From assembly GCA_009103225.1 (NCBI GenBank), contig RHPI01000575.1:103224-167223 (forward strand): DNA of 64,000 bases. Direction: 5' to 3'. The number at the start of each line of letters is the position of its first letter. Position 1 is the first letter of the stretch. This document shows positions 1 through 64,000 of the stretch, piece after piece. A program made the position numbers and the translations under genes. The notes below the pieces were generated by a model, which had not been told where the DNA came from, searched no databases, and worked only from the letters and a program-made list of their open reading frames with translations. The DNA comes from Chlorokybus atmophyticus. Taxonomy: Eukaryota; Plantae; Mesostigma and Chlorokybus algae.

Positions 1-2814
1 CATGTGCATGCGCAAGCCCATGCATGACCAACCCAACATGTCACAGGATATTGGAGACGTGCGCTGCGAGTGGTGCGACGGCGTGTGCACGTCACCATCA
101 GACTCCACATACGCCTCCCTCTCCTGTAACGCAAATGCGGACACCTGTCCCGAGAGCGATGTCTGCACCACGTACACTTCCAGCAGCACCGGTGATATCG
201 CCGCCGGCTGCGAGGCGTGCCTGACCCATGACAGCTGCGCGTGGTGCGGGAAGGAAGGCTATCCTGGTCTCTGCGTGAGCAGCAACATGTGGGTGGTGTC
301 ATGGTTATGTTACTGGTAGACACAGATGCGTGCACACGTTCATGCCAACACTGTGCGTGTGTCTGTGGACAGTGGCAACAAAGGCGTGTGTCCACTGTGG
401 GCGTTATCTAGCAACTCCAGCAGCAATATCACTGCCACATGCAACCAGCTGTCAACTCTCCCTCCAGCGATATCCCCTTCTCCTTCTCCATCCTCTCCTC
501 CACCGATACCTCCTTCTCCCTCTGTATCACCCTCTCCTTCTCTCTCTCCACCATCCTACCCTCACGTCGATATCGGCACCCAGTGGTGGGCAACCATCGC
601 CGATACAAACCAGACCGCAGGGGCCGAGTGCGATATCGGCTCCATCATCCAGGGCAATGCTGCCATAGTCACGCTTGAAGTGCAGAGGGTGGGAGTGATG
701 TCCGGGTCTCAGATGCGGATAGCGGCTGGGTTTGAGTCTGGTGGGATGAGGCAATCGCTTGGAATTGGATCTCAATATCAGATGTTCTCCATCGGGGTGC
801 CGCCGATATCAGTCACTGCCCAGCAGCAAGGATATCGGAGTGTGTACTGGCTCGCAAGTGGGCAAGGAACAGTAAGTACACTACCTTCACAGTCGTGCTG
901 GGCTTGAGGGTGACATCATTAACCACACACGCACACACGCACGTGCGCGTGCACACATATGCATGTACATGCACACACACTCTGCATATACAGGTGGGTG
1001 TTCTTGTTGGTGTTGTGGACAGCAACATCAAGGTGCCGGCTTACGCAAACAAGACGAGCGGTGATGGTGGTATGACTGACAAGCTCACACATGCATCTTG
1101 TGTTGGGAAAGCGTGTTGTATTGCATACTAACACATGTGTTTGGGCGTGACAGATGTTGTGATGAGTCAGAGAGGCTACGCATGCTGCGGCGCGCCTCTC
1201 TACTACACTCTTGCCATTGCCAATTCCAACAAAGTGACGAGCAATGAGGGCCTTGTCACCCATGTCCAGGTAGGTATATCGTGCACGCGTACGTGCATGC
1301 ATGTCAGTGCGCGCGTGAGCGCGTGCATGATAGCGTGGTAAGTAGGTGCGTGTGCACATGCATGCATGTGCGTACATGCGTGTGCACGTGTGTACGCACA
1401 CGCAGACGTGTGTGTGCCTCTTCATGTACATTGATTTGGGTGTATGTGCACGTGAACACGCATGCAATGCAGTCCCACCTATTTAGGTGACGGTATCTGT
1501 CACCCTGGGCGCAATGACAATCAGCACATGGAGCCAAACACAACAACAACAACAACAACAAACCAACTTCAACCGTACAACTACCGCGAGCACCGCAAGC
1601 GAGGGCGTCCTGTTGCTGGACGCCTCATCTCTCCCTCTCACCCTCACACTCCAGGCGAGACACACACGCACACGCACACCCCCTCGCACACAATGCTCTG
1701 TCACACCAACAACCATAAGCTAGTAACGACCATAAGCTGATATTGCTTGCTGCAGGCGGATTCAACGGTGCCGATATCGTACGAGTTGAGTGTTATGGCA
1801 GTCTCTTATGAGGATGAAGCTGGGTCCAACAACAACAGCAAGGGAGAGGGGACGTCTGTGCCGGCGTGGGCGTGGGGACTCATCAGCATTGCCATCGGCA
1901 TCGGCCTGGTAAAGAGAGAGAACATGGCATGCACATGCGCAACACATACGCATGCACGCACACAGATACATGCGCTCATCACACGCAACGACCCGCGCAT
2001 GCACGCGCGCACACACACACGCACACACATATGCGGGAGCGTGCTTCTGCACGTGCACGTGCACCTACTCCTGTTGCAAACAACATACCAATATCTTGCT
2101 GTGCTCACAGGGTGCGGTCGTTGTAGTTGCGGCTCTCCTCACCCGCCGCATCGCTCGCCACCTCCGCAAGCGTCGATACCGTCGCACCGGCGAGGGCAAG
2201 AATAACGTTAGCGAGGGAGGAGAGGGTGAGGAGGGCAATGAGACAATGCCAGTCGAGGTGAGAGACTGAGTAGTTACCATGTTGGGCAACATGTCATCAA
2301 CACAACAAGCACAGGTCCCTGCGGCTGCGGGTGCGGGTTTCTTCACGCACGAGGGCAAGGCGCAGCACGGCAGGACAAAGTACTCGCTGCGGGTGCGGAC
2401 GGCACCCATGGCGGGTGAGGAGCGTGACAGGCAAGTCAATTGTGTGTATATGAGTATATGTGTGTGTGTGGGTATGTGCAAACAATGCGAAACGGAAAGG
2501 CACATGTGTGGGTATGTGCGTCACCTCCTGACCTTTACTACTCTGCTGCAGCTCTGTGGAGAATGCGGACAACATGTGGACTAATGCAGCCTTCGAGAGC
2601 CCGCGACAGGAGGACACCAACACAGGGTGAGCACACGTGATACAGCAGACTCTCTTTACCGATGTTGGGTCGCTGCTTAGTGGTTCCGTTGCACAGTGAT
2701 GTGGCGCTGCGTACGCGAGCGGCGTTGGAGTCGCCGCGAGGGAGCCTCGCGAGGGGAGGCGAGGGGGCGGGAGAGGGGGAGGAGGTCGAGAGGCTGCCTT
2801 GGAGAGAGACGTAG
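1..2814 (+). CDS. Spliced gene (5' part outside window): single-pass membrane protein with PSI/plexin-like Cys-rich repeats, Ser-Pro linker and C-terminal TM helix plus cytoplasmic tail
   Basis: Exons join in frame by eye (approx. 48-290, 373-872, 993-1068, 1154-1270, 1488-1654, 1756-1908, 2111-2258, 2314-2430, 2552-2626, 2697-2814 TAG). Motif CEACLTHDSCAWCG..C; (SP)n tract; TM segment WAWGLISIAIGIGL/GAVVVVAALL followed by RRIARHLRKRRYRR. Confidence 0.65.
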
Positions 2815-3341
2815 AGCGCGTGCTGTACATGTGTAGGTAAAGCATTGTTGAATTGTTGTGTTTGTTTTGCTGGTGCGCGGGCGTGCGGGCGTGTATGTCA
2901 CATTGGTTGGCTCCCCTCCCTTGCAGCAGTCTGACATGCTGACAGTGCGTATCGCGGTGTGTCTTCCTCATACATTGGTACATGACTTATTACATGGCAG
3001 CACACTCATCAGCACCACTCACCACTACAGGAGATCCCCCAAACTGCTAATGACATAAGTGACACGGGAATTTAATGCCATCTTTGAGTGTTAACACCGA
3101 GGTCAGGTGTTAATCGCCGAGACAGAACAGAGTGCAGGTGAAGTTTGATGCTGAGTTGAGCGCAGTGTACGACATGCAATATTTCACAAAACCAGATCAA
3201 CATCGCCTTGACACTGGCAGCACATCAACAACTATCACAAAAAGTACAAACCGAGACAGTCCTTGCCTAAATGTTGCACCATTCGATTCTGTAAACATGG
3301 GGCTTTGGGAAGGGATGCACAGGCTGAATCACACGGCAGAA

Positions 3342-5470
3342 CTAGTGGCCCACTTGTTTCATCATGGCTGGACTCTTGCGCTCACCAGCCACTCCAATGC
3401 TGTCCACAATCGCCCTCACAGCTGACAAATCCTCCTTCGACAGCTGGAGCACAATGCAAAAGCCACACTATATGTCAGTCAGTCTGTAATGATCTTAGCT
3501 AGTACGATAAGCATAATACCTGGACGCTTCCACCGGCAATGTTTTCCAGCAGGTACTTCTCCCGCTTCGTGCCCGGGATGGGAATGAAGCAGGGGTCCTG
3601 CGCAAGCACCCATGCCAGCACGAGCTGCGCGGACGTCACGCCTGCGCAACAGACAGCCAACGAGCATAAAGAGACTGTTACCAACCTTTACGCACAATCA
3701 GACCATGCTGTGATGTATCACCAAGTACTGTATGTAATGCACTGGCTGTCAGTACCTTTCTGTTTTGCCAGTTCTTGGAACTTTTCAGCCAGCTGCACGT
3801 TCTTGTAGAAGTTGTCTCCCTGGAAGCGCGGGCTGAGGGCCAGACGGAAGTCATTCTGCGCCAAGTCTTGAGGGCTCTGCACAGCAGTGTCAGTTCCATA
3901 TGAAACCAGGCCAATCACAGGCACACACACGCGCACGCGCGCGCAGGCCTTGGAAAAAGCACATAGAACACATACTCGTGCCATACCTTGAATCTGCCTG
4001 TCAGAAAGCCATTGCCCTGGATCAAGCAGAGCGCATTGTTAGCAGCCAGTTAATTGAGGCGTTATATTGGAGATATAAAACCTCTGATTATCAGTATCCT
4101 GAAAACTGATACTTACTTACCAGCGGTGAGTATGCCACAACAGACACACCGAGCTCTCTCGCTGCATCCAGTATGCCATTCTCCTCTATATCAAGCGTCC
4201 AAGGAGAGAACCTGTTTCATCTGCCATGCTGTGAGAGGCAGGATGCATGATCGTGATGTCCACACCCCTTGACATTGATATTGAGTGTGACTTACTCCAT
4301 CTGAACTGCTGTGATGGGATGCACTTTGTGCGCCCGTCTGAGCGTCTCGGCAGAGCACTCTGAGAGACCCAAAAACCTGCAAGAAGTGGAAATGACAACA
4401 TGATTGATGGCTATGAGCTTGCATGCGTACTTACAAAAACCTAGCGCACCTGACTTTTCCATCATGCACCAGGTCTGCCATTGCGCCCACCGTGTCCTCG
4501 ATCGGCACAGTGGGGTCCACTCTATGCTGCAACAAACCAAAAGCGCAGTGTGTACAAGTTGGCCCAAGGTGAGTGAGTTACTTGGTTGGTTGCCAAGTAG
4601 CATGCGCTGGATTGCACACGTGCATGCGTGCGTGTGGACAGAGCTGCACACGTGTATACACTTGTACGCGTGCGTTGCACATGTGTACACCAACGGCTGT
4701 GTATGTTAGTGTGTATGCGTGCGAAAGCAGCCGGGACTGCAATGCAATGTGAAGAGAGAGGATCACACGTACTTGATAGTACAGGTCGATGCAGTCGACT
4801 CCCAGGCGGTCCAGACTGGCCTGGCACGCTTGCTTGACGTAGCTCGGGCTGCCGTCCACCGCACCGCCGGCCTTGAAGCCGAACTTGGTGCAGATGAACA
4901 CCTCGTCACGCCTGTCCTTGAGTATCTGTCCATCCAAGGGAAGACATGTCACAATAGTCCACAACCATACTCGTTGGGTTTGTTGTTGTTGGGTTCTACC
5001 TTTCCAACTAAGCGCTCGTTGTGGCCTCCTCCATACGCGTCCGCCGAGTCCCAAAAGTTGCATTTGTAATCGAGGGCGGTGTTCAACAGCCGCAGCGACT
5101 CCTCCTCATCTGCAAAGCATAGCAGCCAGAAAAAATATCACCATGCCAGCCACACACACACACGCTTAGCAACGCATACACTTGTTGTGACTTGACGCAG
5201 ACTTCCATCTACGGGCGCATGTGATCAAATAACCTCAATGCATGATCGAGAGGGCGACACAGTGCCGACTTGAAGTGCAGCAAGGTGCAAGTCAGCTTGC
5301 TATTTGATCTTGTGTGTTCATACAGTGCATGCATGTGTCACACTGCAGTCTGCACCTGCATTGCCGTAAGCTCCGCTGAGTCCCATGCAGCCCAATCCAA
5401 TGGCCGACACCTCAGGTCCATCTCGGCCGAGTCTCCTCGTGGGCAACTGCTGCTGCACAGCTTCTGCCAT
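3342..5470 (-). CDS. Aldo-keto reductase (AKR13/IN2-2-like), multi-exon
   Basis: Exon translations [118 protein letters not shown]; last exon [13 protein letters not shown]...GH*. Confidence 0.92.
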
Positions 5471-5918
5471 CGCCTTCACTGGTGGTTGCGCACTGCAACT
5501 GTGTCTCCTGCACCGCAACAACGCTTCAGCACACTGCGCAATGCATACAAGTTGTTGTGAAAGAAGGAGCAAGCAGCAAGCAGACACAGCCTCACCTGCT
5601 GGTCTCCAACGCTAGATGCAGCTGCCCGCAGCTCCGGCCTGGCCTCAACACCGCCACCGCCGCTGCCGCCAGCATGAGAGTGACGCTACGGCACGCAGCA
5701 GCATCAAGCTGGAAGCAGCAGGACACACACGGACAAACAAAAAACCAAGGAGTATCCGGGAAACACTATTCAGGCTGCCGTCAGTCCAGTCCATTTAGCT
5801 ACGTAACCGAACCCCAAAACTATTCCCCATATCCCCGATCACTAGTCGCTCCGATTGCTTGTCAACAATTAAACCCCAGAAAGGCTGGGCTTAGTTTGAG
5901 TTGGTTGTTGGCTTGGGC
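5471..5918. promoter_or_regulatory. Putative short bidirectional promoter/5'UTR region
   Basis: 448 bp between divergent start codons of the AKR (-) and alpha/beta hydrolase (+) genes; inferred from position only. Confidence 0.35.
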
Positions 5919-7833
5919 ATGGCTGCGCGTGTCGCCGGCGGCGGCGGTGGGGGGCTGCTAGGCCGCCTAGCCGGGAGCAGCAGCTTGACAAAGCCATGGC
6001 ATGCGGCTGGGGCTGTGAGGTTCATCTCCTCCACGTCTCCTCCTCCTCTGGTGGCGTATGAGGTGGCCGGCGGCGAGGAGAAGGCAGAGAATGGCAAAAC
6101 GGCGCTGCTCATACACGGCCTGCTGGGAAACGGACGCAACTGGCGAACGTTCGCGAGGAGATTGGCATCCGAACTTGGTACAACGCACGCACGCACGCAC
6201 TCTGTGTTGGTGCATGCATTGCATGCCGTGCATGCTGCGTGATAGATTGATGATGCTGTCTGTGCTCATTGCATGCCAGACTGCTCACCTCATTGATGAC
6301 TAGCGTTTCCTTGTAGCCAAATACACGCAATGCATTCTGGGGCATCGCCGTGTTTGCCTGACTTGTCCTGTGCGTTTGGTCAGGCAGTGATTGGAGGATA
6401 GTAATGGTGGACCTGCGCAACCACGGCCAAACAGCAGCACTGCCAGGTGAGACACTCAGGACTGTGCACGCTTACAGACATACAAAACTATACACCCCAA
6501 CTCTAATCTTTGCTCTCCAGGCTTTGACCCGCCGCACACGATCGCCTCCTCAGCCTCAGACCTGATCTCCCTCGCCGAGTCGCCGGACATCGCTTCCCCA
6601 GACGTCGTTATTGGCCACTCGCTCGGTGGCAAGGTGCTAATCCAGTGGGGGCTGAGACAGGGGATGCCAAGGTTGAGGAGGTCTCAGTAGGAACAGGAGC
6701 TTGCTGTTTGTTGAGTCAATTGTGTGCGAGTGGAGTGGTGACTCGTACGGTGGTGTGTGATCTGCTGCACACAGGTTGCGTTGGAGTACCTGAAGCAAGC
6801 GGTTGAAAAGAAGTCGAAACGCATCCAGCAGGCAAGTGAGTCAAGGCCAATTAAGACTACCTCCCAGTGCATGCAAGCGATAGAAACTAATGTGGCAACC
6901 CTTCGTCCTTTCTGGTGCAGGTCTGGGTGTTGGACTCAATCCCAAATGCAGTGCAGGTAAGGCTTTGCCCCCNNNNNNNNNNNNNNNNNNNNNNNNNNNN
7001 NNNNNNNNNNNNNNNNNNNNNNNNNNNNNNNNNNNNNNNNNNNNNNNNNNNNNNNNNNNNNNCCCCCCCCCCCAAATTGATCACACACGCACAAAACTTA
7101 GTCTACTTTCTCCACTGCAGGAGTCACAGGACATAGGTGATGTGCCTCGTGTGCTTCGCACTCTGCAACAACTACCACAGGAAATTCATAGCCGGAGGTA
7201 CCCCTGATCCCAGCCAATCTGTTTGTGAACTGGAGGGTTGTGAGAGACAGTTTTGCACCAAAGGTTTCACTAAGACAACCAGTGTCCCTCAGGTGGTTAG
7301 TGGACCAGATGACCGCCAAAGGCTTCTCCAAGATGCTGGTGGACTGGATGGCCAGCAACCTGATGCGCAAGCATCCTGACGCAGCAGAACCGCTCGTTTG
7401 GACTTTTAACTTGGAAGGTGCCTCAGACATGTATGCATCTTACAGGTAAGCTCCTTCACACGCCTTCCGTTGCTGTGTGTTGGACATCCGTCTTCATGAC
7501 CAGTGCAACTATGTTCCCAGGAGGGAAGACTACGTGAAATTCCTTGAGGAGGGCGTGCCGCAAGGTTGGTGTCGTGTGAACAGTCTGTTGGCAACTGCAT
7601 CAGTCTCATCTGGATCGTCTACTTTCGCAGATACAGCTGTAAACATTGTGCGGGCAGAACGAAGTGACCGATGGACGCCGCAAGTGTTGACTTCCCTGGA
7701 AAGGTTGAGCAAAGCCAGGCCGAATGTTGCGCTACATACGTTGCCCAAGGCAGGCCACTGGCTGCATGTAGATAATCCGATCGGGCTGCAGCAGCTGCTG
7801 GTGCCTAAATTGAAGCAGGTGACAGCCAACTGA
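5919..7833 (+). CDS. Alpha/beta hydrolase, ABHD11-like, probably mitochondrial, multi-exon
   Basis: LLIHGLLGNGRNW, VDLRNHG, nucleophile motif GHSLGGK, VWVLDS, C-terminal AGHWLHVDNP; Arg/Gly/Ala-rich N-terminal presequence; gap 6973-7061 lies in an intron. Confidence 0.9.
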
Positions 7834-8899
7834 TGGCGTGATCAACTCCATCACAGGTAGTTTTGCATGACACCAGGGGTGAACTGGTTGAAACGCATGC
7901 AAGAACGTCAGTAATATACAGCTATGATGTAACACTACACCACAAGTTCTCAAGAAAAGCACATCTGGTAGCACAGTTGTCATGCGTATTCTTGGTTGTA
8001 TCAACTTACATTAGTGACTGGCAAGTACGGGTGATGTAGATACTGTGTAGAAAGAGCACTCCGATGGCACATCCATTTATCACAAGTCCGTGCCAGCATT
8101 GTACATCGGGATGAGCACCACACCCGGTAACCTTTGGTGTAGGCCCGGTGGCGCGGCAAGTGCAAGGGAGTAGTGTAGCTGTGTGGTGAGGTATCGCTAC
8201 AACCCATCCTCTACTTTCTTGCCCTATAATACCCTATGCATGTGCATATGCATAGGGTATTAGTCATATTTGCAAGAATGCAAGCATGCATGCAGTCCGT
8301 GCTCATAGCAGCCAACAGTTACAGGCACACACAAGCTAGCAAGGCAATACACTTACATTACACCAGGGCTAATCTACTACTATGCGCTAAGCGACCTATG
8401 CGCAATGCCGTTGGTGAGGGCAGCAGCGACAGCAAACACCAACCAACCAACCAACCAAATTGAGTTCACAAGCGTAGGCAAAGTTAGCGTTGAAGCAGAG
8501 GGTTTGGTGTGGACGCACAGCAAGGACGTGTGATGTGGTTTGTGTGTGATGGTGTGCTATGCTCTACGCCTGCCCTCTTCGGCTCCACTCTCTCCCCCGC
8601 TCTGATGTTGCTCTGGCGGCTCGTATTGCGCCAGCAGCACAGCAGTAGTCTTAAATCGTAGTCAGTAGTTGTTCATAGGCTAGTTTCATGTCGTCAGTCA
8701 GTCATAAAGCAGTCAGCATGATGCCATGGCATTGTGTACACTCGCAGCACAATAGCGATAGCTACAAGGCAGACTTTATCAAACTGCATGAGGGCAGACA
8801 AGCTGCTCCCCTCATATATGAGCTCACCTGCACCTACCTGTCACCCTAATTGCCTCGCAATCACACCTACGGGTTGTTGCGGATGCCCTCACAAGCTTT

Positions 8900-9480
8900 G
8901 ACCACCTGCATATACAAATTCAATGGTGAGAGGTCATAAATGTACCTATTTGCCTTACCATCTTCGCCCTCAGGTCACGGTTTCTATGGCTATATAAACA
9001 CATGGCTGCTATCAGCCATTTTGAAGAGGGAATGGGGGCTGAATGTGCATACTCTAATGAACCTGACATATTGCGACACAACCACGTTCATCTTAGTAAC
9101 AGTGCCGAGATCAGATAATTGATGCGGAGCCCGCAACACAGGCACGGACTGAAATGCTGGCTCCCACAACTTGTTATACAACCTGGTGCAAACACCATGG
9201 TTAGATGTCTGAAAGATCAGCAATTCCAGAAAGGGCACTGCTGTTTTAGATGCTGTTTGTGGTAGGGTCAGCATGTTCTGTGGGTAAATACCACCAGCAA
9301 GTGCAGCATCTGCCATGTACATGAACTCGGGGAACTTTGGCAACGCAATCACTAGCAAGTCATCCATAAATCGTCGGACACAGTGTGCCAGCCTGAGGAA
9401 AAGGGGCCTATCCACAGGGGTTGCAACCGTCGCGGCCACCTGAGCTCATAAGCAAAAAGGTTCTGCATTTGATGTACAAC
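8900..9480 (-). mobile_element. Degenerate Penelope-like element RT fragment (Naiad/Chlamys-like)
   Basis: NLFAYE upstream of RRFMDDLLVI (YxDD equivalent), VPFLELLI, RLYNK, and thumb-like SDLG...KMNVVVSQYVRFIRVCT; no endonuclease or termini seen. Confidence 0.65.
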
Positions 9481-9770
9481 TTGCTTGCGCATCTTGCTCT
9501 ATCGTTGGGTTTGCATCATCGCCACTATATAAGGTTGAAATATCAGATCTTATACAGCATGATGTCAATTGCACAATAAGAGTCAGCAAGCAATGCATCG
9601 TAGAATGCATACCCGATAGCAGGTATTGACAAGCCTTGCATTACTCGCATGAAATGACTTCAATCAACATTGAAGACTACTCACCACATTCTTCGGTAGC
9701 ATTCAACGGTGGCATGCAACCACATGATCAATGCGGTGTGCCTTGCATGCATGAACCCGCCTGCATTTTT

Positions 9771-10708
9771 ATGGTCACTACAAGCGCCAATCTCAGCAAT
9801 CGGACGGCTTTCCCTCACCGCATAGCAAGTGACGCCCGCAGATCAGACGCTTCTCGTGAGTCCGCGCGCTGTGACGCGCGTGAGTCCTGACGTAACATGC
9901 GTGACTTTTTATTTTCGGCAACTCCTTTTGACGGCTATTAACGCCGTTAACAGGCAACCTCAGACGCATTTAACCCAAACTCGCTCAGTAACCTACTGCG
10001 TCGCCTGTTACGAACGCATTCAGGCCGTCAGATGGATCAACAGCTGATTCGATTGATGTGACGCGCGTGACTTGTCACGTAATAGGCGTGACGTTTGCTA
10101 TTCATTACTACATTCATTACAAGTCATGTATGTACAATAAGATAATACATAATACATTACCGCACATAGTACATAATGTACATCATATAAATACTATATT
10201 AGAAATAATTATGGATATGGTTGTATGTATTATACATACAATGCAGACCATGTATGTATGTGTACGATCATATGGAAATACTTATATTTAAGTAATAATA
10301 TATATATGCATATATAAGCAATGCATACACTTACGAGTGCGATTGTGTGTAACATCGTTAATAATAGTGTATAGATTGCAGATTGGGTACATATTTGCAT
10401 GATATTACACGAACATTAGTAAGTAAGTAATGTATATATATGTATATATTCTCGTGTATACTTTGCACATACAATGCCGTATCGTATAAACTTGTATATG
10501 TGGATTAAGTCATTGTTTTGCAAATCGCGATACAACGACGCGGATGGTGGTATCGATGGCTCGCATGGTATCAGTGGATCCAACGGTGAACGCTGGTAGC
10601 TTGCCGCTTAGCCAATTAGGGGCTGGCGGCGCATCGGTCAATTTGAGTCCACCGATCATGGTCGCTCAACCGCCGACCGAAGCAACTGACAGAGCTTGCA
10701 GTGACCAT
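9771..10708. mobile_element. Non-autonomous TIR element, copy 1 (938 bp)
   Basis: 17-bp imperfect TIRs ATGGTCACTACAAGCGC (9771-9787) / GAGCTTGCAGTGACCAT (10692-10708); collinear similarity to 42291-43167; AT-rich non-coding centre. Confidence 0.65.
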
Positions 10709-11109
10709 CACTTCTGGTTTCCAGCAGCAGTCATGTGACACAAGGTTGATGCGCTTGTTGAACTAGGCTCAGTGGGGCTGGCCACTGACTAGTGGACACG
10801 TCGACATGGTTAATGATGTAGCCCACCTCGGGAACACAGCCTTACTCAAGACCCGTATCCTGGCGACAGATGACACCTTAGTACCGGGCATTACGCGGTC
10901 AGTTGCCCTTCGATGACGGTTAAGTCAGCCCCTCAGTCGAGGTCCGGACCGTCCGAGGCCAAGAGCGTAATGTGTGCGTGTTTTTTGCGTATCCCTGTAC
11001 GAGGGAATTACGCCTACGTGGTGCACTGGCCTAAGGGCTGGTGAAAAGACTTGGGCGGCGGCAGTGGTGGTGTTGTCGGCGGTGGTGTTGTTGTCGGTGG
11101 TGGGTCACC

Positions 11110-14100
11110 ATGACGACGACCGCAGCGCTGTGCATGTGGTCGCTGGCGCCACGCAGCTGCCACGCTGCCGCTGCCGCCTCGACCCGGACGTCTCTACGCC
11201 GGTCTCACCACAGAGTAAGTATCCAGCTGCCAGCTTTCTGCCTTAAGCCAAAAGCTACTCACAAATGTTGCCATTGCGCTGTTTCTTCCTATAGGAGTTC
11301 ATGACGAGCTCATTACTTGATGATGTTGACATTACTTCTCTTCGTTACAGAAAGCTTGCAAGTTGCAACAGCATGCATGGCTGTGACTGAGAACATTGCC
11401 ATTGAAAAGACACATCAGTCCTATCAGCATTTAGAGAAGCAATCCGGCATGTTTGTTGCTGAGCGTCGTAAGCAATTCGGTATCTTTTTACACAACCGTG
11501 ACAGCTGTTGTTCCGTGACAGCATGTTATGACAGCAATATCTGCTTGTGTGTTGCATCCTAGCTATGTAGCACACAACAGATCTCTGTTGCATCAAGGTT
11601 GCTAACTACTGTCTGTCGTCTCTTCCTGTAACAGATACCATCTCAGGCAAGGAGCACCTTCATCGGCTCCCCTCGCTCCCTTCTTTCACACACGCGCGCA
11701 ATAACCAACAGACACGGATCCAACGCACCCCGTTGGCGAGTCCTTACACGCTGCGACAGCGAGCAGGACTCCGCCGCCGCGACAGATTCGCCCGCGGCGC
11801 AAGCGGTTGCTCCGGCCTCTGCGCCTGGAAAGTTATCGAAGCTCGATGGCGAGGAGGAAAGACCGCCGCTGCCAACGGGGGAGCTGGTGTACACGCCCGC
11901 ATCGTCGTTTGAACGGGTGGGTGGATGGTGTGCATACTCACATATTTGTGTAACATATGTATGCGTGGACTTGGGTGCTGGGACACGTGCTTGTTGCACG
12001 CGTGCGCATGCGCATGCACACGTACATGTGTGGTTGGTGTGTGTGGATGTGTGCTTGTGTTTGTCAGACAGTTAGTTCACTATGGCTAGTGGAGGGGTGT
12101 ATGCACATCCCTTGCACATGCACGCATGCATACGCGCGCATGTATGCGCGTGTACTCGCACGTACACTCTGCACAACGCTCACACACGCCTCCTCACCCT
12201 CTCCTCTCATCCCCTCTCAGGCCTGGACCCTCCTGCGTCTCCGTTTCTCCCTCCCCTGGCGCCGCTTCAAGTATGGTTCCATCTTATCCTTCGAGCTGGG
12301 CGGCGGTCCCATCCCGGAGAAACCCACCGGCGGCCTCCCCTTCTCCGGCGTCGGGAAGAGCCTACCGCAGATATGCCAGAACCTGGTGAAGGCAGCCAAT
12401 GACCCGAGGGTGGTGGGAGTGTTTATCAAGGTTAGCCCGGTGCAGTGCGGGTGGGCCAAGGTGGAGGAGATTAGGAGACACATTGCATACTTCCGGAAGT
12501 CAGGTGGGGCGTAGTGTGTGTGTCCACTTGTCCACTATACGAACACATGTGTACTACTCACACACGCGCGCATGCGCATATTGTGCACGTATAATGCTGT
12601 ATGCGTATATGCAGTACAGGTCTTGGTGGCAGACATGTTCTGATTATAGTCATTCGCGTGTGGCAGGCAAGTTCACCATTGCTTACATGGAGGTGGGAGG
12701 AGAGAAGGAGTACGTGTTGGCTCGCGCGTGCGAGGAGGTTTACGCGCCTCCCGGAGGATACGTCACCTTGCGCGGGCTGAGCGTACAAGGCTCATACCTA
12801 CGCGGTACGCCCTTCTATCCACATCTACCCAACATCTCAACATAACCCAAGTTGCTTATGTGAGTATGTTGTGTGCAGGTGTGCTCGACAAGGTTGGCGT
12901 GGAGCCGCAAGTGAAGAGGATAGGCAAGTACAAGTCCGCGGGTGATCAGATCGCGCGGCGCGACATGTCGGAGCCCAACCGCGAGATGCTCACGGCCATA
13001 CTCGATGACTTGTACACGTACTTCAAGAACACAACGGCCGCAGACAACGGTAGGTACTGTGTGTTTTGCTGTATGTCTGTCATGTGTGACGATTGTCTCT
13101 TGGCAGGGAAGACTGCGGAGGATGTTGAGAAGTTGCTTGATGAGGGCGTGTTCCAAGTGGAGAAGCTGGCGGAGCAGGGATGGATCACGGGCACGCGCTA
13201 TGAAGATGAAGTCATTGAGGACTTGAAGAAGCGCACGGGCGGGAAAGAGGATGAACTGAGGTATAGCTGGCGTGTGCACTTGTGTGTGTGTGTGCATGCG
13301 CCTGTGTGCGTGTGTGGGCACACGTGCGGGTGCCTGTGCACGTGTGTTCACCTCTGTATGCATTCGTGTGTTCGTGCGCTTATGCATGTGTATATGTGCG
13401 CGCATGAGCTTGTGCATAATCAAGTGCATGTGGGTTTTGCGTGTGTGCGCGCGCAAGCGTGTGTGTGTGTGTTTATGTGTCAACAGAGAGTCTTAACTCA
13501 CATGGTGCTTGCGCAGGAGTGTCGGCTTCAGTCGCTACAGCCGCGTTCCCCCCTCCGCCCTCGGCCTCTCCTCCGGCGGCGGCGACATCATCGCCATCGT
13601 CCGCGCCAGCGGCAACATCACCCGCGGCGGCACCACCTCTCCCTCCCCTCTCTCCGGCGGCTCCGACGGCATCCGCTCCGACTCGTTCATCTCACAGATC
13701 CGCCGCATCGCCGACAACAAGAGTATCAAAGCAGTCGTGTTGAGGATCGACTCGGGTGGTGGAGACGCACTCGCGTCGGACCTCATGTGGAGGGAGCTGA
13801 GACAGCTGGCGAGCAAGAAGCCGCTGGTGTGTTCCATGGGAGATGTGGCGGCGAGTGGAGGGTATTATATGGCCATGGCGGGAGATGTCGTGATTGCGGA
13901 GGAGCTCACTATCACGGGCTCGATTGGTGTTGTCACAGGTGAGAGAGATGGTATACCAACATGTTGGTTTGCGAGCGCAGGCATGACGTGTTGGGTGGCT
14001 GATGTGGGTGTGTTGGGTGCGACTGTCTTTTGTGTGGCATCGTCTTGTTGTGCACTGTGTGTGTGCCTGAAACACAACGCGTGACTCATATGTTGGGTGC

Positions 14101-15162
14101 TCTCCCGCCTCTCTTGCGTGCAGGCAAGTTTAGTCTGGCGGAGCTGTTTGACAGGGTTGGTTTCAACCAGACCACCATCTCGCGGGGGCGTTACGCGGAG
14201 GTGTTGGTGTCGCAGCGGCCGTTCACGGAGGACGAGAAGGACTACTTTGACCGCAGCGCAGAGCACGCATATGAGTCGTTCAGGAATAAGGCCGCGGAGT
14301 CAAGGAGAATGCCAGTAAGTGTGTGCGGGTGCGCGTTGCACATACACTTATGATGTGCGCGCATTGTTCATATATGTGCACGTATGGTGCGCGCACGCGT
14401 TGGCATGTGTGTGCGTGTGTGTATGCGCGTGCGCGTGTGCGCGTGCGCGTGCGTATGCATGCTTGTTGTTCCACTCATGCTACAGAGAGTATGTGTCTCA
14501 GCTGTGTCGTTGTTTGGTCTCAGGTTGAGCAAATGGAGTCCGTAGCCCAGGGCCGGGTGTGGACGGGTCGGCAGGCGCTGGAGAAGGGACTCGTTGATGC
14601 GTTGGGAGGCATCTCAACTGCTGTGGCCATTGCCAAGCAGTACGCCAAACTTGAGGGAGGGGTAAGTGCAACTGTCGTCAAGCTAGTACTTGATACCCAA
14701 CCCAGACTTGACCAAATGTGTCCTACAAGCACGCATACATGTGTATGCACACCTTGTTCAAGTGTGCGCGCATATGCGCGTGTGCATGCATGTGTGCTAT
14801 GCACAGGCTGTTGCAAGTTGCTGCCGTCAGAGCACACCATTTCACTTATGAACAAGTCACCCAATCACTCGCAGGTGAGGTTGGTGGAGTTCTCTCGAGG
14901 GCAGGTGTCCCCGCTCTCGCTCCTATCCGGTGGCGCCTCCGTCTTGACGGCCTTATCATCCTTAGGCTCCGCCATCCACCTCCTTAAGGAAGAGGCTGCT
15001 TCGCTCCAATCGGGCCGCGTGAGGGCTTCACTTGATGAACCCGCGTTGCGAAGCCTCACGGGCGAGGACTCGATGTCAACAGCGGTGGCGATGGTTGCTG
15101 AAGCGGGGAGTGCGCTGGCGCAGTTGCTACCGCTTCCAGCCTCGCGCGAAGATGACTTGTAG
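11110..15162 (+). CDS. SPPA: Plastid signal peptide peptidase SppA (protease IV, S49), multi-exon
   Basis: Exon 1 11110-11214 is transit-peptide-like (MTTTAALCMWSLAPRS...) and joins in phase 0 to exon 2 at 11635; KAANDPRVVGVFI, GWAKVEEIRRHI, RIGKYKSAGD, AVVLRIDSGGG, SMGDVAASGGYY, TITGSIGV, QGRVWTGRQA..GLVDALGG. Confidence 0.95.
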
Positions 15163-16483
15163 CGTTGAATTGAATTGAGTTGATTTGAAGCATTGGTTGC
15201 TTTGAATTGAGGGTGTTTGGCAATGTACAGGGTCTGATCTCGCATCTTCTTGCTCTAGCATTGATGGATTGGTTGAAGTCTCCGTGAGTGCGGTGTCGGG
15301 GGTGTATTTGAGACTTGGGGGGCGGGCTTGTGGCACATGAGGTAACACAGTGGTTTGATGTGGCGAACATACGCACAAGTTGTGCAATGCGCTCTTGCCT
15401 TCTTCGGTGTCTTCTGTCTCGCATGGTTGCTGCTATAGGCACCGGCGCTGCTTGTAGCAGCGACAGTAGTATATGGGGTGCTTCCTAGTGTGTGTGTGTT
15501 GCCTCCTGCTGCTTAAAAGCGAGGTTTGGTTCCAACCATTGCCCACCCATTGTTGATGAATGCGCAACACACGCTTCCGTACTGATCATTGTTGATGGCA
15601 TCACAACCGTACATGGAGTGTACCACACATATGCGCAGCATTGTGCGTGTGACAGGCGGAGACGGCGGCGTTGGTGAAGGTGACGTGAACGGCGTTGTGC
15701 GTGGCGGAGGGGCAGTCGGGTAGGCTAGCTCGCTGGCTGGCTGACTTGTTGGCTTTCAGCAGGTTCGGGGGTCCGTCCGTCATCTAGACTACTCCTGTGG
15801 CCAGTTGGCAAGCGCAGAGGCCATTGGTTGAATGCAAGGGTTGTGCATGGCTTGCGTGCAGTGGTTGTGCTTGCAGTTTGTACACAAGGATTCAAGCCAG
15901 CTGTCTGCCATGGCCACAGCTTGCATGGCACAAGTTGCACTCGCACACCACCAACAACAACTAACAACAGAGCAGATTACTCCGCCAGTCTAAGCGGGGA
16001 CACTGTTGTATGCACATCAATGAATCCAAGCTTGCGCACTCTGTCCTGCCTGGTGCTTGCCATTGTTCCATAGCATGGTCTGTGATCCAGCATTAGGCCA
16101 ACCGTACTGTCGCTGACCGCATTGATGCATTTGGCACAGCAGGTTAGTGCTGTGGCAGGAACACATTCATGGATGCTACAGTCTTCACCACGGTTCGATC
16201 GGGAGGAAACATCACAGCCCGCATCGGTACGCTTCATCCAGCTTATTGGTTTGTTGCGTGTGTGCGTGCTTGCATGCATGCATGCATGTGGGTTGTGTCA
16301 TGAAGAGCTAACAACTTGCCTCTATGATAATTCTCACGTGCGCAGCTCCTGCCTCTTGACGCGGGGCTGCTGACCCAGATTCTGTTGAAGGCAGGGCCTA
16401 CAGCGGTAAGCACACAATTGTGCATGGTGCGCACAAACAGCTAAAGCAAGACCCTCCCTCTCAAACTCACAGCAGCTTCCAGC

Positions 16484-17425
16484 ATGCAGAACGATGCTGC
16501 GCGGCTGCTACTTGTGTGTAAGGTGTTCTGCGACGTGCCCTTAGGCGACAAGCGTTTCTGGCGACATGTACAAATCATGGACCCAACAAGCTGTCTCGTT
16601 GATGTGCTGAATTCTATTCAAGCCAATGCGGAAGGGCGCTTCGCCCTCAACGCGTCATTCGTGCGTGGAGTTGAACTGAAGCAAAACAGCTGCGAGGGTC
16701 TGCAGCTGCTTGGAGAAGTGTTTCCTGAGGTCACATGGGTGGACTGCTTCCTTGGAGTTGTTGACGTTGACACGGAGGATATTGCTCTAAGCCTCAGCAG
16801 CTGCAAGAATGTGCAAGAGTTGGGTCTCTCACTGTCTCCCTCTGGCCAATCCCTAGACCTCAGCGCACTCGCAGCATGCAACCAGCTGCAGATGCTCAAG
16901 TTGGAGTTTGCAGAGCAGAGTGATGATGAGGAGGAGGAGGAGCAGGCAGAGCCTACAGCAGGCAAACAAGTGCTCATTGCAGGGTTGAGTGCCATACCGC
17001 AGCTTACCAATCTGACCATTTCTGCATCGTCCTGCGCTTTGTCACAGCTCCCGAAGACGCTGCAAGCCATTGAGTTGTTTATGGATCGCTTACGGTTTGA
17101 TGGAAGCAACCCTAAGGATCAATTGTATGGCACTGAAGCGCATCAACAGATGATGAACTTGGTGTCCATGTGCGACCTGAAGTCCATCTTGATATGCGCT
17201 TTCGGTCGTGATGAGAACGTGATGAACGTCAATGGACGCGAGTCCACGGACATGGTTGGCACTCTGGCGAGCATGCTGCTACAGAATCAGAGACAACGTG
17301 GAGCTGAGCGCGCGCGGGTTGTTGAGATCAAAGGCCCAGATGGACAGGTAGCTATAGAGCACATTCTGATCAAGTGCGCTTGTCCTTCGATCAATGTGCG
17401 CCAAGTGAGTAGTAGGCTGTACTAA
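16484..17425 (+). CDS. F-box/LRR (RNI-like)-type protein; N-terminus probably on an upstream exon
   Basis: 313-aa open frame; partial F-box-like DAARLLLVCKVF..FWRHV followed by LxxLxL repeats (VQELGL, LQMLKL, LTNLTI); acceptor-like CTCACAG just upstream. Confidence 0.45.
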   Translation: MQNDAARLLLVCKVFCDVPLGDKRFWRHVQIMDPTSCLVDVLNSIQANAEGRFALNASFVRGVELKQNSCEGLQLLGEVFPEVTWVDCFLGVVDVDTEDIALSLSSCKNVQELGLSLSPSGQSLDLSALAACNQLQMLKLEFAEQSDDEEEEEQAEPTAGKQVLIAGLSAIPQLTNLTISASSCALSQLPKTLQAIELFMDRLRFDGSNPKDQLYGTEAHQQMMNLVSMCDLKSILICAFGRDENVMNVNGRESTDMVGTLASMLLQNQRQRGAERARVVEIKGPDGQVAIEHILIKCACPSINVRQVSSRLY

Positions 17426-18024
17426 TCATAATCTGCATGCAGATGTGGCGCAGGGGAATTGCTACCGCTAGCCGATTGGCGAAGTGTGTGTCGCTGTTAG
17501 CGCACAAGAGTCGAAAGTCTGCTCATAGTAGACAGCAGGACGCCAGTTCTGCTGAGAAGAAGAGAGGGCTAGACTATTTGAGAACACGTACCTGGAAAGG
17601 CAGTGGAGAGGCTTCACTTGCAACCCGCTGCCGATGTCACATCTTTACCGAACTGTGGGCGTGCTCCCGCTGAACCTGCAGGCAACAGGACCTCCTCAGG
17701 GGTTGCAGATAAGGGATGCAAGGCCAGTCGAAGTTGACATTGTCGGTGTATAGGTTGAAGGGCACTTGTTAACCACCTAGAGCATTAGTATTGATGATGC
17801 GATGCGTCAAAGCAGCCATGTGCAGTCCTAGTGCAAGCGCATGCCATACTGTTCAAAGCGAGTGATCATGCGCATGGTTACTACCTTTGGCATGCGAGTT
17901 GATAAGTGCTCATCCATTGAATTGCAATGAACTTGTTGCATAGCCACAAACAACAACCACTGGCTGTTGTTGTGACATCATGTTGATGCAATGGTTGAGC
18001 GCTTAGCCTAAGCGTTCAACCATT

Positions 18025-18053
18025 GGCAGGGGCCAAAGGCTTTGGCCCCTGCC
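18025..18053. repeat. Perfect 14-bp inverted repeat with 1-nt loop
   Basis: GGCAGGGGCCAAAG-G-CTTTGGCCCCTGCC. Confidence 0.85.
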
Positions 18054-19841
18054 TTGGAGGCAAAGTCATCTTTAAGTGACACGTGTGTGTATATGTTACT
18101 CTACTACTAAGTTGAGGGTTTCAATGATGCCTTCGTGAACTAATCAAAGGTAAATTGAGTTACTAGCTAATACTACGGTAGTATTATCGCACTATTTCCT
18201 TCAGCTCGAGCGATCAATACAAGGATTATATCAATTGCAAAAGCTAATACGAGTGAGTACAAACTTGAGCGGATTGGTATTTGCTCAAATTCCGGCTCAG
18301 ATACCAACTTGCTTGTGTATTTGCTATAGCTAGCTCGCTTAGCATATAGCATGTACCGTACATCACTGCAATAGGCGCAGATGAATATACCGGCTATTGT
18401 GCCACATTTAAAGCATAACAATGTAAAAATCAAAGCATAATGACGTGAGATTATAAATGTTTTCACGCCAAGCATACGTACCAAGCATGTTTGGGTTTTA
18501 AGTTAAACGCTGCTCGGGCAATATATTCATATTGCAATAATAACTTAGTATTGCAATGCTTGTATTGAACACATGATTGTTCAATAAGTATAATATTAAT
18601 GCATCAAGTTTAGGTGACGTGATGGCAACATGTTACACGCATTGATGTAATTAGCATCATCCATATTGGAACGACTCACTTGAAATTGCTAGCTACGTAC
18701 AACTAGGTACATCAGGTCATTCACATTAAGTCCGAAAAAAATAAAGCCTACCACATCACCTAGCGTATTATCACGAGCTGGCCGAGCGTCTCGCAATGAG
18801 GCTCCCACGTACAGCACCCGCCACCAAAGCCAAGACAGCGAATGCCTGCGAACGTTGCAGAACGATGAAGAAGGCGACCAACCCGCTAAATGAAATGAGT
18901 CTCTTGCTCACGTGCATCAACCACACGTCGAGCACTCCGAGATAGACGAGTCGTCACGTCCAGTGGACAACAGCTCGACCGTCGATGCTCCCATCTAATA
19001 GCGAACTTTTATAGCCTAAGGGATGAAGGTGTCGCAATCGGCGTCGTCACGTCAACAGGCTGACAAAATTCGCTTTCACTTCGTTACTTAAGTAATAAGA
19101 GGAACGAAATGAGGAATTTGCATGTCATGATATGTAGCACTTGGCACTGCAATGTGTGCTTATGCGGTCGGTCCTTATGTTTTTGATAGCTATGGCTATA
19201 TAGGTGCACAAGGCGTTGCAATACGGTATCATCGTATGTGCTGATGTAGTATATCAGCACATGCAGCGCTGGTCGGTGCCATATGCTCAGGATGACTTGT
19301 GAAGTGCCAGCGATGTGACATTATGGCAGCATACGTGCTGCAAGTGACAAATTGTATAGCTTAAATGCTGTGTACCATGATGTGATGTGCATTATATAAT
19401 GCGCATCAGCGTATCACACATATATGCGTGATACGCTAATGTTTGCTATTGAAGTAATACCGAAACAATCTACCCTCACTGTAGTGACACTTGTTCTTAC
19501 AACACCCTGTCGGTAGTGAAAGGATACGGATTAACCATTTTATATGATGCAAGACTTCATTTTCACAATGACTGTCACACTCTCCGTAAGGACAATTCGT
19601 GCCAGTAGTGAGCGTCACTGTAAAGAGGGTATCATATATAGAATTGATTAGGGTTTGTACACCTCGCTATAATAACCAATTGTCACTACATGGAGTGGCA
19701 TGAACATTGTAATGTAGTGATCAACTGACATTACATACAGGTGTCCGGATTTGAGTCAATGCATATCAGGCAATATATATATGATATTATGCTATTAAAT
19801 TCCTCGTTTCAGTGATAAATACCATACTTACTTTATTTGAG

Positions 19842-19976
<135 letters not shown>

Positions 19977-20740
19977 NTTGCTAGGAGTTACGCTGGATAG
20001 CGTAACTCACAGCAAGTTAGCAGCCTGGTCATCATAAGGAGAGGTTTGCCGCGCCATCTAGCTGCCTGCCGCGGCGGCGGCGGCGAGCTATCGATAGGCG
20101 GGCTACGGCTCGGCGGCCGTTGGCTGCGTGCAATGTGGTAAATAGGCCTATAAACATGTGCATAATGCAATAAATTCATCAATAAACCCCCTCTAGGAGG
20201 AGGGGGAGGCTAATTAAAAAGATAGGGNGGGGGGGGGGCTTGTACATGCGCTTAAAGCCCCCCACCCTTCTTTGTTGAGGGGGGCTGTATTAGGGGGGGC
20301 TGTAAAAGAGTAAATATGGTAGTCAGTGTGTTGCGTTGATGCGTTACAATGATTGTCCGTCACTATGTGGAGGGAACGACACCTCCGTATATTGAAAAAA
20401 GCCTCCATACATTCGGTCACTACATTGAGGGTGGACTGTACAATGATTCTTGGATGGTAGTACCACCGTTGTACTATACCAACGTACCACGGCACTTGCT
20501 TGCTGTCAATGTCTGGACCTCAAAGTGGATGATGCTGCGGAATTTGCCATGTGATTGAAAAGGAAGTACCACGCACGCTTTCACACCGGTCCTTACTTAG
20601 CCAGTCGTGTCAATGTGGCCACCGCAGTGTGCGGGTGTATGAAGAGCGAGCAAAGGCTTGACCGCTGTTGACAGTGGCGGTTGCAGTGAGTCTTTGTCGT
20701 TGGTTGTGCGCCTTTGCGGTGGGAAGTCCTCTGCTTGTCC

Positions 20741-20802
20741 TCTCCCTCTCTCTTCCTCTCTCCCTCTCTCTCCCTCTCTCTCCCTCTCTCTCTCTCTCTC
20801 TC
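20741..20802. repeat. (CT)n-type microsatellite
   Basis: ctccctctctct... tract upstream of the secreted repeat protein. Confidence 0.85.
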
Positions 20803-20889
20803 ACACGTTGCATACTGTCCTGCTGACGCTGCAACCACCATGTCTAAAGTGCGAAGTGCCCTCTCCAGCTCAGCCTCGTCCTTGACGCC

Positions 20890-21567
20890 ATGGCCTCGCT
20901 CGTGCGCCCCTGCATTGCTGCCAAGGCCCGTCTACCTGTCTGCCTGCTCCTCCTCCTGCCAATCCTGTGCTGCGTCTTCTTGCCTGCTGGAGCCGACGCT
21001 GCTGCAGGTAAGCCAAGTGTTAGCGGTGACTATGCACTGCTTGATGTGCGTGTGTGCTCTGTCCATTGCCTGCCTGTTGCAGCGACTCGCTAGGTTGTGG
21101 GTGAAGTCGGTGTTGTGTCAACAAAGTGCATTGTGCGCTTTGTGTGATAAGCAGGCAGGCTCCCCCATGCAAGCGTTCAGCGGCGCCAACTAGCCACCGC
21201 TTACTGCAATGGCCGTGCATACGACACCAGCTTCTACATCTGCTGCAACGGTGTAGTCAGCTCCAAGGGCAGCAACGCCTGCAGCAACACAAGTCCCTAC
21301 AACACCAACTTCTACATCTGCTGCAACAACGTCCTCAGCTCCAAGGGCAGCAACAACGCCTGCTGCAACACCAAGCCCTACAACACCGACTTCTACATCT
21401 GCTGCAACAACTTCCTCAGCTCCAAGGGCAGCAACAACGCCTATTGCAACACCACCCCTTACAACACAAGCTTCTACATCTGCTGCAACAACGTCCTCAG
21501 CTCCAAGTTAAGGCGCCCAAGATTGAGTGTACAATACGATGAAACTATTATCTCAACTTGCTTTTGA
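20890..21567 (+). CDS. Small secreted Cys/Asn-rich tandem-repeat protein (galaxin-like repeats), 2 exons
   Basis: Exon 1 20890-21008 encodes a signal peptide (VCLLLLLPILCCVFLPAGADA); a phase-1 join to the acceptor at 21154 gives ...VQRRQLATAYCNGRAYDTSFYICCNGVVSSKGSNACSNTSPYNTNFYICCNNVLSSKGSNNACC...; TTCTACATCTGCTGCAAC recurs at 21232, 21310, 21391, 21472; TGA at 21565-21567. The ORF track missed this frame. Confidence 0.75.
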
Positions 21568-23481
21568 TGGTTTGGAAAGGCATCATGTAATGATAATAAA
21601 CATGGTAATATGGTGGTATCGTTTTCACATTGCTTACAGATGACGCTGGCTCTGGGAGAGCCAAAAGCGTTTAACCATTACATAATCAACATGATATGAC
21701 ATATGCGTGTTGTGATTGTTTTCCACTTACATCAATGCAAAAATTCTGCTGCAACTCAGTCAATTGCTGCTTACTTTATCAATGACCAAGGTATTTCGAA
21801 TGCGATGCATGCGCATGTACTATTACGTAAAGTGTGACATGCGCTTATCAAGCATTGCAATGCAGTAGGCATAAGGTTGGCATAAGCGGCATGCACTGAC
21901 AGGCTGTGCCGTGTATTTCAATAATCATTCTTGAACAGTCCGACCATGTTTAAGTTTGTATTCATGCAAGCTCTTGTTACCATATTGCAACATGAATTAG
22001 GCTATTTTATTGTTTTGACATTGTATGTCATGGTTCAACCGCAACATACAATGGCATAATAGTCTACAAGGTTTGTAGACTAATATCCAATTGGTGCTCA
22101 TGCAATGCTGTCATTAGCATTATCAATGCAATTGCACGTCATTAGCTGTACTGAATAAGAAGTGCCATGCATTGCACGGCACTTGCTTGGCGTACAATGT
22201 GATGATATTGATATTCAACACATGTTGTCATGACGCTACTCAATAGTGACTACATGTCACGCCCAAAGGGCTGGCAAAAGTCACTCTCGGTTCCTTACTT
22301 ATGTAGTAAGTAACAGGGACTAAGTGAGGATTCCGCATGTCAAGCTGTGTAGTGCTTGGCAGGTGTACTCATGCAGTCGTCCATGTCTCTAGGAGTCTAA
22401 TAGGTTTGGGAACAGCTTAAGGTAGCTCAACTTCAATTTTAGGCAGCGTGCATGCACGCGGTTCGCCTCTGGCTAATGGTGGAGTTCGGGAGTCTTGGGT
22501 ATGACGCCGCCGCTTCCACCCTAGTCCGCTCACTTGTAACTTACTGCCGACCGTCTCGTTGGGGTTTGCTTAAAGGAACTGTCGATGTCGGCCGCGGCCA
22601 TAAGCCTTGCTTCCGATTGGTCGATGCTAGCAACTGCATTGATGGGTCTCATCACGATGATCACGCTGTCAGCCAACATTGGATCAGCTTCCAGTGATCC
22701 TGATGAACAGGTTGGAGTGCGCAAAGAGTGCGTTGAAAAGGTGCGTGTCGAGGGTCATCACCGAGAAATGTAGCGCTATGATATATATATACAAATGTTT
22801 ATACCAAGACTCCATTATGTCATTCTTGTATATAGTGCTATTATATATTTCAATTTTATGTAAGCAAAACCTAGCATACTCAAGTTTAATTTGTATATAT
22901 ACATGCATATACATGTGCATGTACTTATGCACATTATATATGATAAATGTGTGCATCGTGGTAAATCTATAATGCATGCATAAGATTCCTGAATCGAGAT
23001 GTCGCATGCACGATCGGCATCTTTACAAAACAACCGAGTGGCCGGATTTTTTTTTTTTTTTGAGCCCAACAAAGATTGCATGAAGCATAAGGACAAGAGT
23101 TCAGAGTGATACAACTACGTGCTAAAGGAAACTAGAGAATTACACTAACCATAGCGAACCAAAGACTGAGCATGGAAACGGAAGATGTCCCTAGTCTATC
23201 ATATCTCAGTGACTGAAGAGAGCGCGAGGCGAGGGCAGGGTAGAGGTGAGCGTACAGAGTACCCCCCCGCTACCCCACGAAGAGGAGAAGGCAGAAAGAG
23301 CACCCTCCCTCTTGCCATCAGCAAGAGGGGTGGTAAGAACCGAGAGACACTTCTCTCGTGCTCGTAGACAAACAGCTTGGAGAATCCGGGCGCGAAGAAC
23401 GCTAACAGGAACAGGTGTGCCATACCGGTTGGCACACCGGTAGCACCATATGATCCACAGAACAGTGGGGCGCATAGCCTG

Positions 23482-26400
23482 TCAGAGCGGTGAGAAAGCC
23501 TGCGGGGAGACCGCAGGACCCACCCCAAACAGCACTGAGCGAGGAGAAGTGACGAGGGAGGCCCCCATCCTGCCAAACACTGCGGAGAGACAAGACCAAG
23601 CGTAGGTGGCTGAAGAGCAAGAGAAAAACAAGTGCAATGTAGTCTCCATGCCAACCGCGTGACAAGAGAGGCACGAGGTGTCTGCATCCAAAAACTGGAG
23701 GCGCTCCCCCGTAAACAGAGCCTCCTGCGCTATCAACCAAAGCAACGTGCGTTGCTTTCCTACAACCGGTGCATTGTGCACCGTACGCCACACCTGCTGC
23801 CATGGAATGTCCGGAGACAGCAGCAGCCAATGTTTCGGCCCGGGCACCATTGCCACCGCTTTGCGCGTGAGGACATGATACCCCAACTTCGAAGTGCAAT
23901 CCCATAGGGAGGACGCCACAAAGCCCGCTCCTGGCTGCAGCGTCCACCTCATAGCTTGCGGGTCGCAATGCACATCCGCAACAGGTGCTCCCCCTACTGC
24001 GAACCAACCGTGATGGCGGGCAGTAACCGGGAGAGACAGCCAGGCCGCTGAGCGAGGAGCATGACCTTTTCTCTAACGTGGAGGAGGAGGACGAACCCGC
24101 ACTCGCCTGGCAGCTTGAAGGAAGAGCGAGCTACCTTCCACCCCTTCACCCAGCGTAGTACGCTCGGGGCCCACGAGAGGGAAGCGTGTGCCAACGCAGC
24201 GTGCTCCCTGCACATGGGAAACCAACAGCACTGCATCAATGCTGCCGGCAGGAGTGGGAGAAGCCCACCACTCATCGTGCACCGCAAGGCCCGGACCATC
24301 GTCCAGCAAGGCCCTCCACTCCGGTGGGACAGCAGACCAGAGCACATCCAGTCGTTGCTGCGTGAGCACCGGCACCCAGAAGAAGAGTTCCTCCGCGGTG
24401 TATGGCCTGCGGAGGAGAGGATCCCACAGGTCACACACACGGTGGAACCCTTCCCGAGCCCAGGGGCGGAACCAGCTCTTGGTAGCCCCCGAGCCAAGCA
24501 CTTTGCCGTCCTGCATACAGAGGAGTCCGTTGTAGAACAAGTGCTGCGCCAGCACCTCCTCGTAGTTGGTGGGAGGAGCGCGCGAGGGAGGGGAAACCGC
24601 CTGCCACGCTCGGAAAATAGCACGCCAGTGGCGGGCTACGCGTGCATGGACAGGCAAGCTGGTGGAGAGCAAGGCAGCGCCGGGTGGGAGCCATAAAGTG
24701 GAAGGCTCCCGTGCGTCCGATGCCCACACCGCGAGCTGCTGATACCCCATGACCTTCCACGGTGCCCACGTCGGGTTAGCCAGCCGGACAGCCCACCTCG
24801 CCAGCAAAGCTTGCGATTGCAACGTGGGATCCAAGATCCCAAGACCCCCCTCGGACTTCGGGAGGCAAACAACAGCCCAGCGCACCTTCCCACGTGTGGG
24901 GATCCCGTCCAGGCCAGCAGAGGAAGACCACAGAAAAGAGGTGCACTCCTTGCGCAGCTGCTTCAGCACGGAGGAGGCCGGGGAAGCCACTGCCGCGATG
25001 TACCACATGCACGCGAGCACGGACTGATTGAGCACCAGCGCCTTGCCAACAAGCGAAAGGTAATGTCCCTTCCACATGTGCATGCGCTTCCTCATCTTGT
25101 CAAGCACAGCCTCGAAGAGCTGAGGCTGTTGGAGAGACAACCCCATGGGGACGCCGAGCAACGAGGCGGAGGCCCCCTCCTGCAGCCACTTCACCCCCCA
25201 TGCGGGAGCAGGTTGGGAGGTAGCTGCGCCCAAAAGGATGCCCACCGACTTGTGCAGCTGAGTTGCGAGTCGGAGGCGAGACAATACAAGCGCGTGATTG
25301 ACGAGAAGGCCTCGATCGCTGAGGGGGAGGTCTCGAGCAAAACAGCCGTATCATCAGCAAATGCAAAGTAGCGAACCTCGTCGTAATCTCCTGCGTGCGG
25401 TAGATCATCCGAGGGAAGAACCAGGCCTTTAATGGCCGGGTGACTCTTGAGCATGCTGCCTAACGCTTCACTAGCGATGACAAACAAGGCAGGGGCCATC
25501 GGACAGCCCTGCCTCACACTCCGCTGCAAGTGGAACTCCTCTGAGAGAAAGCCATTCACCATAACGGAGCTGCTGCCACCACCATTGAGCGTGCGTATCC
25601 AACCCCGAAAGGTGTGGCCGAAGCCCAAAGCCTGCATCACTCTGTCCAGGAAGTCCCAGTCGAGGCGATCAAAGGCTTTCTCGAAGTCCAACAAGAGGAG
25701 GGCGACCTCTTCTTGCGTAGCATCCGCACAATGAATGGCATCGAGTGCGGTGAGCAAGTTGTCCAAGATGTACCTGTGTTTGACAAAGCTCGTCTGTTCC
25801 TCGGAGAGGATGTTCGGAAGCAAGGGGGACATACGCAAAGCAAAGGCCTTCGCTAGGATTTTGTAGTGTAGAGACAGTAGCGTGATAGGACGCCAGTTGC
25901 GCAAGTCGGACAGTGCACCCTTCTTGTGCAGCAACGTGAGGACCCCCGCCCACTGAGAACAACCCATACGAGACCGCTGCAACACCACGTGGCAGTATGC
26001 AGTGTAGTCCTATCACCGGCCACATGTGCAACCAAAAGGCTGCAGTGAGGCCATCCCTCCCCGGGCTCTTGTGAAGGTTCATCGCCCGAATAGCTGCGTG
26101 GAGCTCCGAGCTGGTCACTGGTGAGTCGAGCCGCGCTCCCTCTTCCGCCAACAGCAAGGGTTCCACCGCTCGCAGGCATTCCTCCACAGCAGCGGACTTG
26201 GCAACCTGGTCCACTTGCAAGGAGGTGTACAGCTGCGCATAAAAGTCCCGCGTGGCCGCGAGGAGATCCGATTGCTCGCTTAGCGGGGGATTGTGAGGGA
26301 CCGTCGTGTGATTAAGCTCCGGCATCGGGGAAGAGAGTCTGTCTGCCCGCCCCTTGGCAAAGAAAGAGCTGCTCATCCTCTCCCCCTCCAGCCTCCAACG

Positions 26401-27803
26401 CGAAGAAAAGCGGATGAAAGAGCCTTCCACCGCCCGAGTTTCCAACGCCCGCAAGGAGGATTGTAGGCGCAGGCCTTCTTCTTGCCAACGTGCGTCTTCC
26501 GGAGACAGGCATAATGCCTGCTCGTTGGCATGCAGCAGGAGGCGAAGGTTGTTCTCGTCCCTTCCTCGCTCCGCCTTCCTCCGCGTAGCATGCTGCTTGG
26601 CGAGCATCGCCAAGGAGTCAAGGCCGGCCTCGAACCACTCAACGCGCTGGGCCGGGGGCGGGTGCTGAGCTTGATGATGAGACCAAAGTTCTTCCGCGTC
26701 CGAGCAGAAAGAGGGATCCTTAAGCAAGGAGGGGTCGAACTTTCAATACCCCGGCCCTCGTGGGACCGAAGCGGGTGAGTGCAGGCTGAGAAGGACGGGT
26801 TTGTGGTCTGACAACGTCTCCCCCATGCGTACCTCGGCTTGCACAGTGAGCGTGCGCATGTCGATGCTCATATACAGCCGGTCGAGCCTGGCAGCCCTGC
26901 GTGCAGCACCCAGGCGGGCGTTGCACCACGAGTGGCTGACGTCCTCCGGGTGAAGAGCCCGGAACGTATCTTCCACCTCCAGTCCGTCCGCGAGCTCAGC
27001 GAATGAGGCAGGGGAGAACGCGGACACGTCCGAGGAGCTGTGCGAGCGGTCCAACCGCGCGTCCTCGACAAAGTTTCAGTCCCCCCCCAGCACGCGCCAA
27101 TCCGCGGGGGGGAGGAAACTAGAGAGCTCCGAGAAGAAGGAAGATCTCTCCGAGGAAGTGTTGGGCGCGTATATTGAAGCCAGGAGGAGGAGCTTTCCTT
27201 CCCAGCGCACGCGCACCCAGCAGCAGCGAGAAGCCACGCAAACTCCGGAGTCTAACACCCTTTGTTTCCAGCTCGAGGGGAAGAGGATTGCCCCCCCACC
27301 NNNNNNNNNNNNNNNNNNNNNNNNNNNNNNNNNNNNNNNNNNNNNNNNNNNNNNNNNNNNNNNNNNNNNNNNNNNNNNNNNNNNNNNNNNNNNNNNNNNN
27401 NNNNNNNNNNNNNNNNNNNNNNNNNNNNNNNNNNNNNNNNNNNNNNNNNNNNNNNNNNNNNNNNNNNNNNNNNNNNNNNNNNNNNNNNNNNNNNNNNNNN
27501 NNNNNNNNNNNNNNNNNNNNNNNNNNNNNNNNNNNNNNNNNNNNNNNNNNNNNNNNNNNNCCCCCCCCCCCGACTGCCCTCCGCAGGCGCCCACACCGAA
27601 CCCCCTTTCCAGAAGCGTTGCAGCCACTGGGAGTCCGACGAGGCATCAAGTTTGGTTTCCTGAAGAAGTAGGAACATGTTGTCCCCTTCCTCCCATTCTC
27701 TTACGCGACGCGCTAGGGTCGAGCGTTTGCTGCGCCCGAGATAAGACGCAGCGCCCCCCAAACCCCGCACGTTCCAGGCACACACTGTGAGTGCGGCCTT
27801 CAT
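23482..27803 (-). pseudogene. L1 ORF2 (APE endonuclease - RT - CCHC), disrupted
   Basis: WNVRGL, LLQETK, SIYAPN, GGD*N, RLDRLY, SDHKPV, GY*KF; KSPGRDG, WRPITLL, LDFEKAFD, VRQGCPMAP, FAFADD; C-terminal CLSC..ETTLHLFFSC. At least 3 in-frame stops and 2 frameshifts; N gap in the endonuclease. Confidence 0.92.
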
Positions 27804-27893
27804 GGTAAGAGAAGAAGGTCGTCCTCGTGGGGAAGGCCGAGCAGCTCCGAGAGGAAGATGTCGCCCCAGTCCACGGCTGCCCACTGCAGGGCG

Positions 27894-30535
27894 TCAATCA
27901 GCGTGGTATCTGCGTTGCGGGGGAGGGGGAGCAGCTGTGTGAGGCCTGTCTCCGCAGCAACCGAAGAGCGGAAGCCACGATGGGGCCCACCAATGCATCC
28001 ACCCCACCCGCCACGCCATGAAGTTTGCGGACATTGGCCCACACCACGTCCCCTTCCCCCGTGGCGTGGAAGGAGTCCGGGAGGGTGACCACCCACACCT
28101 TGCATTGCGGCACCCCCTCGTCCTGCAGGAGGAGCGACAATGAGCTGGAGGCCGCTTCCCACTCCTCCCATGGCACATCCAGGGGCAGTTGAAGCGCTCC
28201 CGCTGCCAAGGTGCGCAACTGCGGTTCCGAGGCTGTCTCCTCCGAGCCAGCCAAAGCGAAGGGCACGGGAGACAGCTGCGGGCTGTCTCCCGTGCCCTTC
28301 TACCCAAGCCCAACCACCATTCCCCTTCATGGCAGCGCAGCACAGCCATGATGGCACGCACCGCGCGAGGGGGTGGCGCCTTCTCCGGGGAGCGAAAGCG
28401 AGTGCGCAGCGCAGGCTGCAAGTGCACCGGACTGGGCGGAGCGTCTGCTGCTGCGTGCAACACCGGCTTGGGTGGAGAGAACAACCTCTTCACCACGGAC
28501 AGCCTCGGAAGCGTGCCGGCCGAGGAAGAGGAGGGGTCCGTCAGCAGCGGGGAAGTGGGCTGCTGCTGAGCTGACTGCCAGGCCTGGAAGGCCGCCAGGA
28601 GCATGAACCCCAGCGTCGCCGTGCGCCCCGCTGCGCTCGTGCGTAGGCCCTCCTCCCACTCCGCGATGGAAGCCCAACGTTGCTCGAGGCCGAGGGGCTG
28701 AGTGTGGGAGCCATCCTCCGGGACAACAATCAGCAGGTAGAGCTTGACCCGTCGTGTGCCCTTGCCCCGGACAGCGGCAATGTTGGAGAGCGCGGCCGAC
28801 AACGCCAACTCCTCCGTTGTCGTGTTCAGCGGGTAGCCGATGGAGAGGAGTGTCTCCCTCAGCTGTGCACAGAACCATGACTCGGTGGGGGGAGAGGCAG
28901 CGAGAGGGGGAGGGAGCTTCTCCACCCGCATACCCGAGCTTCGCCCCACATCCGAGAGTAGCACTTTGGCCTTGCCTTCGGCGTACCCGCGCGCGTGGAG
29001 ATGGCTCCCAACCACCGGCACCACATACACCGTGTCGAAGACGCCCTCCCCCACATCCACCCCGAGAGAATGGAGCAGTGGAGAGAGCACCTCGGAGAGA
29101 ACAGGTGCGGGGGGGTCCTGGGGACGGGCCTCAGGCTCCGCCAGCTGTTGTTCTTCCTCCAACATGTCACACCATTGACGGGACGGGCTGTCCCCCTGCA
29201 ATGCGGGGAGGAGCCAGTCCGCAACGGAAGGCTGCGCACCAGCTGCAGGCGGGGAGGAGGGAGGTGCAGACGACGAGGCAACTTGGCGCTTGCCCTTGCG
29301 TTGCGCCTGCTGCCAGCCCTCCTTCTCCTCCTCCGCGGGCGCCACGAGCATGGCCTCTGATACCTCCCGCTGCGCAGGCAGACGCGGACGGGGAGCTAGC
29401 TGGTTCGTCGTGCGCTCGGATGCAGAGCGCCTGGTGTCCTCTCGCCTCTCCGCTGCATGTGTGGCAACAGTGGGAGGGGGGAGGGGAGGTGCTGCTGCTG
29501 CGGGAAGAACTGACGGGGCAGTCGAAGCAGCTTGTCCAGCTGCGCGCGCGCGAGGGCAGCGTGCACGAACATGGCCAGGCTGCTTGCACAAGAAGCAGGT
29601 GGGAGGAGTGGCAGATGTCACCACGTCCACCGTGTATGTGAGCCAGCTGTCCGCTTGCTTCACGCGGAATGCAAGCTTCTTGGGAATCACCGCCTCGGGC
29701 GTGGAAGGAAGCGGTAGCGTGTGCTCGAAGTTTCGAAGAGCGGAACCTCTCCTGTCTGAGCGTTCGGGAGAGCCTCGCCCAGCACCCCTAGCTGCTGCAC
29801 GGCTGCCCGGATGAAGGGGAGAAGCTCCGGCCTCATGCCCAAGAAGGAGATCCAGAAGCGGGAAGGGGAGGCCTCCTCCCACCGATGCACACGAACGGTC
29901 TTGTGGCTGCACGGAGGAAGAAGGTTGCGCTTGGCAAGGGAAAGGACGTGCTCCGCACCTGCCACGGATGTGAACACGCATTGCACATCCCCGGTTCCGG
30001 CAATTGGATGCACCGAGGACAACAAGCTAGCCTGCTGCCCCTCCGAGCACACCGCTTGCAACCAAGCAAGCCGCACACTCGTAGCTGATGTGAGAGATGC
30101 GGCGAAAGGAAAAGTAAAGACGAGTGCGCGCGAGCGGAGCACGCACAACCAGTCCTCAAACAGTGGGGAAGCTACCGTGATCTCTAAGCATTCAGCAGGC
30201 CCCTCCAGAGAAGGGGTGACTAGCAAAGAGCCAGGGCAACCCGACACAACCGTAGCTAGGCACTCAGCTGTGGGAGGAGGGGCCTCTTGCGAAGCCCTGG
30301 AAAGCGTGGTAGACAAGCCCGGGGCAGGACGGCCAGCAGGGTGCCGTGGGTCTCCTGCGCTCCAGGCGCCTCCGGCCACCTCAAGCGAGGCGGTGGCCTG
30401 GGGCAGCCCCTCCCCTTGAAGGGGGGGAGGGGAAGGCTGAGCTGGCTGAGCCGGTAGAGGGGAGGCAGGCGCAGCAAGCATGGCCTCCGCGCTGTCCATC
30501 TCCTCAGTCATGTTGACCAGGGTTGACCAACCCAA
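27894..30535 (-). pseudogene. L1 ORF1 (RRM-like region plus CCHC knuckle, long C-terminal extension), one frameshift near 29735
   Basis: FWISFLGMRPELLPFIRAAVQQLG followed, after a 1-nt shift (GEVPLF/RNFEHTLP), by CFLCKQPGHVRARC. Confidence 0.8.
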
Positions 30536-33500
30536 AGATAGATTTGCTACAAAGGGCGGCGGGGTGGCCAGGTCAGGGGCAGGACCCCATCCCCAACCAC
30601 CCCCCCAACGACGTGAAAGCTCCCCCCCCCTCCCAAGCTACTCCGCCGCCGCCGCCGATCACTAGGCTCCCGTTGTTCGTCCGCCAGCGGCCGGATGTTG
30701 GTACTTGCAGCTGCGCCAATCAGAGAGTTGCATCGCTTCTGCCGTGGTAAACGGGGCCGTTAACCGTCAACCACCGCTGGCTTGCGGTGCGCATCACCCT
30801 TGGTTTTGCACAAAAGTCCGTACTCACGCGCATTTTGCGCAAAAAAATACAGGTTTCTAACGCACGCCGCCCTCATAGAACGGCCGCATAGGGCCGCTTG
30901 CCCCGATTGCCAGCGCTTCGATCAAAATTTCACGTCGGTCAAAAGGCGAGAGAACGATTAGGGCTTAGCCCTAGGGGGGGTTAGGGTTATCGCCAGGTGA
31001 CAGAGCCGACACCCGCGTGCCCGAGTCTTTAAAGTCTGCAGACTCTGCAGAGCCTGCGCCTAAGCCTTCAGGGCTACGGATTAGGCCTAGCCACACGCGC
31101 GCTGTCTCGTGGTGCTTGCAAGCGGCGTGAATGCTGCGGCGGATGCAGAGGATTTGTCGAGTAGAGTAGTAGCACACAAGCCACACCTCTGCATGGGGCG
31201 GCTCCGACGTCGCGGCGGCGGCGGCGGCGGCGCTGTGCACGTCTTGGTGGCCGTGTTTGCTTTGACCTAACCAGGATTTCCAAAGAGCTCGCCAGGTTCC
31301 CAACGCGGTGAGGGCCCGTTGGCCGGCACACAGCACCCACTGGCAACTTGCCAGCAACTACTGTCCCAGCATTCGTCAGTTTGGCAAGAGACTCAGGCGA
31401 GCACTGCATGCAATGCTCGCCTGAGTCTCCTCTTGGGCAAAAGGCTGCGTTGGCCTCTCTTGTTAATCAGCAGTTGCGTGTTGTCCCCAACTAGAACGCC
31501 GCGTCTCACGCGGTTCCTGCTGCATGCCGCTGCCTGAGGTGCAGGCTGCCCAACATCACACAACCAGATGCATGTGAACTTCGTCACGCACACTCTGAGG
31601 AGGAGCGTCATTGAGCGCACGGTCGTGGCTGCAGAGTACTCACACATGGACAGGCCTGTGTATCCATGTTGGCATGTGCCGTGCACATGCATTGCCCCCT
31701 CATGTTGGTTGACCGGGTGTCGCGTGCACACCGCAGGACTGCTAGTGACGCAAACCAGCCACTTGCGTGAGAAACGCATCAACGACAAGTTGATCGCTTG
31801 ACAAGAGCGCCAGCTCACCCACCCGCTCCAGATCTAACCATGCTTCGTGCTGCTCGTCCTCATCCCCTCTTGCTCCGCCTCCTCCTTGTTCTGGTCGTTG
31901 TCCACCTCGCCGGTGCCTCTACTGCAAGCGGGGAGCGCGCACCGAGGAGGGCGCTGCTGCTGGCTGGAGGGAGTGGCGGTCATAATGATGAGGTGTTGAG
32001 CAGGACCGCGGGTGGCGTGCCGTGCTACGAAGGCCGCCCGCTGCCCAACCTCTTCCTCATTGGTGGGCAGAAGTGTGGCTCCACCACTCTCTGGGGCTAT
32101 TTTGTCAGATGTGTGCTTGAAACGCGCAACGCTGACAGCGCGGCCTGACATTGACACACTTCATGTGCTTCTGCAGTGAAGCCTTTGGCAAGGGAGCGGT
32201 AAGCCCTTTGGCGTGTTTGAGATGCTTCAAGATGTGTACTAACTGAGGCCACGCACAACACACGCACGCACAGCATTGGTGTGTGTGTGTGTGTGTGTGT
32301 GTGTGCTTCAAATCAATCAAGCAGGTTTTCAAGTACGAAAAAGAGCTTCGCTTTTTACAACAACGGCTGTTGCCGCAAAGAACACCGGATTTTTTGGCAG
32401 AGTACTCAAAGATCTACCCCCGGTGCTCTGACAGCCGCCTCGCAGATGGGGTAAGAGCTGATATTGTCAACAAGGATGCTCTAATGCACTTGTCGTTTCA
32501 ACATCAGCATGCAAAAGCCCAACCGTGACGTGCACACCCTTGTGTATGCACTCGCTTGTGGCCCGTGCATGCCGCACTACATATACATACATATAGACCG
32601 CGCACGCAAGCAACTACATAGATTAGCACAGGCATATGCCCGTGCTCACATGCACACACACATGCACTAACATACACGCATATGCAGAGGGTGCGTTACG
32701 TGACGGACAGCACACCGATTTATCTGCTCTTGCTAAACACACCGATGCACATTGGCCAGCACTACTCCCGTTACGGGCTCGACGCAGAACTCAAGTTTAT
32801 GGTCAGTCCTGACCTGTGTGACTTGTGTGACCTGTTTATATTTACGGTTTATGGTTTAGGTCTCCCTGCGCGACCCCGTCGAACGCACCCTCTCATGGTT
32901 TGGGCACACTGGCCGAATTACATATCACATCCCGTGCCACGTTGAATTTGATCCATGGGCCCAACAGGCCCTGGCCGAGGCCCGCACCTGCATGGCCGCA
33001 CGCCAACATCTGCCCAAGCCACGGGTGCTTCAGCTCGTGCATCGATTTGTACGACATGCACTGCCTGCATTGAAAGAGATTTTGATCAGCGGTTGTGTGC
33101 AGGTTTATGAGGAGTGTCGGCCTTCTATTCTGTTGGACTCATGGTATGCCGTTCAGTTGAACTTGTGGTGGAGGCTCTTCCCACCTCAGAGGCAATTTCT
33201 CATCGTGGACTTCCACAAGTTAGTGTACCAGCGCGAGGCCACTATCGTGCGCATGCTCGACTTCCTCGGGATCGAGTACGAGCTCCCGCTCCCGGACCTA
33301 GAAGTGCACAACAACCCCATGTCCAGTCACGATGTCTGCGCCATGCCAACCATGTCGAACGAGACGCGTGCAATGTTGGTGGAGTTCTTTCAACCGCTCA
33401 ATGAGCAGTTGAAGTCGTTGTTCGAGCGGTATGGTGTATCTAAATGGTTGCCAGAGTTTGTGTAACCGAGAGTATGTGGGTGAGGCGGGACGGCAAGATG

Positions 33501-35136
33501 AGCAACTCAAACGGGAGAGGATGCGGGAAGACGGTAAACACTTGGACAGCAATGAGGAGGATTTGGAGCTTGTGGAGCAGGGTTTAAAGCTTGAGGAGGA
33601 TGCTAATGATACCGATATGTATGAGTATGACGACGCCCCATAGATAGCAAGGATTTGTGAAACTTGACCGGTTGTGTAGTATTGTTGTTTGCATAAGCAC
33701 TGAAGTAGCATCTAAAATATGTGCATATGTGTTTTGTAAGTTTTTTATGTCTCTGTGCGCACAATCAAGTATAGGTCTACGCGGTGTAAGAACCAATGAG
33801 TGTAGAGACAGCAGCAGCGTTGGTTATAATGTCCAATATTGTGTCATAATAATGTTGTTGCTAAAATTGCGTACAGTAATCATGATGTACCAAGTCACTA
33901 TGCGGTTCAATTTATTAGCTAACCTGGGCCCGGAACGAGGACGCCAAAGGGAGGTTAACTTTTGCAGTTGGAGAGCTGGCGTGCTAATGAGGCGTGCTAC
34001 GCAGTGTCTGCCGCAGGAGGGGCAAATGCAAGAGCAAGGGCGAAGGCCGTGACAGCGTCATTGCATCGCCATAGTCCTTCGAGGACTCCTTGTCTCTTAG
34101 CACCGAGGCCACGAAGGGGGTGGTGGTGATTATGGTGCCAGCAGTGCTGCTACCAGTGTCAGTCTTTCAAGCAGCGGTGGTTGTGCGTGTACGCAAGACC
34201 ACTCCTGGAGCAAGAGGCAGCGCAGATGGTGCTCCCAACCCTTCGGCAGCGAACCTGACATGACTCTGGCAGAGCCGAAATGGACGCAGTCGCTTGTCTT
34301 CAAGAAGATTGTGGGCAATGGCGACCTCGTGCCACACAGCTGCGGTGACGTCATCTAGGTAGTCCGCGGCAAGGACAAACTTTTGGTGTCATTCCATTGG
34401 TTTTTGGCTCGATGCTTCACGGTCAAGATGATGGAGTTAAAGCAGTGTATCAAGTTCCGCAAAGAGATAGCTCCTGCAGCGCCGATGAAGACCAACCTTC
34501 TGTTGCTGTTGCGATTGCCAATCGCAACTGCCCCTTCAGACGGCCTAAAGGGCAGCCGTATCTTCTTCGCTATTGGAGCTGACAACGCGGTTGAAAGGAA
34601 GCCAATAACTTACAGCAGTGGGTGCGTCACCAATTTGAGTGTACATGAAGTTAGTGCAGAGGTTGTTTTGATTAATGCAGTATTCATGTTAAATCAATCG
34701 TGATTAAACTTCATACGCATTTTATATGAAGGTCACAATAGCACATAATAGTTTTTATTGATGCAGTATCAAATCCATACACTTCACATGGATTCAACGT
34801 AATATCACTTCATGTTGATTCATGTGGAAACGATAGCAATGTGCGCTCATGTCCGTGGCATGCATATAACATATAACCGTTATATAACTTGAAGTCTTTT
34901 CATGCAATGCACACATAGTAAATACTTGATATAGGCAGCATGATCAGCAACAAGTAGCAATGCAAGGTGCATGCATGTTACCATCACGTACACCTTGCTG
35001 CTATCACATACAACATATCGCTACTCGCTGAACTGTACAACCTCTAGGGACATAAGCTAACTAAATATCAGCCATATTATCACACATGCCGCCAACGCCT
35101 TCATTAGCGCCCTCGTGCGCCACCGCCCGCCATTAA
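29777..35136 (+). repeat. Copy 1 of a 5360-bp direct duplication (offset 6006)
   Basis: Matches 35783-41142; includes the L1 5' end, the sulfotransferase gene and downstream DNA. Confidence 0.95.
31840..33465 (+). CDS. PAPS-dependent sulfotransferase (Sulfotransfer_1, HS3ST-like), N-terminal signal anchor, multi-exon, copy 1
   Basis: 5'-PSB loop PNLFLIGGQKCGSTTL, KELRF, TDSTPIY, 3'-PB VSLRDPVERTLSWF, WYAVQLNLWWRLFP, LVEFFQPLNEQL. Confidence 0.88.
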
Positions 35137-35693
35137 CCCTGTCAAGTCTTTCAAACCTCACCATTGAAGCGAACTCTGCGCCGGCATGTGAAGGCTGGCC
35201 CAAGTGGCGTCCACAACTACACCTTGTACCAGGCATCAATGGGTGCGGTGTGTTGGCAAGAAGACTCGGTGCAAGAACAAGTGGTCCTTAAGATCATCGT
35301 TCCAGCACGTCGTGGCAGCAGCACCACTGGGGGGCACTGGACATTATTGTACACTAGCTGCAACCACCCCGTCGGTGCCGGCATCAAGCCCTCGACCCCT
35401 TTGTGCATGGCATTTGCGAGCCGCGCTAAGCAAAACACGGCTGTCATCAGACGCTTCTACGGCAACCGCACCATTGCAGAGACCCATGCTCAAAGTCGAC
35501 AGTGTAATAAATTACCTGACGGGAAATGTTCATCGTATCACGATCACGTTTATTTATGATGCAAGCAAATCTCTTCGTAAGGAAGACTGCGACGGCGCTG
35601 CTCAACGCTTTCACATTACCGTATGCGCAGTGCCCTTCCGCCATCAGGCTCATGTTTCGCCACGCTCTGTACCACGGCGTAAATCTTGACCAG

Positions 35694-35695
<2 letters not shown>

Positions 35696-35742
<47 letters not shown>
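35696..35742. repeat. (CT)n microsatellite close to the duplication junction
   Basis: Direct sequence; followed by a G-rich run and then the start of copy 2. Confidence 0.9.
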
Positions 35743-35746
<4 letters not shown>

Positions 35747-35782
35747 CTCTCTTTGTGAGGTGGGGAGGGGCGCGGGGGGGGG

Positions 35783-36691
35783 GCCCAGCACCCCTAGCTG
35801 CTGCACGGCTGCCCGGATGAAGGGGAGAAGCTCCGGCCTCATGCCCAGGAAGGAGATCCAGAAGCGGGAAGGCGAGGCCTCCTCCCACCGATGCACACGA
35901 ACAGTCTTGTGGCTGCACGGAGGAAGAAGGTTGCGCTTGGCAAGGGAAAGGACGTGCTCCGCACCTGCCACGGATGTGAACACGCATTGCACATCCCCGG
36001 TTCCGGCAATTGGATGCACCGAGGACAACAAGCTAGCCGGCTGCCCCTCCGAGCACACCGCTTGCAACCAAGCAAGCCGCACACTTGTAGCTGATGTGAG
36101 TGATGCGGCGAAAGGAAAAGTAAAGACGAGTGCGCGCGAGCGGAGCACGCACAACCAGTCCTCAAACAGTGGGGAAGCTACCGTGATCTCTAAGCATTCA
36201 GCAGGCCCCTCCAGAGAAGGGGTGACTAGCAAAGAGCCAGGGCAACCCGACACAACTGTAGCTAGGCACTCAGCTGTGGGAGGAGGGGCCTCTTGCGAAG
36301 CCCTGGAAAGCGTGGTAGACAAGCCCGGGGCAGGACGGCCAGCAGGGCGCCGTGGGTCTCCTGCGCTCCAGGCGCCTCCGGCCACCTCAAGCGAGGCGGT
36401 GGCCTGGGGCAGCCCCTCCCCTTGAAGGGGGGGAGGGGAAGGCTGAGCTGGCTGAGCCGGTAGAGGGGAGGCAAGCGCAGCAAGCATGGCCTCCGCGCTG
36501 TCTATCTCCTCAGCCATGTTGACCAGGGTTGACCAACCCAAAAATAGGTTTGCTACAAAGGGCGGCGAGGTGGCCAGGTCAGGGGTAGGACCGCAGCCCC
36601 AACCACCCCCCCAACGACGTGAAAGCTCCCCCCCCCTCCCAAGCTACTCCGCCGCCGCCGCCGATCACTAGGCTCCCGTTGTTCGTCCGCC
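35783..36691 (-). mobile_element. L1 5' fragment (5'UTR and ORF1 N-terminus)
   Basis: About 98% identical to 29777-30685 (about 17 substitutions counted by eye). Confidence 0.9.
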
Positions 36692-37845
36692 AGCGGCCGG
36701 ATGTTGGTACTTGCAGCTGCGCCAATCAGAGAGTTGCATCGCTTCTGCCGTGGTAAACGGGGCCGTTAACCGTCAACCACCGCTGGCTTGCGGTGCGCAT
36801 CACCCTTGGTTTTGCACAAAAGTCCGTACTCACGCGCATTTTGCGCAAAAAAATACAGGTTTCTAACGCACGCCGCCCTCATAGAACGGCCGCATAGGGC
36901 CGCTTGCCCCGATTGCCAGCGCTTCGATCAAAATTTCACGTCGGTCAAAAGGCGAGAGAACGATTAGGGCTTAGCCCTAGGGGGGGTTAGGGTTATCGCC
37001 AGGTGACAGAGCCGACACCCGCGTGCCCGAGTCTTTAAAGTCTGCAGACTCTGCAGAGCCTGCGCCTAAGCCTTCAGGGCTACGGATTAGGCCTAGCCAC
37101 ACGCGCGCTGTCTCGTGGTGCTTGCAAGCGGCGTGAATGCTGCGGCGGATGCAGAGGATTTGTCGAGTAGAGTAGTAGCACACAAGCCACACCTCTGCAT
37201 GGGGCGGCTCCGACGTCGCGGCGGCGGCGGCGGCGGCGCTGTGCACGTCTTGGTGGCCGTGTTTGCTTTGACCTAACCAGGATTTCCAAAGAGCTCGCCA
37301 GGTTCCCAACGCGGTGAGGGCCCGTTGGCCGGCACACAGCACCCACTGGCAACTTGCCAGCAACTACTGTCCCAGCATTCGTCAGTTTGGCAAGAGACTC
37401 AGGCGAGCACTGCATGCAATGCTCGCCTGAGTCTCCTCTTGGGCAAAAGGCTGCGTTGGCCTCTCTTGTTAATCAGCAGTTGCGTGTTGTCCCCAACTAG
37501 AACGCCGCGTCTCACGCGGTTCCTGCTGCATGCCGCTGCCTGAGGTGCAGGCTGCCCAACATCACACAACCAGATGCATGTGAACTTCGTCACGCACACT
37601 CTGAGGAGGAGCGTCATTGAGCGCACGGTCGTGGCTGCAGAGTACTCACACATGGACAGGCCTGTGTATCCATGTTGGCATGTGCCGTGCACATGCATTG
37701 CCCCCTCATGTTGGTTGACCGGGTGTCGCGTGCACACCGCAGGACTGCTAGTGACGCAAACCAGCCACTTGCGTGAGAAACGCATCAACGACAAGTTGAT
37801 CGCTTGACAAGAGCGCCAGCTCACCCACCCGCTCCAGATCTAACC

Positions 37846-39471
37846 ATGCTTCGTGCTGCTCGTCCTCATCCCCTCTTGCTCCGCCTCCTCCTTGTTCTGG
37901 TCGTTGTCCACCTCGCCGGTGCCTCTACTGCAAGCGGGGAGCGCGCACCGAGGAGGGCGCTGCTGCTGGCTGGAGGGAGTGGCGGTCATAATGATGAGGT
38001 GTTGAGCAGGACCGCGGGTGGCGTGCCGTGCTACGAAGGCCGCCCGCTGCCCAACCTCTTCCTCATTGGTGGGCAGAAGTGTGGCTCCACCACTCTCTGG
38101 GGCTATTTTGTCAGATGTGTGCTTGAAACGCGCAACGCTGACAGCGCGGCCTGACATTGACACACTTCATGTGCTTCTGCAGTGAAGCCTTTGGCAAGGG
38201 AGCGGTAAGCCCTTTGGCGTGTTTGAGATGCTTCAAGATGTGTACTAACTGAGGCCACGCACAACACACGCACGCACAGCATTGGTGTGTGTGTGTGTGT
38301 GTGTGTGTGTGCTTCAAATCAATCAAGCAGGTTTTCAAGTACGAAAAAGAGCTTCGCTTTTTACAACAACGGCTGTTGCCGCAAAGAACACCGGATTTTT
38401 TGGCAGAGTACTCAAAGATCTACCCCCGGTGCTCTGACAGCCGCCTCGCAGATGGGGTAAGAGCTGATATTGTCAACAAGGATGCTCTAATGCACTTGTC
38501 GTTTCAACATCAGCATGCAAAAGCCCAACCGTGACGTGCACACCCTTGTGTATGCACTCGCTTGTGGCCCGTGCATGCCGCACTACATATACATACATAT
38601 AGACCGCGCACGCAAGCAACTACATAGATTAGCACAGGCATATGCCCGTGCTCACATGCACACACACATGCACTAACATACACGCATATGCAGAGGGTGC
38701 GTTACGTGACGGACAGCACACCGATTTATCTGCTCTTGCTAAACACACCGATGCACATTGGCCAGCACTACTCCCGTTACGGGCTCGACGCAGAACTCAA
38801 GTTTATGGTCAGTCCTGACCTGTGTGACTTGTGTGACCTGTTTATATTTACGGTTTATGGTTTAGGTCTCCCTGCGCGACCCCGTCGAACGCACCCTCTC
38901 ATGGTTTGGGCACACTGGCCGAATTACATATCACATCCCGTGCCACGTTGAATTTGATCCATGGGCCCAACAGGCCCTGGCCGAGGCCCGCACCTGCATG
39001 GCCGCACGCCAACATCTGCCCAAGCCACGGGTGCTTCAGCTCGTGCATCGATTTGTACGACATGCACTGCCTGCATTGAAAGAGATTTTGATCAGCGGTT
39101 GTGTGCAGGTTTATGAGGAGTGTCGGCCTTCTATTCTGTTGGACTCATGGTATGCCGTTCAGTTGAACTTGTGGTGGAGGCTCTTCCCACCTCAGAGGCA
39201 ATTTCTCATCGTGGACTTCCACAAGTTAGTGTACCAGCGCGAGGCCACTATCGTGCGCATGCTCGACTTCCTCGGGATCGAGTACGAGCTCCCGCTCCCG
39301 GACCTAGAAGTGCACAACAACCCCATGTCCAGTCACGATGTCTGCGCCATGCCAACCATGTCGAACGAGACGCGTGCAATGTTGGTGGAGTTCTTTCAAC
39401 CGCTCAATGAGCAGTTGAAGTCGTTGTTCGAGCGGTATGGTGTATCTAAATGGTTGCCAGAGTTTGTGTAA
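37846..39471 (+). CDS. Sulfotransferase, copy 2 (appears identical to copy 1)
   Basis: Identical ORF translations at offset 6006. Confidence 0.8.
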
Positions 39472-42290
39472 CCGAGAGTATGTGGGTGAGGCGGGACGGC
39501 AAGATGAGCAACTCAAACGGGAGAGGATGCGGGAAGACGGTAAACACTTGGACAGCAATGAGGAGGATTTGGAGCTTGTGGAGCAGGGTTTAAAGCTTGA
39601 GGAGGATGCTAATGATACCGATATGTATGAGTATGACGACGCCCCATAGATAGCAAGGATTTGTGAAACTTGACCGGTTGTGTAGTATTGTTGTTTGCAT
39701 AAGCACTGAAGTAGCATCTAAAATATGTGCATATGTGTTTTGTAAGTTTTTTATGTCTCTGTGCGCACAATCAAGTATAGGTCTACGCGGTGTAAGAACC
39801 AATGAGTGTAGAGACAGCAGCAGCGTTGGTTATAATGTCCAATATTGTGTCATAATAATGTTGTTGCTAAAATTGCGTACAGTAATCATGATGTACCAAG
39901 TCACTATGCGGTTCAATTTATTAGCTAACCTGGGCCCGGAACGAGGACGCCAAAGGGAGGTTAACTTTTGCAGTTGGAGAGCTGGCGTGCTAATGAGGCG
40001 TGCTACGCAGTGTCTGCCGCAGGAGGGGCAAATGCAAGAGCAAGGGCGAAGGCCGTGACAGCGTCATTGCATCGCCATAGTCCTTCGAGGACTCCTTGTC
40101 TCTTAGCACCGAGGCCACGAAGGGGGTGGTGGTGATTATGGTGCCAGCAGTGCTGCTACCAGTGTCAGTCTTTCAAGCAGCGGTGGTTGTGCGTGTACGC
40201 AAGACCACTCCTGGAGCAAGAGGCAGCGCAGATGGTGCTCCCAACCCTTCGGCAGCGAACCTGACATGACTCTGGCAGAGCCGAAATGGACGCAGTCGCT
40301 TGTCTTCAAGAAGATTGTGGGCAATGGCGACCTCGTGCCACACAGCTGCGGTGACGTCATCTAGGTAGTCCGCGGCAAGGACAAACTTTTGGTGTCATTC
40401 CATTGGTTTTTGGCTCGATGCTTCACGGTCAAGATGATGGAGTTAAAGCAGTGTATCAAGTTCCGCAAAGAGATAGCTCCTGCAGCGCCGATGAAGACCA
40501 ACCTTCTGTTGCTGTTGCGATTGCCAATCGCAACTGCCCCTTCAGACGGCCTAAAGGGCAGCCGTATCTTCTTCGCTATTGGAGCTGACAACGCGGTTGA
40601 AAGGAAGCCAATAACTTACAGCAGTGGGTGCGTCACCAATTTGAGTGTACATGAAGTTAGTGCAGAGGTTGTTTTGATTAATGCAGTATTCATGTTAAAT
40701 CAATCGTGATTAAACTTCATACGCATTTTATATGAAGGTCACAATAGCACATAATAGTTTTTATTGATGCAGTATCAAATCCATACACTTCACATGGATT
40801 CAACGTAATATCACTTCATGTTGATTCATGTGGAAACGATAGCAATGTGCGCTCATGTCCGTGGCATGCATATAACATATAACCGTTATATAACTTGAAG
40901 TCTTTTCATGCAATGCACACATAGTAAATACTTGATATAGGCAGCATGATCAGCAACAAGTAGCAATGCAAGGTGCATGCATGTTACCATCACGTACACC
41001 TTGCTGCTATCACATACAACATATCGCTACTCGCTGAACTGTACAACCTCTAGGGACATAAGCTAACTAAATATCAGCCATATTATCACACATGCCGCCA
41101 ACGCCTTCATTAGCGCCCTCGTGCGCCACCGCCCGCCATTAANACGTTCGTCGCGGTGGATGTACCCTATCACGCGTCATAAATCGTGGAACGCTTGTAA
41201 ACCCAAGTAGCATACCAATGAGCACTATATGTTGTTTGAAGATGGAGAATGTTGTTGGTGAATTTAATGCCTATATATTGTCTTACGCTTGTGCAATTGA
41301 TCAAAGTGGGTCAATATGCCTTTTGTTTTGCTGTTATACAAATCTTGCCATCAGCAAACATAGTAGAAGTTACTTGTTTATGGTCAACCATAACTTGTGG
41401 TTGGTTTTGATAGGAGGGAGAAATGGTAATATTTATTTGATATCAATTGTCGTCGAATATCCCCCNNNNNNNNNNNNNNNNNNNNNNNNNNNNNNNNNNN
41501 NNNNNNNNNNNNNNNNNNNNNNNNNNNNNNNNNNNNNNNNNNNNNNNNNNNNNNNNNNNNNNNNNNNNNNNNNNNNNNNNNNNNNNNNNNNNNNNNNNNN
41601 NNNNNNNNNNNNNNNNNNNNNNNNNNNNNNNNNNNNNNNNNNNCCCCCCTTAGGACTAACACCCTCCATTAAGTTTGGTGGTGGTGGTTGGTGGACACCT
41701 CCCTTGTACACTCATTTCGTCTTTTTTTACAACACCCCCCATGATTTAGCGGTGTCATGCCATGAGCACTCGTTGCCACGAGCACTTGACACAATTAGCG
41801 TTGTACTGAGCACATCATTGAGAGATACAAGCATTCATGCGCACACGCACCAGTGGGGGCTATTTTCAACAAGTAGAGGATGCTCTGTGCATACATATAC
41901 ACTCAACCGTATGTACACCTATGCAAGATGAGGGAAACTATGCCATAGCCCGTCCGTGGCGCTCTTGTGACTGAAGAGCGGACCATTTTGCCAACACGCA
42001 GGGTAGCAACCTCGCAGACATTTTCTCTGACCACACCACGGGTCGAGCTTTCATGCGACACCGATAGAAATGGTTCCCCAACAGTCTAACTTTGACCACA
42101 ACCTGATTGAAAAACTACCTCTAAATCAATTGGAAATTTGGTGGCAACCGAGGTATTGATTTCTCTCTTTTTCTGTTTTAGTCACAACTCAGTTTGGTAT
42201 CTAGCGGCCATCAAGGTAAAGTAGACGGCGTGCATTCAGTTTAGTATCCGTCTTATCTTCAACTTAATAATGGTTACATCCTTCATAATT

Positions 42291-43167
42291 GTGGTCACTT
42301 CAAGCGCCAATCTCAAATATCAGACGGCGTTTTCGCGAGCTGCGCGGCCCGCATTGCGATGTAATGCCCGCAGATCGGACGCTTCTCATGAATCCGCAAG
42401 TTGTGATGAGCATTGTAATCACGCTTAATGCGCGTGACTTTTGATTTTCGATTGCCCTTTTGGCGGCCATATTAACACGCTTAACCGGAAAGTTAAGACG
42501 CTGTAATATCGGCGCCTTAACCATCAAGTCTAATAATGTCGTAGCCTAGTGGTTAAGGCGCCAATGTTACATTGCTCCGATACCACTGTAACATCGGCGC
42601 CTTAACCACTAGACTACCGCAGCAAAAGTCGCTGCCATAGGGGGAGCCACATGCCCCATATATGTCCCATAACCATATATGTTACAGACGCGCTTAACCC
42701 GGACGTCGCCCAGTAATCGATGCCACGATTGGCCACGTTGCCCGTTGCAAATGCATATAGGTCATCGGATACATCAGGCACATAAATTGAGTTCATATGA
42801 CGCGTGACGCGTCACTAAATAGGCGTGACTTTTGATTTTTGGCGGCCCCTTTAGCCCAAAGGCTTTGGGCCATTTCTATAATGCATTTCATACACATGTG
42901 TATGCACATATATACATATACTTACATAATTTATAAAAAGACATATAGATACCATAGGTACATTGATATTAAAAATGCATGCATTGAAGAATGTCAAACG
43001 CCGGGGATGCGGTTTGGATAGCTCAGATATGTACTTCCCGTAGATACAACAATCTATGATTGTATGGTCACCGCTCAGCCAATTAGAAGCTGGCACACCA
43101 GTCATTGCTCGATGTCCGGTCCATTAACTGCCGACCGTGCAAAAGCACACGCGCTTGCAGTGACCAT
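42291..43167. mobile_element. Non-autonomous TIR element, copy 2, carrying a nested insertion
   Basis: TIRs GTGGTCACTTCAAGCGC (42291-42307) / GCGCTTGCAGTGACCAT (43151-43167); shared internal blocks with 9771-10708. Confidence 0.65.
42502..42686 (-). mobile_element. 185-bp TG..CA micro-LTR (TRIM-like) insertion with tRNA-iMet-like PBS and 5-bp TSD
   Basis: GACGC at 42497-42501 and 42687-42691; units 42502-42571 and 42587-42686 both have TGTAA.AT...ATGTTACA ends; the spacer reads GTGGTATCGGAGCAA on the minus strand; an empty site is present in copy 1 (about 9961-9975). Confidence 0.75.
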
Positions 43168-43727
43168 CACTTGTGGTTGGTGGATAGATCATGCATTAAG
43201 GAGATCTTAATGCATGATCGGTGTGATGGCAGCAATCCGCGGTAAAAACCAAAAGAGTTGCTATACCGCTGATTTGAAAAACCTCGCGGGTAAAACGGCC
43301 GGGCTAGCAAATAACGATATACGATCAAAGTACACTCGACGACACGAGACGCACGCTCACCTGTTTACAGATGATATGTAGCATTACAAAAGCTGCCTCA
43401 ATGGTCTCATGTGCCGCCATGTATGCATACCAGATGTACCGGCATTCATGTAATACGCAATGCACCAACAGCTGCATACAACGGCATCATATCTATCTAT
43501 ACCTATATCTATATCTAAATCCATATAATAATATATCAATACATATATGTATATACATCTACATATTTGTGTATGTATGTATATATATCACAATTACATT
43601 ACAGTGATACATAGTGACCCATTCACGGCGGAAAGCCGTTCTGCACTAGGGTTCCACGAAACCGAACCAGGCGTGGTACGACCGGCCGCGCCAGGGAGGC
43701 CGCGCCAAAATCCTCGTGCGATGGAAT

Positions 43728-44065
43728 CCGCGCCAAGTATGGAGCGGATCGACCCTGGTTCGTTCGCCGCAGACGTTCGCACCAGGGTTTATTCCTGGTG
43801 CGGCCGGTCATTTGCGACACGCCTACACAGGGTGTGTCGTCTTCCGCACAAAGTTGGCGAAGAGTGTCCGCCACCGGCAGTCATGAGCCGCGGACGTCTG
43901 CACCATGCAAGGTTTGGGGTTTCTTCCGCACCAAGCATGGTGCGGGGTGGTCGCCACCGGCAGTCTTAAGTTGCGGACATCTGCACCATGCAAGGTGGGG
44001 TTCCTTCCGCGCCAAGCATGGCCCGGTGTGTACGCCACCGGCAGTTTTAAGCCGCGGACTTCCGC
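43728..44065. repeat. GC-rich ~81-83-bp tandem repeat (3-4 degenerate units)
   Basis: CGCCACCGGCAGT at 43869, 43952, 44033; CCGC(A/G)CCAAG recurs at similar spacing; 9-bp hairpin at 43778-43802. Confidence 0.8.
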
Positions 44066-44860
44066 GCCATCTGGTTGCGGCGTACGTTATTGATTGCTCA
44101 CAAATGCGCTTGCACCTAGCTATAAGAATGCAATTAATGTGGGTGATGGCTTGTTGAAAAGCCCTTGCAATCTATTATGTGACACATGTCACAGCATACT
44201 TTTAGGGTTAGCACTGCTCTCACAGCAGTCTCACAAGTAGGGATCTGTCGCTTCATAGGCTTAAAGCCTGTCAAGCCAATTTTGGACGCTTGAAAATGGA
44301 ACGTCATTTCAGGCTGTTGTCAGGCAATGTGCTTTTTAACGTTCATCGTTGCGGTGTGCTGGCATCTGACAGGCCTGTGCTGACATATCGTTCTCACGCA
44401 AATGCAGTGTGTACGACACTACTCCGTTATGCAGAATGAGTGTGTGCGGCGTTGCGCTGAAGTTCTTGAAAGCTACGTCGTGAGATGGCTGTCATTTGAA
44501 TGGCATCGATTTGGTCCGGACCAACCTCAAGGCGGGACGCGTCAGCAGTCAGCGGTTTACTGGGATCTTCATGCCGAGAGCGATGCACTGTTGTGGCGTG
44601 GGTCACGGTATGCAGACCTGCTTCTTAAGCTTGCGTTTGCAGAGCTTGTAGAGCTTGCGGAGCATGAGCTTGCGGAGCTTGTGTTTGCTTGTGGCTTTGC
44701 GTGTAGCTTGCGGACTGCTTTAGCTTCAGCTTGCTGTTTTTGCGCTTGAGCTTGGTTCAGCTAGAGCGTGTGCATGCAAGTGTGCTTGTGTGAGCTTGTA
44801 AGAGCTTGGTTGCATGATTTGCTTGGTCATTTGCTGGTTGGTGTAAGTTGCCAACTGACA

Positions 44861-47017
44861 ATGGCTCCCTCCGACACTGACGATTGCTTCAGAGCAAAAG
44901 GCATCAAGGTAGCCAAGAAGAAAACTGGGTCGCAGTTCTTGCGCGAACACTTTGGGCTGCTGCTTCCTGTGCACAAGAGCGACCTGAAGCTGCTGAAGCA
45001 GCGCATGCAGGAGACCTTTCCAAATGGCATGAGCGGTTTGAAGTTTAAGGACCACGACACGGAGCACAAACGGCAAACCAAGGAGATGATCCGTTCTTTG
45101 AATTGGAACTGTCCCTCAAGTGGACGGAAGGTAGATTACTGCTTGTGGCTGCTGTTCTATGTTGACAATGTGCGTGCTCTCTTTTACTTCAGTGAAACCT
45201 TTGGTGTCTGACAAGCTAGGATTGTTGCCGTCAACATGTTATTTTCAGCTGACATTTTGTTGCTACCGTTGGAAACTGAGTGACTAGTAGTATTTTTATG
45301 TTAACCAACTTGCAAATTGGCTCTGCGGACCACATTTGGAAGTACTTCCAGGAGAAGCAGTACTCAGACGCAGGCAAAATGCGAGCTGCTGACGGCGGTT
45401 AGTTCATAGAGGAGCGCAACCAGGAAGCCAAAAAGAAGCGCGGAAGCAGTGGTTCCTCCAGTTCTGACAGAAGAGGTGGGAGTTGGAGCGCACACTTCAC
45501 CAGCAACAACTGCACAGCCAATGCGTATATAATGATGTTGGCGCCAATGTCCAATCAGCCTTTGACCGAAGAGGAACTTCGTGCAACCTGGCTAGGCGAA
45601 AGGTCAGTGCACCTGCAGTATTTTCATGGAGTGGAGTGTGCTTCTTATGTTACACTTGAGTTGCTTGCAGGGAATTGGACGAGTATGACAAAGAGCTGGT
45701 GTACGACATCAGCAATTGCGTGGGCAGTGGGCACTGCCATTATGGAGGCTGTTTCCCAGGCGGAGACACCATGCCGCTGCTACCGCGTCAAGGTGACAGC
45801 TTGGTTCAAGGTGGCCCCTACTGGCACAGACAAGCTGTGGCTGCCGGCCAGACGCGCGGACTTCTCCCACGGTTGGCAAACGAATGAAGTGTCGGCAAAA
45901 CGCATGCTGGTAGGCACTGCTCATGCCCACCTTTTGCTGCTGTAACAACCCCACTGCTCACTTTTTGCTGCTGCGTGCATGTTGGCATCCACCTTTTGCT
46001 GCTTTGACAACCCAACTGCCCACTTTTTACTGCTGCATGCATGTTGGCATCCACCTATTGCTGCTGTGTCAACCCCACTGCCCACCTTTTGCTGCTGCGT
46101 GCATGTTGGCATCCACCCTTTGCTGTTGTGACAACCCCACTGCCCATCTTTTGCTGCTGTGTCGACGCCCCATCCACCTTTTGCTATTGCAAGACACCCC
46201 TTGAGCACTTTTTGCTGCTGCGCGACTTAACCTATCCACCTTTTGCGCACGCGTGATTGCCATTGGCCACCTTTTGCTGTGGCGCAACTCCGACTGAGCA
46301 TCTTTTGTTACTGATGTCACCTTGTGCTTGCTATTGCTGGGTTTAACACTTGTTTGTCATGCAGGGCCGTTGCTGCGAATGGCCATTCACATTCGTGGCC
46401 ACTTCTGCTCAGTGCCCTTGCATGGATTGCCAAGACGACATGCGGGTGCGGCTAGATGAATGCGTAGCCGACTTGGTGCGTCCTGTGCAGAGCCAATGTG
46501 AAGAGGTACACTGTTGGCGTGTTCAACTGATCATACAGTCTTGCACTTGAGTCATTAATGTGCGATTGCGTGTGCGAATAGGAACAGTACCCAAACAAGA
46601 GCAGCTGCCCCAATGGGCTGCGATGTGTTGCGGTACTGTGGACGTTCTTAGCAGAGTGCAATTGCAAATGATGAACGTCTACGAATACTGGCGACGGAAA
46701 TACAGCTCTCTGCTGGAGGATCTGCCCTATAAGAGCCCCAAGGGTGTAAACGTCGTCTCCGACCTACGCATCATGAATGCCCTGTACCAATCGGCTGTTG
46801 CCAAAAGGTGGCTGAGAGCAGACCCTGATGTAGCGGGCGAGTTGCGATGGGAGTCTGCACGCATGCTCCCAGGTACAGCAGACTTTGCATAGACTTTGCG
46901 GCAGCTGCTGAAGGTGACTGACATACCCATGTAATTGACAGGCCTCCGCAATGAAGAGAAGAAGCCAAAGGAGCAGAGGTGGAGGCTAAAGCGCAGGTGG
47001 CTGAGACCCAGCTGAAG
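44861..47017 (+). pseudogene. Unknown spliced gene or pseudogene
   Basis: Coding-like segments bounded by AG/GT (MAPSDTDDCF...SGRK; EKQYSD...GG*FIEE; PLTEEELRATWLGER; ELDEYDKELVY...; GRCCEWPF...; MMNVYEYWRRKY...); one in-frame TAG; no family recognised. Confidence 0.4.
45926..46285. repeat. 30/31-bp minisatellite with dimeric higher-order structure
   Basis: About 12 units with core CCAC(C/T)TTTTGCTGCTG; the first units alternate ...ACAACCCCACTG and ...CGTGCATGTTGGCAT. Confidence 0.85.
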
Positions 47018-48599
47018 GTGAGAGTTACGAGATGTTATCATCATGTGTGCCCAGCATGCACACTTGTTCAAGGTGGTGACTATGCTTTAAGTGCAGGTGT
47101 GCACGTGTGCGCAACGCTGGTTGTCATTACCACCTTTCGCTGTGCAACGCGAGGAGGAGTGGTGTAGATAGTAGTCGCAGTTAATGTAGACAGCTTGTTG
47201 AACTTTTGTGCATGCCTATACTGCTCTTAGCATACATTCTTGTACCACGTCTGGCTGGACTGCATGTATGCATGCACCATGATATGGGCCACATGTAGCA
47301 CCAGCAAAGCCCACCAAGCATGCACAGGGCAATTTCCGCGCAGACCACCGTTCCATGAGGCCGGTCCAGTGCTGGCGCGCAACTGGGCCCACTATTGGTG
47401 GTCCCGTCGACATACCGGCCCAATAGTGGCCCGCCAACCAGGGTTTACGAGTCCCGTCAACGTCGAGATCAATGATGGTGCCGGTCATCGATGGCTCTCA
47501 TATTAGCGCCGACTCTGAGGCGCAATACTATGGCAGATTGTCACACTGTTGGACCATCACCGGACCTCCATGAACATCATAACGATTCTAATCCGGTCAT
47601 CGCTTGGCGCCAGTCATGGTTAGTTACTGGCGGGCAACCATGTCCGGACTAATACCGGTCTTCAAGGGATTTGACTAATGTGACCCTCGTTGTCATGTGA
47701 TGTTGGTCGTAACAATAGCCGGCACCGCACCGGCGCTGGGTTGCAATTGTGACCGTGGGATCATTTATTGCCTACCAGTCAGGCATTAACGAATGTTTGT
47801 CCGTCAATCGTCTGACAATGTCTGCCAGTACTACTACTACTACTACTACTGTACGCCTTGCAGCACTGACAGTTGCGGATGTGCTCAAAGCAATCTATCT
47901 GTGGGGTTACGTCAGCCGGTACCTGTTACTAACTCGGTGGTGACCGGCACTTTGCTCGGCAGTAATCTCCCCACTACAGGCCGGCAGTGACGACCCGTCT
48001 GCTGCACGGTCCGGTACCAACCGCACCGTGCAGCACGATCCGTTCTTATCTAACGATCCGTGCTGATTTCCATCATACCGTGGTCGTTAGCTTAACCGCA
48101 ACAATGTATACATGCCAGTTAAATATTGCAACACAACATGATAGGTAGCTGAACTTTGCAATTGATTTGGCGCCTAAAACAACTTACCGGTATGTTAACT
48201 GAACCATGTAGGAGTCCGCATTCGCGATGCCCATCACGGTTACTTCAACCGTGTTAGGGCTAAGTACTAGGCGTCTGCAGAGCTTGCCTTGTTGCGCACA
48301 ACCACTGCACGGCTGCTGGCCAAGCTTGCACTGCTCGGTATACGGGCAGCTGAACGTGCCGGCGGCGGTATCGGCGGCGGCGGCGACCGGTGGCTACCGT
48401 TGCCGCAGCCGCTAGTGGTAAATGGCTACACCAGGTTGCCTTTAAATGCAGGCGTACTGCTCCTCGCCGCCTGCTCGTCGCCTGCTCTTCTAGCGCGCCT
48501 GCTCGCCAGCTTCTCCACCGCACCTGCTGGCCAATTCGCCTGCCCACCAGCTTTAAGCTGGCGGGCAAGTTGAGCTCGCCTGCACAGATGCTCCTCTTT

Positions 48600-51500
48600 C
48601 ATCGCGCAACACCCGACACCAGCACTTCTCCAACAGGCCGTACTGGTTGCAGAAGCCGCAGTTGCGGAGGGGATGTAGAGTCCCCTCATCAGCTATTAAC
48701 ACCAGCAGATCTGCTCATGGCACAAGCATTGGCAGCTTCCGTGCCCATTGGTGCGGGCACCACCTCCAGCACTACAGCAGCCCTTAGCGGCGCCTCAGCC
48801 GGTGCTTTGGTGCCCTCTTCAGCACCCTCCGCACCAGCAGCAGGCAATGCAGCGCAGCGCGTTGCGCGATCCTTTCAGGGTCCCCTCCCCGGACACTCCT
48901 AGAGTGCCTGGCCAACAGGTAGCCGGGTTCCGCATCACACACGCGTTCCTTCCGCACCTGACACCACTTTTGCACCACCACCCAACGTGAACGATCGCGA
49001 GGATGTCAAAACACCGTCCTGGCCAGGGAGGGACCCGAGGTGGACCCACGCAAGGTTCAGTTCCACTTCGGTGCCATTGTGGTGAGCCGGTTGGCACGAA
49101 GGTTGCTCTGGTACCTATGGCAATGGTATCAAACCGCTCCGTTCCTATATCCCTACCACGCCATCACTCAGCACCCTTCTTCGCTGCCTCTACTGTACGA
49201 TTACGCCGTCGTGAGGCGCGCAGTCAACCAGCCCCTCTACAACGACACCAACCTCTTAGGGGATCCACGTCAGCGTGACTGGGTACGACGGCGACACGCA
49301 CTACAACAGGTTGGTCGATGGGTACAACAGGAGCACGCTGCTGATTAGGCACAGGCATCCCCACGGGGACTGATACTGGAGGAGGGGACCAACGCGATTG
49401 TGGAGAACTTCTCTCCGGGACCAACCGCGGAGGGATACATCACCCTCACTGGCTACCACCATCGCCATGGCCAGGGGCTTTATGGAGAACAGGAGATTCG
49501 GGCATACCTACTGCTGCAACTCACATGGCTGGAAGGCATCCCCACCAACTTGTTGAACTTGTTGGGGTACCGCACCATGACCCGTGCCCGAACCCGTTTG
49601 CTTCGGTGGCTGGTGACCACCCATCCCGCCATGCCGCAGACTGCTTTCAACAGCCGAGCAAGATGGCTGAGCGCGTTTTTGCGCTCACTCATGCAGGCAT
49701 TCCAGGATGCAGACGGGGAACAACTTCGCACCGTCGCAGCCGCCCGAGATGCCATTGCCACCCTTCCTAGTCTGGAAACGGCACGATAGCGTGACAGGAT
49801 TGGCAACTGCTATATGCACTACAGGCATGAGCGTCCGGCCGAGACTGCGCCGTCGGTGCATGCGCATGCCATAACCAATCTCGACATGGGCATCACCCAT
49901 GGTCGTTGGGATTCTTTTATGGCAGGCATCCTGAGCGTACCCATCCTCACCAATGGCATTCACGACGAGGTAGTACGCGCCCTTTTTCTGATGCCCATGC
50001 CACGATGGGACTGGGGCAATAACGATATTTTGGGGCACCCCACAGCCTCATAGGAAACCACTCTGGTGCGCGAGGCAGCCCATGCCGTGCGCGCCGCACG
50101 AACAGAGGCAACTGCGTCTACGCCTCCCGCAGGCAGCTCTCCTCCTCTTAGTCCAAGACCGGCATCCGCCCCAAGACCAGCAGAGGGGGCAGGAGAAGGC
50201 GCACCACCGGGGGAAGGCAACGAGGCTGGGCCACCAGAGCAACGCAGCGGCATGATGGCACAACGTCTTGGCCACCCCTCGCCGAGCACATCAGCGGGCA
50301 GCGCTCCACAACGCACTACGAACCGCACCAGCGTCCAACCCAACGCCATCATGGTGGCAAACCAGGGCAAGCATGTCCTGATCAGCGGCAAGGCACCAAA
50401 ACGGGTGTTACTGAACACAGGGGCTCAGCCCATCTTCATCGGCAAGTACATGGCGCGCGCGCTCAACATTACTGCTGCCGACCTGGACGCATGCCCGTAC
50501 ACGCTCAATCCTGTGATGGACACCGCCCAGAAGGCGCTTGGCCTGACCAAAAAGACGATCCCCATCACGTTGGTTGGTCACAACTCCACACAGGCAACCA
50601 CATATGACGTCAAGAATGTCGTGTTCGACTCTCGCAACTACAATCTGATCTTGGGGCAGGAGTTTAATTATGTGATTGGGGTGGTCGTCGACAGCTGAAC
50701 AAAAAGGGTTTGGTTCCACCCACAATGGCGCACTGGCCACAGCCCACGCTGTGAGTTGCCAGCAACGTTCCTGGTGGGAGGACGCCATCTCAGCAGCTCC
50801 ACTACGGTGGCAGTTGCAACTACTTCGCCCACCATGCGTCGTATGCTCCCAGCAGCTGTCGCTGGATTCGAGCGCAAACCATATGACGACACGCAACAGC
50901 CCGAGGACATGGAGGTGGCACTATGGGACTCTGCACGACGACGCCAGCAGGCCACCATCGCCGCCAACGCTTCTACGCACCATCGGGCTCACCAAGCTAC
51001 CTGCATACGAAGAACCCAAGGGTGTGCAGGAACAATGTCGCGTGGCCCCGGGCGTGGTGGAATTCCACACATTTCGCCGCAGGCAGGGTACGTTGCTGAA
51101 ACTTTTTAGCGGCATTAGCAGTGGACTGGCCGCCGTCCTCAACGCCGGCGTCAAGGTGAACCAGTATTACTATTGTGATCCTGATCCGTTGGCACAACAG
51201 GCTTTACGACACCATTTACACTAGTTGCATCAGCGTTACCCCGATCAGCTGCCGTTGTCAGCACTCAATGCAAATTTAAGCACGCTCCCGCAAAACATCC
51301 GGCTGATCATCATCTCCGATGCGCACCTGCTGGCACTCGGCAACATTGACCTGCTCATCGCAGGATGGGAATGTCAAGGCCACTCTCGCGCAGGGTCAGG
51401 AAGGGGTCTACAGGGTCCACGCTCCAACCTCTTCTGGGAACTGCTTCGTGTTTTCCACGTCGTCCAGAATCATCAGCTGGCTCGCCCACTGGCTTACATT

Positions 51501-52901
51501 CTAGAGAACGTCCACTCCGAAGACGACAACCGGGCCAAATGTTCGTGATGACTTCCACATGATCTGCTCCATGCTGGGTCATCCTCTGCGCATAAACGCC
51601 GCCCGCCACGGTTCGCGAGCACGCCGCATACGCGCCAAGTGGACCAACGTGGCCACTATAGAGGAACTGTTCGTATCAGAGCACCACCTCAGTTAAGGTC
51701 CGTATAACCACACAGTGGACGCAATTCTTGACCATGGCAGGACAACCCAGCCCGTCAAAAAGCTGGATCACGCACGATTCCACCAATGCAACCAGCCTGC
51801 CTAGCCAGGTCGCGCACTACCCATGCTCGTCTCCTACCCCGGCTCTTACGCCTATCGAAACAACGATGAAGGCATGGTGTGGGACATTTCCACGGGTAGG
51901 CTCGAAGAACCAAACGCACGAGAGCGCGAACGCGCCATGGGTTTCTTCCCAGGTACTGTCACTACTTCCGCACTCACCGACAGTCAACATCGCCAGCTGC
52001 TGGGTCGTGCCATGGACCAGAACATGGTATGGCTGTTAACAATGTGTTTCGCCACTCAAGACCGTTATGTGTCCTTGGAGGACGCTGCACACATGACCGG
52101 GGCGTGGGTTGATCGCCCACGAGACACAGCACCAGCCTACACAGCTGTGGAGTCAGCACGGATGGAGGAGCAGGCCGCAATCTCCGTGGAGGACATTCCC
52201 GTCAAAGCCAACGCCACGTCATGGGAACACGCATTAGGGCCACTTGCAACAGGTGACACTTGAGAACAGCTTAAAGCCTTGCTAGACAAGTGGAGGGCAC
52301 AGTTTAGCTTCAACGTCAAGGAGTTAGGGAAGTGCAGTGTGTACGAGATGGACATCGACCTCATTGTCGAGGAGCCCGTGTTCCGACGGCAGTTCAAGCT
52401 GTCCAAGCTTGAGGAGGAGCTTGTGGAACAACGTTGCCAAGCTCTGCTCGACGCCAGTCTCATAGAGGAGTCCACGTCGCCACCGCCACGGTTATGCCTC
52501 TCAAAAAAGACTTCGACGGCAATTGCACAGACAGGCGCATGTGTGAAGGTTACCACCCCCTCAACATCAAAACCAAGCAGGATCCCTACCCCATGCCGAC
52601 GGCTGAAGGCATTTTCGATGACGTCGGCTCCTGCACCATTTTTGGCATCCTCGACATGAGGCAGGGGTACAAGCAGATAGAGATCAAGGAGGCTGACAAG
52701 CACAAGACCTCGTTCTAGGGCAATTGCTAGCTGTACCAGTGGAAGGTGATGCCTTTCGGGTTGAAGAATGCACATGCCAAGTTTCAGCGGGTGATGGACA
52801 AAGCTCTCAAGGGGTGTGCCTTCGCACACTGGTACATCGATGATATTCTGATTTTTAGCCACACACCAGAGGAGCACCTGCTACACATGGAGGGAGTGTT
52901 T
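48600..52901 (+). mobile_element. Ty3/Gypsy-DNMT retrotransposon A (truncated at both ends, decayed): unknown domain - protease - DNMT - RT
   Basis: Protease LLNTGAQPIFIG (about 50408), DNMT about 51090-52035 (KLFSGISSG, DLLIAGWECQG, YILENV, RIRAKWTN, ERERAMGF, LLGRAMDQN), RT PFGLKNA/WYIDD; collinear with element B; no gag knuckles, RH, IN or LTR found. Left boundary approximate. Confidence 0.88.
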
Positions 52902-53900
52902 GCACCTACAAGCATTTATGCTCGCCAATTGATGCGTCTGGCATTGGCCACGGATGCATGGGACGATACTGTGGGTGATATGAACGCTTTTAGACACTTC
53001 TATAATTGGACTACAGCTGGGTTGCAGACTTACAATGGCAATGCTCGGTGGAAGCCCTGTATACAGCTTGAGCTGCATGTAGACGCTTTGGGTACAATTG
53101 GTTGGGGGGCAACAGGACCTTGGCCTCGCATGGCGGGCAACTTCAAGCCTAAGCATATGTCACTGCCTTCGGCCGTCAAGGAGGCACTCGCTTAGGCGCA
53201 AGCATTTATTGAAGTAGAGCGCGCGCATGATCTTCAGCACTGTACAGTGCGCATTATGGGCGATTGTCAACCATCAATTCAAAATGCTGAACAAGATGTC
53301 TGCTTCTGAGCCTCATATGCTGCAAGCTTTACGTCAGCTGTGGTCTTTGTGCTGGGAGCGTGATATTGCGCTAACGTGTGTGTGGCGGTCGCGTGAGGAG
53401 CTGCGCGATGCGGATGCATTATCTAAGTTTATTGACTGAGGAGATTGGGCCTTGACCGCTGACGCAACCGCGCACGTACAACAGCATGTTGGACAATCAA
53501 CATTTGACTGTTTTACAGCTGATTGGAACAGCAAAGCGCCTGCTTAATTCAGTTATATACACATGCCTGGAAGTTTGGGAAATGCTCTAACTATAAACTG
53601 GCGCGATGTTCTTCAACGCTTGGGGGGCGGCGTTGTTTGATGTCACCCGCCATTGGCTCTCCTGCATGAAGCCATAGCATTATTGCAGTATTACCAGCTG
53701 CCAGCTATGGTGTTGGTGCCTAAATGGCATTTTGCTGTATGGTGGCTAGTGTTTCGCAATTGGCAATTCACTTATTATGAGAGATTATGCCCACGGCCGG
53801 AACGGTTTAAACGCGGTGACCGAGTATTCGGAAACAGCATCAACTCTGGACGCTACCCATACATTTGTGCTTTTGTGCATTGGGTAAGCGTACCTTTCGT
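52902..53900 (+). mobile_element. DIRS-group retrotransposon fragment: RT tether, RNase H and Dam-like (N6-adenine) MT domain, decayed
   Basis: LHVDALGTIGWGA, KEALA, IMGDC, VWRSREELRDADALSK (DIRS-type RNase H); then D*GDWAL, FDCFTADWNSK, INW, HPPLALL, VLVPKW..WW (DIRS MT signature). Confidence 0.75.
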
Positions 53901-53957
53901 GTAGGTAACGGTGCATGATGACAGCACTTCTCCATGTGCCTTGAGCTTGTATGTCTT

Positions 53958-54355
53958 CTAGAGTAACACCACACTGGCTAGCTGGAAGGCGCTCTCAGCG
54001 GCACCACGCCTGAACGAGTGCAACCCCAGGTGCGGCCTATATATGCCACACGCCTTGCAACAGTGCACAATCGCATGGTATGCACAGTTACCAGACGTGC
54101 TATGTTCTTCCCCCTTCAAACTATTCTTGGCAATTGGCCAAAGTAGAGGACCAGCGGTGATGGCAAAGGAGCTCCCGCGACAGTAGGTTGGATAGGCATA
54201 TAGTACTTCACAGAACTCCACAGGCAGACCATTGCTGCGCACTTGTATGCTGGGTGCGCCTCCAGTGCTGTAATTCTTGAGATGTGTTGCAGTGGTCGTC
54301 AGCCCTAAACCTGCCGCTTGTATCTCGTGCATCTATCAACGCGCACCTTCGCCAC
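53958..54355 (-). mobile_element. Tyrosine recombinase C-terminal fragment (antisense to RH/MT, kangaroo-like layout)
   Basis: GE..R**MHEI (RxxE region) cut by the LTR at 54355/54356; GPLLWP; GLHSFRRGAA (HxxR motif). Confidence 0.75.
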
Positions 54356-55244
54356 TGTCGTGCCTGCCATGGTCGAGGGCAACCTTGTCTCGGACAGGCT
54401 GCGGAGGAGTGCTAGTGCTGCACGCATGCTAGTGCCGTGCACTGCATTGGAGTCATGCAAACAAAAGACAACCCCCCAATCGTGGGCATAGGCTTGAAGA
54501 TGGGCCTACGCGATGTTTAGTGCAGTGGACGAGCCGATGCCGCTCGCCACCTTTGTGTACAGACTGTGTCGTAGTGCACACAGTCAACAAGCCACTACGA
54601 TAGGTAGTGCTGTGGACACAGTTCTTTGCATGAGTGGATACAATGATACACTGTTAAGTGAGGTGAATGAGTGTGCAACACGCGGATACAACACCCTGAC
54701 TACTGAAACAACACACCACCGACAAGCTCACAGCAATGACAGGCACAGCGCACAAGAGCATGCACCGTGTCTCACGCAGTAAGGGAATTCTTGGCAACCG
54801 GGGCAGCGTGCTTCCAGTTCAAGTCGCTTCACAAGCTCTTTAGAAACAGAGTCTTTACTTCTTAGTACTCCTAGTACTCACAGTACTCACTTACAGTGTC
54901 ACCAGCCAGTCTGGTGACGTGACTTCCTACTTATACATGTCAAATCATGACCGTGTAGTGCCACGCGGGCATTAGGCCAACGGTCACATCGAGGCCTCAT
55001 GCTATTTCGGAAATCTCCTAAGACTCGATATAGCACATGTGTTCTTAACAGACTTACAACTGCTCAGCTACGCGCGGTCCCTACAGACAGGTCTATAAAG
55101 TAGCCCTAGCTACATGCTACATGAGTGGTACGGTAGCTAGCAGTAGGCTGGGGCTCGCGCGGTCTTCATGCTGGTAGCCCGGGCGTGGGGCTGGGTGTAG
55201 GCATGCTTGAGAAGAACTGGCATGCGAGGGTAGATGGCATGACA
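54356..55244 (-). repeat. LTR copy 1 (889 bp) of Ty3-DNMT element B
   Basis: TGTCGTGCC...GGCATGACA termini (8/9 inverted match); direct repeat of 55247-56075 at offset 891; contains AGTACT x3 at 9-nt spacing (54864-54887). Confidence 0.8.
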
Positions 55245-55246
55245 GC

Positions 55247-56075
55247 TGTCGTGCCTGCCATGGTCGAGGGCAACCTTGTCTCGGACAGGCTGCGGAGGAG
55301 TGCTAGTGCTGCACGCATGCTAGTGCCGTGCACTGCATTGGAGTCATGCAAACAAAAGACAACCCCCCAATCGTGGGCATAGGCTTGAAGATGGGCCTAC
55401 GCGATGTTTAGTGCAGTGGACGAGCCGATGCCGCTCGCCACCTTTGTGTACAGACTGTGTCGTAGTGCACACAGTCAACAAGCCACTACGATAGGTAGTG
55501 CTGTGGACACAGTTCTTTGCATGAGTGGATACAATGATACACTGTTAAGTGAGGTGAATGAGTGTGCAACACGTGGATACAACACCCTGACTACTGAAAC
55601 AACACACCACCGACAAGCTCACAGCAATGACAGGCACAGCGCACAAGAGCATGCACCGTGTCTCACGCAGTAAGGGAATTCTTGGCAACCGGGGCAGCGT
55701 GCTTCCAGTTCAAGTCGCTTCACAAGCTCTTTAGAAACAGAGTCTTTACTTCTTAGTACTCCTAGTACTCACAGTACTCACTTACAGTGTCACCAGCCAG
55801 TCTGGTGACGTGACTTCCTACTTATACATGTCAAATCATGACCGTGCAGTGCCACGCGGGCATTAGGCCAACGGTCACATCGAGGCCTCATGCTATTTCG
55901 GAAATCTCCTAAGACTCGATATAGCACATGTGTTCTTAACAGACTTACAACTGATCAGCTACGCGCGGTCCCTACAGACAGGTCTATAAAGTAGCCCTAG
56001 CTACATGCTACATGAGTGGTACAGTAGCTAGCAGTAGGCTGGGGCTCGCGCGGTCTTCATGCTGGTAGCCCGGGC
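55247..56075 (-). repeat. LTR copy 2 (3' LTR of B); last ~60 bp hidden in the gap
   Basis: At least 4 substitutions versus copy 1 over 829 bp (54683/55574, 54956/55847, 55063/55954, 55132/56023); separated from copy 1 by GC. Confidence 0.8.
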
Positions 56076-58984
56076 NNNNNNNNNNNNNNNNNNNNNNNNN
56101 NNNNNNNNNNNNNNNNNNNNNNNNNNNNNNNNNNNNNNNNNNNNNNNNNNNNNNNNNNNNNNNNNNNNNNNNNNNNNNNNNNNNNNNNNNNNNNNNNNNN
56201 NNNNNNNNNNNNNNNNNNNNNNNNNNNNNNNNNNNNNNNNNNNNNNNNNNNNNNNNNNNNNNNNNNNNNNNNNNNNNNNNNNNNNNNNNAACAGTAGATA
56301 GTATGGGCTGTACTCTCGCAGGGCTGCCTGCTTTGACAGCCGGTAGCCCATTGCTACCCATGGGAGGTGATCATCCCAGGTATTCTTCTTGTAGGCGAGG
56401 ACGTACTTGCGCAGTGCCTTTTTGATGGTCTGCACGGTACGCTCGGCGAGGCCGGCCTGTGGGTGGTCGCGTGAGGTGCGACGGTGGTCGATGAAGCATC
56501 TGTCGATAAGCTTGTCGAAGGCTCCTCTGAACTCCGTGCCCTGGTCGTTGATGACTTCAGCACAGCTGCCGAAGCGTCCGAGTACATGGGAGAGGAAAGC
56601 CTGGGCTACTCCCTCACTGCTCTTGTCGGGCAGGGGCACCAGCTCCACCCACTTGGAGAAGTGCTCGATCATGACGAGGATGTAGCGGTTGCCTCGCGCT
56701 GAGGGCGCTAGGTCTCCGAGGATGTCCAGTCCCCAGCGGTAGAACAACCCGGAAATGGGAAGGGGATGCAAGGTGGCATTGCGCGTATTGAGGCTGGCGC
56801 GAACCATGTCACACTGCTGACAGTTGCTGACGAACTCCCTCACCTGTCTGTGCACCCCATACCACCAGTACTGGGTCATGACCAGGCTGACCGTGCGCTT
56901 GACACCGAAGTGCCCGAGCTCGGTGTGAAGGGAGGAGATGATGCCTTCACGTGCAGCTGGTGTGGGGACCTCCTGATCTGCATCTTGTATCCGTCGATAC
57001 AGCCTGTCGTTGGCCCAGCGGTAACGCTGAGTGCGTTGTCGGACGCGGTCCTTCTCGCGTACGCTCATGCCTGCTGGAAGTTGTCCAGTCTGAAGCAGTG
57101 CGAGCGATGGCTCGTCCAACCAGATGTCTTGTCGTGTGTCGGTGGGTGCCAGCTCCTCATCATCCACCTCAGGGTCGGCAGCGATTGCTTCTTCTGATAA
57201 AGGATCGGTGGTGGTGATGGCGGGCTCGAGAGCGGGCATGTCCCCGTCTGCTGCTGCCTCAGCGATCTGAGTCCTGCGTCCTGAGTGTAGCGCAGCGACA
57301 GCGAACATGGTGGCCACACCTGCAGGTGCAGCTGTAGGACCCAACGCATGTCGGGCGCCTGTGGCGTCGTTGGTGCTGAGGTGGGGGTTACGGCTGAGGC
57401 CATCCGCATCCTGGTTGGCAAGGCCTGCGCGGTGTTCCACCTCGAAGTCGTACTCCTGGAGCAGCAGCGCCCATCGTGCTAACTTTCCTGTCAAGTGCTG
57501 GTTGTTCATTAGCCACTTGAGGGGTTGATGGTCAGTGACCAGTTGGAACTGCCGTCCAAACAGAAAGGGTCGGAAGAAGGAGATGGCCCACACTGCGGCG
57601 AGACACTCCCCTTCGTAACTGCTGTAGTTGGCCTCAGCACTGTTGTTGCTGCGGCTGGCGTACGACACTACGCGCTCCTTCTTGTTGTTGTCGTGCTGTA
57701 CGAGCACGGCCCCCATGCCGAGCTTGCTCCAGTCTGTGTGCAGGATGAACGACCTGGTGTAGTCAGGGCGTTGCAGAATGGGAGCTGTGGTGAGGCGGAG
57801 CTTTTGTTCCTGAAAGGCCTCCTGTTGTGCCTCCTTCCACAAGAACTCGGTGTCCGTCTTCAGTAGTTCGTTGAGAGGCCTTGCGATCTTGGCAAAGTCT
57901 TTGACAAACCGTCGGTAATAGTTGGCAAGGCCGAGGAAGGCCCGCAGCCGCGTGAGGTCTGTGGGGGCAGGGATAGCCACCAGTGCCTCCACTTTGGCCT
58001 GCTGTACGTACACACCATGGGGCACAATCATGTGTCCTAGGTAGGGTACCTTGTGGGTGAAGAAGGTGCACTTGTCAGGGTGCACCGTCATCCCGACTTC
58101 CTTCAGCCTCTGTAGCACCTCTTCGATGTGCTGGAGATGCTCCTCATTGCTGTGACTGAAGATGAGGACGTCGTCGATGTAGCAGCGTGCGAAGTCCAAC
58201 CCCTTGAGGGCTTTGTCCATGACGCGCTGGAACTTGGCCGGAGCGTTCTTGAGCCCGAAGGGCATGACCTTCCACTGGTACAGCTGCCGGTTTCCCCAAA
58301 AGGAAGTCTTGTGCTTGTCCTCCTCCTTGATGGCGATCTGGTTGTACCCTTGGCGCATATCCAAGATGCTAAAGACCGTGCATTCTCCTACATCGTCAAA
58401 GATGCCTTCTGCGGTAGGCATTGGATACCGGTCCTGCTTGGTCTTGTTGTTGAGGGGGCGATAGTCGCCACACATGCGCCGGTCTGTCCAGTTGCCTGCT
58501 GAATCTTTCTTCAGGGGCATGACGGTCGCGGCCGCAAAGTCCGTTGTGGACTCCTCGATCAGGCCTGCATCTAACAGCGCCTTGCACCTCTGTTCCACCA
58601 AATCTTCTTCTAGCTTGGAGAGGCGGTACTGTCTTCTGAACACCGATTCGGCGTCCACTAGTTCAATGTCCATCTGGTATGCTGAGCAGATGCCCAGCTC
58701 CTTCACACTGAAGCTGAATTGGCTCCTCCACTTGTTGAGGAGAGCCTCGAGTTGCTCTCGAGTCTGGCCTGTGGCCAGCGGTCCAATGGCGTGGGACCAC
58801 GAGGTAGCGTTGGCGACCACTGGAATGTCTTCCACAGTGACTGCTGCCTGCTCCTCCATGTGGGCGGTCTCGAGGGCGGTGTGTGCTGCTTTGGTCTCTG
58901 AAAAGCGAGCAATCCACCCCCCAGCCAGGTGTTCGAGCTCCTGGAAGGACACATGGCGGTCCTGGAGAGCAAAGCACATTTCCA

Positions 58985-59924
58985 AGTACCACACCATGCT
59001 GTTCTGATCCATGGCGCGTCCTAACAACTGACATTGTTGACTGGTTGTCAGCGTGGAGCCTGAAATGCTGCCTGGAAAGAATCCCATAGCACGCTCGCGC
59101 TCACGAGCGTTGGGTTCTTCAAGCTGTTCAGTGTTGGAGTCTAACACCATGCCGTCGCCTGCATTGCGGAACGCGTAGGAGCCTGGATAGGATACAAGTG
59201 TGGGTAGCGCGCGGCGCGGCTGATCAGGCTGGTTGCACTGGTAGAAGTGGTGGTGGTCAAGGCGTGTGACTGGTTGCGCTGTGCGTCCAGGGTCCAGGAT
59301 GTCATCGACGACGAGATTTCGTGGCCGATTGCTGTATAGGTACTCTGCCAGAAACAGGTCTTCCACAATGGCCAGGTTGGTCCACTTGGCGCGGACGCGG
59401 TGTGCACGAGATCCATGACGCGCGGCATTGATTTTGAGAGGATGCCCCAGCAAGGAGCATACTTGCCGATAGGCCTTGGCGACGTGATGCCGCTTGTCAT
59501 CCTCGGAGTGCACATTCTCGATGATGTACCCCAAGGGCCTAGCGATCTGACTGGTCTGTAGGAGTTTGATGACTCTTATTAGCTCCCAGAACAGCTATGA
59601 GCGAGGATCAGAGAGCCCTTGGCCTCTGCCTGCCCTGGAGTGCCCTTGACACTCCCATCCTGCTATCAGCAGGTCAATGTTGCCGACTGCCTGTAGGTGA
59701 TCCTTGGTAATCCAGCGGATGTCCTGCGGTAGAGCCTTCTGGCTCCCTTGCAGTGCCGACAGTGGTAGCTGCTGCGGGTAACGCTGGTGCAGCTGTCGTA
59801 AATGATGGCTCAGAGCCTCCTGTGCATGAGGGTCAGGGTCACAGTAGAGATACTTGGTGACTGTTGTTCCTGTGTTGAGGACAGCCGCAAGCCCACTGCC
59901 TATGCCTCCGAACAGCTCCAGCAC
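58985..59924 (-). CDS. DNMT3-like C5-cytosine methyltransferase domain within the pol polyprotein of B
   Basis: Motif I VLELFGGIGSG, IV DLLIAGWECQGHS, VI YIIENV, VIII AHRVRAKWTN, IX/X ERERAMGFFPG...QLLGRAMDQ; one TAG at 59595. Confidence 0.9.
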
Positions 59925-62900
59925 GGTGATGCCTTGTTGTCGGCGGAACATGTGGAACTCCACAACTCCCGTAGCTATGTGGTACTGCTCCTGCACTGTA
60001 GCCTGGTCTTTGTAGACAGGGAAGTGTGCAGTGAGCTGAGGCCTGGTTATCAGCATGTGTGCTGCTACTTGTGCGCTCCAGCGACGCTCGGATGGCTCCT
60101 GAAAGGCCACTTCTTTGTTGACAGTCTCCTGAGACTCATCGTACGGTGTAGGAGAGTCCTTTTCAGCGTTTAGGCTCGGGCTCGAGCTTGTTGCAGTTGT
60201 CCTTGGCTGCGTTTGGGCACGAGGCACACGTGAGCGTTTTGTAGAACTGTAGGTGGCTGCTGCGGCCAATCTTCGTTGCGAGCGGGCCTTGGCCACCAGT
60301 TTGAGAGGTAGGAATCCCTGCTCCTCTCCATCATCCTCATCCCAATGCGGTCGAAACCATGCCTGCTCAGTCCAGCAGTCCAGCCCCATGCCGACAGGGA
60401 AGTTGCAGTCCTGTCCCAACAGTAGGTCAAAGGACCCGGCATCGGTGGCCACACACCTTTGTACAATCTCGGTGCTGTGGGAAGGGTTTAGTCCGGTGAG
60501 GCGGATGCTCACAGCTTGCTTGGTAAGGCCGAGTACCTTGTCGCGGTTGCCGGTTGCGGTGTCCAGCTGGTAGGGACAGGGAAGCAGCTCAGCGCTGGTG
60601 ATGCCGAGATCTCGTGCGAGATAGCGCCCAATGATGACAGGCTGTGCTCCAGTGTCCAGCATCATGCGTTTGGGTGCCCGCCCATTGACGGTCACGTGCT
60701 TGCCTTGGTTGGCGATCATGGCTGCATTGGCTTTGATGCGCAGCCTCTTGAAGCGACGGAACCTCTTGCGTGGAGAGACTGTTGCTTTACTCTCATCTGT
60801 GGGGCCTGACCGTAGGGCAGCCAGGGCTCCTTTGCATGCTGGATCTTGTGGGCCTCCTTGTCCTCGGCTTTGTCCAAACCGTCCTTGTCGCGGTTGCTGG
60901 TACACGCGTGGTGGCCTAGGCACTGGAGGTGCTGCTGCAACCTGTTCAAGTGGAGGTGCAGGAGGGTTGACCCTCTGTGCAACTGTTGTCATGCCAGGAG
61001 GAGTGGCCAGTGGCTGTGGCGGGAACCCTAAAGGACCTGGTGTTTGCGGGACTGCCTCTCGTGCAGCCTGCTCATCTGCATAGGTCCATCGCACAGCATG
61101 GGCTGCCTCTCTGACTAGTGTACCTTCCCATGTCGCCGTCGCATTGTTGTCCAAGTCTATATAGCGATGGTTCTGAGGCATGGGCTGCAGGTACACTGCG
61201 CGTAGGAGCCGCGCCCTCATGTCGTGAGTGATGGTGGGCACCCTGAGGATCCCTGCCATGTAAGCATCCCATCTGCCGTTGACCACTCCCACTTCCAGCA
61301 CTGTTATTGCTCATGTGCGTACAGTGAGGCGGGTCTCTGGCTGTTGGACATGCTGCTCGTAAGCAGCGGCGACGCGCCTGCGCTGACGTCCTGCCTCCAC
61401 TCCTGGCAAACTCAGTATCGCCTCCAGAGCTCCCTCCAGAGTGTCGGTGGCGGCGGAAGCCACTTCATCATAGGCTTGCCGTATGGAGCGAAGGAATGCG
61501 TCCACCTACGCTATTCTGGCGCCGAAAGCGAACAACGGGACTGCGGGATGGTTGGTGACCAGCCACGTCACTAACCGTGCGCGTGCCGCGTTGCCATTGT
61601 CTCGCATCCCAAGCATCTGCCGGAGTCGATGCCTTCTTGACGATGCAGCATGGTTGCTTGTCGCAACAGAGCAGTGCGTAGTTGTTGCTCTCCAACCAGT
61701 CCTGCTCCATCTCTTTGTGTACACCCTTGTGGTGTAAGGTAGCCCTTCCCTGGCTCCCTTTGTTCCTCAGGTAGATCCTCCACCAGCGCAGGCAGCAACG
61801 AGGCGATCACCCCCCTGGTTTGTTGAGCCAACGCCCTCGCTTGGTCAGAGTTGATCTCGACGAAGAGCGGAGTGGTGCTGGAGGATGGACCAGCAGTTGG
61901 TGACTGAGGTATTGGTGCACGTGTAGCTTCAAGAGCTTGCTCACGTGCAGCAATGGCGGCAGCTTGATCCTGTCGCCAATGATATGCTTGTTCCAGTGCG
62001 TGGTAGCGCTGATGAAGACGAGCGGTTGTAGGAGGTCCGAGTGCTTCATCAGTGCCCAAAGGCAGGTCGGCTGCGTCGGCGATGCGCTGCTGGACGGCGT
62101 CTCGGCGGTCCCGATACGTGTCCAACGGGCTGGGTTCAAAGGTGGTGGTTGGCATGCGTGCAGGCTGGCGCGGGGCGGTCTGCATGTTGTTGTGCAACGC
62201 CCAGAACAGCTGCAGAGCCAACTCCAACACTACGAATGGGCTGTAGCTGATCAAAAACACCCTGTCACGCATCGGAGGTGCAGTGCCAGCAAGGATCTCA
62301 TCTTCTAACTGGTGTTGAGTGAGTGCTGGAAGGGTGTGAACCTCTGGTAGCGGGAAGACGCGATCATTGCGGGCGACACGCGTGGTGCGCTCCCCCCCCC
62401 GACCGAAGGCGATGGTAGTGGGGTCTGCTCAGCGCAGGATGGTTTCCCATGCTCGTTCAGCTTGCTGACCAGTTGGGACAGCCTGAGTGACGTCGAGAGC
62501 GGGCAGAATGGCTGCGCGCGTCGCTGCAGAGACAGCGGGCTCGACGATGGCCATTGTGGCACTTGCGACGGTATCGGTCGGTGGTGCGAGAGTTGTCTCA
62601 ACGCCTACGGACAGAGGCACTGCTGCAGTGGGAAGTGCACCGCCCACTGGTGCAGATTCGGTAGTGATGGCGGCTGCTGCCAGTGTGCTCACCAGCGTCG
62701 GCGTCACGGTGCCCACCGGTGTACCAGGTTGTGGTGCAACTGGAGTGGGTACTGCTGACGTTGGTGGAGTCGACGTTGTAGCCGGTGTGGCTGTTGCTGC
62801 GGAGGCAGCACCACTGGTGGCTTCGGAGGAGGTGCCTGCTGATGTTGTTGCAGCTTCCCCTCGTGCTCGTCGTGATGGTTGCACGCGGGACGGAGTGTTC

Positions 62901-63169
62901 CTGTCTCTCTCGCGTTTTGCAGCCATCAGCGCCCATCGGGCCGTGTAGCAGGCGCGGTAGTCCTGCTCCTTGTCTTCCTCCAAGCGTGCCATACGTGCCA
63001 TGAGGGCTGCTATATGGTCATCAGCTGGTGGGTTGGCTGAAGCCTTGGCGGCAACAGCAACAGCGCGCGGACGTGTCTCTGGTCCCTTACGCTGAGGAGG
63101 TCTGTTCTTCCCCCTGTAGCCTTGCTCTTCCTTGCGAACACTGGCGTTGTTGTTGTTGTTGTTGTTGCC

Positions 63170-63320
63170 ACCAGCGTTGTTGCTGTTGTGGGCTCCAGTG
63201 TTGTTGCTATTGTAGCCACTGAAGTGGTTGCCAGTGTGGCCCCCAGTGTTGTTGCTGCTGTAGCCACTGAAGTTGTTGCCAGTGTGGCCCCCGGTGTTGT
63301 TGCTGTTGTAGCCACCGAGG
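63170..63320 (-). repeat. 39-nt (13-aa) Asn/Gly/Ser repeat in gag
   Basis: GYNSNNTGGHTGNNFSGYSSNNTGGHTGNHFSGYNSNNTGAHNSNN. Confidence 0.85.
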
Positions 63321-64000
63321 TAGTTGTGGTTGTAGCTGTTTGCGGGCCTCAACTCTGGGAACTTGAGCCAGCAGACTGACTCCAAATGACCAGTCTTGTG
63401 ACAGTGGTCGCAAACCAAAGTTGAGTATTCTTCGGTGCACTCCTTTTGGTAGTGCCCATGCCGTCCACAGCGATGACACAGCACAAGGGCAGCAAGTGCA
63501 TCATGAGCTGACCGTTTCCCTTTGTCGCGTGCTGGTGGAGCTTCCCGGCCACGGTCGCGGCGAAGAGGCTCAGTTGTCGTGCTGACTACAGGCCGTACGG
63601 CGCTGCGGTTGGTGTCCAGCACTGCCTTCTCATACACCAAGCGCTTGTGGATGGCTTGTGCAGTCTCGAAGGCTTCTTTGAGGGTGTAGCCAAGGGGCCT
63701 GCTGTAGTTCAGAGTCAGGCGTGTCGACTCGCTCAGAGCAGCATCCAACTCATTGACGTATATCACTGCAGCAGCCTCCTCACTGACAATCTTGTAGTCA
63801 GTGTCCTTCAGCAGACCTTCCAGTCTGGAGTACAAGCGGAGGGGATCCTCATTGGGCTTGCGTCGGAAGCGTCTCAGCTCCTCAACCTTGCTGGTGGTCT
63901 GAGGAGGGAAGGTACGGCGCAGGGCAGCGTACAGGTCCTTGAGTGGAGAATCAGAGATGGCAGCACCTACGGTGATGGCTGGTGCGCGCAGTGCTACTGA

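Follow-up and report, generated by a model that had tools for sequence, protein, structure and literature searches.

A broken Ty3/gypsy retrotransposon with a DNMT3-like domain in Chlorokybus, and its relatives across green algae and liverworts

A gypsy retrotransposon carrying a DNMT3-like methyltransferase (DNMT) has been known since 2018 from a single other green alga, Klebsormidium nitens, as KnitGypsy-Dnmt3, and the copy analyzed here adds a member from the early-branching green alga Chlorokybus. The available text of PMC5890265 treats this gypsy capture as an event of the K. nitens lineage and leaves it as a single-species case without shown activity. The KnitGypsy-Dnmt3 domain gave no methylation in yeast, a result that the authors regard as inconclusive, DNMT3B having failed too. 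The DNMT3-like domains of Symbiodinium DIRS elements, presented in the same text, methylate CG in yeast, and methylation of cDNA is proposed by the authors.

Here we analyze a window of 64,000 nucleotides from Chlorokybus atmophyticus, whose features are collected in Table 1. A Chlat1 (Chlorokybus) protein shares 98% identity with a host gene of this window. Inspection of the minus strand reveals protease (PR), DNMT, reverse transcriptase (RT), RNase H (RH) and integrase (IN) in a single frame that is interrupted by one TAG inside the DNMT, with gag lying upstream of PR and separated from it by three further stops and one frameshift. Re-examination gives the same count of four stops and one frameshift between gag and IN as an earlier note on this DNA, and Pfam domain calls, which find gag followed by the PR-RT-RH-IN order with a DDE integrase, bear out its Ty3/gypsy identification. 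The methyltransferase sits in frame between PR and RT as that note had placed it, and is about 325 rather than ~310 residues long. The frame change is located by comparison with a second copy in the window, and the contigs of runs X1 and X2 show a one-base difference there; depth in these contigs is present in all 30 bins of the element stretch. The gag product matches that of relatives at 22-29%. The element ends and LTRs are out of view because the 5' end leaves the window and the integrase enters an N gap (56076-56289). We conclude that the window copy is a broken Ty3/gypsy retrotransposon with a DNMT3-like domain between PR and RT, incapable of making full DNMT or RT.

Table 1. Positions of the element, the second copy and the repeats within the window.
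Feature	Positions	Strand	Remarks
gag ORF	62432-64000	-	runs open to the window edge; contains a capsid-like stretch, a pair of CCHC zinc knuckles and an Asn/Gly- and Ala/Thr/Pro-rich linker
gag zinc knuckles	63431-63478 and 63371-63412	-	zf-CCHC E 0.0012, under Pfam cut-off
Stops between gag ORF and PR	62429-62431, 61506-61508, 61311-61313	-	
Extra coding stretch, nucleocapsid to PR	61050-62428	-	two stops and frame change near 61626
Aspartic protease (PR)	60408-60695	-	Pfam Asp_protease_2 E 1e-8; DTG at 60648-60656
DNMT3-like C5 cytosine methyltransferase	58965-59936	-	~325 aa; TAG at 59595-59597
DNMT residues	motif I 59898-59912; catalytic Cys 59649-59651; motif VI Glu 59517-59519	-	
DNMT motif VIII Arg pair	59397-59399 and 59391-59393	-	
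DNMT-RT linker	58605-58964	-	open in this copy; without in-frame TAG-CAR-YYA
Reverse transcriptase	58026-58604	-	Pfam RVT_1 E 5.3e-34, match 58026-58487; YIDD 58170-58181
RNase H	57450-57839	-	Pfam RT_RNaseH E 1e-36
Integrase	56290-56960	-	cut by N gap
Integrase H2C2 zinc finger	56796-56960	-	Pfam Integrase_H2C2 E 2.8e-14
Integrase core	56463-56738	-	Pfam rve E 2.8e-7
Two 830-bp direct repeats	54355-55184, 55246-56075	.	99.5% identical; past integrase, across gap
Second, more decayed family member	49100-52895, start approximate	+	extra stretch, PR, DNMT, RT; cut inside RT
Second-copy DNMT	about 51078-52060	+	DNA_methylase E 4.3e-10

The two window copies share 69% nucleotide identity over 1887 bp. 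The extra coding stretch gives no match in Pfam or among the proteins or loci searched; toward its 3' end it is conserved between the two window copies, at 43% identity over 140 aa (E 1e-38). By eye the stretch gave the impression of a second capsid, a reading that was rejected given the missing Pfam match and no likeness to the gag N-terminus. The 830-bp repeat pair could be the element's 3' terminal repeat and is compatible with either a B-A-B split repeat or a plain tandem duplicate; an A-coding-B-A-B layout was not seen among the 33 loci longer than 6 kb, most of them incomplete, and no clear LTR or split-repeat structure was found in the relatives' loci. The scaffold itself contains gaps and a 5.4-kb near-identical duplication.

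The methyltransferase presents the C5-MTase motifs in unrearranged order from I to X (I, FGGIG; IV, GWECQ; VI, ENV; VIII, HRVRAKWTN; IX, ERERAMGF; X, LLGRAMD), in agreement with the earlier note. With the TAG read as X, Pfam DNA_methylase recognizes the domain at E 1.9e-11 (44.4 bits against a cut-off of 22). Its nearest sequence matches are DNMT3C/3A (E 1e-7), followed at a distance by DNMT2 (E 0.029) and, much weaker, DRM2 (E 0.2). The AlphaFold model (pLDDT 94.5) matches DNMT3A by Foldseek (E 2.7e-19, TM 0.69), and DNMT3A/B/C account for every one of the 33 fold matches listed, with TM of 0.61-0.71 and 21-23% identity. Best matches in sequence and in predicted fold agree in placing the domain as DNMT3-like, as had been proposed, and both profile and fold identify a C5-MTase.

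Conservation was counted over the 58 of 63 hits that have more than 230 aligned residues. The catalytic Cys and the motif VI Glu are each kept in 57/58 relatives and both motif VIII Arg residues in 56/58, while motif I retains its Phe in 56/58 and its Gly in 57/58. Motif IV reads E-C rather than P-C in the window copy and in 38/58 relatives, with P in 18/58. The window copy departs from near-invariant residues at five sites, not counting the stop. For the DNMT of three related loci (L054-L056), dN/dS is 0.12 at a dS of 0.26, and between the two window copies it is 0.09 over 315 codons, at a dS near saturation. These low values mark purifying selection on the DNMT across the family. At codon junctions the element has CG observed/expected ratios of 0.62 and 0.57, and a LINE of the same window has 0.69 and 0.64. 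CpG loss as a trace of self-methylation was rejected, the element being no different from this LINE; among 20 ORFs of relatives the ratio spans 0.22-0.97, a range that is uninformative with no matched control.

The earlier note had called this architecture rare, a description that does not survive comparison with the databases: the family comprises 248 protein clusters at 50% identity (E≤1e-30), and every one of the 150 representatives listed is close family, with no host DNMT3 or DRM among them. Two proteins of the family derive from transcripts of Tetradesmus deserticola. Homologues of greater length number 63. The expected precedent in Klebsormidium is found in K. nitens KFL_009030040 (P0186), which has the PR-DNMT-RT-RH-IN layout of the window copy, and the window copy belongs to KnitGypsy-Dnmt3 because this protein shares its layout; a further K. 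nitens protein, KFL_013780020, carries gag-PR-DNMT. The DNMT lies in frame with PR and RT in P0186, P0023, P0128 and P0132. Two layouts can be distinguished. Layout A, with DNMT between PR and RT, occurs in Chlorokybus, Klebsormidium, Closterium and Marchantia, and layout B (RT-RH-DNMT-IN-PHD) occurs in chlorophytes; DNMT follows RT/RH or directly precedes IN in 32/63 hits. A PHD finger is present in many relatives and also terminates three of layout A (L054, L057 and L097). PHD-bearing algal Ty3 relatives are, we assume, linked to Chlamyvir. No mention of PHD was found in the available part of PMC3350952.

Length filters were passed by 163 RT-RH rows and 118 DNMT rows. The labels of L068 and L104 were set to layout B by hand from locus structure, and RT records without DNMT were kept unlabelled because a good number of them could represent just the second ORF from an element of layout A. 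In the RT tree, both layouts fall in one clade with 100/100 support that includes P0186 and P0112; a careful RT tree comprised 36 of the 163 rows, hand-chosen and run without a mixture model. The DNMT tree separates the layouts as the RT tree does (path lengths r 0.74 over 64 shared rows) and places the window copy in a 37-row set, 36 of layout A, with P0048 and P0186 (SH-like 96). Both trees therefore join the window copy with Klebsormidium elements in the same clade, and neither gives a supported sister relation to either K. nitens element. A sister clade carries a Dam adenine methylase (Pfam Dam) between PR and RT in P0176 (E 6.5e-11) and, by precomputed Pfam, in P0187. At least one member of the DNMT-bearing clade, P0181, is without DNMT where its neighbours carry one, so DNMT may be dispensable. 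The relatives are spread over green algae and liverworts, and the trees point to a clade older and wider than the K. nitens lineage. A viral origin was rejected: 53 IMG/VR loci match the domain in part (52 within residues 3-160 and one within 95-235) at E 1e-12 or weaker, and two patterns recovered no full-length viral relative from IMG/VR.

Inspection of the junction between DNMT and RT reveals TAG-CAR-YYA in four of six layout A loci (L054, L055, L056 and L057). CAR-YYA follows none of the four stops of the window copy, where the linker is open, nor any of 24 upstream stops in layout B, for which nine further rows are open to the contig end. The tobacco mosaic virus (TMV) signal UAG-CAR-YYA allows about 10% readthrough according to the available text of PMC2754532. 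Given its position between DNMT and RT, the signal predicts far more DNMT than RT.

In working family members, DNMT likely methylates the element's own new cDNA, a reading toward which we lean with modest confidence. Gag-PR-DNMT-RT-RH-IN would be made in this lineage as a single polyprotein and cut by PR within the virus-like particle. Freed DNMT would then lie next to the double-stranded cDNA and place 5mC on it, probably in CG context like DNMT3 enzymes, such that the new copy would enter a methylated genome pre-marked. Pre-marking may permit escape from whatever treats unmethylated DNA as foreign, or may set the element's own chromatin state. In the subgroup with a leaky TAG after DNMT, methyltransferase would be about as abundant as Gag, with RT-RH-IN-PHD supplied by readthrough. 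DNA is pointed to as the substrate since two unrelated DNA methylases, DNMT3 and Dam, occupy one slot. Self-methylation is further favored by the DNMT3-like identity of the domain, the retained catalytic residues, the low dN/dS, the layout shared with KFL_009030040, the agreement of the RT and DNMT trees and the CG activity of the Symbiodinium domains in yeast. We count against self-methylation the negative KnitGypsy-Dnmt3 assay, the E-C motif IV and the lack of element-specific CpG loss; counted as well are P0181, the five departures in the window copy and the absence of an identified cleavage site.

Chromosomal DNA is an alternative target, with DNMT traveling with integrase-PHD to methylate the insertion site, or silencing older copies and so limiting harm to the host. 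Layout B, where DNMT stands directly before integrase and the PHD finger, fits such a role, as do the PHD ends of L054, L057 and L097, and the available text of PMC5890265 raises insertion-site effects and slowed transposition. We nevertheless consider it unlikely: layout A DNMT is upstream of RT and, in 4/6 loci, of the leaky-stop signal, and would therefore be tied to Gag rather than integrase, and the K. nitens methylome is described in the same text as ordinary and plant-like. RNA offers a different substrate, either that of the element or a primer tRNA, as the enzyme would be packaged alongside RNA and that text suggests RNA methylation for LINE-borne DNMTs. DNMT2, however, falls far below DNMT3 by sequence and is missing from the listed fold matches, leaving methylation of RNA very improbable.

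The domain may instead be retained for binding without catalysis, coating CG sites of the cDNA or serving as a decoy to which host factors of methylation or silencing would be drawn. The negative yeast assay (PMC5890265, in its available text) and the replacement of P by E before the catalytic Cys in 38/58 relatives are consistent with this role, and coating fits the Gag-level amount predicted for the readthrough subgroup. Against it, 56-57 of the 58 relatives keep the Cys, Glu, both Arg residues and the SAM-binding motif, features that are lost from inactive paralogues such as DNMT3L. We accordingly rate a purely binding role as improbable, more so than a chromosomal target. The gapped scaffold and its duplication could raise the suspicion of a chimeric assembly, or of a host gene fragment captured on a single occasion. 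This reading is refuted by relatives with the same layout, and we give it practically no weight: a second window copy exists at 69%, 63 longer homologues are found, dN/dS is low, and contigs of runs X1 and X2 have depth across all 30 bins.

Added here to the 2018 description are a two-layout RT clade with matching DNMT and RT trees, its Dam-bearing sister clade and the leaky-stop signal of layout A. The earlier note had suggested a possible new host, and Chlorokybus is unnamed for this element in the literature found, which yielded no paper on it in Chlorokybus, Closterium, Marchantia or chlorophytes and none on its CAR-YYA signal; such sequences may be listed in the tables and trees by species of PMC5890265 and PMC12344493, available in part. 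Methylation of the element's own cDNA would be one part of a broader history, which we offer tentatively and with somewhat less than even confidence: one ancient Ty3/gypsy clade, found in both main branches of the green lineage and possibly dating from their divergence, with a dedicated DNA-methylase slot that holds Dam in the sister group, DNMT3 having been captured once and, in chlorophytes, subsequently relocated to a place after RNase H, with one subgroup using a TMV-type leaky stop to load particles with Gag-level methyltransferase that pre-marks cDNA. Should the domain be a single old capture that selection has maintained all the way from Chlorokybus to liverworts and chlorophytes, the enzyme would serve a genuine function in the life cycle of the transposon. 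The window copy itself is only a broken example; the family would, on that view, supply numerous naturally open enzymes from hosts amenable to laboratory work (Marchantia, Closterium, Chromochloris) for asking whether a transposon writes its own methylation, and the Dam sister clade and leaky stop bear on which mark is written in which host and on how much enzyme enters each particle. Gene sets of algae and bryophytes may also show exaggerated DNMT3 counts on account of such element-borne domains.

Among the known systems compared, the catalytic domain of mammalian DNMT3A/3B/3C has the same unrearranged I-X order as the window domain and gives its best sequence and fold matches. The window domain differs in having no PWWP or ADD, a GWECQ motif IV and ~40 additional residues, and in being part of a polyprotein. 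The TMV readthrough signal has the same nine-base pattern as the DNMT-RT junction of L054-L057, where it is known from sequence, and is found only in relatives, being missing from the window copy. SymbioDIRS-Dnmt3 of Symbiodinium also has a DNMT3-like domain in the RT frame, with two domain orders coexisting. In contrast to the element here, it is set apart by its description in the available text of PMC5890265 as a DIRS with tyrosine recombinase and no DDE integrase in a dinoflagellate host. KnitGypsy-Dnmt3 is, by the same text, likewise a gypsy element whose Pol frame includes a DNMT3-like domain without introns or rearrangement; it shares its RT clade with the window copy and, like the family examined here, shows purifying selection. 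The window copy is 37% identical in DNMT to KFL_013780020 and 44% in RT to KFL_009030040, and differs from KnitGypsy-Dnmt3 in its Chlorokybus host and in having some 600 additional codons that separate the nucleocapsid from PR.

Inspection of the minus strand reveals that the protease (PR), methyltransferase (DNMT), reverse transcriptase (RT), RNase H (RH) and integrase (IN) of the broken Ty3/gypsy element share one reading frame, in which the sole TAG lies within the DNMT at 59595-59597. The gag-to-PR interval holds three further stops, and its frame shifts near 61626. This agrees with the four stops and one frameshift counted in the earlier note. The extra coding stretch before PR was found in none of the fetched relatives. 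Downstream of the N gap, an 830-bp repeat pair is compatible with the split layout described for KnitGypsy-Dnmt3, the DNMT3-bearing gypsy element of Klebsormidium nitens, or with a plain duplicate. Contigs from two public runs (X1, X2) cover 54300-64000 with depth in 30 of 30 bins, and the sequence of their longest pieces disagrees with that of the window at ~1-3% of sites. Differences at 59597, 61313 and 61626 leave the contigs without three of the breaks (the remaining two stops fall outside the rows listed). The contigs may represent other copies or another strain, and one of the two may be where the window comes from.

Features of the window and stop signals in relative loci
Feature	Position	Strand	Remark
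Element	64000 (window end) to N gap 56076-56289	minus	
gag frame, two zinc knuckles	64000 to 62432	minus	
Extra coding stretch before PR, element	61050-62428	minus	common to both copies
Extra coding stretch before PR, second copy	about 49100-50050	plus	common to both copies
Second copy, more decayed	about 49100-52895	plus	69% identical to element over 1887 bp
Decayed frames directly past second copy's cut RT	52900-53950	plus	
LINE-type element with a zinc-knuckle ORF1 and frames resembling endonuclease and RT	about 23480-30640	minus	by eye
RT fragment with FMDD	8990-9445	minus	
SppA gene (host chloroplast protease)	11954-15162	plus	one exon 98% identical to jgi/Chlat1/6096
Aldo-keto reductase-like exon (host gene)	4578-5105	minus	by eye
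5,360-bp direct duplication	29777-35136 and 35783-41142		99.7% identical
TAG-CAR-YYA between DNMT and RT	L054:5083, L055:4509, L056:2081, L057:4661		
TAG TAG CCA between DNMT and RT	L060:1789		decayed locus

Chlorokybus atmophyticus is an early-branching streptophyte alga, and Chlat1 is its JGI code; the best of the SppA exon's other 17 matches is 65% identical. The FMDD fragment resembles Penelope-like elements. By eye, we take the decayed frames past the second copy to resemble DIRS RNase H and adenine methylase, and they have no Pfam match. The 5,360-bp duplication is either recent or an assembly artefact; each duplicate carries a sulfotransferase-like frame (by eye).

Translated with X in place of the TAG for profile and sequence comparison, the methyltransferase scores 44.4 bits against Pfam DNA_methylase (cut-off 22). 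Among PDB sequences it matches DNMT3C and DNMT3A best (E 1e-7), with weaker matches to HaeIII (1e-5), HhaI (1e-4), DNMT2 (0.03) and DRM2 (0.2). An AlphaFold model built from 36 sequences (pLDDT 94.5) matches DNMT3A at E 2.7e-19, and the fold matches listed are DNMT3A/B/C in 33 of 33 cases (TM 0.61-0.71, identity 21-23%). Both the profile and the structural comparison proposed in the earlier note bear the domain out. Across 58 relatives, the catalytic Cys is conserved in 57, the motif VI Glu likewise in 57 and the two motif VIII arginines together in 56; the Cys is preceded by Glu in 38 of the relatives and by Pro in 18. The closest pair of loci, L054-L056, gives dN/dS 0.12 at dS 0.26; four further pairs give 0.07-0.19 at high dS, with one pair saturated, and the two window copies give 0.09. 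The element's own domain departs from near-invariant residues at five sites besides the TAG, as expected from decay of this copy.

A search for longer proteins returned 63 matches, which by domain order comprise 28 of layout A (gag/PR ahead of DNMT, or RT/RH behind it), 32 of layout B (RT-RH-DNMT-IN, in most cases including a PHD finger) and 3 unplaceable. Named layout A hosts are Closterium, K. nitens and, via RT search, Marchantia polymorpha, whose gene models Mp_2g26090 and MARPO_0091s0058 (P0104, P0125) are PR-DNMT-RT-RH family pieces. The Klebsormidium precedent cited earlier is upheld by K. nitens KFL_009030040, which carries PR-DNMT-RT-RH-IN in a single frame as in the element and whose kinship the RT and DNMT trees support. 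Coleochaete and Calypogeia RT records group among layout A rows and hold no DNMT within those records. Named layout B hosts are chlorophytes throughout (Hariotina, Tetradesmus, Chromochloris (Chrzof1), Haematococcus), and RT-RH-DNMT-IN-PHD order is found in P0021, P0035, P0042, P0044 and many loci within L059-L114. Among 1.84 billion cluster representatives, 248 matched at E≤1e-30 and 689 at E≤1e-10; 79 of the 129 new representatives listed carry other retroelement domains and 50 DNMT alone. A peptide-pattern search of a viral collection found no full-length relative. Viral C5 methyltransferases there (L001-L053) fit the family patterns over a partial domain only, at 27-56% in the best segment.

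In RT trees from FastTree (163 RT-RH rows) and IQ-TREE (36 chosen rows), both layouts together form one clade (100/100). Layout B is a single group (100/99) within it, adjoining a layout A element from K. nitens (91/97, not starred), and this nesting weakly suggests that layout A is probably older. The DNMT tree (118 rows) likewise splits the layouts. Over the 64 rows common to both trees, their path lengths are correlated at r 0.74, a value reached in 0 of 999 permutations and inflated by kin and near-copies. The simplest reading of these sequences would be one DNMT capture, inheritance along with RT and one domain move. The sister RT clade (99/96) includes P0176 and P0187, PR-Dam-RT-RH-PHD-IN polyproteins in which a Dam adenine methylase occupies the slot of the layout A DNMT. 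Outgroup Ty3 polyproteins P0192 and P0195 bear a dUTPase domain (precomputed Pfam).

Of six layout A loci containing DNMT and the start of RT, four have a single in-frame TAG, followed by CAR-YYA, 83-91 codons ahead of RT; a fifth is the decayed L060, and the sixth has an open linker, as does the element, which lacks the signal. The four are split over two subgroups and so represent about two independent cases. The signal occurs at 0 of 24 layout B upstream stops, and across these loci TAG-CAR-YYA accounts for 27 of 13,461 stop triplets. In TMV, UAG followed by CAR-YYA acts as a readthrough signal with an efficiency of about 10% (PMC2754532). By analogy, Gag-PR-DNMT is predicted as the main product and RT-RH-IN-PHD would arise through readthrough; L054 has no Met between stop and RT. 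Several relative proteins, known from protein records only, end 100-170 aa past the DNMT, consistent with this product.

With the anatomy, fold, conservation, selection and co-inheritance of the DNMT documented, we lean towards a function in which the polyprotein would be cut within the particle, the DNMT would methylate double-stranded cDNA, probably at CG, and the methylated cDNA would benefit upon entering a methylated genome. Against cDNA methylation stand the K. nitens domain, inactive in yeast in a result that PMC5890265 calls inconclusive, and CpG loss in the element, which is no greater than in the neighbouring LINE. Action on chromatin, at the insertion site or away from it, is an unlikely alternative to which we nonetheless give some weight, and binding without catalysis is less probable still. 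That the DNMT methylates RNA seems improbable, and that its presence is an accident can hardly be credited.

Our literature search turned up nothing published on the element in Chlorokybus, liverworts or chlorophytes, and no account of layout B, the Dam-bearing sister clade or the TAG-CAR-YYA signal in it, where per-species tables or trees in print may still list such sequences; the available portions of PMC11244446, bioRxiv 10.1101/363937 and PMC3350952 hold nothing further on the element. The element is real, in a host we have not found in print for this kind, and the wider clade picture is worth more than the copy itself. The element appears from its sequence to work like KnitGypsy-Dnmt3 (PMC5890265), and those tests that were possible place it within that kind.
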